A DNA stretch of 36,384 bases from Deltaproteobacteria bacterium (GTDB lineage Bacteria; Bdellovibrionota; FAC87; UBA2466): positions 1-36,384 of the forward strand of contig JACQOU010000115.1 of NCBI GenBank assembly GCA_016207775.1. Direction: 5' to 3'. This document shows, one piece after another, positions 1-36,384 of the stretch. Below the pieces are notes generated by a model that was given only the letters and a program-made list of their open reading frames with translations, ran no database searches and was not told where the DNA came from. The first letter of the stretch is position 1. Every line of letters starts with the position of its first letter. The position numbers were made by a program, and so were the translations under genes.

Positions 1-486
1 GACGGCACTCTGATTGGAAAATATCGCAAAACGCATTTATTTGCCTGTTCGCCTGTCTACGAACACCATTGCCTGTCGCCCGGTGATAGTTATGAGATCA
101 TGGAAATCGGCGGACTGAAGTTCGGTCTTTTGATCTGCTACGATTTACGATTTCCCGAACTTGCGCGGTCCCTTGCTTTAAAAGGTGCACAGGTGCTTGT
201 GCTTGTTTCTGCTTGGCCAAGGTCAAGAATCGAGCATTGGAGAATTTTATGTGCGGCCCGGGCGATTGAGAACCAACTCTATATGGTGGCGGCAAATCGT
301 GTAGGCCAGGACGGGGAGATGGTCTTTGGCGGCTCAAGTTGCCTTGTTGATCCTTACGGAATTGTGATAGGGAGTGCTAACGATAGTGGGGAAGCTCTCT
401 TGGTCGGTGAAATAGACGAAGAAAAAATTGCCTCAGTGCGTAAAAAGATGCCAGTCTTTGAGCACAGACGTGAAGACATCTACTGA
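1..486 (+). CDS. Carbon-nitrogen hydrolase (nitrilase/omega-amidase superfamily), 5'-truncated by the window edge
   Basis: Frame 1 is open from base 1 (DGTLIGKYRKTHLF...), so the ORF-track start at 100 is internal. It carries the nitrilase-superfamily catalytic Lys context (RKTHLF), the catalytic Cys context (LLICYDLRFPE) and AANRVG. Stop is TGA at 484-486. Confidence 0.85.
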   Translation, partial: DGTLIGKYRKTHLFACSPVYEHHCLSPGDSYEIMEIGGLKFGLLICYDLRFPELARSLALKGAQVLVLVSAWPRSRIEHWRILCAARAIENQLYMVAANRVGQDGEMVFGGSSCLVDPYGIVIGSANDSGEALLVGEIDEEKIASVRKKMPVFEHRREDIY

Positions 487-521
487 GTATCCGTAGCGAC
501 ACGTTTTTCTAAAAAAGTTAT

Positions 522-547
522 TAAGCTTGATGTGGATTTGCCGATGA
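522..547 (+). promoter_or_regulatory. Candidate sigma-28 (FliA/SigD)-type promoter upstream of csrA
   Basis: TAAG (522-525), a 14-nt spacer, then GCCGATGA (540-547). The class consensus is TAAA-N15-GCCGATAA. It ends about 30 nt upstream of the csrA ATG. Match by eye only. Confidence 0.35.
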
Positions 548-575
548 AGACTATAGAGGTAAGCATCGCCTTCCT

Positions 576-806
576 ATGCTGGTACTGACCAGAAAACTTG
601 GCGAAAGTATTGCGATAGACGACGATATCAAAATTGTCGTCGTTCAGATAAAAGGTCGGCAGGTACGTTTAGGAATTGAGGCGCCGCGTGATACTAAAAT
701 CCACCGAGAAGAAGTTTATCTAGCCATCCAAGAGCAAAACAAATCCGCTGCTCAGTCCGAGCCCGATCAAGTGAAAAAAGTTGCGAAGTTACTGCGCGCA
801 AGCTAA
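576..806 (+). CDS. csrA: Carbon storage regulator CsrA (RNA-binding translational regulator)
   Basis: The 76-aa product MLVLTRKLGESIAIDDDIKIVVVQIKGRQVRLGIEAPRDTKIHREEVY carries the canonical CsrA/RsmA signature. It has a C-terminal extension of the kind seen in FliW-partnered CsrAs, and fliW is adjacent. Confidence 0.95.
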   Translation: MLVLTRKLGESIAIDDDIKIVVVQIKGRQVRLGIEAPRDTKIHREEVYLAIQEQNKSAAQSEPDQVKKVAKLLRAS

Positions 807-857
807 CATACAATCGTTACCCAGCCTTATTTATATTTACAAACCGGGAGAGTGCCT

Positions 858-1400
858 ATGATGGTTGAGACCACCCGCTTCGGCTCAATTCAGGTGGAGG
901 ACAATGATATTGTTAATTTTCCAGAAGGCATGCTCGGATTTTCCAAAATCCATCAGTATGTATTGGTTGAACGAGTGGATGATTCATTGTTTCTTTGGCT
1001 GCAGGCCCTGAAAAAACCGAGCGTGGCCTTTCCACTTCTTGAACCACAAATTTTTGAGCTCAATTATAAAGTGGAATTAATGGATGAAGACAGAAGGCTG
1101 CTCAAGCTCAATACTCTGAATTGCGCAAAAGTTTTTGCCATTATCACTATTCCGAGCGACCCAATGAAAATGACCGCGAACCTGAAGGCCCCGATTGTCG
1201 TCAATCTTAAGACCAGGCTGGCCAAACAGGTTATCTTGCACAATATCGATTACCCAATCCGGAAAGGAATCTTTTCCGACTTACAGAGGCATTGTGCCGC
1301 CAAGCAGCGTACCGTGTTTCCGGACAGCGAAGCTTCTGCGTACCAAGCAATCCACATTTCAGAAGAATTTGTGGAGACCAACATCGAAGAAAACGTGTAG
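858..1400 (+). CDS. fliW: Flagellar assembly factor FliW (CsrA antagonist), with an extended C-terminal tail
   Basis: FliW-like N-terminus (TRFGSIQVEDNDIVNFPEGMLGF...), MTANLKAPIVVN and adjacency to csrA. A GGGAG Shine-Dalgarno at 846-850 favours ATG 858 over the track's GTG 852. The last ~13 codons are duplicated at 2989-3033. Confidence 0.85.
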   Translation: MMVETTRFGSIQVEDNDIVNFPEGMLGFSKIHQYVLVERVDDSLFLWLQALKKPSVAFPLLEPQIFELNYKVELMDEDRRLLKLNTLNCAKVFAIITIPSDPMKMTANLKAPIVVNLKTRLAKQVILHNIDYPIRKGIFSDLQRHCAAKQRTVFPDSEASAYQAIHISEEFVETNIEENV

Positions 1401-1404
1401 CGCT
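1359..1404 (+). repeat. Left copy of a direct repeat, covering the 3' end of fliW
   Basis: AAGAATTTGTGGAGACCAAC (1363-1382) is identical to 2987-3006. Over 1359-1404 versus 2983-3028 I count 37/46 identities at a fixed offset of 1624 nt. Confidence 0.9.
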
Positions 1405-1540
1405 AACGCGCCAAGAAATGTAGGTCCTTCGGGCCTCATCTGAAGGCGCGTGGGTAATGTTGTAGAGATTGCCCCTCCTATCCGATAGATATAACGTATT
1501 TGGATTGAAGAATACGTCAATTCAGGTTCATAATGGATCG

Positions 1541-2311
1541 ATGGATTCAGACCGCAAAAAACGAGAAGTTTTCCATTTTCTCTTCCTCGAATGGCTACTG
1601 AGGATCTCCGATCCAAAGCTCTATATCGTTAAGGGTGGGGTAAATCTCCGTTTTTTCTTCCACAGCCCACGCTATTCTGAGGATATGGATATCGATGTCC
1701 TTGGCGGGGCAGTGCATACGCTTAAGAAGAACGGCTACAAAATTTTGGAAGATGCGGCGTTTAGCCGCAGTCTGCGAATGTACGGAATTGATCGATTGCT
1801 CGTCAACGACTCTTCGAAAGCCAAACAGACCGAAACGGTACAACGCTTTCGGGTTCGCCTCGTTACTTCGGCAGGTGAAGAGCTACCCACGAAGATCGAG
1901 TTTTCGCGACGAATTAAAGAGTCTTTATCCCATTTGGTGGATCGGGTGGACCCGGAGATTGCGCGCACCTACCAGCGATTAGCTTTTCCGTGTCCTCATT
2001 ACACCGGAGAATCAGCTGTTCTGCAAAAGATAGTGGCTCTTGCGAACCGGGAGCTTACGCAAGCCCGTGATGTCTTCGACCTGCAAGTCCTTGCTGATGC
2101 CGGTTACCTGAAACATGTAAAGCCAGCGGAAGTGCTGAAGCGGTCAACACTAGTCGAAGCCGGGAAGAACCTGCACTTGCTTACCCATGAAGACTTCGCA
2201 GGTCACGTGCTTGAGTACCTGGAGGATGTCGACCGGAGTAGATACGAGGGGAAAGAGGCGTGGGATTCTATGAAAGAAACGGTTGCCGAGGTGTTGAAAA
2301 ATGGCGATTAA
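1541..2311 (+). CDS. abiEii: AbiEii/AbiGii-family nucleotidyltransferase toxin (DUF1814, type IV TA / abortive infection)
   Basis: VKGGVNLRFFFHSPRYSEDMDIDV matches the GG(T/V)xL...R(F/Y)SEDxD nucleotidyltransferase motif of the family. The track ORF starts at TTG 1469, and the first ATG is 1541, giving 256 aa, a typical size. The stop overlaps the next gene by 11 nt. Confidence 0.8.
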   Translation: MDSDRKKREVFHFLFLEWLLRISDPKLYIVKGGVNLRFFFHSPRYSEDMDIDVLGGAVHTLKKNGYKILEDAAFSRSLRMYGIDRLLVNDSSKAKQTETVQRFRVRLVTSAGEELPTKIEFSRRIKESLSHLVDRVDPEIARTYQRLAFPCPHYTGESAVLQKIVALANRELTQARDVFDLQVLADAGYLKHVKPAEVLKRSTLVEAGKNLHLLTHEDFAGHVLEYLEDVDRSRYEGKEAWDSMKETVAEVLKNGD

Positions 2312-2900
2312 GCAGGCAAGCGTGAGCGTTGTCTTTTCCACCCGCGAGTTCGCCATAACACACGGGTTATCGTTTTCGGGGGCGTCGCACCATCTCAGGA
2401 TTCTTGAGAAACATGGCGACATCATTCGCATCACCCGCGGTGTCTGGGGGCGGCCAAACCATCCGCATTTCACCGCCTTTGCCTGTGTCCCTGTGCTCCT
2501 CGGACAGGAACAAGGGTACGTTTCGTTTCTTACTGCACTCCATCGCCACGGGGCAATCTCCCAAATTTCCCCCGTGATCCAGGTTGCGACGACAGGACAC
2601 TCAAGAAAACTCGCTACTTGCATTGGTCGTTTCGAGTTTTTTCAGCTGAAACCCGAAATGATGCTCTTGGGAATCGAATGGAGCGAGAGTTACATCCCGT
2701 TCCGGATGGCCACTGCCGAGAAAGCACTTATCGATACTCTCTACTTAGGGACACGCAAGGGGCGCCGATTTGCTTCGCTTCCTGAATTACACCGAACCTT
2801 TGAGCAGCGAAAACTCTCAGGGTTGTTACGCGAGCAACGGCTCCCTGGCCCGATTGTGAAAGCCATCCAGGAACGGTTGGCTCAGATCGTCGGTAGTTGA
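2301..2900 (+). CDS. abiEi: AbiEi-family antitoxin / transcriptional regulator (winged-helix N-terminal domain)
   Basis: FSTREFAITHGLSFSGASHHLRILEKHGDIIRITRGVWG fits the AbiEi N-terminal wHTH pattern (F-S/T-x-x-E/D ... L-x-x-L-x-x-x-G-x-I-x-R-I-x-RGVY/W). It is translationally coupled to the AbiEii gene. Confidence 0.7.
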   Translation: MAIKQASVSVVFSTREFAITHGLSFSGASHHLRILEKHGDIIRITRGVWGRPNHPHFTAFACVPVLLGQEQGYVSFLTALHRHGAISQISPVIQVATTGHSRKLATCIGRFEFFQLKPEMMLLGIEWSESYIPFRMATAEKALIDTLYLGTRKGRRFASLPELHRTFEQRKLSGLLREQRLPGPIVKAIQERLAQIVGS

Positions 2901-2982
2901 TCCCAACCCGATTACAGCTCAACAAGTTTCATCACCTTTTCAACTAAACGGACGCTCCAAAAGACCGTTCATACAGCCTCTC

Positions 2983-3033
2983 TCACAAGAATTTGTGGAG
3001 ACCAACCTGGAAGACAATGGCCTGCGCTTATAG
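2983..3033 (+). repeat. Right copy of the direct repeat: a displaced relic of the fliW 3' end
   Basis: Reading gaa(2989) onward gives EFVETNLEDNGLRL followed by TAG at 3031-3033. This parallels the FliW C-terminus EFVETNIEENV*. The relic overlaps the stop codon (3028-3030) of the convergent oxidoreductase gene. Confidence 0.85.
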
Positions 3034-4038
3034 ACTAGTGGCAGAGCAATGTTCAGTGTTGAGAATAGTCTTTCTAGCTTGATCCGCAATTCTTAAGGCA
3101 TCCAGACCATCTTCCGGAGGAACAGGCATAGTAAGGTGGCCGGTTATTGCCGCGATAAAAGCAGTGAGTTCCTGCTGCAGTGGTTCCTTTTGCTGAATAC
3201 CAATCTGCAATTTATCTGGTTGTGCAAAGGATTTCAGATAGGAGTCAAAAAAGAATTCTTTGGGTATTTCAGCCTGAGTGAGAAGAGGGTTTTGGCGAAC
3301 GAGCGTTGCCTGTTGCGTGATAAGGTTTAAGAAGCAGTAGCCTTTCGATCCGATAATTTGGATTTCCCTAACTTTTACTGGGGTTAGCCAATTAACGTGT
3401 GCATCCACGAGCGTTTTCCCTACTTTTAGCAACAGGGTTGCACAATGGATTTCTTGGTCACCATAGCCAACGCATGAGATAAGCTGAGGCACTTTACCGA
3501 GAAGCGTTTTAAAAAGGTCGAGGTCATGGACAGCCAAATCGACCAATACATCGCCAGCTCGTTTCTGGTCACTGGGATTACCCCCGACTCGTTTAGAGCT
3601 GATTGTTAAGATTTCCCCTAACTCACCCGTTCGAATTAAATGATGGGCCGTGACAACGGCCGGATTGAAACGTTCAACATGGCCTACCATAAAAGGTGTT
3701 TGAGTTTCGCAGGCGAGTCGACACAGGTGCAGAGCTTCCTTGACCGTTGCTGCAATGGGTTTTTCCACTAAAACAGGTATCTTGTTTTTCAGTGCCAGCG
3801 ATGCAAGCTCAAAATGGGTGGAGGTGGACGCTGCAATGACAATCGCCTCGGGCCTCACTTCCTGAAGAGCGGCATCCAAACTCGCAAAAGCAGGGCATTT
3901 TCCTCGGTCTCCAAACTCTTTGGCCAGTTGCGGATCGCTATCAACCACGGCGGCGATTCGGCAGCCGCTCATCGCAGAAAGTATGCGAAAGTGATTACCG
4001 CCCATCTTGCCTAAACCAACTAACACAATTTGAATCAT
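3028..4038 (-). CDS. Gfo/Idh/MocA-family NAD(P)-dependent oxidoreductase (sugar/UDP-sugar dehydrogenase-like)
   Basis: N-terminal Rossmann motif MIQIVLVGLGKMGGNH plus the EKP motif (PVLVEKPIA) typical of the family. A GAGG Shine-Dalgarno lies ~8 nt upstream of ATG 4038. Confidence 0.85.
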   Translation of the reverse strand: MIQIVLVGLGKMGGNHFRILSAMSGCRIAAVVDSDPQLAKEFGDRGKCPAFASLDAALQEVRPEAIVIAASTSTHFELASLALKNKIPVLVEKPIAATVKEALHLCRLACETQTPFMVGHVERFNPAVVTAHHLIRTGELGEILTISSKRVGGNPSDQKRAGDVLVDLAVHDLDLFKTLLGKVPQLISCVGYGDQEIHCATLLLKVGKTLVDAHVNWLTPVKVREIQIIGSKGYCFLNLITQQATLVRQNPLLTQAEIPKEFFFDSYLKSFAQPDKLQIGIQQKEPLQQELTAFIAAITGHLTMPVPPEDGLDALRIADQARKTILNTEHCSATSL

Positions 4039-4190
4039 GCTTTGCCTCGTGCCATGGCAGGGCGTAGTTACAGGGCGTTAAGTAATCTAACTCTTTTTCC
4101 GAAAAGGATAGAGAAGACTCACTTACATTACCCGTTGCTTAAAACCATTTTAGCATACCGTTACAAGTCAAGCTTACCAAGAGGGGATAG

Positions 4191-4748
4191 ATGCAAAACA
4201 GAAGACTGAAGGTTGCTTACCGAAGTAATGAAAACGCTTACTTTGTTCACCCCACCGCCATTATTGATGAAGACGTTACAATCGGAGAGGGAGCAAAGAT
4301 CTGGGCTTTTTCGCATGTAATGTCGGGAGCAAAAATTGGGAAAAACTGCATTATTGGTGAAAAGGTGCATATTGGTCCGAATGTTACCTTAGGTGAACAT
4401 TGTAAAGTTCAAAACGGAGTGAACCTGTACGCCGGAGTGACCGCGGAGGATTTCGTCTTTTTTGGTCCAAATTGTCAAACAACCAATGAAAAACATATCG
4501 GTCTCACGGACTTGGAAGGCAATCCGTATTCTGATTGGACTGCTGGAAGAACAATTTTCAGGCAAGGTTGTTCAATTGGTGCGAATGCGGTGGTTGTCTG
4601 TGGTAGTGAATCAACTCCAACAGAAATTGGGTCTTATGCCATCGTGGGTGCTGGGGCAGTTGTTGTGAGCAGCGTACCCGGTTGTGCAATCGTCGTTGGC
4701 AATCCAGCCCGTTTACTCCGATACAGGTCTCAAAAAATCACAAAATGA
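4191..4748 (+). CDS. Left-handed beta-helix (hexapeptide-repeat) sugar N-acyl/acetyltransferase
   Basis: Repeated [LIV]-G-x-x-x-x hexapeptides (VTIGEGAKIWAFSHVMSGAKIGKNCIIGEKVHIGPNVTLGEHCKVQNGV). An AGAGGGGA Shine-Dalgarno precedes ATG 4191. Similar to WbpD/FdtC/WxcM-type enzymes by pattern only. Confidence 0.8.
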   Translation: MQNRRLKVAYRSNENAYFVHPTAIIDEDVTIGEGAKIWAFSHVMSGAKIGKNCIIGEKVHIGPNVTLGEHCKVQNGVNLYAGVTAEDFVFFGPNCQTTNEKHIGLTDLEGNPYSDWTAGRTIFRQGCSIGANAVVVCGSESTPTEIGSYAIVGAGAVVVSSVPGCAIVVGNPARLLRYRSQKITK

Positions 4749-5593
4749 ACAGTCTTTTTTCTGAGAAATCAGGGATGAATTTAATTGCAAGCTCAGAGCT
4801 CGCTGTGCTTGACGTTACGTACATTATTCCGGTTCACAACGAAGCAAACATTCTTGCGGATACGGTGAAGGAATTGATCACCAGTCTTCAGCAATGCCGT
4901 TGTGCAGAGATTATTCTCGCTGAAAACGGCAGCCGTGATCGTTCCGCGGAGATCGCCCGCTCATTGACTGGCCAATTCGGCAATGTGTCGGTTCAAACTC
5001 TGTGCGATTTACCCAAGGGACTGGGGCATGCCTGGCATAGCGGTATCCAGCTTGCGTTATCGGGCAAGAACAGAAGTTCACGGCCATCTCAAAGATGGCT
5101 CGTCCTCAGTGCTGCGGATTTGCCTTTTGGATTTTCGGATCTCAGGTCATTTGTAAAAAGATTGACTCGGAAAAGCTCATTGCAGCTAGCTATCGGTTCA
5201 AAAGCGCATTCGGAGAGTCAGGTAAAGATGCCTTGGAAGAGAAAGTTTGCGAGTCGCATCTTCCGTTACTTGAGGTATCTCATTTTAGGCATGAGAGTGG
5301 AAGACTCACAAGGCACTATTTTTATCCGGGAAGAGTTAGCACGAGAACTCTGCGATCATGTCATGACCCGAGACTACTTCTATTCCACAGAGCTTATTTG
5401 GTTCTGCGAAAAAAAACGGGTTGTGTTAGAGGAACTGCCCGTGATCTATATGGGCGAGCGTCGAAATTCTAATGTGAAACTTGTGGGCGACTCATGGACG
5501 ATGATAAAGCATCTGTTCCGCTTAAGGATTAGACGAGAAGGAACGGGTGCTTTGAAACAGTCCGATCTTATCGATGGTCATTCGGGTCTCTAG
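4745..5593 (+). CDS. Family 2 glycosyltransferase (DPM1-like)
   Basis: VTYIIPVHNEANIL...IILAENGSRDRSAEIA is the GT2 N-terminal signature. ATG 4745 overlaps the upstream TGA in an ATGA coupling, so I prefer it to the track start at 4682. The usual DxD position reads AAD (LSAADLPF). Confidence 0.75.
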   Translation: MNSLFSEKSGMNLIASSELAVLDVTYIIPVHNEANILADTVKELITSLQQCRCAEIILAENGSRDRSAEIARSLTGQFGNVSVQTLCDLPKGLGHAWHSGIQLALSGKNRSSRPSQRWLVLSAADLPFGFSDLRSFVKRLTRKSSLQLAIGSKAHSESQVKMPWKRKFASRIFRYLRYLILGMRVEDSQGTIFIREELARELCDHVMTRDYFYSTELIWFCEKKRVVLEELPVIYMGERRNSNVKLVGDSWTMIKHLFRLRIRREGTGALKQSDLIDGHSGL

Positions 5594-7861
5594 CGAGGTA
5601 TACCAGGAAAAATTATTCGCTATACCGAGTTGGAAGTTTCCGTCGTATTCGGCCCTTAATAAAACCACAAAGGGCCCTCTTTCAGAAATCGTGACATGTC
5701 CGGCGTACATGCCATCACGCAAGAGTCCTATCGAAACCGCCGCTACTCGATTAAAACCCTCTACAAGAAATAGGCTTCCGCGGGAGGTCGAAACTGGCTT
5801 TGTCAGAAGAAGATCGGTATCAATTTGAGAAACGCTTGCACTGGGGTACAAGGCAGACGACAAAGTGGAGCGCGACCGGTCGAGACTGGGGTAACGGTGA
5901 GGATCTTTTGGGGAAGTTGCAAAACCTTCGATTTGAAAGCCGTGCTGACCGCGTTTGGCAATGGGCGCCACAAAATTGATATCAAGTTCTTGTGCTGGAG
6001 TTGTTCTCGTTTTCTGTTCGGTCGAGTCTGACGAACGAGAAGTGTCATCATTGCCCAGTCGTTGGAACAAAGGTGTCTGAGACCCGGTCAGTACCGTGGC
6101 TAACAGCGGTAACTGGTATGGGTCGTGGATTCGTTCAAAACTTCTTAAACACGCACTGGCTTCTTTCGGTAACTCAATTCCAATAAATCTTGACCAAGCC
6201 GGAAAATAAAGACTGGCGGCTGCGGTCTTGGAAATTGGAATTTGCAAAGTGCGCGACCATTCTAATCGGGAGTTTTTTCCGGAAGCTTTCTGATATTGCA
6301 AGACGGCATGCACAGTTTGCACTGGACATCCATTGGATACGAAGCGCGCAACAAGTAGTTCAAAGGGATCTTTGGAAATGGGCCGTAAAAAAAGTGCTCG
6401 ATCTTTTGAAAACTCTATTTGATTGGGAAAGATTTGAGTTGCGGCGTGGTCATACTTGTAAAACAGTTCCTGCACTTTTACCGTCTGATATTTCCTCAGA
6501 GCAAACAAAGAGCCTGCTGCCAAAACGATCAATGCCATAGTCAAAGCCGTACACCGCAACAGTGTTTTGATTGTAGGGCGCGGCAGTTGACGCCTCGATA
6601 GTTTCCAAATTAATTGGGTTAAAAAGCCAAAATTCCACCATGACAAAAATTCCATATAGGCAAAATTACGCCCAAAAAATTGTGTCGTAATCAGTGCTCC
6701 GACAAAACAGCTCCACACAAGGTACAGGCCAGCCATCCGTAAGGAACACAAAGCCAGACATAAGAAAGTGAAGACTGCCAAGGGGATCGAGAACGGAAAT
6801 AAGGCGCTCTGAACCAACGATTTGATTGAATATAAATGTGTCAGCCAGGCTTGATGCACGCCTTGCGGAGCAAGCTGGTAGACAAACGCGAGCTCAAAAA
6901 CGCGGCTGAGGGATGCGTAAATCCGAACCAGTAAATCAGCAGGAAAATAGGAAAGATAGGGCCGGATAAATGCAAGCCTCGGTGGCATGTCCGGATAAAG
7001 TGAACCGAACAGTTCAGTGTTCGCACCAATATGTTCGTCTATAAAGAGATATCCTATGTCATAAGGTGGCCTGGATAGTTTCAATTCCTGATCCATTGGG
7101 GACATATACCCCGCAGCAAACTCGAGTGGATGAAAACGTACGAGGGGGAAAGGCACGGTCATATAAAGACAGAAAAGAAAAACGACCAGCCCCCCTAATC
7201 GCTTTCGCAAGCATACCCCGGGTGGGCAAAACGCGAGAATGGTCAGGACCGCCGGCACGGAAAAAAAAATGAGTTCTTCGCGCAGATACTGTCCAAGGCC
7301 GATAGTGAGTCCCATCGCTCCCGATAGCTTCAAAAATCGATTGTAAGACGTGCCCCATCGTACCAAGGCCCCCATGAAAAAAAGCAAAGCGAGTAGATAA
7401 GGGACACGCAGATAATCCCTTAAGGGCGAGGAGCCAACCTGAAATAACTGGAAATTAGAAGCCGCAACACAAAGACAAAAAAGCACCGCAACCGTACGCC
7501 CCATTGCGAGCCGAAAAATGCCGTAAAGAATGAGCGCAGTACTGCCCAGCAGCCATCCATAATCGGAGGGGGGCAGGGAATGTCCCTTGGTGGGGATGAA
7601 AAAGACGACTTCGTTACTTTGAAGTGCGTCTTTCATGTATAAACTTCCAATTAAAAATGAGCATAGAAAGACAAAGCCGGCACTCAGCAAATCGGGAAGA
7701 GCGGGCCTTAAGTTTTGGAAAGAGAAAAAGTCGCGTCCCCGCTTTTTAAAGGCTCGATAGGTCAAGAGACTTGCAGCCAAGAGCAAGCCTACCCAGAAGC
7801 GTTTCGAATGGAAAAGGGGACTTGTGCATTCCCACAGGATAAGAAGCAGTGTTCGTTGCAT
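5522..7861 (-). CDS. Polytopic inner-membrane protein with a ~330-aa C-terminal soluble domain; function unassigned
   Basis: The 779-aa product has at least 10 long hydrophobic segments in the first ~440 aa, followed by a hydrophilic C-terminal domain. It is co-oriented with the upstream lipoprotein gene and sits next to glycosyltransferase genes. A GT-C-type glycosyltransferase or polymerase role is only a guess from context. Confidence 0.6.
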   Translation of the reverse strand: MQRTLLLILWECTSPLFHSKRFWVGLLLAASLLTYRAFKKRGRDFFSFQNLRPALPDLLSAGFVFLCSFLIGSLYMKDALQSNEVVFFIPTKGHSLPPSDYGWLLGSTALILYGIFRLAMGRTVAVLFCLCVAASNFQLFQVGSSPLRDYLRVPYLLALLFFMGALVRWGTSYNRFLKLSGAMGLTIGLGQYLREELIFFSVPAVLTILAFCPPGVCLRKRLGGLVVFLFCLYMTVPFPLVRFHPLEFAAGYMSPMDQELKLSRPPYDIGYLFIDEHIGANTELFGSLYPDMPPRLAFIRPYLSYFPADLLVRIYASLSRVFELAFVYQLAPQGVHQAWLTHLYSIKSLVQSALFPFSIPLAVFTFLCLALCSLRMAGLYLVWSCFVGALITTQFFGRNFAYMEFLSWWNFGFLTQLIWKLSRRQLPRPTIKTLLRCTALTMALIVLAAGSLFALRKYQTVKVQELFYKYDHAATQIFPNQIEFSKDRALFLRPISKDPFELLVARFVSNGCPVQTVHAVLQYQKASGKNSRLEWSRTLQIPISKTAAASLYFPAWSRFIGIELPKEASACLRSFERIHDPYQLPLLATVLTGSQTPLFQRLGNDDTSRSSDSTEQKTRTTPAQELDINFVAPIAKRGQHGFQIEGFATSPKDPHRYPSLDRSRSTLSSALYPSASVSQIDTDLLLTKPVSTSRGSLFLVEGFNRVAAVSIGLLRDGMYAGHVTISERGPFVVLLRAEYDGNFQLGIANNFSWYTSLETRMTIDKIGLFQSTRSFSSNP

Positions 7862-7911
7862 GGTCTAAACTAAAAGCGCTGATTTTATTATAACCCAGGA
7901 TTTCGGACTCA

Positions 7912-9000
7912 TCACTTTCCCCTAGAGTTCTCGATGGCTGATGTGCGGACTGTCTGATGATAGCGTTTTATTAGGGCCGAAATTTGATTTTTAGCACCAA
8001 ACCGTTTTTCGTCTAAATCGACGAGTGCATTGGTATACACGGTTCCCCCTTCGATGGGAGCAAGACACTTATGCCTGCGAATGCGGTCAATATAGTGGTT
8101 AGCAGCTTGCGCGCGGCCTTGCTCGCGTTCCGTCTCCCAGTAACTGAGCGCTGCGAGATTTTGTTCAACAATGGGCATTGAATAAAAGCCCTTAAAGGGT
8201 AGCTTAAGCTCGAGGTCCAGTTTTCCCAGTGACATGCCGCGAATTTCTCCGTCAACGAGTAAACTGTGACCTTTAAACCAATAGGGGTTTTCGATAACGA
8301 CGTTTTTTGCGCTTCCAATGATCAAATGGACTGTTTTTTCATCATTGCCAATTTTTTCGTTGTCGGCTGAAGAAAGTCCCGACAATAGTACGACGATATC
8401 CACCTGGCTTTCGAGCCGTTGCAATGTCTTATTCAAAATACCTAATGGTTCATGGACAGTCACTTTGCTATTGGCTACAGACTCTTTGGGAATGGCCGAA
8501 AAAAAACCAAACTTTACACCACCTCTTTCGATGATCTCGTAGGGCTGAAAGACCGGTTTACCTTCGATGAAGACATTGGAACTGATGAACGGATATTTCG
8601 CCTTTGTGGACAAGTCTTTTAGGAAATCGATTCCAAGTAGGTAATCTTGGGGGCCTGGCGCAAACACATCAAGCCCCATCACATTGAACATCTCAATAAG
8701 CGCTTTTGCTTTTGTTCTGGCGTGGTCCAAGTGTTGAGGTTTTTCAAGAGCAAGCATATTGCCGGAATCAACATAAATCACATGAGGTTGTTGTTTTCGT
8801 ACTTGGCTGAGGAGATTCGCTTCCCGGTCAAGCCCCCCAAAGGGATGGGAATGGCAGCCACAGGAAGCCATTTCACCCTCCCGGTTGGACTGGTAAAGAA
8901 TGGAAACGTTGGTTTCAATATGCTTTGTCGGTTTGGGCGGACGGGACACGCAACTCGCTATCAAAAGTACAGCCCATAGCAAAGCAAGTATCGTTTTCAT
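7912..9000 (-). CDS. Lipoprotein with a 5'-nucleotidase/metallophosphoesterase-like layout but degenerate metal-binding motifs
   Basis: Signal peptide plus lipobox (MKTILALLWAVLLIASC). ILYQSNREGEM...GGLDR...YVDSGNML...FGFFSAIP...DIVVLLSGL...LIIGSAKN parallels the UshA/YfkN pattern LHTNDxHG...GGxAR...DAGDxxQG...IIGGHSH. The Asp/His ligands are largely replaced, and there is an extra SCGCHSHP motif. Confidence 0.45.
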   Translation of the reverse strand: MKTILALLWAVLLIASCVSRPPKPTKHIETNVSILYQSNREGEMASCGCHSHPFGGLDREANLLSQVRKQQPHVIYVDSGNMLALEKPQHLDHARTKAKALIEMFNVMGLDVFAPGPQDYLLGIDFLKDLSTKAKYPFISSNVFIEGKPVFQPYEIIERGGVKFGFFSAIPKESVANSKVTVHEPLGILNKTLQRLESQVDIVVLLSGLSSADNEKIGNDEKTVHLIIGSAKNVVIENPYWFKGHSLLVDGEIRGMSLGKLDLELKLPFKGFYSMPIVEQNLAALSYWETEREQGRAQAANHYIDRIRRHKCLAPIEGGTVYTNALVDLDEKRFGAKNQISALIKRYHQTVRTSAIENSRGK

Positions 9001-9058
9001 GTTGTTTGCACGTTGGGCGTCACTCCCTGATGCCGCCGCTTTGGATAAACAACAGAAC

Positions 9059-10048
9059 TTAATTTACATATTTGCCATAAAAGCAGGATCGAATGGTCGG
9101 CTCCCACTGGCTCTGTGGAGTCGCCAGGACGTTCTGTGCCCCGCTCAGTAGGGCTGCGTGGTCGTATACAGCACCCTTTTTTCTATCCTCGGGAAAAGAC
9201 GGGAACAGACCCTCGGTTGCAAATCGCACTGCAGGCGGACCACCTTCATCCAGAACGGGGCTTGCAATCAAGCCCATGGCAACATTGAGGCCCATTGTTC
9301 TGCAAGCTTCCTGTTGTGATACAGCACAGTGGAGATGCGTTTTCGAAGCTGCCTGCCAGACAGCTGCAATCCGGCCCATCATGTCATCACCGTTTGGTTG
9401 CTTGCTTAAGTTGTTCATTTTTGAAACGACTTGTTGCAAAGTTGTCTGGTTCACCCCGAGCTTTGCTCCATCGCCACCAGAAAGTCTAAAAACTTCGTTG
9501 AAAACCGCTTGGAAACGGGCATCGGCGCTGCCTTCCCCGACACGGCTTGAAGTAAAACGAGCAGTGGGCGCACAACTTTTGCCCGTGCATGGGACCGGGG
9601 GACGATCTTCCACGGTCATACCGAGTGCTGCGACCAATGAAAAAGAGGAATTTTTTTCTGTCGCGGAAACTGCAGACTCCAGACGTCCTAAGGCGGCAGC
9701 CACTCCATTGGATCGCGCAAACTGCACTGCCTGCTCCATTTGTTCGGGGGATAGCGTGTTGAAAGTGACTCCTTTTAAGCGGGCAACATTCAATGCTCTG
9801 GCAAGACCGGCCGCTGCTGGGTTATTCATGCCCTGCAAAAATCTAACCGCCTGTGAGGCTTTGCCTTCATTAAGGAGAGTTAATGCAGCCTTCAACTGGG
9901 TCAATTGTTCGGCACCCGCTTCCAATGCTGCTGCCCCACCTTTAGCAAAAGCATTGGGTCCTACGCCGATTGTTAACGCTAGGCATAATAGAAGAGCGAA
10001 ACAGCTAAAATTCTTTAACATATTGCGATCCTTCATATAAAGTTTCAT
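9059..10048 (-). CDS. Secreted Ala/Gly-rich hypothetical protein
   Basis: A GGGAGGGG Shine-Dalgarno lies ~8 nt upstream of ATG 10048 (MKLYMKDRNMLKNFSCFALLLCLALTIGVGPNAFA|KGG, a clear signal peptide). The track start at 10102 lies further upstream. No family recognised. Confidence 0.6.
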   Translation of the reverse strand: MKLYMKDRNMLKNFSCFALLLCLALTIGVGPNAFAKGGAAALEAGAEQLTQLKAALTLLNEGKASQAVRFLQGMNNPAAAGLARALNVARLKGVTFNTLSPEQMEQAVQFARSNGVAAALGRLESAVSATEKNSSFSLVAALGMTVEDRPPVPCTGKSCAPTARFTSSRVGEGSADARFQAVFNEVFRLSGGDGAKLGVNQTTLQQVVSKMNNLSKQPNGDDMMGRIAAVWQAASKTHLHCAVSQQEACRTMGLNVAMGLIASPVLDEGGPPAVRFATEGLFPSFPEDRKKGAVYDHAALLSGAQNVLATPQSQWEPTIRSCFYGKYVN

Positions 10049-10171
10049 TGCTTTTGTCCCCTCCCACCGATTCTTGTTGACTTGAATCTTTCTATGACAC
10101 ATGGGGCTGGATAAGCAAGTGAAAAAATAACGCTATAAATAATTTTCTTAGGCTGCAATGCGTCTAACCTA

Positions 10172-10200
10172 TTGACCCAACGCATAAAAATTGCTATAAA
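10172..10200 (+). promoter_or_regulatory. Near-consensus sigma-70 promoter for the giant ORF
   Basis: TTGACC (10172-10177), a 17-nt spacer, then TATAAA (10195-10200). It lies 15-48 nt upstream of the candidate start codons. Confidence 0.45.
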
Positions 10201-10214
10201 GCTGCCTTTTCAAT

Positions 10215-13200
10215 TTGATGATTTTAGGAAAGCTTGGTGGGGATACTGTGTACCGTGGTTTGATAATCTATCTGTGCGTGTGGCTTGCTTTTCCCCCACA
10301 AGTCTGGGTGATGGCGGCACAGCCCTCCAATAATAATCCTGCCCCAAGACAAGCGATGAATTCAGAGGCTGCTGATTCTGCGGCAAGCGAAGAATCGGAG
10401 GATGAAGAGATTGATGAAGATGGATTAGACCCGAAATCTCCGCAAACCCCAATATGGCTAAGCACGGATGGTAGGTGGTACAGCTCTACTAAAGGAAAAA
10501 ACGCAGAAGAGTATCGAAAACTATACGAACAAAATAACGGCAATCCTGGGCCTTTGCAGTTGCAAGACTTTGGCCTCATCCGCTTTGAGGGCACACATAC
10601 TGCTGGAAAAGGCTGGTCGGGAAAGTGGGTGGACGTCGTTACAGGTAAAGAAGCTTTCATCCCACCTTCTTTGCCCAAGCCTCAGCCCAAGCCCAAGCCT
10701 GCGACGATTGATCCGGATGCTATTCTTAAAACTCCCCAGTACATCGAAAAGCGAAAAGAGGATCGGGCAAAAACTCGAAAGCAGTTGGAACTGGCATCGT
10801 GGCGAGTAAGCTACTTTGTTCGAAAATTAATCCCAAAAATTTTAGATCTTTATACAGTCGAAAACTATACCACCATTTTGCCTTATTCCCGCTGCCCGAG
10901 TCCTGTTGCTGTTCCCGAGGACCTGAGTGAAATGCAAGCCGAGCGTTTACTGAAGTTGCTCAGTGACTCTTTGACCAGTGCTCAGACTCAGCTAGCCCAC
11001 TTTTTTGAGACTTATAAAGCTGAAATTGGCCAGGTCCCTTACGTTCTGCTGGATGAGGAAGAACACGCACAACTGGATGTCTTGGAGGGGCCTAACGGAA
11101 CCCGCTGCCAACCACTCATTTGGGGGCAAAGATTTGCGCAACTAGATGAGCCGGAGAAAACACAGACCTTCAATCGAACAAATCCACTCATGCTCACTTT
11201 CTTTTATGCCCTTAGCGGAAATCCCGACGGTCCGATTACTGACATTGAAATAGGAAAGTACGTTCATTGGGTTCAAACCTTAAGAAACTTTTATAGATTG
11301 ATTGCGAAGTATCTGTGGGTCAAAAAGAGTACGGCTCAAATCAGCTCCCCCCCTGATTTCGAAGTTCAACCCGAAGCAGGAGAAAAGCTTGCCCATCAAA
11401 TGAGTCCTCAAACAACCGCTGGAAAAATCTTTGCCGGCCAGGAGCTCAATCAAGAAGAGGGACGCTTTGATCGGTGTGCGGGCCGAAAAACCTTTTGCTT
11501 TTTCGATCCCAAAAGACAAAAGCGGATGGATCAGCTTGAGGAAGTCGTGCTTACCCTTCAAATTCCGAGACCGAAGGAAGAAGGAGCTCATAACCATGGG
11601 CTTCGTTTGGCTGCTGAAATAGACTTTGTCACCATTCCCTTGGTCACTGAACTTTTTATCATTAATAAATTCCTTCCTCCAGAGAAGCAGCTTTTCCCAC
11701 CGGATGGAAGACAGGGACCCACCGTTTCAGACAAGGCACTGGAGCTTTATCGAACCTTTATGCGAGCAGAGAAGCGCGAATGGTGGGCTCAGGTTTTTGC
11801 ACAAGCGGTTTTAGCTGTTGTCCAAAGATGGCAGCAGACAGGTAACGAGCCCACTCCTGTAAGTCCCGAGTATTTTCAGGCGGCTCAAACGCTGGCTCTG
11901 AGCACACTCTCGGCCCTGCTTGGCGAGCCCCAAGCGCTTGCTGATTTGCTGATAGATGCCGCTGATAGCAAGAGCAAGACTCCGCTCGATGACCTGTCAT
12001 TGCGTCACAAACTTTTAAAAGTTCGACTGCAAATGCAACAGCTCCCTTTCTCCAGGTGGGTTACCGAGGAAAGTGGTGCGAGCGGCCAAACAAATTTCTC
12101 TTCGGTGCGGATTGAACAATTGCCTTTGTGGGCGGCGCTTGTCGTGGATGGTCTTAAAAATGTCAGTGGTTCAGAAAATATCAGACGTGTGCTTGAACAG
12201 CTGCTTTTGGATGAGGAGTTCGATACTCATTCAAAGGCACTGCTGGCTTACATTGTTTCTTTTTTTGGTGAGGAAAATCTCCCCTATAAACAGCTTATCG
12301 AGGTGTGGAATCGGAAGTTAAAAAAGCGCTGGGAGCAAGTGATCAATTCCCACAAGACAGAACTGAATAAAGCGGCTGCGTCCATCACGGATCAAATTTG
12401 CGCTCATCACCCCGCTCTGTGTGACCAGGACGAATTGGACAAGCATTTTGATTCAGGACAGCAGGCACAGCAGCTCACCTATGCGTATGCGGAAAAAGCT
12501 TCTTCGGTTGCGCGCGATGCCTGGCGAGCCGACCACGCACAGAGGCATATGCAGGGGCTTGTGAATTGGGAAGACCACTGGTTGTGGAGTTTCTTCCCGG
12601 ATAATGGAATTTTCTCGTATGGGCCGGGGTCCTGGAACGTTCACCATGCGTACACGAAAGCTTATGAAAGTGAACGAGCTCGGTCGTTAGACAAAGGCAG
12701 TCCAAAGCAGGTGCATGGTGTGATGCCAGCCGTCAATCCGTGGTTTTTAATCGACGATGGCGAGGGGCATGGCTATGGCTACAGTTTTGATGTGCCTGAT
12801 GCCAGCACTAAGCCCGGTTATCACGAAATGAAGGGAGCGATAGCGGCTATTGCCGATAGAAACGTCGAGCGACTGGCCAGTGAAATGAAACTGTGGTTCC
12901 GAGAAAAAGTGAAGGACACTGCTGAGGTGACTGACGAAGATCTGAAGCGCTATTTTCCCGATATTCCCAGTTTCAAAGTGCTTGCCTTGATGGTTATTCG
13001 ACGGTTCCATGCTACTTTGGAAGCGACCGAACAGTCAGGCCGCTCTGAAGTGGCAGCGGACTTTGAGAAGGCTTTTAAGCCGCTTCATGAATGGCTGGAA
13101 AATAGAACGACGGCCGGCCGCCAGTACGCATTTGCTGCCGAGAGTTTCGCCAAACGTTTGTACGACCAATACCTTTGGTCCCCCCTTGAAAAGCACCATG

Positions 13201-16200
13201 TGGAAAATTCCCAAGCATCTAAAAAAGTGGTGGAGGAGAGTTTGTCCACCCTGCTGCAGTACGAGGTTTTTTTGGATACCTCGCTTCCGGTTGATTTCTT
13301 AATTGCACGCTATGGGCTGGCTAGGCAAACTGAAGAATTTGCAGGATCGATTAGGACCCTTGGTGCAGACGTCGTCAGAGCAAACTTTCTTGATGCCAAG
13401 ACAGGGATGGAGGAGTCCAAACGGTGTGATTTGGAAGAATGGGTATCCAAGGCTCGGGCGTCATTAGAAGATTCGAAAATCCGTGCGCTTTACCAATGGC
13501 GTTTTTCAACCCTTACTGAGCGAACAGTCGAGAATCTGCTCTCTACGTACTCAAAAGATAGTCCCCCGCCTTTTGACGGCGAGAAAAAGCCGGCTTCCAA
13601 GAAGCCTGCGCCGAAAACTGCGTCAGGCAATGTGCCGGCAAAACCGCAGGAGCAATCACCAAAGGCAGCAAACGGTGTTTCCTCGCAGGCTGATGCGTCT
13701 GCGGCTGCTTCAGTTCCACCTGGGCGCAATCCGTTTGAGCTTGAAATAGACAATTTGCTCGAAGTGTGGATAGGCGCTCCGTGGGTTGGGGAGGATAAAG
13801 AGGCACGCGCAAAATCGCGTACTGCACTTATTGGATGGCTTCGGCAAGTGTTTGGATCCTATCAGTCTGAAAAAGCCAAGGTTTCACCTGCCGAATATGT
13901 TTTTTACCTGCGTTCGCAAATTGCCAGCAATGCACCGGAGAAGTTTGGTATTTGGAATGTCGCAATCAGCGCTAAGTTTCAGGCGATTGAAGCAGCGTTA
14001 AGAAGCAAGGATCCCAAGGCGCCTGAGCAACTGGCCAAATTAATGGGAACAATCTTCCGGGAATTTGAGCTTTTGCAGGGCGATAAAATTCTTCGCGATC
14101 GAATAGCGGATACGTTGTTTGTGCGTGCTTTGCCTCAACTAATACTTCCCAGTTTTACCGTATTTTCCACTGAACTTGGCCGAAAAATGGCAGCGGTTAA
14201 AAGGGCAAAGGAAGACCCGATAAAAGTTGCTGAGGCAGCGGAAAAGCAGTTGGCGGCACATGAAGGAGCTCTCACATCGGTAACAGACCCGCAAGCTCGC
14301 AAGGAACTGCAAACACGCATTGCGCATTTCAGAACCATGCGCAGTCTCGCACGTGCACAGCAAAAGGAATGGGTGGTGCTGAAACGCATGTTGGAAAACA
14401 CCCCTGTGCAAGCCGCTCGGGAATCGATAGTGGCGTTGTCGAAAGATAAGAAAGACTACCGCGCGGCTTTTGAAAACTATTTAAAAGATCAGTTCTGGGA
14501 TACCCCACTCGATGCAACGGGCAGTGCCTTTGAAGCCGCAATGACTCCTCGTCAAATCCTGGACGATCTCAATGAACTCGGTCAGTACGTACGGGGCTAC
14601 TTGCCTGTGGACGGGGAAATTGCAAAGCAGTTTTTACATGAACTTGGGGCTTACTGCGAAAGTGGTGAAAGTCCGGTTGCTGCAGCTGCATTCCAAAAGA
14701 GTTTTGAGTCAGCAATTAATAAAGATGAACTGCCAACTGTACTTCGTTCACCTATGCCGAGTGGTCCACTGTCCAAGTTGGAAAAGCCGAAGAATCAGCC
14801 AGAGACTGAGCCAGAGACTGAGTCAGGGGATGAATCAGCGACTGAATCAGCGAAACAAGGCGCGCAGCAGTCAAGCGTTCCTCGGCCACAATATTCGGAG
14901 GATGATTCGAAACGGTTCGAGCGCATCGATGCTTTTATCAAAAAGCATAAGGTGGGAAGTGCGAAGGATTTTTGTGCGGTTCTGAAAAAGGAGTCGGTAG
15001 CCGTTCTTTCGCGTATCGAAAAAGAAATGAAAGAACAAGGCCACGTGGGTCAGTCCGCAAAAGATTACTGGGAGCTTGTGTGCATTGCTTCGGATGTTTT
15101 TTTTAGAGCCAATCGCAAATTTGCTCCGCTGGTTGATTCCAAATCAAAGGTACACTGGTTTAGTCATGCTCCCATCGCCCATTTGGGGGGAGGCAAGGAA
15201 GTCTTCCAAGGCATTAAGGGATTCAAAACGCAAGAAACGGTTTTGGCGGCCCTCGCATCCGTTGTGACAAAACCTGAGCTTACCCATGAAAAACTCAAAT
15301 TTCTTGTCAGCTGGTCGTATGGCGCTTCCGAGTATATCCTTCCCAAAGAGCCCGCCCAGTGGACAGCGTTACTGGGACAGGCAAACAAACTTCAGTTTTT
15401 CCCCCAAAAAGCAAACCCAGAGGTGATCGCGGCTTTGACGAAACAAGGACTGGTTGGAATCAGTCTTAAAATTAATGATCCCGACGTAGAAGATAAATTC
15501 ATGGCTGCCTTCCAACCGTTGGTTGCTTCCAAGGTGCTCGATGCCGAGAAAGCGGAAGATTTTCGTGCGTGGTTGGTTGCTCAAACGCCAAATATCGATG
15601 CAGATTTGCCGAAAAGCGCCGACCTTCCTACTCGTTTGAAAGGCCGCACGCTTCCAAAGGAAGAAGTTGCCAAAATCACCGAGCAGTATGTTCAAGACCG
15701 CCTGCAATGGCTCAATGGGTTGACGCGTGAACAAAGACTCGGTCTGTTTGTGAGCCTGGACCGGTATTTCATCTCCAGATTTTTCATGAATGTCCCCCAA
15801 GGTTCCATTGAGCTAGTGGATGAAGGGCCGTTGCGTGCGCGTTTTGCTTCGTACGATGAATGGCTGTTGGCGATGAAGCTTCGCCTTGAACTCTACGATG
15901 CGATGAAACAATCGCTTGGGATAATGCCTGATGCGATGAAACAATCACTTGGGATAATGCCTGATGCGATGAAACAATCGCTTGGGATCATGCCTTTAGA
16001 ATCGCTCGGTATTCATAATCTATCGTCGGAACTTTTTGAACTCATGGTTCCGTACACGCCTTACCGGTACCAGGGAGGACAGTTGTGGTTACCGACGGTG
16101 GGGCAGGCACGTCCCTCGATTGACAGGTCTCGAAAAGAATTTATGAGCGCTCCACTGCTGCAAAAAAGGCGTGTGATCGATCGCATTGCCCGCCTTTTCA

Positions 16201-19200
16201 AAGCGGAAGTCGAAGTGGGAGTGCAGCCTTTTAAAGAGATTTGGAATGCGCCCAGTGCAGATATGGAAATGGGTCAGCCCCTCATTTTGGGATGGCCACA
16301 AGATAAAGCGCTTGCCATCTACACCCGATATTTTGCGCCCAAAAACGCTGATTCCCAGGGTGTTTCAATCGAAGAGTGGATCTCGTACTGCTCAGAACGA
16401 AAAAAAGAAGGGCTTCGTTGTGGAGCGGTGCCGTCCAACGAATTTAAGCCAGGGTGGGGGATGGGTGAAAAAACCGACCAGGCTGCACTTTTCAATATTT
16501 GGTTTGAAGCGCTTGCCAACTCTCCATGGACGCATTCCATCTTTGCCGCAAATCAGCTTAAAAAACCGAGCTCCATTGCTTCACCGCATCTGTGGGAAGT
16601 TTTCGACAGCTTGGACCAATTCAAAAAATCAAAAGACTACGGTCAGCTGATTGGGCTGCTGCGTACGATGGACGCCAATGCGGGGCTTACGATTACACCC
16701 GAAACCTGGCAGCGGCTGATGCTTTCCTTAAGCCATGATCGGCTGCACCATGCGAAAGAACCGCAACTTGAAGTAGGCGGGAAGCTTTCCGACGAGCATT
16801 TTGCATTTTTTATGCAAAAACTCGTCGATGGCATTGGCATTAATGTGAAAGATTTCCACGGTTATTTAGAAACCTTGCACGGTCGCGACCGGCCAGAGGA
16901 TTGGCTCAACATGGCGCAATTCAGGTGGCACGCTCTTGTGGGGATCCCCCAGTGGATGTTCTTACAAACGAGAGTCAGTGCGCCGTACTGTGTTTCAACG
17001 TCATCCTGGGAGTCCGACTACAATGAAAGGCCGGTTCCGATTGTGAGCCAGGAGGAATTTAGCAAATTTCGTCCGTCGTCTTTGAGTTTAGAGCAGTACA
17101 TCGAGAGGGTTTTGGATCCGTCTCTGAACGAGCGCAACCGGGTACTGACCGAGGATACCGAGGGTGTTCCCCTGTACTACAAATTGATGGCGATAGAAAA
17201 TCGGATGGCAAGTTTAGAGGATTGGGCTGCCGGTGTACCGGATCGGAGGGATACTTTTGCGAAGTTTGCCCACCGGTGGTCTGAATATGATTTTGTCGGA
17301 GTCGACACGTCGACTAAACAATTCGAATTATTGAAGCAGCAGATCAGGCAAAAATTGAGAGCCACGCAGATCGAGCTTCCAGACGAAAAGCTCATTAACG
17401 CTATTAAAAACTGGGAGAGGCTTGCTCGAATCAGAAATCTCATTAACGAGGCGAATTTCAGGCTGCCTGTTGAAAACTTCCGCGCAACGCAATGGGGACG
17501 CGGTCAAGAAATCCCCCTCTGGGAAAAATCCGTTGTGGAACAAATGCAAGCGATGGTGTGGGAGTGGTGCCGGCAAAACGGGATTCCCAAAGAGAGCTGG
17601 CCCAATATTTCGGCCTTGGTTGCCAAGCACACCGAGGGCGTTGGAAATCGTGGAATTCGGCGCAATATTTTATGTGCCATCTGTCACTACGAAGTGATGA
17701 GACTTCATCAACAGCGTGTTTGGGCAATTTCCCCTGGCTCCGACGACCCAAACAAACCCAATCCCTTGGCTCAGGCTCACCGGGCAACCGGCGAGGCAAT
17801 TACGCTGGCACAGCAGGCAACCGTCATTAATGATACCCAGCAAAATCAAGTGGCGTTTAACATTATCCAACATCTCATCAAGCTGAACCAGGTACGCGGG
17901 AAGCTATCGACGATAAGTACCGACGCCCAGTTGTTTGAAGCGCGCGACCTGATTTGGCAAGCTCACCTTGCCGTGATGGATAACATTCTTAAGGAGCTTC
18001 GGAAGTGGAGTCCCGAAGGTGCCAACGATAGAACATTTGGCTTGCTTGAACGAATGGTCAATGAACAAAAACAAAGGGAGGATTTCTGGAAGAAAGCCTA
18101 CACCTATTCGAATTACTTTTTGTTCTTTGCTCTTGCCGCCACCCTTTTTGGTCAGTCATTACTCCTTTTGGAGAAAATTGCCTCGCTTGCACCGACGATC
18201 ACCCGCTTTGCGCCTTCTGCTTACGCAAATCTGATTGGGGCCACGTTCGTGTACGCCCAGTACCATCAGCACGGGATGCGACAGCAAGCAATGGCGGAGA
18301 ATGAAGAATTGCACGAAGTGTTTGCAACGATCTTTAAAGGCGATACTCCACTGATTACGCAAGAGAGCGGATTTTTACTGGAGATGGACAGACGGCAACT
18401 GCTTGCAGAAGGAAGAAGCCGATGGACGTGGGGTTTTAATGCACTGGCCATGCTTTCATTCGCCGGTTTGACAGTCCGAGGGATGAAGGCATTAGGGGGA
18501 TTTTCGGCAAAATCGCTGCTTCCTCGGTTGGTCAAGTGGCAGACGCACCGTCAGTGGAAATGGACTCGGGGGGGTAAAGCCCTCGGGTTAAACGTAAAGG
18601 ATCGAGCGTTTGCGGTTTCCAGGGACAACCTTTCTGCAGCGATTGGGGCGGATGCGGGAGTCATCGATTCCGCAGGTACCCGAACGGTTGGAAGGTTGGA
18701 AAGCACTTTCCAAGGACGGCTTGGCGAAAGATTAGGGCCAGCGATCGACTCGGGATTTGCCATGCCTCCGACGCTTCGGGTTGGGGCTCGGGTGGATGCG
18801 GAACTCAAATCAACAAGAGTGCTTTTGGGGAAAAGAGTCGATGGAGTCGGAGCTGCGGAATCTGCTTCAGGAACTTTACAAGAGCGGCGTTGGTTCGTTG
18901 ATATTCCAAGACGCTTGTGGCTTTGGGCGAAGGGGAAACACCGAAAAACGGTCACAGAGCTAAGTAGCAGGGAGAACTTCCTGTACGGGGTGGCTCAAAA
19001 GCTTGAAGGTCACAATCAACAACTCAAACCGTTTGTCGAGCAAACAGAAAGTCTTCTCAAAACTGAATTGGGTTTATCGGGCCGCAACTTGGATCGTGTA
19101 CTGGCGAGGATTGATCGGTTTATTGCTGAGAAATTAAGACTGGGTGTGAGTACGGTTTCCGAGGCAGAGATTGAAAAATTCCTTGTCGACGAGTTCAAAC

Positions 19201-21905
19201 TGACCGCTGAACAGGCAAAAAGGGTCAGTGCTCGGTTAAGCATTCTGACTACGCAGAGACTTTGCTGGTGCCCGCGACTGACCCAACTGGAAATCGAAGA
19301 GCTCTTTGGTACCCATGTGGGCTCCGTGGGTTTGCCTTGGTGGGCGGTTCCGTTTGATTACTTATCAGCAGGATTTGTCGGACGATTTGTGAGTGGTGCA
19401 GCCGATCTTGCGGCCATCGAGAAAATGGTTCAAGCCCTGCACGCAGCGCAAAGAGCCCGAGCCGTGGCCTTTATTGATTTTTGGACGGAGGAAGTTTTCC
19501 CCTGGTTAGACAAAGTCATTTCCGAACTGAATAAAGACCGACCTCAGCATTTGCAAATCAGCCGACACGATATCATCGCATGGATGCTGGGCCGAAGAGT
19601 GAGAAAACTCGAAGGTATTGCACTCTTTGATCTGAGGACGAGTCGCGATGGGTATTTGCTTGCGGAAGAAGGCAGACTTGCTGAGTCTGGATATGCGGCT
19701 GGGTATGAAGGAGCTCCGGTTGCTTTTGAGGGGGAGGGAGTGGTCTCGGGTGATATCCTTCGGCGTGCCCGTTTGATTTCTCACATGAACGATTTAAGAA
19801 AAACCGTCAATCTCGGGCGTTGGAATGTGGATGATGCGCTGATTGATGCAATCGATAGTTGCAATTTCCGAGCGCTTCTTAATCGAAAAGAAATTTCCAT
19901 GGCCCGCCCGCTCCACAAGCGTGAAGTTGAAAAGTTTGATGAGGCGGAAGCGGGTGTGGATGAAGGACCAGCAGCACCGACTGAGCCTGAGCCATCTGCT
20001 CCAAGAGAGCGTGTCAGGCTGAGTGATGAAAACCCGTTATCCAGAGCAAATATTGAGTTGGATTTACCTGTTCGTCATGAAGGCATTCCGATCCGCTATG
20101 AGCGGGTGGTCGAGCTCGCTTACGACGATGTTCCATTTGAAGCATTTGAATATCAGACGGGGGTGCTAGAAGTCGCAGGAAAATTAGATTCCGAACAGCG
20201 GCTCGCGAGGCTCATTGCTGGAGCGGTCAAAGAGTCGAGAGAAAGAATTAGCAGGTGGGCATATACGAGGAGTTGGGGTGCGGAGTTTCATCGAGATGTT
20301 CAAGTGTTCATCTCTCGAGTTGATTTAGTATCAAGCCGCGTGACACTCCATCGCGCATGCGGTTTGTACGGATTGCCTGCAGATACTGAACTGTTTGCTA
20401 AAGGGACTCTTAAAAACATTGACGAATTGCGTGCCGTACTTGGCTTAGCTCCGGATGCCCCAGCGGATATTTGTTTGGCAAGGATCAAAGAACTTCGCAT
20501 TCACCTTAACGAAGTGCTTGAAATTCAGCAGCGGTGGAAGAAATTGTCTTTTACCCATTATGACAAGCCTGTAGAGGAAACTGCTCGACAATTGCATCAA
20601 GGACTAGCTCGATTGGATCAGGCCGAGCGAGTGCTCAGGCCAATAGCCACTCCGTCCGGGACCGTTTCGACCGGTGAACTTGCTCTAGGTCCAAAACCAG
20701 GTCCGGCGCCTGGCGCAGGCCCTGCTGCTGGTGAACTGCGTAAGCCCTCGCCTGCAAAAAAAGCAGCTGGGCCGCCGTCTGGTGCTGCAGCGGTGCAACC
20801 CATCACCGATCCAAGCAGGCTGTTAACGTATTCAGGCGTGCGCGAAGCCGAACCCTTCGTACACGCATTGAGGTTACACAATAAGCAAGTGTTCCTGGAA
20901 ATCGCTGAAGCGCTCGGTCCGAGTGAAGAGTCGGTGCAAGTTATTTTAAGGGTTCTTGAGAAAATGTTTGGACAGATAGATTCAGTACGTTCGGCCGAGC
21001 TGGCGTTAGTTGAGGAACTTGCCCAGCCACAAACCCTGTTCGGGGCTCAGCATGTTGCAAGGCTTAGACTTCTCCGACTTGCTCGCATTTATGAAGCGGA
21101 TAGGGCCCTTGCTTCTTGCGGAGTGGATTCGGGTATTCGAGCCGAGATTCTGGCTTCGCGCCTCAGGCTTGTGGATCAGACGCCGAGGTGTTGGATGAGT
21201 GAATCGGGTGCGCGACATTACATCCAGACGCTTGCAAGACAGCATTTTATCAGTTTAGAAGACGACTTTTTAATCAGTGCTTCTCCAATATGGAAAAGTA
21301 GTGCAGGGATCGCAAAGCTTGAAGATGCGCTCCAAAACGCAAAGACGGTGGCGAAAAAGGGTTTGCCTCCGTTGAAGATGCGCGTGCAACTGTTTGAACA
21401 AGCAGTACAAGCAACAAAAGTGCGGGGTTCGTTTAAGCCTGCTTGGCTCGAACAGGATCTCGAGGTGCTGGGAATAGAAGGACCTATTTCAGGTTCCGCG
21501 TTCGGTCTTACCTCCGAAGAGTGGCTTGCCCTTCTTCGTAACCGCGGTCTTATTGAAAACGCAGAAGGCCTTCGCGCTCTTCAAAGGATGGCGTGGGGAA
21601 ATGCGTTTGTGCAGCAAGGGGGTTCAGCCCAACTTGCTCAATTTTTCCAGTTCAATCTGCGTGTGCTTGGCTCCCCTGGAGTGCCCGAGCTTGTGTTGGA
21701 AACAAACGAACAAATCGTTCAGGCCCTGCGAGTTAGTGCTGAAATTTCATCGCGGATTAAAGACATCAGAATGCCCAACGCAGACATGTCCGCTTTGTTC
21801 CAACTCCAACGTGCCGAACAGCGCTTGATACGAGCCCTCGAGCCGCATGCCTCACGCCTTGAACAAGCCGGAATTGAGCTTCCGAAGCTGACTATCATCA
21901 AATAG
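10215..21905 (+). CDS. Giant 3,896-aa orphan protein (signal-peptide-like N-terminus, modular, internal hydrophobic helix cluster)
   Basis: Uninterrupted 11,691-nt reading frame. Candidate starts are TTG 10215, ATG 10218 and GTG 10248; the last is preceded by GGTGGGGA and gives MYRGLIIYLCVWLAFPPQVWVMA|AQP. There are five low-complexity linkers and hydrophobic segments at aa ~2631-2757. No recognisable enzymatic or adhesin repeat motifs. Confidence 0.85.
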   Translation: MMILGKLGGDTVYRGLIIYLCVWLAFPPQVWVMAAQPSNNNPAPRQAMNSEAADSAASEESEDEEIDEDGLDPKSPQTPIWLSTDGRWYSSTKGKNAEEYRKLYEQNNGNPGPLQLQDFGLIRFEGTHTAGKGWSGKWVDVVTGKEAFIPPSLPKPQPKPKPATIDPDAILKTPQYIEKRKEDRAKTRKQLELASWRVSYFVRKLIPKILDLYTVENYTTILPYSRCPSPVAVPEDLSEMQAERLLKLLSDSLTSAQTQLAHFFETYKAEIGQVPYVLLDEEEHAQLDVLEGPNGTRCQPLIWGQRFAQLDEPEKTQTFNRTNPLMLTFFYALSGNPDGPITDIEIGKYVHWVQTLRNFYRLIAKYLWVKKSTAQISSPPDFEVQPEAGEKLAHQMSPQTTAGKIFAGQELNQEEGRFDRCAGRKTFCFFDPKRQKRMDQLEEVVLTLQIPRPKEEGAHNHGLRLAAEIDFVTIPLVTELFIINKFLPPEKQLFPPDGRQGPTVSDKALELYRTFMRAEKREWWAQVFAQAVLAVVQRWQQTGNEPTPVSPEYFQAAQTLALSTLSALLGEPQALADLLIDAADSKSKTPLDDLSLRHKLLKVRLQMQQLPFSRWVTEESGASGQTNFSSVRIEQLPLWAALVVDGLKNVSGSENIRRVLEQLLLDEEFDTHSKALLAYIVSFFGEENLPYKQLIEVWNRKLKKRWEQVINSHKTELNKAAASITDQICAHHPALCDQDELDKHFDSGQQAQQLTYAYAEKASSVARDAWRADHAQRHMQGLVNWEDHWLWSFFPDNGIFSYGPGSWNVHHAYTKAYESERARSLDKGSPKQVHGVMPAVNPWFLIDDGEGHGYGYSFDVPDASTKPGYHEMKGAIAAIADRNVERLASEMKLWFREKVKDTAEVTDEDLKRYFPDIPSFKVLALMVIRRFHATLEATEQSGRSEVAADFEKAFKPLHEWLENRTTAGRQYAFAAESFAKRLYDQYLWSPLEKHHVENSQASKKVVEESLSTLLQYEVFLDTSLPVDFLIARYGLARQTEEFAGSIRTLGADVVRANFLDAKTGMEESKRCDLEEWVSKARASLEDSKIRALYQWRFSTLTERTVENLLSTYSKDSPPPFDGEKKPASKKPAPKTASGNVPAKPQEQSPKAANGVSSQADASAAASVPPGRNPFELEIDNLLEVWIGAPWVGEDKEARAKSRTALIGWLRQVFGSYQSEKAKVSPAEYVFYLRSQIASNAPEKFGIWNVAISAKFQAIEAALRSKDPKAPEQLAKLMGTIFREFELLQGDKILRDRIADTLFVRALPQLILPSFTVFSTELGRKMAAVKRAKEDPIKVAEAAEKQLAAHEGALTSVTDPQARKELQTRIAHFRTMRSLARAQQKEWVVLKRMLENTPVQAARESIVALSKDKKDYRAAFENYLKDQFWDTPLDATGSAFEAAMTPRQILDDLNELGQYVRGYLPVDGEIAKQFLHELGAYCESGESPVAAAAFQKSFESAINKDELPTVLRSPMPSGPLSKLEKPKNQPETEPETESGDESATESAKQGAQQSSVPRPQYSEDDSKRFERIDAFIKKHKVGSAKDFCAVLKKESVAVLSRIEKEMKEQGHVGQSAKDYWELVCIASDVFFRANRKFAPLVDSKSKVHWFSHAPIAHLGGGKEVFQGIKGFKTQETVLAALASVVTKPELTHEKLKFLVSWSYGASEYILPKEPAQWTALLGQANKLQFFPQKANPEVIAALTKQGLVGISLKINDPDVEDKFMAAFQPLVASKVLDAEKAEDFRAWLVAQTPNIDADLPKSADLPTRLKGRTLPKEEVAKITEQYVQDRLQWLNGLTREQRLGLFVSLDRYFISRFFMNVPQGSIELVDEGPLRARFASYDEWLLAMKLRLELYDAMKQSLGIMPDAMKQSLGIMPDAMKQSLGIMPLESLGIHNLSSELFELMVPYTPYRYQGGQLWLPTVGQARPSIDRSRKEFMSAPLLQKRRVIDRIARLFKAEVEVGVQPFKEIWNAPSADMEMGQPLILGWPQDKALAIYTRYFAPKNADSQGVSIEEWISYCSERKKEGLRCGAVPSNEFKPGWGMGEKTDQAALFNIWFEALANSPWTHSIFAANQLKKPSSIASPHLWEVFDSLDQFKKSKDYGQLIGLLRTMDANAGLTITPETWQRLMLSLSHDRLHHAKEPQLEVGGKLSDEHFAFFMQKLVDGIGINVKDFHGYLETLHGRDRPEDWLNMAQFRWHALVGIPQWMFLQTRVSAPYCVSTSSWESDYNERPVPIVSQEEFSKFRPSSLSLEQYIERVLDPSLNERNRVLTEDTEGVPLYYKLMAIENRMASLEDWAAGVPDRRDTFAKFAHRWSEYDFVGVDTSTKQFELLKQQIRQKLRATQIELPDEKLINAIKNWERLARIRNLINEANFRLPVENFRATQWGRGQEIPLWEKSVVEQMQAMVWEWCRQNGIPKESWPNISALVAKHTEGVGNRGIRRNILCAICHYEVMRLHQQRVWAISPGSDDPNKPNPLAQAHRATGEAITLAQQATVINDTQQNQVAFNIIQHLIKLNQVRGKLSTISTDAQLFEARDLIWQAHLAVMDNILKELRKWSPEGANDRTFGLLERMVNEQKQREDFWKKAYTYSNYFLFFALAATLFGQSLLLLEKIASLAPTITRFAPSAYANLIGATFVYAQYHQHGMRQQAMAENEELHEVFATIFKGDTPLITQESGFLLEMDRRQLLAEGRSRWTWGFNALAMLSFAGLTVRGMKALGGFSAKSLLPRLVKWQTHRQWKWTRGGKALGLNVKDRAFAVSRDNLSAAIGADAGVIDSAGTRTVGRLESTFQGRLGERLGPAIDSGFAMPPTLRVGARVDAELKSTRVLLGKRVDGVGAAESASGTLQERRWFVDIPRRLWLWAKGKHRKTVTELSSRENFLYGVAQKLEGHNQQLKPFVEQTESLLKTELGLSGRNLDRVLARIDRFIAEKLRLGVSTVSEAEIEKFLVDEFKLTAEQAKRVSARLSILTTQRLCWCPRLTQLEIEELFGTHVGSVGLPWWAVPFDYLSAGFVGRFVSGAADLAAIEKMVQALHAAQRARAVAFIDFWTEEVFPWLDKVISELNKDRPQHLQISRHDIIAWMLGRRVRKLEGIALFDLRTSRDGYLLAEEGRLAESGYAAGYEGAPVAFEGEGVVSGDILRRARLISHMNDLRKTVNLGRWNVDDALIDAIDSCNFRALLNRKEISMARPLHKREVEKFDEAEAGVDEGPAAPTEPEPSAPRERVRLSDENPLSRANIELDLPVRHEGIPIRYERVVELAYDDVPFEAFEYQTGVLEVAGKLDSEQRLARLIAGAVKESRERISRWAYTRSWGAEFHRDVQVFISRVDLVSSRVTLHRACGLYGLPADTELFAKGTLKNIDELRAVLGLAPDAPADICLARIKELRIHLNEVLEIQQRWKKLSFTHYDKPVEETARQLHQGLARLDQAERVLRPIATPSGTVSTGELALGPKPGPAPGAGPAAGELRKPSPAKKAAGPPSGAAAVQPITDPSRLLTYSGVREAEPFVHALRLHNKQVFLEIAEALGPSEESVQVILRVLEKMFGQIDSVRSAELALVEELAQPQTLFGAQHVARLRLLRLARIYEADRALASCGVDSGIRAEILASRLRLVDQTPRCWMSESGARHYIQTLARQHFISLEDDFLISASPIWKSSAGIAKLEDALQNAKTVAKKGLPPLKMRVQLFEQAVQATKVRGSFKPAWLEQDLEVLGIEGPISGSAFGLTSEEWLALLRNRGLIENAEGLRALQRMAWGNAFVQQGGSAQLAQFFQFNLRVLGSPGVPELVLETNEQIVQALRVSAEISSRIKDIRMPNADMSALFQLQRAEQRLIRALEPHASRLEQAGIELPKLTIIK
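15897..15995 (+). repeat. 3 x 33-bp in-frame tandem repeat (DAMKQSLGIMP x3) inside the giant ORF
   Basis: The copies are at 15897-15929, 15930-15962 and 15963-15995. Copies 2 and 3 each differ from copy 1 by one synonymous change (tcg>tca; ata>atc). A degenerate partial fourth unit (LESLGI) follows at 15996-16013. Confidence 0.97.
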
Positions 21906-21994
21906 CAAATTGAATCGCCGGGCACTTCGTCCTCAAAGGATGGTTACGAATGCCCCGAATTGTAAAAACAACTGCAGTCAAAATTGACTGAATG

Positions 21995-22675
21995 TTACCA
22001 TCTGCGCATTCTCTTCGGATTATATCGATGTTCAACAAAACTGCTCTGTTTTGTAGAGCAACAGACGATAAAAAGAACCCCCGCTATAAATCCCCCCACA
22101 TGTGCTCCAAAAGCAATTTGGGCTTCGCCACCCAAGCCACCCAAAAGTTGCATGATAAACCACAACCCCAGAAAAAAAATTGCTGGGATACGAATGACTT
22201 GAAAGAAAAAACCCAATGTAATCAACGTGCGGATACGGATACGAGGGAAAAGAACCAGGTATCCACCTAAAACGCCTGAGACAGCGCCGCTGGCGCCAAG
22301 GGTTGGGATGTTGGAGCTGTGATTGAGAAATATGTGAGCGAGGCCAGCGACTATTCCTGTGATAAGGTAGAAAAACAAATAGCCAACATGCCCAAGATAT
22401 TCTTCCAGATTGTCGCCAAAAATCCACAAAAACCACATGTTCCCGAGAAGATGAAGCAACCCACCGTGAAGAAACATCGAGCTAAACAAAGGCAGCAGGG
22501 ATGAGGGGATGGAACCGAAGATTTCGGCTGGAATAATTGCATAAGCCATCACGAAGCTTTCTGCCCTCATGCCGATAGAAGCCTCGTAAATGAAAACGAT
22601 GGTATTAATAACAATCAGACCAATCGTTATAAACGGTACACCGTGAGATGGATTTTCGTCGCGCAGAGGAAGCAT
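21995..22675 (-). CDS. Rhomboid-family intramembrane serine protease
   Basis: 226 aa and multi-pass. It has FLHGGLLHLLGNMWFLWIFG (the HxxxN region) and TLGASGAVSGVLGGY (the GxSG catalytic Ser), followed by a distal AHVGGFIAG His helix. Confidence 0.9.
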   Translation of the reverse strand: MLPLRDENPSHGVPFITIGLIVINTIVFIYEASIGMRAESFVMAYAIIPAEIFGSIPSSLLPLFSSMFLHGGLLHLLGNMWFLWIFGDNLEEYLGHVGYLFFYLITGIVAGLAHIFLNHSSNIPTLGASGAVSGVLGGYLVLFPRIRIRTLITLGFFFQVIRIPAIFFLGLWFIMQLLGGLGGEAQIAFGAHVGGFIAGVLFIVCCSTKQSSFVEHRYNPKRMRRW

Positions 22676-22885
22676 TTATATCCTGCCATTATAAGCCAGC
22701 GCTTTTCGCGATTCCAAAAGGATAGTTTCGGATACGACGGATGGCAATTTTACTTTTTGATGGGATGAACAAGCCATGATTGGTGGAGTAGCGCATTTAC
22801 GCATACCGATTGTGCTATTTCTTCCACAAAAGTTTCACATTAATTACACAGACAGATGCTATGCTAACGAAAATATGGGGGGCAC

Positions 22886-25276
22886 GTGCGGGTCGGGATA
22901 ATTGTTTTCTGTTCCCTTTTTGTTCTTAATGCCAATGCCAAAGAGTTCAACTTTCACTATTTCCCTCAGCGACCCGTAGGAAAGTTCCTATACAGCCCAT
23001 CAGGAATTCCGTTAGTTACTGCTCCAGGGGATCAATTACTTCCCAGTATTGCATCTGATGGTGAGAATTATTTTGCCATCTGGGAGGATAGTCGCGCAAA
23101 TCCGATTCGTGCCATTTATGGGGCACTGATAAACGGGCAGGGAGTATTATTGTGTCAGGATATCGTACTGAGCAACCCCGCATTCCAATTTGATCGGAAT
23201 AAGGTGCTTTCAAATGGCCAGAAATATTTAGCCATTTGGGGCGAGATCAATCCCCAGAAAATTGCTGGTACTCTTATTGCTAAAAATGGAACAGTAATCC
23301 GAAAACACATTGAGATAAAGCAAGGGAACGGTGACTATTTCTCCCCTACTGGAACCGTTTTATCTTCGGAATTTATAATCATTTGGGTGGAATATGCGGA
23401 TGGGTTTTACTCGTTGCATGGCACACGAATGAATGGGGAAGGGTTGTTGACCGGCGAACAGACTTTACTGCCGCCTCGTCGGGAGCCGATTCGTTCCGTC
23501 CAGATTGCAACCAATGGCAATACGTTCTTAGTGGTATGGGATCAAAATGATGGAAACCTTGGCGGAGCGCTGTTCTCTGCAGATCTATCACCTCTTAACA
23601 CATCCCTCATCTTAACAAATCAGATTCGTAACCGTGATCCCAATGTCGTATGGGGTGGGAAGCACTACCTTGTGGTCTGGGAAAGTGATCGTAGGGAGGA
23701 ATCAGATATATACGGTGTACGAGTCACCCCCGATGGTCAGGTTATCGATCTTGAGAATCTTCCCATATCCATTGCGGAAGGACCCCAGTCACAGCCACAG
23801 ATTGTGTGGGCCAATAACACGTATATGGTTATTTGGAGAGATGACCGTAATCGGAAAGACAGTACGGAACCTGGTACCGAATCACATATTTTTGGGACTC
23901 AGGTGTCTGCGGACGGATCTGTTGAGGGGGACTTTCCAATCACGGAAAAAATTCCCCATACGATATCTTACAGTTATGACTACCCTGCGATTTCCTGGAA
24001 TGGCTCAAAGTTTATGCTCGCTTGGACGACCAATAACGCAGATAAGCCGAACGGTTTAGATATATCCGCGATAGTGGCAAGCCATCTTGGGCGATCCAAG
24101 AAAGGAAACCTTACAGTAGAGAAAAAGGGAACAAAGCTCCCACGCCAAGCAGTTTTTGCAATCACGCGTGGAAATGGTGAGCAATTTTTCCCAGCTGTTG
24201 CTTCGGATGGCATGGAATTTCTTGTCGTTTATAAAGATAATCGCCATCCCCAAGGGGGTTTACATGAGGATATTTACGGAACTACCGTTGATGATTGGGG
24301 GCGGGTGAAAGATCCCTGGATTCCAATCGCCACAAACAAGGGTGGGCAAGATGCTCCTGTCATTCGCGGCAACGACAACCGCTATCTCGCTGCTTGGATC
24401 GATAAAGATGCCAATGCCTTAAAAGGCGCACTGATGAATCGTAAGGGAGTCATACTGAAACCAGTAGACCTTGTAACCGGAAGGACGGTTTATTCGTTTG
24501 ATATTACTCAGGTTGGCAATCGTTTTGTGGTCATATGGTTCGAGCGTGACGGAGAATTGATGACTGCATCCGTGGACAACGAGGGTAACGTGATTCAACT
24601 ACCACCACTGCTTGTTCCCGCAATGACCAGGAGCAATGGTATCAGGATAGCAACGCAAGGACGGAGTCTGTTAGTAGTATGGGAAAGTAGCAGAAAAATC
24701 TTTGGCCTTTTGTTAAGCTCGGCATTTGAGGTAAAAAAGGATTCGTTTGTAATATCAAATAACGACAATATGGCATTACACCCTGCAGTCGCGGGTGGAA
24801 AAAACGGGTTTTTGGTGGCATGGCAACAGAGTAGTGATGTAACGAGTGTGGCCGGTAAACTGCTTTCTGAAAATGGCGAGGCCTCCCAGAGTTTTATTAT
24901 TGCAACGGGCACTTACAATGAGATCTACCACGATTTTCCAGACGTCATATGGACCCAATCCAATTATTTAGTTACATGGGCCACATTTACATACGGATTT
25001 GATTCACGAGATAAGGAAAGCACTTATATTTTTGCCGCACATGTTCTGCCTGGTGGTCCCACTGACGCCGGGGTTTTGGTAACAAACGCTTTCAATGTTT
25101 CAGGTCAATCTCCCTTGACCCAAAAGCTCGAAAACAACCACCCTCGCGCTTCCTTCAGCGGCTCTCAAGCTTTGATTGTCTGGCAAGGTCTGGCAGACAG
25201 GAGAAACGAGTATAATATTTTCGGGTTTCTCTACCGGCCAGATAAAAAAGTTTGGCGTATCAATGTTCCTTATTGA
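22886..25276 (+). CDS. Secreted protein built from ~14 tandem ~50-aa '[FY]LVVW' repeats (probable beta-propeller-type fold), family unknown
   Basis: GTG start followed by signal peptide MRVGIIVFCSLFVLNANA|KEF. Recurrent units are YFAIWED, YLAIWGE, FIIIWVE, FLVVWDQ, YLVVWESDRR..DIYG, YMVIWRDDRN, FMLAWTT, FLVVYKDNRH..DIYG, YLAAWIDKD, FVVIWFERD, LLVVWESS, FLVAWQQ, YLVTWAT and ALIVWQG. Confidence 0.8.
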   Translation: MRVGIIVFCSLFVLNANAKEFNFHYFPQRPVGKFLYSPSGIPLVTAPGDQLLPSIASDGENYFAIWEDSRANPIRAIYGALINGQGVLLCQDIVLSNPAFQFDRNKVLSNGQKYLAIWGEINPQKIAGTLIAKNGTVIRKHIEIKQGNGDYFSPTGTVLSSEFIIIWVEYADGFYSLHGTRMNGEGLLTGEQTLLPPRREPIRSVQIATNGNTFLVVWDQNDGNLGGALFSADLSPLNTSLILTNQIRNRDPNVVWGGKHYLVVWESDRREESDIYGVRVTPDGQVIDLENLPISIAEGPQSQPQIVWANNTYMVIWRDDRNRKDSTEPGTESHIFGTQVSADGSVEGDFPITEKIPHTISYSYDYPAISWNGSKFMLAWTTNNADKPNGLDISAIVASHLGRSKKGNLTVEKKGTKLPRQAVFAITRGNGEQFFPAVASDGMEFLVVYKDNRHPQGGLHEDIYGTTVDDWGRVKDPWIPIATNKGGQDAPVIRGNDNRYLAAWIDKDANALKGALMNRKGVILKPVDLVTGRTVYSFDITQVGNRFVVIWFERDGELMTASVDNEGNVIQLPPLLVPAMTRSNGIRIATQGRSLLVVWESSRKIFGLLLSSAFEVKKDSFVISNNDNMALHPAVAGGKNGFLVAWQQSSDVTSVAGKLLSENGEASQSFIIATGTYNEIYHDFPDVIWTQSNYLVTWATFTYGFDSRDKESTYIFAAHVLPGGPTDAGVLVTNAFNVSGQSPLTQKLENNHPRASFSGSQALIVWQGLADRRNEYNIFGFLYRPDKKVWRINVPY

Positions 25277-25471
25277 ATCCCCGTCCCATGTGTTGGGCGC
25301 CAGATCCAAAAGATATGCAATGTCCCGCGGGAAAGTGCTGGTGGAGCGGTCAGTTTTTCTGCACCGTTAAGGTCTATTACCCCTTCACCACGGACTTTTT
25401 TCACCCTCAGTGAAAAATGCTCGCTATTATTTTTGACTGTGGTAGAAATTACTAATAAGAGCCCACTATTT

Positions 25472-26596
25472 ATGAACTTCACAAGACGATATCTAACCGA
25501 CCAAGTTATCGCCGATTTAAGCCGAAAAATGGTCTTCTTGGGTGGGCCCCGTCAAGTTGGTAAGACAACCTTGTCGAAACAGATTGCGCCCCTTGAAGAC
25601 TATGATTATCTCAACTGGGATGCAGACGATGATAGAGACAGGATTCTTCGAAAGGAGTTTTCGAGCAAGTCTCTTTGGATTTTCGACGAATTGCATAAGT
25701 ACCGGTTATGGAGGCGTTATCTCAAGGGATTGTATGACAAGAGGTCTTCCGGACAGAAGATTCTCGTAACCGGAAGCGCCCGACTTGACTACTATCGATT
25801 TGGCGGAGACTCCCTCCAGGGACGGTACCACTACCTGCGACTGCATCCACTTTCGGTGGCAGAATTAAACAGCGGTGAATCCGCTGATGTAGCAGCGGAT
25901 CTGATGAAGCTTGGCGGATTTCCTGAACCTTTTTTCTCCGGATCAGAAACAGAGCTCAAGCGATGGACAATCGAAAATCGTACGCGCCTTGTGCGTCAGG
26001 ATTTGATCGATCTTGAGAAAGTAAGTGATGTGGGGCGACTTGAGTTGCTGATGTTACGTCTCCCTGAATTGGTAGGGTCACCGCTCTCAGTGAACAGCTT
26101 GCGTGAGAACCTAGAAGTATCGCACAAGACCCTCTCCCACTGGCTCGATATACTTGAGAGACTCTATGCGATATTTCGTATAGCACCTTTCGGCGCTGAT
26201 CGTATCAGAGCAGTAAAAAAAGCGCGCAAGCATTACCATATGAATTGGACAGTAGTAAAAGCCGAGGGACCCCGCTTTGAAAATCTTGTGGCAAGTCATC
26301 TTCTCAAATGGGTGCACTATCAAGAAGACTGTTTTGGAAAAGAGTGGGAGCTCCGTTACTTTCGCGACGTCGACCTGCGCGAAGTTGATTTCGTCATCAC
26401 TGAAGAAAACAAACCCATTCTAATGGTCGAAGCCAAATTGGAGGACAGTCCCGTTACCGAGGGTCTTAAGTATCTTAAGACTCGATTTCGAAATGCTGAC
26501 GCATATCAGATTAGCCTCAAGGGCAATAAAGATTATGTGACAGCCGACGGAATTCGCGTCTGTCCCGCCACGGCTTTTCTTCGGACATTGGTATGA
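25472..26596 (+). CDS. AAA-family ATPase with C-terminal DUF4143-like domain
   Basis: Walker A is GGPRQVGKTT and a Walker B-like segment is LWIFDELH. The length and layout are typical of the 'ATP-binding protein, DUF4143' family. The first ATG (25472) is preferred to the track's TTG at 25433. Confidence 0.75.
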   Translation: MNFTRRYLTDQVIADLSRKMVFLGGPRQVGKTTLSKQIAPLEDYDYLNWDADDDRDRILRKEFSSKSLWIFDELHKYRLWRRYLKGLYDKRSSGQKILVTGSARLDYYRFGGDSLQGRYHYLRLHPLSVAELNSGESADVAADLMKLGGFPEPFFSGSETELKRWTIENRTRLVRQDLIDLEKVSDVGRLELLMLRLPELVGSPLSVNSLRENLEVSHKTLSHWLDILERLYAIFRIAPFGADRIRAVKKARKHYHMNWTVVKAEGPRFENLVASHLLKWVHYQEDCFGKEWELRYFRDVDLREVDFVITEENKPILMVEAKLEDSPVTEGLKYLKTRFRNADAYQISLKGNKDYVTADGIRVCPATAFLRTLV

Positions 26597-26624
26597 TCCC
26601 GACAATTTATTCACCAGTGGCAGA

Positions 26625-28505
26625 ATGAACAAACGAAGCATACTTGTAGGCCTATGTCTCTTCCTAATTGCAGGTTTTACGCTTCTTTATTTTTGCTCGC
26701 CTCGAATAGCGACATTGATTTTTCAAAGTGCAATTCATGATGCGAGCGCTCTAGGACTCGAAGTAACGGTACATAAATTTTCCCTCCGGCAGGCGACCGT
26801 CTCTTTTAGAGGTCCTGATGGAAAAATCATCGCGGAAAATATCGACTTTCATTTTTCCCCTAAACTAACACCGCTCGGTATTCAAATCCGTTGTCACCAT
26901 CAAGTACAAGGGTTATCGATTTCTTCAGTCACTGTGCAAGCTCTTGAAGTGGAATTTTCATACTATTATCGCCTGATAGGCTCACCGGTGATTGAGCTAC
27001 AAACTACAGGAAACATTTTTTCCAACAAGACCCATGTTACGGTTCGGGGAACCCTCGAAGATGACCTTCGTTTTCTGGGAGACGTGACGTTCAAGCAAAA
27101 AGGACTTGAACTATCGGGACCGTTTGAGGTTAGCCATCGCGAACAGGAAACAACATTCAAGAGCAATATCGTTGCCAGAATGCCGCCTTTTTTTGTGGCA
27201 ACCCCGCTTGACATTGCGCTTGTGCACTCGAGAGCTGGACTGGATGCGACCATAGGCTGTGGCAGTCCGCTAACAAATTGCCTTGTGCTTCCCATTGCAA
27301 GCGTTTCTTTCAATGTCGGAAGAATGAGCCTCCGACTCCGCGGCACAAAAGATCTCACGTTTGCCGTTGACGTACGCGATCTCGTTCCCAACTTGCCTAA
27401 GTCTCTCTCCTCAACCGTGCATCTGGATAATTTAGAAGGAACCGTGAGTGGAGAACTATCGTTTCGTGATTTTGCGACTCGATGGAAGGCTCACTTTCGC
27501 GACCGGGCAAAACTTCTTTCGATCAGCGCCGAGGGTGATTATCATGGCACAAGGGGAAACGGTACTGCTTACTTCTCCATCCCCGTCCGCTTTTTAGGAG
27601 CTGTTCAGCCTTCGCAATGGTTGCCGATGCTCAAGAAACGTACCAGCGATATCCAAGGTATGCTTACCCTTTCAGGCAAAGCGCACTTTGGAAAAAATAA
27701 ATTGCAGCTATTAACGCTTACGACCAAAGCCGAAACAATCGCTGGTCTTGTCGAGAAAACCCCCTTTCAGGGATTTTCCATCAATAGTCACCTTACGCTC
27801 TTCCCGTCACTTCGCGGAACAGGCGAAATCCGGTTAAGAAAGCTCGGTCGTCATGCAACCCTTGATGGGTTTAGAGTAAGTTTTGAAATCATCGGTGACA
27901 GTGCAAAACTCCTCCATTTCAGCGGCCGGTTATTCGGTGGCGAAGTTTCGTCCCAACCGTTCCCGATTACTTTTTCGCCTCTGTCTTTTTCCACCGTGTT
28001 ACACGTGAACGAACTAGATCTCAGTGCGCTTTTGAAGGCACTTGATTTTGACAAGTTATCAGGTCAGGGCAAAATGGACGGCGAGCTACCCTTACAGATT
28101 GATAACGATGGGCTCTTCGTAACAAAAGCCGTCTTTAAAAACCGGGGCAACGGCATTATCCGATACGATTACGAACCGGGGGCAAGCAAAAAGACCATCG
28201 AATACCTTGATGAATTTCAAAACCTTCTTCAACAAGGTGAGCGGGCTTTAGTGATGAAGGCTCTTGAAAATTTTTATTATACTTTGCTGACACTGGATGC
28301 GAACCGTACCCCCCAATCGGGGGTGCAGATTAGCCTTCATTTTAAGGGAAGTAATCCTGAGCTTGCTCGAGGCCAGGTGTTTGACATAAAGTTACCTATT
28401 ACGGGCCAATTGGAGCCGTTTCTTAAGGAAACTTTATTGAAGTCATTCATGGAGAAGGAAGCATGGGAAGAAAAAGCTCAGGATATCATGCGCCATCGCC
28501 CCTGA
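26625..28505 (+). CDS. ydbH: YdbH-like AsmA-family envelope protein (intermembrane lipid transport family)
   Basis: It has an N-terminal membrane anchor (SILVGLCLFLIAGFTLLYF), a long beta-rich body and a C-terminal GELPLQIDNDGLFVTKAVFKNRGNGIIRYDYEP segment. It is followed directly by ynbE and ydbL homologues, matching the conserved E. coli operon order. Confidence 0.7.
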   Translation: MNKRSILVGLCLFLIAGFTLLYFCSPRIATLIFQSAIHDASALGLEVTVHKFSLRQATVSFRGPDGKIIAENIDFHFSPKLTPLGIQIRCHHQVQGLSISSVTVQALEVEFSYYYRLIGSPVIELQTTGNIFSNKTHVTVRGTLEDDLRFLGDVTFKQKGLELSGPFEVSHREQETTFKSNIVARMPPFFVATPLDIALVHSRAGLDATIGCGSPLTNCLVLPIASVSFNVGRMSLRLRGTKDLTFAVDVRDLVPNLPKSLSSTVHLDNLEGTVSGELSFRDFATRWKAHFRDRAKLLSISAEGDYHGTRGNGTAYFSIPVRFLGAVQPSQWLPMLKKRTSDIQGMLTLSGKAHFGKNKLQLLTLTTKAETIAGLVEKTPFQGFSINSHLTLFPSLRGTGEIRLRKLGRHATLDGFRVSFEIIGDSAKLLHFSGRLFGGEVSSQPFPITFSPLSFSTVLHVNELDLSALLKALDFDKLSGQGKMDGELPLQIDNDGLFVTKAVFKNRGNGIIRYDYEPGASKKTIEYLDEFQNLLQQGERALVMKALENFYYTLLTLDANRTPQSGVQISLHFKGSNPELARGQVFDIKLPITGQLEPFLKETLLKSFMEKEAWEEKAQDIMRHRP

Positions 28506-28732
28506 TATTTTACGTCCTGTTTGGCATCATCATGGGTAGCGGTGCATGCACTCACAAAGTCAAGATCGAGCCTTCAGACAAGCCGTTTGTGGTCAATCTG
28601 AATGTGAAGGTGGATCACGAAATCAAAGTTCAGATCGAGGATCAGAATAAGGACCTGTTAAATCTCGAATCTGAGATTATGGAAAAGAAGACACCACGTA
28701 AGCAAGCCGTAAAGAAAGGCAATAGGAGGTAA
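28463..28732 (+). CDS. ynbE: YnbE-family small lipoprotein
   Basis: The mature part CTHKVKIEPSDKPFVVNLNVKVDHEIKVQIED matches the YnbE signature (C-x-x-x-[IV]-x-[IV]-x-x-x-x-KP-[IF]-x-[IV]-N-[LM]-N-V-K-[IV]-x-HEI). A GGAGAAGGA Shine-Dalgarno precedes ATG 28463. The gene overlaps the ydbH 3' end by 43 nt. Confidence 0.8.
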   Translation: MGRKSSGYHAPSPLIFYVLFGIIMGSGACTHKVKIEPSDKPFVVNLNVKVDHEIKVQIEDQNKDLLNLESEIMEKKTPRKQAVKKGNRR

Positions 28733-28733
28733 T

Positions 28734-29138
28734 ATGAAACCAATTCTATTGATTAACCTGTTTCGAAATGCCGGCGTCCGACGTAGGCTTACTATTTGTT
28801 CCATTAGTATTTTTGTTGCTTGCCTCATGTTTTCCTCTATGGCACGAGCCGATGTAGAAACCATGCGCAAACGGGTGCCTCAAATCGCGGAGATGAAGGA
28901 TAAAGGGCTAATCGGTGAACAACCGGATGGCTATCTGGGTGTCATCAAGGCGGAGGGTGAAGCAAGAGCAGTGGTTGATGCGGAAAACCGGGATCGACGT
29001 GAAGAGTACGAAAAACGAGCCTCTTCACAGGGAAAAACCGTTGACGTGCTTGCAAAAGTCCTTGGCGAAGCCCGGATCCGTGACGAAAAGCCCGGTCGTT
29101 TTGTCCGTACCGAATCCGGCGAGTGGGTTAAGAAATAG
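28734..29138 (+). CDS. ydbL: YdbL-family periplasmic protein (DUF1318)
   Basis: An AGGAGG Shine-Dalgarno at 28724-28729 precedes the start. It has a signal-like N-terminus. GLIGEQPDGYLGV...AVVDAENRDRREEYEKRA...AKVLGE fits the DUF1318 pattern. It is third in the ydbH-ynbE-ydbL order. Confidence 0.8.
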   Translation: MKPILLINLFRNAGVRRRLTICSISIFVACLMFSSMARADVETMRKRVPQIAEMKDKGLIGEQPDGYLGVIKAEGEARAVVDAENRDRREEYEKRASSQGKTVDVLAKVLGEARIRDEKPGRFVRTESGEWVKK

Positions 29139-29180
29139 TTTCAAAATCACTCGATAAGCTCTCCATTACCGTTGAAACAC

Positions 29181-29210
29181 CATACCGTAATATGGTATGC
29201 TGTATGGTAT
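29181..29210 (+). promoter_or_regulatory. Candidate VapB operator: an inverted repeat plus a direct repeat abutting the vapB start codon
   Basis: CATACC (29181-29186), a 7-nt spacer, then GGTATG (29194-29199). TATGGTAT occurs twice, at 29191-29198 and 29203-29210, with a 12-nt period. The second copy ends immediately 5' of ATG 29211. Confidence 0.35.
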
Positions 29211-29426
29211 ATGAGAGCCAGCAAGAAATATACAGTTGAGCTAGAAGAGGCACTAGTCAAATCAGCCGTCAGGTCGACTGGAAAGAGTTTTACAGAGACT
29301 GTCCGCCAAGGATTGAAGATCCTTGCTTCCACAGAAGCATATCGGGAGCTATCGAAGATGAGGGGAACTGTTGATTTGCAGCTTGATATTAGAGAGATAA
29401 GAAAGAACAAGCGTGATCAGCGCTGA
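29211..29426 (+). CDS. vapB: VapB-family type II antitoxin
   Basis: MRASKKYTVELEEALVKSAVRSTGKSFTETVRQGLKIL...MRGTVDLQLDIREIR fits the VapB_antitoxin pattern (MRTTxDxDDxLxxxAxxxTG..TKxxxVxxAL..L ... LRGxxxW). Its stop overlaps the PIN gene start. ATG 29211 is preferred to the track's TTG at 29172, which lies in the operator-like repeats. Confidence 0.75.
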   Translation: MRASKKYTVELEEALVKSAVRSTGKSFTETVRQGLKILASTEAYRELSKMRGTVDLQLDIREIRKNKRDQR

Positions 29427-29799
29427 TACAAGCGTCTTTGTCGATTTTTTTCGTGGTGTTAACAACACAGCCATAGATTTGTTGCAGCAGTCTCTTGAAG
29501 GCAAGCAGCTACAGATGAATCCGTTTGTGCTAAGCGAATTACTCAGCTCACCAAAGCTGCCAACGAAGACAGAGAAATACCTTTTGGCCTTGCCACGCAT
29601 GGAGATCGATTCAAGCTTTTTTGAGCGTGCGGGGATTCTTAGGCGACGGATTTATGAAAAGGGAAAAGGAGTAGCTATTGCCGATATCTATATTGCCCAA
29701 GCATGTATCGACTCACGAATCCCCCTTCTTACGGTGGATCAAGATCTTCTCATGATATCCGAGTATAGTGATTTGGACGTTGTTCAAATTCAGGGTTAA
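29413..29799 (+). CDS. vapC: PIN-domain ribonuclease toxin VapC
   Basis: Acidic PIN residues are in the expected places: ISADTSVFVDFF (Asp ~5), LSELLS (Glu ~42), IADIYIAQ (Asp ~91) and LLTVDQD (Asp ~109). GTG 29413 overlaps the vapB stop by 14 nt. Confidence 0.8.
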   Translation: MISADTSVFVDFFRGVNNTAIDLLQQSLEGKQLQMNPFVLSELLSSPKLPTKTEKYLLALPRMEIDSSFFERAGILRRRIYEKGKGVAIADIYIAQACIDSRIPLLTVDQDLLMISEYSDLDVVQIQG

Positions 29800-30276
29800 A
29801 TTTTCCTGATACTCACGTATTCAACTATTCAAAGTAGGTTCGGACATTTTACGGTCAGTGACAAAATATCTAGACAGATGTTCACTATCATCCGAAAGGT
29901 TCGGGTGATATTCTTTGTTGTCCATGAGTATTGAAGATTCTCGTGGGACCTCTGGAAAAGTGACAACAGGATTCGAACAACTGACAGTGGCAATGAATGT
30001 GGATGGTAGCAGGGAGTATTCTTGGTGCGTTCGGTGCTGGACGTAAAAGGGCACGCAAATATCAAGAGAAACACGACAAAAACTGACAATCCTTACACCG
30101 AAGTTCTTTAGCTTTTTCTCTCTGAAAATTCATAAATTACAGCTAAGTGGTTGAATGTGTTAGGCGTTACCTCGTTACACGCGTGTAGCACACGGTCGCA
30201 TTCTCGAATGTGATCGTCCGAGATTCTTTGGCATGCATGTTGCTGTAAAATACCATAAATATTGAGGAGCAGCCAT

Positions 30277-31929
30277 ATGCGTTACGGAGCTACCTTTACG
30301 GCTTTTATTTATCTTTTCGCTAATACATTATGTGCGCAGGAATTCCATAGCAATAAGTCGGCGCAGCAGACTCCGGCGAGTCATGAAAGAGCAATAGCAG
30401 ACACACAGAATACAATACCAATTCCATGTGATCCATCCCAAATCAAAAAGCCCATCGAAATTGTATTGTCATCAGAATGGCACCATGATCCTAGCGATTT
30501 CCTAAACTACAATAGGAAAACTGGTTGGACTGCTGGAACACGAGTTTCAAGAAAAGCACTACTGGTAACGGAAATAGGAAATGACAAGTGGTTCCTTCCT
30601 CCGAACTACGAATTCTTGAACACTGTTGAAGGCGACGGGGAAGTAGCCCACAGTATTGCCGCCCTAACTGTGTTGGCCCGCGCATATTATAAACATCAGT
30701 TAATCAACGTTGGCGTCCCACTGGCTGACATTGTCGCTCCCATAATTGGAATGGAACTGGCAGCCTGGAAAAAACTTTCTCGGCCTTTTAAAGAAAAAAC
30801 GTTGGAAGATTTGGCAACTGAAATCGATCTTGCAATCAAGTGGGTTGACGATCAGAAGAAGGGCAAACAGAAAGATGAAAAGCAAAAGGAAGTTGAACAG
30901 CTAATAGCGACGCTCATGGCCATACAACCAATCCCTCCGTCACTGGCCCTGAAACTCATTGATCAACTCTACGAGGCACATATAAAAACAATCGACCCAG
31001 CAGATTTAGCATTCAAGGAGATTCGCGCAGATTTATTAAAGAACCCTCTTTCTAAGATAGTTGCCGATAAAGCACTGAACGATGAATTCAACAGTAAAAT
31101 CTTTCTCGGAGTCAGAGATAGAAACCTAGCCAGCTCCGCATTAAAGCAAGTGTGTAGTGCAGCCAAGACGGGTGCCGATACTGTCGTAGTCCAACTGGGC
31201 TTGGCCCACACTCTTCACACCGACAAGCTATTACGAGATGCCATTAAGAGAAGTGGCCTCACAGATAAGGTTTCAGTTGTTATCGATGCCAGAGTTCTAC
31301 ATGATGCCAGAGTACAGAAACTTCTCAGTAACGAACCCAAAACGGAAGCAGACATGGGAAACACGGCAGCCGCAGAGGCATTTATTAATTTGCCACCTGG
31401 CCGAATGATAAATCTAGACTCACTTATGTGGCATAATGATTCCGGCGATAAAGCTCGTTATCCAGAAGATGAATTTCGACGGGTGTCTAATCCCAATGGC
31501 GATACGGACAAAGTAATAAAGGACCTAGCGCGAATGCTTAACCCAATAACCGCCAAATCCATGCAAGAGGAATGGAACACCGGCGTGGATGAGAGTTGGA
31601 ACACTGCAAAGAAGGCGTGTGAACTGGCGAAGGAATTTGCTGGTATACCGAAAAACATTGAGCTTACACCCCTTATAGGACCCCGAAGCGCCAACAGTTT
31701 TGCTTATCCTGACGGCACAAACTCTAATGATCCGCTTATTATTGGCCTTTTCGACAAGAAAAACGGAGGAGACTACAACGGCAACTTTGGAGATATCCTC
31801 TACCCGGTCGGAAAAATTGTATTCAGATGGCCTTCTCTTAAAGAAGAAGCAAAGACGGCATATACGCCGTATGTCGAAATACAATTTCATCCTAATTACT
31901 TGAAAAAAGTTAAGGGGCAACAACAATAG
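30277..31929 (+). CDS. Secreted hypothetical protein (550 aa)
   Basis: A GAGGAG Shine-Dalgarno at 30264-30269 precedes ATG 30277, followed by signal peptide MRYGATFTAFIYLFANTLCA|QEF. No family is assigned with confidence. TVVVQLGLAHTLHTDKLLRDAIKRSG weakly recalls the GxxH segment of TraB/GumN/Tiki/ChaN-type proteins. Confidence 0.7.
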   Translation: MRYGATFTAFIYLFANTLCAQEFHSNKSAQQTPASHERAIADTQNTIPIPCDPSQIKKPIEIVLSSEWHHDPSDFLNYNRKTGWTAGTRVSRKALLVTEIGNDKWFLPPNYEFLNTVEGDGEVAHSIAALTVLARAYYKHQLINVGVPLADIVAPIIGMELAAWKKLSRPFKEKTLEDLATEIDLAIKWVDDQKKGKQKDEKQKEVEQLIATLMAIQPIPPSLALKLIDQLYEAHIKTIDPADLAFKEIRADLLKNPLSKIVADKALNDEFNSKIFLGVRDRNLASSALKQVCSAAKTGADTVVVQLGLAHTLHTDKLLRDAIKRSGLTDKVSVVIDARVLHDARVQKLLSNEPKTEADMGNTAAAEAFINLPPGRMINLDSLMWHNDSGDKARYPEDEFRRVSNPNGDTDKVIKDLARMLNPITAKSMQEEWNTGVDESWNTAKKACELAKEFAGIPKNIELTPLIGPRSANSFAYPDGTNSNDPLIIGLFDKKNGGDYNGNFGDILYPVGKIVFRWPSLKEEAKTAYTPYVEIQFHPNYLKKVKGQQQ

Positions 31930-32244
31930 CGCAAGGTGGGCGACAAAATCGGTTACACAGAGTCTTCGGCTCCTGTTAATGAAGGGTTAGAAAGGTGCCA
32001 TCTACTTCGCGACTGAAAAGTATTGGATAAATATCAGTCAAAATTTTCGTACGATGAAGAACATCACTTTTGGGCGTGCATCGCTGACCGTGGAATGATA
32101 AGCGATGGCATCGGGAGGGCGCCCCTTTGTGCCAGAAAGATAATGTTCAGTTGAACCAACGCTTTATCGTTAGGAATTTGGCTCGAGATTTTCCAAGTCA
32201 TGCACGCTCCCCATTCCCGGTTGCCTTCATTTCTAAGGGTTGAT

Positions 32245-32559
32245 ATGAACGCCGCTGTGAGGGGAAAAAAGCCAAATCTGACTCATGACACAGTGCCAGC
32301 CAGTGTCGGACTGGTGAAAGAGATCCGTGACGAGCTGCGGGCCGACATTCGAGCGGTTGAACACGGATTAAGTGCCAAGATTGAACAGGTCATGGTTTCC
32401 GTTCACCGCACCCAAGTTGTGATGGAAGAGCAACGAGGGGAAAATAGAATTGTTTTGGATGGGATTAAAACCCTCATGGAGAGGCAAGATCGAATCGAAA
32501 CCGACTGTGGCGAACTACGGAATACTGTTAGAACCTTAAGTACGATCGCTAAGAGATAA
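32245..32559 (+). CDS. Small hypothetical protein, predicted helical/coiled-coil (104 aa)
   Basis: ORF with heptad-like charged sequence (EIRDELRADIRAVEHGLSAKIEQVMV...LMERQDRIETDCGELRNTV). ATG 32245 is preferred to 32200. There is no strong Shine-Dalgarno and no family recognised. Confidence 0.4.
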   Translation: MNAAVRGKKPNLTHDTVPASVGLVKEIRDELRADIRAVEHGLSAKIEQVMVSVHRTQVVMEEQRGENRIVLDGIKTLMERQDRIETDCGELRNTVRTLSTIAKR

Positions 32560-32589
32560 ATTTACCAGACAGATGTTCGGCCTGGTAGT

Positions 32590-34416
32590 TTAGGACGATC
32601 GGCCAAGAAGAAGCTCACGACACGTCTCTAGGAGTGGTCTCATGCGGCCTCCAAGGTCAATACCCCGCCCGAAGAGCGTCCTGCGAAACCTGTAAAGAAC
32701 GTTGGAAAAATTAGCTGAGTTCTCAGAAAACAATCCTTGAAGCTTATTATTGATCGGAACAAACGACTGCAGTTCACTGTCTGCAACCGCTTTACCTGCT
32801 ACAGCTATTCTTCTCCTGAAGGGCTCACATGTACTAAGCCGTTTTATGTCCCCTGGAGATAAGATCCCTTGTCTTGCTTCTTTTAGAACAACTGGGTCAT
32901 TGTCAAAAACCGCATGCTCGATTCGCACCAATTCATACGCTTCGACCACCAAGGCCCAAAGTGATAAATAATCCCATGTCAGCTCTTCAGCTCTTTTCAC
33001 CCCGGCAGTCACAATAGGTCGCTGGGCACCAAAAGGATGGTCCTCATTACGCTTCAAGCGAGGATCATTTGAACTCAAAGCATCGCCATAGGCGCTCTCC
33101 GATAGAAGTACAGACCAATGCACTTGCAGGCTATTAGCCATATACTCTGCAAAACCTTGGTCGCCGGGCGTAAAAAATTGAGTCGAAATTGCCCCATCCA
33201 GCCAAGCCCTGTGTAGTTGCATGGGCCGCAACTTCGCTAAGTCATGTTGATTTCCAAAATATATTCGGAAATCAAAATTAATATACTCTGCCGCTCTTTT
33301 GCCATGAGGCGTTTCCTTTAACCATGCTTGGACTCTATCCTTCGCCGCGAGCATATAATAACTATTTGGGCCCCATCCGCCTGGGCCTTTTAGCGCGAGA
33401 TCGAATAGTCTTAAATTGATCTCGCTTGCATTAGCATCCAGACCATTGAATTTTGCTCTTCCAAGAATTTCAAATATCAAAGACAGGGTGTCATTGTCGC
33501 AACCCAAACCGATAATATCCAATCTTTCTATAAGCCGGGCACTCACCATGTTGAAAAGGTAATTCGCAAGCAAATCCCTTCCGTAGCGATCGACCTTGAG
33601 GCTTCCGTAGGAATCAGTGGCTTGACTGTAGCCGTACGGATTTGGCATTGCCCAATGGCGCTCTGGAAGGACCAAAAGGGTGACATTACGAGGCAGTTCT
33701 TCATGCGAATTTGCCAAATGGCTTTCTGGCTCTGCAAGATAAATTTCAACAGAATCAAGCTCGGCTAGTTTGACGGCATCTGCAATGACCTTTGCGGTAT
33801 AAGGCTTTTCAGTGACAATAACTGTTTTTCCTCTACGCCTTAATTCTTGGGCAAGGATTCTTGCTTCCCCTTTTCCTCCCCGAGCGTTGGTGTATATCAG
33901 CCTAGTATCGCCAGCTGGCAACCCAAATCTTCTACTGAAATCTTTCAACGCTACGGTAACCCGTTTCTCGCCCGCTGATTTAATCAGATTTAACCGAAAG
34001 GAAGGGTGAGGCATTCCGTTTTTTACTTCAACTTGGAGATCCTGACCTGCTGGAACCTGCAGCCTAAAGACTTGCGTGGTCTGTGGAAACATCGGTGGTT
34101 GTAGTAGCCGCTGCAACTCAGTGTCTGGGGTCATTGGCACCAAAAGCGCGCGATCGATCTCTAACGGATACAAAACCCTTAAATGCCCTTTAATGGATTG
34201 ATAGTCCTTCTCCGCAATCAATACTGCAATAATTTCACCCTGAAATTTTCCTGTTTCGTCAGGTGGAACTCGTTCGTCTAGGCGCAACAGTATAGTTCTG
34301 CCATCAGAAGTTCCAGTAACGAGGCCCAATTCGTAAACATTATCTGCAGCAAGTCCAGCTGTAACACAAAGGAGCAGGACGGCGAACAGCAGATAAAGAG
34401 CTTTTGAACTTGGCAT
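32590..34416 (-). CDS. Secreted hypothetical protein (608 aa)
   Basis: A GGTGAGG Shine-Dalgarno precedes ATG 34416, followed by signal peptide MPSSKALYLLFAVLLLCVTAGLAA|DNV. The track start is GTG 34422. It is a long ORF with protein-like composition and no family recognised. Confidence 0.7.
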   Translation of the reverse strand: MPSSKALYLLFAVLLLCVTAGLAADNVYELGLVTGTSDGRTILLRLDERVPPDETGKFQGEIIAVLIAEKDYQSIKGHLRVLYPLEIDRALLVPMTPDTELQRLLQPPMFPQTTQVFRLQVPAGQDLQVEVKNGMPHPSFRLNLIKSAGEKRVTVALKDFSRRFGLPAGDTRLIYTNARGGKGEARILAQELRRRGKTVIVTEKPYTAKVIADAVKLAELDSVEIYLAEPESHLANSHEELPRNVTLLVLPERHWAMPNPYGYSQATDSYGSLKVDRYGRDLLANYLFNMVSARLIERLDIIGLGCDNDTLSLIFEILGRAKFNGLDANASEINLRLFDLALKGPGGWGPNSYYMLAAKDRVQAWLKETPHGKRAAEYINFDFRIYFGNQHDLAKLRPMQLHRAWLDGAISTQFFTPGDQGFAEYMANSLQVHWSVLLSESAYGDALSSNDPRLKRNEDHPFGAQRPIVTAGVKRAEELTWDYLSLWALVVEAYELVRIEHAVFDNDPVVLKEARQGILSPGDIKRLSTCEPFRRRIAVAGKAVADSELQSFVPINNKLQGLFSENSANFSNVLYRFRRTLFGRGIDLGGRMRPLLETCRELLLGRSS

Positions 34417-34528
34417 TGTCACCTCACCATAGATCGGATTCCACTGGCCCCCTGAAATGCCTCCTTATAGTACAAGCGTTTTGCCGACACAATCTGTTTT
34501 GCTGCGATGTATCAAAACAGTCGGATAT

Positions 34529-36384
34529 CTACTCAAACGGCAAATGCCAGTGAAAAGGAGCCACCTTCGGAGCTTTCAGTGGCAAATAGAAGAAAAAAAG
34601 CAGTTTAGAATTAGTATATTCACCACCCGTGCCAATGGCTGTACCGATAATTACAGAGCTGTCCGGGCTTGCAGCACCCTCAAACTGCATGTGAGGGATG
34701 ACCGAGTACACTCCCTGCTCTTGCAGTTTTCCGCTCGCATCAAGCGCCAGTAGTAATGCCGAGCCGTGATCAAGTGGCACCAGAACTCGGCCATCAGGCG
34801 TAACAATAGGCGGTCCAGTAGGCGGATTGTCCAGCGGAAATTCCATCATTTTTTCCACACCGCCCTGTCGCAACTTGCGAGCTCTGAAAAGTTTGTACTG
34901 ACCGTTATTGCGAGTTATGAAAACAACACTGTCATCCAGAAGCACGGACGGGCTCAAAAAAGTGTCGCTCTGTACCTCCATTTCAGCTTCAGCCAAAATC
35001 TTGCCGTCTCTTGTTGCGCGGACCCATGTCATAGTTTCTTTGGCTCTGTGGGAATAAACAACAACCGAATCTTTATCGGTTTGCAATGGGACAGCCCCGC
35101 GTATGGAAGGGCCCAGTTCCTCAGTTGTTAAAGTGGAGCAGTCGAAATTAACCGAGACTAAAGTGGAGGCATCCCACGTGATCAGATTTTCATTGGCCAT
35201 TACAATAAGCTCGTATGGTGCCAATGGAAGTTTGCATCGACCGACTTCCCCAAGTTTGCCTGAAGCGCTCTTAAGAAACACAAGGTTACCGTCATCTTTC
35301 CCAAAAACGACGCGATCACCGGATAAGGAGATTGGCGCATAGGTGATTCCGTCCTCTTTGGCAGCTAAAGCATGTGCTTTTTTCAGGTTTTTTTCACCTT
35401 GACCAAAAAGGATAAGTTTACCTCCTCGGATAGGAGGGTAATCGCGCACAAAACCGCCATTTTCTCTGTTTTGTCGCAGGATGCTATTTTCATGATGCGG
35501 CCACGCGGAGGAATCAAATTTGGGCCCGCAAGCAAGCGCTTGAATACTCAAAGTCCCGTCCGGCATCCTAATAGGGCTTCGATAGTGAATATCAGAAATG
35601 TGAATTTCACCGGATGGCGCCGGGCGAGAAAGAAAATGGAAAGTAGCTGGATCGGGATGCTTTACCTGAGACAAGAGAAACTGCCGGATCTTTTCAAATG
35701 AGAAAGACCGTCCGCCAATTAAGACGTTTTTGGTTCCTCTATCTTCAAGCAGCTTGAGAAAAAAACGAAGCTTTTGCTCTTGCCCGGCATGTGTGGCTGC
35801 AAAGGCGCCAAGGGTAAAAACGCCCGGATCTGCCGATAAAATCCAGTTTTTATCTTCAAGCAACACATCAAGATGCCTGAGCGTTAAAACCACGTTCCCC
35901 AGGTTGTAGTATTTGAAAGCGAGAAACAGACGGGCCTCGAGCCCGGCTGGCGTAAAGGGATGCCTCTCAGCAACAGCAGTAATGGCCTGTGCATCAGCCC
36001 TTTCGATGGCCTGTTGCAGTTGCTTTCTAGCCGCAATTTCATAGATTGCGTCACTACCGAAAAAAAAATCGCGCTGAACGGATAGCGGTAGGTTTCGAAA
36101 AAATCGGCGTGCTAACGCTTGGCTCGATACCCAGCCATTCGTCGTGTTAACCAGCGCATCTGGCTTATCCAAGATCTTTTCATAGATGGCTTGAATAGCG
36201 TTAGTGTAGTTACCCCGTTGAACGGAATGCTCGGCTTGTTGGATCGCAAACAAAACCGCTCGGCTCTCCGTATGATGTCGGTACTGAGGCTCGTGAGAAT
36301 CGTCATACTTGATTGCTCGAAATGCAAAGTCAGCCGGGTACAGAAATGCTGGCCTGAATAAAATAAGGATGGATAGAAGTACAC
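34529..36384 (-). CDS. Hypothetical exported protein, 5'-truncated by the window edge (possible beta-propeller-containing C-terminal half)
   Basis: The frame of the 574-aa track ORF stays open from 36253 to the window edge with no stop. The edge codons encode a hydrophobic signal/anchor-like stretch, (V)LLSILILFRPAFLYPADFAF. The TTG at 36253 is therefore probably not the true start. Confidence 0.65.
   Translation of the reverse strand, partial: VLLSILILFRPAFLYPADFAFRAIKYDDSHEPQYRHHTESRAVLFAIQQAEHSVQRGNYTNAIQAIYEKILDKPDALVNTTNGWVSSQALARRFFRNLPLSVQRDFFFGSDAIYEIAARKQLQQAIERADAQAITAVAERHPFTPAGLEARLFLAFKYYNLGNVVLTLRHLDVLLEDKNWILSADPGVFTLGAFAATHAGQEQKLRFFLKLLEDRGTKNVLIGGRSFSFEKIRQFLLSQVKHPDPATFHFLSRPAPSGEIHISDIHYRSPIRMPDGTLSIQALACGPKFDSSAWPHHENSILRQNRENGGFVRDYPPIRGGKLILFGQGEKNLKKAHALAAKEDGITYAPISLSGDRVVFGKDDGNLVFLKSASGKLGEVGRCKLPLAPYELIVMANENLITWDASTLVSVNFDCSTLTTEELGPSIRGAVPLQTDKDSVVVYSHRAKETMTWVRATRDGKILAEAEMEVQSDTFLSPSVLLDDSVVFITRNNGQYKLFRARKLRQGGVEKMMEFPLDNPPTGPPIVTPDGRVLVPLDHGSALLLALDASGKLQEQGVYSVIPHMQFEGAASPDSSVIIGTAIGTGGEYTNSKLLFFFYLPLKAPKVAPFHWHLPFE

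What the first reader, a model, noticed from the sequence alone, without database searches (positions are those of the whole stretch)
1359..3033. AbiE toxin-antitoxin cassette appears inserted into the 3' end of fliW, leaving a displaced copy of the fliW tail
The last codons of fliW (1363-1400, ...EFVETNIEENV*) recur 1,624 nt downstream (2987-3033) in the same orientation. There is a 20-nt perfect core (AAGAATTTGTGGAGACCAAC) and 37/46 identity over 1359-1404 versus 2983-3028. The distal copy still reads in frame as EFVETNLEDNGLRL*. A chance 20-mer repeat in 36 kb is very unlikely, with an expectation on the order of 1e-3 or less. The only content between the copies is abiEii-abiEi. This is the classic footprint of an element that integrates into a gene's 3' end and supplies a replacement terminus, as in attL/attR-like duplication. 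Here the cargo is just a ~1.6-kb TA/abortive-infection module with no integrase in the window. In the inferred ancestral state the fliW tail would have overlapped the stop of the convergent oxidoreductase gene at 3028-3033.
Basis: partly seen in the sequence, partly recalled or inferred. Interest (0 to 1): 0.7.

Follow-up and report, generated by a model that had tools for sequence, protein, structure and literature searches.

The report
AbiE cassette displacing the fliW tail
A 1.6-kb two-gene AbiE toxin-antitoxin (phage-defence) cassette lies between the flagellar gene fliW and its neighbour and is bracketed by a 48-base duplicate of the fliW end; this is a real scar of its insertion, but a familiar kind of scar, and nothing shows a dedicated mobility machinery.

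Summary
Bases 1359-1404 recur at 2983-3028 (37/46 identical, 20-nt perfect core, spacing 1624). About 6e-4 such repeats are expected by chance, and none appeared in 100 shuffles. The distal copy reads in frame as SQEFVETNLEDNGLRL* and its stop overlaps the last codon of the convergent oxidoreductase gene. Similarity starts sharply at 1359/2983. It is 23/24 up to the end of the core, then 14/22 (Fisher p=0.009). That pattern points to two diverged fliW ends joined by recombination, not to a decaying in-place duplication. Between the copies lie a 46-nt hairpin, a promoter/operator, abiEii (toxin first), abiEi and an 82-nt spacer. No integrase was found in the window. In 24 loci from relatives, fliW ends 3-8 nt (186 nt in two) from a convergent gene, with no cassette and no tail repeat. 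Related cassettes (61-79% identity) sit in four unrelated contexts without flanking repeats or integrases. No strain-level relative exists in any collection, so no empty site could be found. Best reading: C-terminal displacement of the fliW tip, by a single crossover or homology-anchored recombination with DNA from a related strain. A decayed site-specific island is the main rival. Interest is modest.

The parts
576..806 (+). csrA
   Evidence: Pfam CsrA, 2.4e-26
858..1400 (+). fliW, 180 aa, intact. The Pfam FliW domain covers residues 20-136. The C-terminal tip after HISEE is hypervariable among homologues.
   Evidence: Pfam FliW, 4.5e-36; 100% match to P0001; tails of 120 homologues
1359..1406 (+). 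Proximal copy of the repeat. It encodes the current fliW tip SEEFVETNIEENV* and includes 6 nt beyond the stop.
1363..1382 (+). 20-nt perfect core, the most likely crossover segment
1406..1451 (+). 46-nt imperfect hairpin directly after the fliW stop, with no T tract. It may be the native 3' structure or terminator of the incoming fliW end (inference).
   Evidence: fold of 1395-1485: -32.6 kcal/mol, z = -2.7; unique in the window
1480..1540 (+). Conserved 5' region of the cassette: promoter-like TTGAAG (1505-1510), 18-nt spacer, CATAAT (1529-1534), and an inverted repeat ATTGA 1504-1508 / TCAAT 1517-1521 that is the likely AbiEi operator
   Evidence: alignment of five cassettes; promoter scan; the operator role is an inference from Dy et al. 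2014
1541..2311 (+). abiEii, a DUF1814 nucleotidyltransferase toxin of 256 aa with the family's conserved residues present
   Evidence: Pfam PF08843, 5.2e-15; PADLOC AbiEii, 3e-12; invariant columns of 30 homologues
2301..2900 (+). abiEi-like antitoxin/regulator of 199 aa; overlaps abiEii by 11 nt and lies downstream of the toxin gene
   Evidence: PADLOC AbiEi, 2.4e-17; NCBIfam TAA_AbiEi, 1.8e-11, below cut-off; Pfam AbiEi_4, 24.3 bits against a cut-off of 25
2901..2982 (+). 82-nt spacer with no similarity to other cassettes or to fliW; no significant structure
2983..3033 (+). Distal, orphaned fliW tail. It reads SQEFVETNLEDNGLRL* in frame but has no start codon upstream. Its TAG overlaps the last sense codon of the oxidoreductase gene.
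3028..4038 (-). GFO/IDH/MocA oxidoreductase (UDP-GlcNAc 3-dehydrogenase-like), the first gene of a sugar-modification block
   Evidence: best homologue only 52% identical

Best explanation
The AbiE cassette was inserted between fliW and the convergent oxidoreductase gene by recombination with incoming DNA that carried its own, diverged copy of the last ~48 nt of fliW. This is a C-terminal displacement. The most likely route has three steps. A fragment from a closely related strain held the fliW end, its hairpin, the abiEii-abiEi operon and about 80 nt beyond it. That fragment was taken up and circularised. It then recombined by a single (Campbell-type) crossover within the 20-24 nt that are identical in the two fliW ends. 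As a result fliW now ends with the incoming tip (IEENV*), and the former tip (LEDNGLRL*) sits 1624 nt downstream as an untranslated orphan that abuts the oxidoreductase stop. The cargo is a self-contained operon with its own promoter: AbiEii is a nucleotidyltransferase toxin, and AbiEi is its antitoxin and probable autorepressor, acting in abortive infection and/or addiction. Shown here: the repeat, its geometry, its mosaic identity profile, the gene content, and the absence of the cassette in relatives. Inferred: the source of the DNA, the circular intermediate, and which tip is ancestral. I put the general claim (insertion with displacement of a fliW tail) at about 0.85. The confidence given below is for the homology-driven route specifically.
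For: The repeat is real and not due to chance. Identity is 23/24 up to the end of the core and 14/22 after it (Fisher p=0.009), with a sharp left edge and random-level identity outside. That is the profile of two diverged alleles, not of a decaying duplicate. The tip differences look like coding divergence: I/L, E/D and a synonymous AAC/AAT. Both tips share EFVETN, which none of 120 FliW homologues has, so the incoming end came from a near relative's fliW. A stable hairpin follows the proximal stop, as expected if a native gene end came in with the cassette. There is no integrase or transposase in the element or the window, no terminal inverted repeats, and no flanking repeats or recombinases at four other copies of the cassette family. 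In 24 fliW loci of relatives the convergent downstream gene ends 3-8 nt (186 nt in two) after fliW, with no tail repeat; removing 1624 nt here restores such a junction. Cassette GC is 0.512 against 0.479 +/- 0.021, and abiEi has the highest GC3 in the window. Experiments show that a single crossover of a recircularised fragment duplicates the homologous gene end around the insert (PMC3240628). Displacement of 3' ends that leaves orphans is described for rhs and T6SS loci (PMC5361080).
Against: No empty site, donor locus or circular form was found. The nearest FliW is 83% identical, and the core 20-mer has only one, unrelated, hit in metagenomes and none in viral contigs. From my own knowledge, 20-24 nt of perfect identity is near the lower limit for RecA-dependent exchange, so the event would be rare. 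The abrupt fall in identity exactly at the core edge would also fit a site-specific crossover point. The compositional signal is weak: 8% of equally long windows are as GC-rich. The contig is from a metagenome assembly, and an independent assembly of the reads (L017) covers only 1488-2974, so the two junctions are not independently confirmed.
Confidence: 0.45

Rival explanations
1. This is the relic of a site-specific integrative element that targets the 3' end of fliW and carries a replacement tip (attL/attR). Either the integrase and everything except the addictive TA module were later deleted, or the mini-element is moved in trans by a recombinase encoded elsewhere.
For: The geometry is what an integrase acting in a gene's 3' end produces: a perfect core, similarity only from the core to the gene end, an intact target gene, and a sharp left edge. 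The identity drop exactly at the core edge fits a fixed crossover point. From my own knowledge, TA modules are expected to outlive the rest of a decaying island.
Against: No recombinase was found in the element or in 36 kb. The core is not found in any related sequence in metagenome or viral collections. There is no insertion at the fliW end in 24 relatives' loci. The FliW tip is hypervariable, which makes it a poor portable target. The cassette family lacks repeats or integrases at four other sites and is absent from the phage and viral collections; in plasmids there is only one 37% hit.
Confidence: 0.3
2. The orphan tail arrived with the right-hand block, not through insertion of the cassette. 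The sugar-modification block that starts with the oxidoreductase gene was brought in from another strain together with the last 51 nt of that strain's fliW, and it was joined illegitimately downstream of a cassette that was already in place.
For: The downstream block is itself poorly conserved: the oxidoreductase's best homologue is 52% identical, whereas FliW reaches 83%. Relatives have SLT and ABC-transporter genes there instead. The structure is symmetrical, so the sequence alone does not say which side was incoming.
Against: The composition of the block matches the rest of the window, whereas the cassette is the atypical part. It needs the cassette to have been next to fliW beforehand, which no relative shows.
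Confidence: 0.1
3. An in-place duplication of about 48 nt was generated when the cassette was captured at a staggered break, or by replication slippage, and the copies then diverged by mutation.
For: Direct repeats that flank an insert can be target duplications. The distal copy is under no obvious selection.
Against: Mismatches are not spread evenly (1/24 against 8/22, p=0.009). The 36% divergence in the tip would imply great age, yet no relative carries the cassette. The changes are conservative or synonymous, as between functional alleles. From my own knowledge, 48 nt is far longer than the target duplications made by known transposases, and there are no terminal inverted repeats.
Confidence: 0.07
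4. Chance similarity, or a metagenome assembly chimera that loops a separate molecule into the chromosome at a shared 20-mer.
For: The contig is a MAG contig. The independent Logan contig L017 stops short of both junctions.
Against: The chance expectation is 6e-4, and no shuffle gave a match. The repeat is in frame and sits at a gene end. From my own knowledge, a 20-nt overlap is too short to link paths at normal assembly k-mer sizes, and a chimera does not explain the further 14/22 identity beyond the core. If a separate 1.6-kb circle with a fliW end did exist, it would itself be the mobile form.
Confidence: 0.03

Closest known systems
C-terminal displacement at rhs, cdiA and T6SS effector-immunity loci (Jackson et al. 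2009, cited in PMC5361080; Kirchberger et al. 2017, PMC5361080)
   Same: Incoming DNA shares a short conserved stretch with the resident gene, brings a new 3' tip plus cargo, and pushes the old tip downstream as a start-less orphan. Identity is high in the shared stretch and low in the tips. No integrase is involved.
   Different: In those loci the tip is a toxin domain and the cargo is its immunity gene, orphans pile up in arrays, and the shared stretch is a long conserved core. Here the tip is a 5-8-residue non-conserved end of a flagellar chaperone, the cargo is an unrelated self-contained TA operon, there is a single orphan, and the shared stretch is only ~24 nt.
Campbell-type single crossover of a circular or recircularised DNA that carries a gene-end fragment (shown experimentally in E. 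coli, PMC3240628)
   Same: It produces a direct duplication of the homologous gene-end segment on both sides of the inserted DNA and leaves the gene intact.
   Different: The duplications observed experimentally were 109-950 bp. Here it is 48 nt, with only 20-24 nt of perfect identity, and the event is inferred rather than observed.
Integrative elements (prophages, genomic islands) that insert into the 3' end of tRNA or protein-coding genes and restore that end from attP
   Same: Imperfect direct repeats at both ends, one of which is the functional gene end; similarity confined to the part from the crossover to the gene end.
   Different: No integrase or excisionase. The element is only 1.6 kb. 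There is no recurrence at the same target in other genomes. The target sequence is lineage-specific and hypervariable.
AbiE type IV toxin-antitoxin / abortive infection system (Dy et al. 2014, PMC3985639)
   Same: A DUF1814 nucleotidyltransferase paired with an AbiEi-like wHTH protein in an overlapping bicistronic operon, with an inverted repeat at the promoter.
   Different: The gene order is reversed (toxin first) in this subfamily. The partner scores below the curated Pfam and NCBIfam cut-offs. Function is untested.
dif modules of Acinetobacter plasmids (for example PMC6449649)
   Same: Small modules without a recombinase gene, often TA pairs, that are bounded by short sites and moved by a host recombinase in trans.
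   Different: The sites that bound dif modules are 28-bp XerC/XerD sites with dyad symmetry. The repeat here has no dyad symmetry and is a piece of coding sequence.

Membership tests
AbiE type IV TA / Abi system | Toxin is a DUF1814 (AbiEii) nucleotidyltransferase with the conserved NTase motifs | tested here: met
   Pfam PF08843, 56.5 bits against a cut-off of 22.5; PADLOC AbiEii, 3e-12. The residues invariant in 30 homologues (K31 G33 ... R44 S46 D48 D50 D52 ... K163 R170 R176 D177 D180) are all present in the window protein.
AbiE type IV TA / Abi system | Partner is an AbiEi (COG5340) wHTH regulator/antitoxin | tested here: met
   19 PADLOC AbiEi models hit, best 2.4e-17. NCBIfam TAA_AbiEi, 1.8e-11, but 44 bits against a cut-off of 150. 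Pfam AbiEi_4, 24.3 bits against 25. This is membership at family level, not equivalog level.
AbiE type IV TA / Abi system | The regulator gene precedes the NTase gene in a bicistronic operon | tested here: not met
   abiEii 1541-2311 precedes abiEi 2301-2900 (11-nt overlap). The order is the same in L008, L009, L012 and L015. Dy et al. state that the regulator precedes the NTase.
AbiE type IV TA / Abi system | Toxicity neutralised by the partner; GTP binding; phage resistance | not testable with these tools
   These need expression and phage assays.
Site-specific integrative element in a gene's 3' end | Direct repeats (attL/attR) at both ends, one of which forms the functional gene end | tested here: met
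   1359-1406 and 2983-3030
Site-specific integrative element in a gene's 3' end | The element encodes an integrase/recombinase | tested here: not met
   Between the repeats there are only abiEii and abiEi. No recombinase family was found among the window ORFs of 120 aa or more.
Site-specific integrative element in a gene's 3' end | Empty site in related genomes | tested here: inconclusive
   No relative above 83% FliW identity. 24 more distant loci lack any insert at the fliW end, but they have a different downstream gene.
Site-specific integrative element in a gene's 3' end | The same element and att sequence recur at the same target or on mobile DNA | tested here: not met
   The core 20-mer gave one unrelated hit in metagenomes and none in viral contigs. 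The cassette family sits in four other contexts without repeats. No phage or viral hit, and one 37% plasmid hit.
C-terminal displacement (rhs/cdi/T6SS type) | A short shared stretch followed by diverged tips; the old tip is orphaned downstream without a start codon | tested here: met
   23/24 then 14/22 identity. No + strand ORF of 40 aa or more ends at 3033.
C-terminal displacement (rhs/cdi/T6SS type) | The displaced tip is a toxin domain and the cargo is its cognate immunity gene; orphans occur in arrays | tested here: not met
   The tip is a 13-16-residue FliW end outside the Pfam domain. The cargo is an independent TA operon. There is a single orphan.
Transposon / IS | Terminal inverted repeats, a short target duplication and a transposase | tested here: not met
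   No inverted repeats at the ends. The repeat is 48 nt and imperfect. There is no transposase.
Xer-dependent dif module | Bounded by 28-bp XerC/XerD sites with dyad symmetry | tested here: not met
   No inverted repeat was reported within or at the repeat copies. By inspection the core contains only a direct GAAGAA repeat.

The most novel reading that the evidence does not exclude
The 1624-nt unit is a minimal mobile element without a recombinase gene. It consists of a TA/defence operon plus a ~48-nt attachment sequence that mimics the end of fliW. It would be excised and integrated in trans by a host or helper recombinase and would repair its protein-coding target with its own tip. If so, toxin-first AbiE cassettes could be a class of free-riding mini-cassettes that target gene ends.
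Probability: 0.08. Interest if true: 0.6.

Novelty: new member of a known kind. Interest (0 to 1): 0.3.

Why it matters
It is a clean, base-resolved example of how a small defence/TA operon can enter a chromosome without any mobility gene of its own: by borrowing a few dozen bases of homology at a gene end and leaving the old end behind. Scars like this are rarely preserved, and they help explain how two-gene defence cassettes come to be scattered among unrelated neighbourhoods. On its own it is a single event in a single metagenome-assembled contig. It changes nothing about what is known of FliW/CsrA or AbiE biology.

Tried and rejected
1. Empty site. The FliW homologue search found nothing closer than 83% and no EFVETN tail. 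The genome-contig scan gave only a 70% relative. The core 20-mer in metagenome contigs gave one unrelated radical-SAM gene and nothing in viral contigs. The exact csrA product is not on record.
2. Genus-level adjacency through the oxidoreductase. Its best homologue is 52% identical, so there is no orthologous neighbourhood.
3. Population polymorphism from an independent assembly. Logan contig L017 covers only 1488-2974 and starts with a Nextera adapter, so it is uninformative.
4. A general rule that this cassette family duplicates the upstream gene's tail. This was rejected: L008, L009, L012 and L015 show nothing above shuffles.
5. fliW end as a general hotspot. This was rejected for the sampled relatives: 19 places for two FliW clusters all have the same flgL-csrA-fliW/SLT arrangement, and there is no tail repeat in 11 control loci.
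6. Spacers 1401-1490 and 2901-3033 compared with other cassettes' flanks: no significant similarity.
7. Carriage on phages, plasmids or viral contigs: none, apart from one 37% hit on an 816-kb replicon.
8. Rfam families in 400-4300: nothing meaningful. The hairpin is not a repeated element.
9. PDB sequence search for the two proteins: only marginal hits; not pursued.
10. Extension of the repeat beyond 1406/3030 by gapped alignment: not convincing.
Full report
OBSERVATION. The repeat is exactly as described. Bases 1359-1404 and 2983-3028 are direct copies, 37/46 identical and 1624 nt apart, with the perfect core AAGAATTTGTGGAGACCAAC at 1363-1382 and 2987-3006. With up to three mismatches allowed, the core occurs only at these two places, and none of 100 shuffles gives any match. 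The expected number of exact direct 20-mer pairs in the window is 6e-4. The proximal copy is the end of fliW (SEEFVETNIEENV*). The distal copy reads SQEFVETNLEDNGLRL* in the same frame, and its TAG at 3031-3033 overlaps the last sense codon of the convergent gene, whose stop is at 3028-3030. In register, identity is 23/24 over 1359-1382 and 14/22 over 1383-1404 (15/24 if extended to 1406). It is 21-23% on either side. The left edge is therefore sharp and the right part is diverged.

ANATOMY.
- Profile searches confirm a CN-hydrolase fragment (1-486), csrA (576-806), fliW (858-1400), an AbiEii nucleotidyltransferase (1541-2311), an AbiEi-like protein (2301-2900, overlapping by 11 nt) and a GFO/IDH/MocA oxidoreductase resembling UDP-GlcNAc 3-dehydrogenase (3028-4038, minus strand). 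Hexapeptide acetyltransferase and GT2 genes follow.
- Between the copies there is more than the two genes. A 46-nt hairpin lies at 1406-1451 (fold of 1395-1485: -32.6 kcal/mol, z -2.7). A conserved 5' region lies at about 1480-1540, with TTGAAG-18-CATAAT and an inverted repeat over the -35 element. An 82-nt spacer (2901-2982) has no similarity to anything fetched.
- No ORF of 120 aa or more in the 36-kb window matches an integrase, recombinase or transposase family. Eight large ORFs have no Pfam match at all. There is no tRNA gene.

COMPARATIVE EVIDENCE.
- The contig is a Bdellovibrionota ("Deltaproteobacteria") MAG contig. The nearest FliW in 5.8 billion proteins is 83% identical, and none of the best 120 homologues has the EFVETN motif. 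The residues after HISEE[LF] are hypervariable. Both tails therefore belong to this narrow lineage.
- No empty site can be retrieved. The core has one unrelated hit in metagenome contigs (a radical-SAM gene) and none in viral contigs.
- At greater distance, 24 fliW loci of relatives (L001, L005-L007, L018-L036) show fliW ending 3-8 nt (186 nt in L006/L007) from the stop of a convergent gene, with no cassette. The 11 representative loci tested have no downstream copy of the tail.
- Deleting the 1624 nt here would restore such a junction: a 6-nt overlap if the distal tip is ancestral, or a 3-nt gap if the proximal one is.
- The downstream gene differs from that of the relatives, and its best homologue is only 52% identical. 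The right flank is therefore itself variable.

THE CASSETTE ELSEWHERE.
- AbiEii homologues of 255-258 aa are numerous. The closest ones (79, 75, 69 and 61% identity) sit in four unrelated neighbourhoods: L015; L008, after a Usp gene; L009, after radC and 43 nt before a tRNA-Ala gene; and L012-14, after an 890-aa gene.
- In each case the toxin gene comes first and overlaps a ~200-aa partner. There is no recombinase next to the cassette at any of these sites.
- The cassettes share about 65 nt upstream of the start codon and nothing beyond the partner's stop.
- None is flanked by a copy of the upstream gene's tail. No relative is on phage or viral records, and only a 37% hit was found on one large replicon.
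- The cassette is mildly GC-rich: 0.512 against 0.479 +/- 0.021, which 8% of equal-length windows reach. abiEi has the highest GC3 in the window.

INTERPRETATION.
- Chance is excluded. An in-place duplication that then decayed is unlikely. The mismatches are lopsided (1/24 against 8/22, p=0.009), the tip changes look like coding divergence, and such divergence would imply an age that does not fit with the cassette's absence from every relative.
- The structure is the product of a crossover between two diverged fliW ends, one resident and one on the incoming DNA. The identity profile between the two copies equals the profile between resident and incoming sequence wherever the exchange took place, so the sequence alone does not say which tip is ancestral. 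The 20-nt core is simply the only stretch long enough for an exchange.
- Two mechanisms give this geometry. The first is homology-driven integration. Experiments show that a recircularised fragment carrying part of a gene end integrates by a single crossover and duplicates that part around the insert, whereas homology-facilitated illegitimate recombination usually gives insertion plus deletion (PMC3240628). The resulting pattern, a shared stretch, a new tip plus cargo and an old tip orphaned downstream, is what is called C-terminal displacement at rhs and T6SS loci (PMC5361080). The second is site-specific integration of an element whose attP mimics the fliW end, followed by loss of everything but the TA module.
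- I favour the first (0.45 against 0.30) for four reasons. There is no recombinase. The event does not recur, and neither do flanking repeats at other copies of the cassette family. The shared tail motif is lineage-specific. The hairpin behind the proximal stop looks like a native gene end that travelled with the cassette.
- The abrupt identity step at the core edge and the very short homology count the other way.
- A third reading (0.10) is that the orphan tail came in with the right-hand sugar block.
- Assembly chimerism is very unlikely, but the junctions lack independent read support.

FUNCTION. The cassette appears intact. It has its own promoter, an inverted repeat kept by compensating changes across cassettes (a likely AbiEi operator, by analogy with PMC3985639), all family-invariant NTase residues and overlapping genes. 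By homology it should act as an AbiE-type growth-arresting toxin with a cognate antitoxin/autorepressor, serving abortive infection and/or its own retention. This is inference only. The replaced FliW tip lies outside the Pfam domain (residues 20-136) in a hypervariable region, so the swap is probably neutral for FliW.

NOVELTY AND VERDICT. The insertion-with-displaced-tail reading is supported (about 0.85). The specific claim of an integrative element with attL/attR is not established. Direct repeats of a gene end around an acquired segment, orphaned 3' ends, and TA cassettes without mobility genes are all known kinds, so this is a new member of a known kind and of modest interest (0.3). The toxin-first order of this large AbiE subfamily departs from the published regulator-first arrangement. 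That is a side observation worth a note.

Noticed in passing
window 1541-2900; L008 2063-3503; L009 2369-3740; L012 5001-6378; L015 520-1900: In this populous AbiEii subfamily (255-258 aa) the toxin gene precedes and overlaps the AbiEi-like gene at all five loci seen. The published AbiE description has the regulator preceding the NTase (PMC3985639).
   Followed up: partly
window 1480-1540 and the equivalent ~65 nt in L008, L009, L012, L015: A conserved region upstream of abiEii: TTGAAG-18-CATAAT with an inverted repeat over the -35 element (ATTGA/TCAAT; TTGCA/TGCAA in L009, which is a compensating change). It is probably the autoregulatory operator.
   Followed up: partly
window 1406-1451: A stable 46-nt hairpin immediately after the fliW stop, with no T tract. 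It is unique in the window and is not found in viral contigs.
   Followed up: partly
window 1-1400 compared with L006, L018-L036: The csrA-fliW pair here follows a CN-hydrolase gene, not flgK-flgL, and is not followed by the SLT gene that abuts fliW in the relatives. The pair therefore sits in a rearranged neighbourhood on both sides.
   Followed up: partly
L004 3908-4648: In the closest FliW relative (83%), an MNT/HEPN nucleotidyltransferase pair (another TA-like module) lies between flgL and a deoC gene, just upstream of csrA-fliW. The contig ends 34 nt after fliW.
   Followed up: no
L009 3783-3855: tRNA-Ala(cgc) begins 43 nt after the abiEi stop. The cassette there lies in a cluster of TA-like genes (DUF433, BrnA, HEPN/MNT). 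The 146-aa gene called over the tRNA is probably spurious.
   Followed up: partly
window 29172-29799: A second toxin-antitoxin-like pair: an 84-aa ORF that overlaps a PIN-domain (VapC-like) ORF.
   Followed up: no
window 10215-21905: A 3896-aa ORF with no Pfam match. It contains three tandem 33-nt repeats at 15897-15995.
   Followed up: no
window 25433-26596: An AAA_14 + DUF4143 ATPase gene. From my own knowledge, this family is often found near defence or mobile genes.
   Followed up: no
L017 1-19: The Logan contig that carries the identical cassette begins with the Nextera mosaic-end adapter AGATGTGTATAAGAGACAG. Its ends therefore reflect read ends and low coverage, not biology.
   Followed up: yes
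window 4520-4566 and 30510-30556: A 47-nt direct repeat at 70% identity, with a 15-nt core, in two unrelated genes. Probably chance.
   Followed up: no

Follow-up and report, generated by a model that had tools for sequence, protein, structure and literature searches.

What does a single bacterial reading frame of 11.7 kb encode, and is it a gene at all? To our knowledge nearly all giant bacterial proteins that have been studied consist of known modules in repeated form (adhesins, toxins, megasynthases), and a preliminary description of the 36,384-nt contig analysed here (the window, from a bacterium labelled Deltaproteobacteria) had claimed a protein of none of these kinds. The frame runs uninterrupted for 3,896 codons on the plus strand, from TTG 10215 to the stop codon ending at 21905, as had been reported, and it is a genuine single gene. 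The probability of a stop-free frame of this length arising by chance at this base composition is about 1e-64, and a codon-usage test trained on the Pfam-annotated neighbours gave a log-likelihood above 0 in frame 0 and below 0 in every other frame for all seven 1.5-kb tiles scored (covering 10248–20747). The proposed start at GTG 10248 is also the likely one: a Shine–Dalgarno-like GGTGGGG (10236–10242, plus strand) lies 5 nt upstream, and we adopt this start because it agrees with a deposited product, the 3,885-aa protein encoded by 10248–21905 being identical to MBI4403481.1, which GenBank lists as hypothetical for a ‘Deltaproteobacteria’ MAG to which the window belongs as a contig. The near-consensus promoter that had been named, TTGACC-17-TATAAA (10172–10200, plus strand), is present as a putative site, but it is absent from the sites listed by a consensus promoter scan because the last base of its −10 element is A and not the conserved T, and promoter-like sites in the region are fewer than in shuffled sequence. 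Inside the gene lies an in-frame 33-nt tandem repeat in three copies (15897–15995, plus strand; DAMKQSLGIMP three times), and between the giant gene and the convergent rhomboid gene there is a hairpin (CAGTCAATTTTGACTG, 21975–21990, minus strand) which, as a consensus match only, is a possible terminator.

Searches of Pfam, NCBIfam, PHROGs and PADLOC with the giant protein gave no match even at E≤0.1–1, and PDB sequences searched with the protein itself and with two family profiles (A1 and full-length A3) returned nothing. The motifs HExxH, Walker A, RTX (GG.G.D), YD and LPXTG are all absent from it. No curated family or solved structure is detectably related to its roughly 3,900 unique residues, and the reported lack of known motifs and the misfit with adhesin repeats, RTX, Rhs/YD and NRPS/PKS classes both stand. 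Several specific identities were considered and rejected. An NRPS/PKS megasynthase would require domains of which none (condensation, adenylation, KS, AT or carrier) was found in Pfam or NCBIfam at E≤1, and the protein carries a signal peptide. An RTX/T1SS giant adhesin is contradicted by the lack of GG.G.D motifs, of any Pfam domain and of internal repeats, and by the absence of T1SS genes from the window and from 10 related loci. For a large clostridial toxin, LifA-Efa1 or chlamydial cytotoxin there was no Pfam match of the TcdB_N, Peptidase_C80/C58 or TcdA_TcdB_pore type and no PDB sequence match. A literature search found no paper on such a giant-protein family.

The protein is not the orphan that it had been called. 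An exhaustive phmmer search with aa 2040–3239 against 1.84 billion cluster representatives recovered the giant protein itself and 22 homologous clusters; 19 representatives are of 2,857–4,336 aa, two of 1,741–2,103 aa and one is a 276-aa fragment, and for a 1,983-aa partial the cluster has a full-length member of 3,989 aa. Near-full-length members (2,857–4,349 aa) matched in collinear segments with full-sequence E-values of 1e-109 to 1e-26, and the collinear pairwise homology spans aa ~150–2790. Identity to the giant protein was 23–32% in this search and is 18–22% over the full length, the latter range applying to all other members, so that the protein forms the most divergent, singleton branch of its family. 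With its last ~1,100 aa pairwise searches matched no relative, but an HMM of the family tail matches the giant protein's tail collinearly (E 5e-17), from which it follows that the C-terminus is divergent and not swapped. Only the exhaustive, profile-free HMMER search revealed these relationships. Word-indexed homology searches (with the TM region, aa 150–1495 or alignment A1) came back empty, failing to return even the giant protein itself, and are therefore uninformative and no evidence of orphan status; scanning GTDB genomes and JGI metagenomes for peptide patterns of the single protein gave no relatives, so that the source MAG is absent from those collections, and exact look-ups in the contig index found neither the giant protein nor the rhomboid; the word-indexed and peptide-pattern approaches would have left the ‘orphan’ label in place.

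Collinear full-length genes encoding 3,100–4,350 aa occur in independent assemblies from NCBI, ENA, JGI and Logan. A degenerate-motif scan of GTDB gave 11 hits, seven of which were confirmed as members, six of them labelled Bdellovibrionota, Bdellovibrionales or Pseudobdellovibrionaceae and one Pseudomonadota; NCBI record names agree with the Bdellovibrionota-type labelling, and the confirmed members from labelled records, the seven GTDB ones included, are all metagenome-assembled genomes. The giant protein shares with the family collinearity over more than 2,500 aa, a PPQVWA-type signal peptide, four cysteines, hydrophobic helices two-thirds of the way along and a divergently encoded partner. 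Judged by these comparisons, it is a member of a new, rare, undescribed Bdellovibrionota family of giant (~3,100–4,350 aa), non-repetitive proteins, which among the confirmed records is lineage-restricted and known so far only from uncultured bacteria of predatory type. Sequence divergence within the family is very fast, at ~20–25% identity where the neighbouring PBP1A is 53–57% identical; diversifying selection on a protein that faces prey or the environment would account for this no less well than a housekeeping scaffold would.

The signal-peptide-like N-terminus and the acidic stretch behind it lie where the preliminary description had put them. The predicted signal peptide (MYRGLIIYLCVWLAFPPQVWVMA|AQP, 10248–10316, plus strand; cleavage site from the −3/−1 rule) coincides with a peak of family-mean hydropathy at aa 4–22, and its motif YL(C/S)x5PPQVWA|Q (consensus YLxxxxxFPPQVWA) is kept in most full-length relatives, the PPQVWA-type motif being the same in P0002, P0003, P0005, P0011, P0012, P0022, P0024 and P0028 and variant in others; the PPQVWA|Q form is retained despite an overall identity of only about 20%. 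Family alignments pick out a four-cysteine stretch (10893–11498, plus strand) in which C216, C287, C410 and C417 are invariant among eight sequences and at least 85% conserved among 20, from which we infer two disulfides and hence an oxidising (periplasmic) compartment for this part of the protein. The family's most conserved stretch is a signature domain at aa ~2100–2400 (16545–17447, plus strand) with the consensus LWxxxxSLExF...DxNAxA...TYPYFLALLNWN...GWExLL...PEDW...RRFL...RPFP. In the giant protein itself the TYPYFLALLNWN core has diverged to TPETWQRLMLSLSHD, and the family's loop motif RD[TS]xxxGxxPLMxDE has become FKGDTPLITQE.

Hydropathy and an AlphaFold2 (AF2) model place a membrane region of two to three hydrophobic helices at aa 2617–2746 (18096–18485, plus strand). 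The first (TM1, aa 2617–2641) has a hydropathy of 1.9, and in these columns the family mean peaks at 1.41; the second (TM2, aa 2655–2676) is followed by an acidic loop of ~50 aa and then by a weaker third hydrophobic helix (aa 2726–2746), the TM1–TM2 loop being weakly positive. Hydrophobic peaks are found at the equivalent place in the alignment in most family members. After the last helix comes a strongly basic stretch (18486–18617, plus strand; net charge +9, family mean +5) and then a C-terminal tail of ~1,100 aa (18618–21902, plus strand), which is rich in Arg, Leu and Ala, helical in a low-confidence model, and the fastest-diverging part of the protein, still homologous to the family. The whole protein is poor in cysteine, and the tails of most relatives have 0–1, a content that would fit an extracytoplasmic as well as a cytoplasmic location. 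Across the family W, P, G, L, Y and F make up most of the conserved columns, beside a few polar residues (D, E, N, R, S, T), and no recognisable catalytic motif was found among the conserved polar columns of the family alignments.

Five Pro/Ala/Lys/Glu-rich linkers had been described and all five are present: linker 1 (PKPQPKPKP, 10674–10700), linker 2 (Pro/Ala/Lys-rich, 13559–13730, poorly occupied in the family alignment), linker 3 (14770–14885, rich in Pro, Glu, Thr and Ser and containing 12-nt repeats) and linkers 4 and 5 in the C-terminal tail (19940–20005 and 20686–20805), all on the plus strand. Linkers 1–3 coincide with insertion-prone, low-occupancy columns of the family alignment, linkers 4–5 only approximately. 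The ‘about six modules’ that they were thought to delimit describe the linkers only, no module being related to another; an all-against-all comparison by hhalign of thirteen 300-aa family tiles gave probabilities below 1% throughout, and internal duplication was rejected on this ground. Structure prediction in tiles, which had been suggested as a check, was applied to two regions and likewise revealed no known relative of the one tile whose model was searched. The AF2 model of aa 2027–2800, built from 14 sequences and covering 774 of the 3,885 residues, has a mean pLDDT of 66, with values of 70–90 in places in the signature domain, and its hydrophobic segments form three helices of ~24–44 residues. 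Foldseek searches with this model gave no match in the PDB (best E 0.77, TM<0.2) or in BFVD (best E 0.11, to tape-measure-like long helices). A second tile (aa 3240–3885, single sequence) was all-helical, at a confidence too low to be of use (pLDDT 42). Both tiles are almost wholly helical, so that the family is predicted to be largely α-helical within the two regions modelled; known folds may occur outside the 774 residues of the better model.

Whether neighbouring genes belong to the same system had been raised in the preliminary description, and the answer differs from neighbour to neighbour. The divergent ‘orphan secreted protein’ upstream does belong with the giant gene: this Ala-rich, predicted secreted protein (9059–10102, minus strand; true start probably ATG 10048 or 10021) belongs to a set of Cys-containing, predicted secreted proteins of 269–347 aa that are encoded in this position and orientation in 10 of the 10 loci examined. 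The alignment of these partners has the cysteine pattern C-x6-9-C plus a C-terminal C[FYLV]xxG, and when 222 six-frame ORFs were scored with an HMM of the nine others, the window's copy came out on top (E 1.6e-4), the partner diverging even faster than the giant protein. The rhomboid protease and the repeat protein, which had been listed as further neighbours of a common system, occur in none of the 10 related loci, and a functional link to either was rejected, since genes that are not conserved neighbours would not form part of such a system. Beyond the partner lies a gene for an UshA-like lipoprotein with a CGC motif, of the PCGU selenoprotein family type (7912–9000, minus strand; NF041198 E 7.8e-49, below that model's cut-off), which matches 5′-nucleotidase N-domains in the PDB (E ~1e-7); in eight of the 10 loci an orthologue of 29–40% identity lies no more than 10 kb from the giant gene. 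Downstream, seven of the nine other intact loci have a small RHH-like gene on the opposite strand (44–51% identity), then, directly or a few genes on, genes for a class A PBP and RimP, and where the contig is long enough nusA-infB come next; the small gene and the PBP1A/nusA side are both absent from the window. A functional link to PBP1A was not adopted, that side being missing from the window and the flanking genes (rimP-nusA-infB, hflX, clpB) being housekeeping genes, which suggests plain synteny; the proximity to PBP1A and nusA may be no more than simple chromosomal synteny. Searches by tblastn of plasmid and phage collections gave no match, on which ground an origin from a mobile element was rejected, and together with the conserved chromosomal setting (partner, UshA-like gene, RHH-PBP1A-rimP) this points to vertical inheritance. 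No genes for T1SS, T2SS, T3SS or T6SS, and none for a processing protease, are conserved beside the giant gene. The suggested role in host interaction gains nothing from these results: no test pointed there, the neighbourhood is one of conserved housekeeping genes, and the plasmid and phage collections held no match.

How might such a protein act? The reading we prefer, at somewhat less than an even chance, is that it is a Sec-exported, inner-membrane-anchored envelope scaffold working with its small partner. The conserved N-terminal signal peptide would route the chain through Sec and the first ~2,600 residues would fold in the periplasm, held by the two conserved disulfides. On established Sec biology, a segment as hydrophobic as TM1 behind a signal peptide integrates into the membrane rather than being exported, and the strongly hydrophobic helices at aa 2617–2676, working as a stop-transfer signal and hairpin, would anchor the protein in the inner membrane. 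If the weak third helix also spans the membrane, three passes would leave the Arg-rich tail of ~1,100 aa in the cytoplasm, in agreement with the positive-inside rule; if it does not, two passes would return the tail to the periplasm. Conserved columns of mostly W, P, G, L, Y and F that lack a catalytic motif, and the helical AF2 tiles, suggest a structural rather than a catalytic role: partnered by the divergently encoded secreted Cys-containing protein, the giant protein would give structure to the envelope as a scaffold and would not be an enzyme. The export signal and the conserved, predicted membrane-inserting helices make the phrase ‘secreted or membrane-inserting scaffold’ in the preliminary description a fair one; that description has thus been confirmed in part as to what it observed and supported in part as to how it interpreted this.

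A bolder and on balance doubtful extension would place the giant protein and its partner at the centre of an unrecognised, Bdellovibrionota-specific envelope-spanning structure linking cytoplasm, inner membrane and periplasm by new α-helical folds and needed for special envelope biology, for example prey attachment or entry, or cell-shape or pole organisation. If this were true the protein would join the small number of giant bacterial proteins with several thousand unique, non-repetitive residues. Although the sequence has drifted to ~20% identity, independent Bdellovibrionota lineages retain it as one gene with its chromosomal position and partner unchanged, which we take to mark an undescribed lineage-defining function; should a cultured strain of the Pseudobdellovibrionaceae have the gene pair, the pair could be tested directly.

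The strongest competitor to the envelope scaffold, though an unlikely one, is a prey-directed effector or translocator exported by Sec and delivered, whole or as a processed part, at predator–prey contact, with the helical hairpin entering the prey membrane (as in colicins, the diphtheria T domain or T3SS translocators) and the partner acting as chaperone or receptor-binding subunit. Bdellovibrionota-type lineages are known for predatory members, and the taxonomic labels place the family among them, although predation is known for the wider lineage and not for these particular MAG lineages. The extremely fast divergence relative to neighbouring genes, faster still for the partner, is as expected in an arms race; the poverty in cysteine of the whole protein, with nearly cysteine-free tails, and the location of the hydrophobic segments within the modelled helices of ~24–44 residues would also suit delivery. 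Against this, a segment that follows a Sec signal peptide and has a hydropathy of ~1.9 should stay in the producer's inner membrane, the secretion systems and processing protease sought nearby are not conserved there, the gene is present as one copy per locus in a constant neighbourhood that is neither variable nor island-like, and its C-terminus, far from being swapped, shows homology throughout the family. An adhesin or fibre exported to the outer cell surface, where it would bind prey or substrate, is distinctly improbable, although most giant bacterial proteins are of that kind. Size, signal peptide, few cysteines and Pro-rich linkers are compatible with it, and a role in attachment has been proposed for giant proteins in other predatory bacteria (bioRxiv 10.1101/2023.11.21.568195), but Pfam finds no Ig, cadherin, haemagglutinin, β-helix, RTX or other repeat, profile–profile comparison finds no internal ones, both modelled tiles are helical and not β-rich, family scans and reading of the C-terminus reveal no outer-membrane anchor and no T1SS, T5SS or T9SS signal, and the conserved internal TM helices argue for retention in the inner membrane.

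A polymorphic toxin, with a conserved N-terminal delivery region, an exchangeable C-terminal toxin and an immunity gene after it, is close to refuted. It was suggested by the end of pairwise homology at aa ~2790, which made the last ~1,100 aa seem unique at first, and by the small opposite-strand gene downstream in seven loci; it was rejected once the family tail HMM matched, the tails being collinear and homologous within and between subgroups, while Rhs/YD, PT-HINT, CDI and known toxin domains are absent from the giant protein and 12 relatives and the small downstream gene is itself conserved, looks RHH-like and is missing from the window. It is hardly credible that the frame results from misassembly or a chimeric contig, or that it is a decaying pseudogene still open by chance. 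The contig does come from a metagenome bin, the 33-nt repeat looks perfect and one relative (L018) has the gene in pieces. On the other side, all seven tiles scored give a uniform coding signal, independent assemblies hold collinear full-length genes, and in L018 the neighbouring hflX and clpB are split as well, which indicates faulty sequencing or general decay in that relative and not loss of the giant gene.

Comparison with known large envelope proteins brings out partial likenesses. Ebh-type wall proteins of Staphylococcus share an export signal, a very long and mostly helical extracytoplasmic region, a presumed structural envelope role and a C-proximal TM segment followed by a positively charged stretch. 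Ebh, however, consists of dozens of FIVAR/GA repeats in a monoderm host, whereas the giant protein has neither repeats nor a Pfam match, belongs to diderm Bdellovibrionota and has two to three hydrophobic helices followed by ~1,100 more aa. The colicin pore, the diphtheria T domain, T3SS translocators and the large clostridial toxin delivery domain resemble it in having a hydrophobic helical hairpin within a larger helical protein, but none of them is sent through Sec by an N-terminal signal peptide, and the giant protein has no sequence or Foldseek similarity to them and no glucosyltransferase, protease or receptor-binding domain. The giant proteins of Omnitrophota (‘archaeovorins’, dockerin-type) are of 10,000–85,000 aa, have many TM helices, lie near T2SS-like genes and bear SecA-DEAD, C39/S8 peptidase, dockerin or carbohydrate-active domains (bioRxiv 10.1101/2023.11.21.568195). 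Like the present protein they are very large, poorly annotated, membrane-associated and known from MAGs of (putatively) predatory bacteria; membership of that type was rejected, the giant protein having only 3,885 aa and two to three TM helices, no SecA-DEAD, dockerin or thrombospondin domains, none of the Omnitrophota domains in 12 relatives either, and no secretion genes conserved nearby. The AsmA-like proteins (TamB, YhdP, YdbH) are also large and inner-membrane-anchored with a big periplasmic part, as is predicted here, but they have an N-terminal anchor and a β-taco groove and are recognised by Pfam, whereas the giant protein has a cleavable-looking signal peptide, its anchor two-thirds along, helical tiles and no family match; this identity was rejected, as Pfam recognises a neighbouring YdbH-like protein and nothing in the giant one. 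The YdbH-like gene lies in the window at 26625–28505.

The frame from 10215 (TTG) to 21905 on the forward strand is open throughout its 3,896 codons, and at the stop-codon frequency of the window a stop-free run of this length has a probability of about 1e-64. A codon-usage score trained on eleven Pfam-annotated neighbours was positive in the frame of the gene and negative in the other five, the frame-specific signal being found in all seven of the 1.5-kb tiles scored (10248–20747), and GC1/2/3 values were similar to those of the neighbours. The giant gene is therefore coding and native to its host genome. The sequence GGTGGGG lies 5 nt upstream of a GTG at 10248, and translation from this codon gives a product of 3,885 aa identical to GenBank MBI4403481.1 (‘MAG: hypothetical protein HY537_04935 [Deltaproteobacteria bacterium]’). 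The preliminary description had placed a near-consensus promoter in front of the gene; TTGACC-17-TATAAA is present (10172–10200), but the last conserved T of the −10 box is missing, a consensus scan did not list the site and the upstream region holds fewer promoter-like sites than shuffled sequences. The signal-peptide-like N-terminus, acidic stretch and five Pro/Ala/Lys/Glu-rich linkers described earlier were all recovered, as was the lack of HExxH and Walker A motifs, and RTX, YD and LPXTG motifs are also absent. Inside the gene, at 15897–15995, a 33-nt unit is repeated in tandem and in frame (three copies, 95% identity; DAMKQSLGIMP ×3), which could reflect recent slippage or an assembly effect.

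The whole protein had no match in Pfam, NCBIfam, PHROGs or PADLOC, even at E-values up to 0.1–1, phmmer against all PDB chain sequences gave a chance match only, and tblastn against plasmid and phage collections gave none. A Pfam scan of 12 full-length relatives found no domain in any of them (0/12), and family profiles did not match PDB sequences. No internal repeats were detected when thirteen 300-aa tiles were compared profile to profile, all against all (probabilities <1%), and by these comparisons the protein consists of several thousand residues of unique sequence. The earlier view that the usual classes of giant protein do not fit was borne out, as the defining features of RTX or Ig adhesins, Rhs/YD toxins, NRPS/PKS enzymes, large clostridial-type toxins and AsmA-like bridges were each missing.

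Word-indexed searches and peptide-pattern scans recovered no relatives, and were uninformative because they also missed the giant protein itself, which is in the word-indexed collection. Exhaustive phmmer of 1.84 billion cluster representatives with aa 2040–3239 as query returned, besides the giant protein, 22 clusters (23–32% identity; E 3e-37 to 5e-5), so that the label ‘orphan’ has to be dropped. Nineteen representatives are of 2,857–4,336 aa; of the others, two have 1,741 and 2,103 aa, one is a fragment of 276 aa and one is a partial sequence of 1,983 aa from a cluster that includes a 3,989-aa full-length member, and all matched clusters align at a position equivalent to that of the query. 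When the full protein was compared with its relatives by local phmmer, aa ~150–2790 proved homologous in collinear order (full-sequence E as low as 1e-109), and the last ~1,100 aa had no pairwise match. The relatives' own tails are homologous to one another, both within and between subgroups, and an HMM built from them matches the window tail collinearly (aa ~3047–3355 and 3381–3761, E 5e-17, 47.5 bits); the family is thus homologous end to end, the C-terminus being its fastest-evolving part. In a full-length alignment of 21 members identity was 30–48% within subgroups and 17–25% between them, and the window protein formed a singleton branch with 18–22% identity to all others. The test of membership was negative for every known family considered, and of the five features by which the present family is defined the window protein has four; its loop motif and ‘TYPYFLALLNWN’ core have diverged, consistent with its singleton position.

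The few relatives with NCBI names are Bdellovibrionales or Bdellovibrionota bacteria. The loop motif RD[TS]xxxGxxPLMxDE occurs in roughly one in three of the available sequences, spread over all four subgroups, and was scanned as a degenerate DNA pattern against one genome per species for 185,579 GTDB species. Seven of the 11 matches were confirmed by the family HMM: four MAGs labelled Bdellovibrionota/Bdellovibrionales, two Pseudobdellovibrionaceae and one ‘Pseudomonadota bacterium’, the contig of family member P0003. The other four, from other phyla, were false positives, and in the JGI metagenome collection one of seven matches to this pattern was a true member. The family is rare and, among confirmed records, so far occurs only in uncultured members of one phylum; we found no paper describing it. 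One related locus (L018; GCA_036704275.1, JBAJGS010025920.1) is on a 3.77-Mb Bdellovibrionota-like contig, the 25,920th in a large WGS project, and possibly represents a bacterium inside a eukaryote assembly. Its giant gene, hflX and clpB are each broken into two or three ORFs, through either sequencing errors or genome decay; JACCDG011138858.1 is apparently a similar case.

Ten further loci were read for gene neighbourhood, nine of them intact. An opposite-strand gene of 269–347 aa lies directly upstream of the giant gene in all nine intact loci and in the window, giving 10/10. The partner proteins are rich in Ala and have a signal peptide as well as a C-x6-9-C pair and, about 10 residues from the C-terminus, C[FYLV]xxG. 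BLAST links six of them into two groups, and an HMM of the nine non-window partners ranked the window ORF 9059–10102 (reverse strand) first of 222 six-frame ORFs (E 1.6e-4). The partner gene is fast-evolving and has a divergent promoter region in common with the giant gene. Orthologues (29–40% identity) of a UshA-like lipoprotein with a CGC motif (7912–9000, reverse strand) lie within 10 kb of the giant gene in eight of ten loci. This lipoprotein is a relative of NF041198 (‘UshA-like (seleno)protein, PCGU’), with an E of 8e-49 that does not reach the curated cut-off; CGC replaces the CGU of the family, and the protein has only the N-terminal metallophosphatase-like half. It could conceivably act in redox chemistry on the giant protein or the partner, both of which contain Cys.

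Downstream, seven of the nine other intact loci carry on the opposite strand a conserved 59–100-aa gene that looks ribbon-helix-helix-like (RHH-like; consensus PTPLTVTLKAHIVRDLKEMEKNTK.PVDELVTKALKMFIATHNDYLG) and has no family match. It lies at 23073–23288 in L001, 20709–20888 in L002, 21022–21324 in L003, 22451–22636 in L015, 13817–14005 in L019, 20896–21081 in L020 and 22372–22566 in L021; it adjoins the giant gene, and in L015 sits downstream of clpB. In those seven loci a class A PBP gene and rimP come next, either directly or with one or two genes in between, and nusA, infB, rbfA and truB lie beyond wherever the contig extends that far. The PBPs are 53–57% identical, against 22–25% for the giant proteins of the same loci. 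The window has neither the RHH-like gene nor the PBP/rimP side. Co-occurrence of the rhomboid (21995–22675) and the repeat protein (22886–25276) with the giant gene was not found, both being missing from all other loci, so neither belongs to the giant-gene system. A family ‘E’ protein of 1,250–1,400 aa with no family match, absent from the window, was found near the giant gene in four of the ten related loci (L001 1678–5883, L002 2755–6504, L016 3648–7661 and L021 640–4437).

Despite ~20% overall identity, the signal peptide is conserved in the family (YL(C/S)-x5-PPQVWA↓Q; IYLCVWLAFPPQVWVMA↓AQP in the window protein), and by the −3/−1 rule its site would suit SPase I. Cys makes up only 0.6% of the whole protein. 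Four cysteines, C216, C287, C410 and C417, do not vary across an alignment of eight members and are at least 85% conserved across 20, suggesting that the N-part (the ~2,600 aa before the hydrophobic helices) carries two disulfides and hence lies in an oxidising compartment. The best conserved stretch is aa ~2100–2400. Family-averaged hydropathy peaks at the signal peptide, at aa 2617–2635 (TM1; 1.41, or 1.9 in the window protein) and at aa 2651–2672 (TM2), with a weaker third helix at aa 2726–2746. The TM1–TM2 loop is slightly positive, the 50-aa loop after TM2 is acidic and the stretch after the third helix is strongly basic (+9 in the window protein, +5 family mean). An AF2 model of aa 2027–2800 (14 sequences; pLDDT 66, pTM 0.54) is almost all helical, with the hydrophobic segments within helices of ~24–44 residues, and Foldseek found no similar structure for it in PDB or BFVD. 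Highly conserved columns are mainly W, P, G, L, Y and F; no catalytic motif can be recognised among the small number of polar columns (D, E, N, R, S, T). The N-part has more Lys than Arg and a net charge of −21; the tail is Arg-rich (9.2% R versus 4.4% K, net charge +10).

We propose that the signal peptide directs Sec export, that the N-part folds in the periplasm with its two disulfides, and that TM1, too hydrophobic for export, would stop transfer and with TM2 anchor the chain in the inner membrane. The acidic loop and the basic stretch that follows the third helix suggest, under the positive-inside rule, that this helix spans; the Arg-rich tail would then be cytoplasmic and the protein would join the periplasm to the cytoplasm. 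Should the helix not span, all of the protein would be periplasmic and held by the hairpin, a possible alternative given the near absence of cysteine from the tails of most relatives. With helices in both modelled tiles and no recognisable catalytic motif, the protein may be a structural envelope scaffold working with the secreted partner. We put this Sec-exported, inner-membrane-anchored scaffold with its partner, as a package, at somewhat under an even chance, its descriptive part much higher and ‘scaffold’ lower; the original interpretation as a secreted or membrane-inserting scaffold or effector is retained in part. The main rival is a prey-directed, membrane-inserting effector. It would suit a fast-diverging protein from a phylum with a reputation for predation, but Sec export with stop-transfer, a chromosomal position that is single and conserved, and the absence of any conserved secretion genes speak against it, and we consider it less likely. 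An adhesin is much less probable still, RTX/Ig features being absent; a polymorphic toxin can be set aside, as the C-terminus has diverged and the tail HMM shows end-to-end homology; and an assembly artefact is hardly credible.

The nearest architectural analogy for such a scaffold may be the Ebh-type giant helical envelope proteins, which have an export signal, a long helical ectodomain and a C-proximal TM segment followed by basic residues. This likeness is one of architecture; Ebh-type proteins are repeat arrays from monoderms and have no sequence in common with the giant protein. AsmA-like bridges differ in being beta-rich and recognised by Pfam, and helical-hairpin toxins in not being Sec substrates. 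The Omnitrophota giant proteins are far larger, carry SecA-DEAD, peptidase or dockerin domains and lie near T2SS-like genes (bioRxiv 10.1101/2023.11.21.568195), in all of which they differ from the present protein. No known protein is similar to it in sequence or, over the fifth that was modelled, in structure. Giant hypothetical proteins are not rare as such in MAGs; this one belongs to a new family of giant membrane proteins that lack repeats, are restricted to one phylum and come with a conserved partner gene, a family worth following up by specialists in predatory bacteria or bacterial envelopes.

Elsewhere in the window, a hexapeptide acetyltransferase (4191–4748), a GT2 glycosyltransferase (4682–5593) and a 779-aa protein with at least seven TM helices and no family match (5522–7861, reverse strand) lie upstream of the giant gene, recur on that side in one other locus, L021, and could form a periplasmic glycosylation module. 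The 796-aa secreted protein at 22886–25276 (forward strand) has ~50-aa repeats ((hydrophobic)3-W-x-[DS]-x-R...[IV][YF]G) and probably a beta-propeller-like fold, with no Pfam, NCBIfam, PHROGs or PADLOC match. Sizeable proteins without a family match are encoded at 30262–31929 and, on the reverse strand, at 32590–34422 and 34529–36253. Defence and toxin–antitoxin genes are scattered (1469–2900, 25433–26596 and 29413–29799) and include AbiEii followed by AbiEi (toxin then antitoxin) and a PIN-domain protein; there is also an AAA_14/DUF4143 ATPase with a match (E 2e-45) to PDC-S01, a PADLOC candidate system. A YdbH-like (AsmA-family) protein and, 229 bp downstream, a DUF1318 (YdbL-like) protein are encoded within 26625–29138; the pair resembles the ydbH–ynbE–ydbL arrangement of Enterobacteria, and the gap could hold a small YnbE-like lipoprotein gene.
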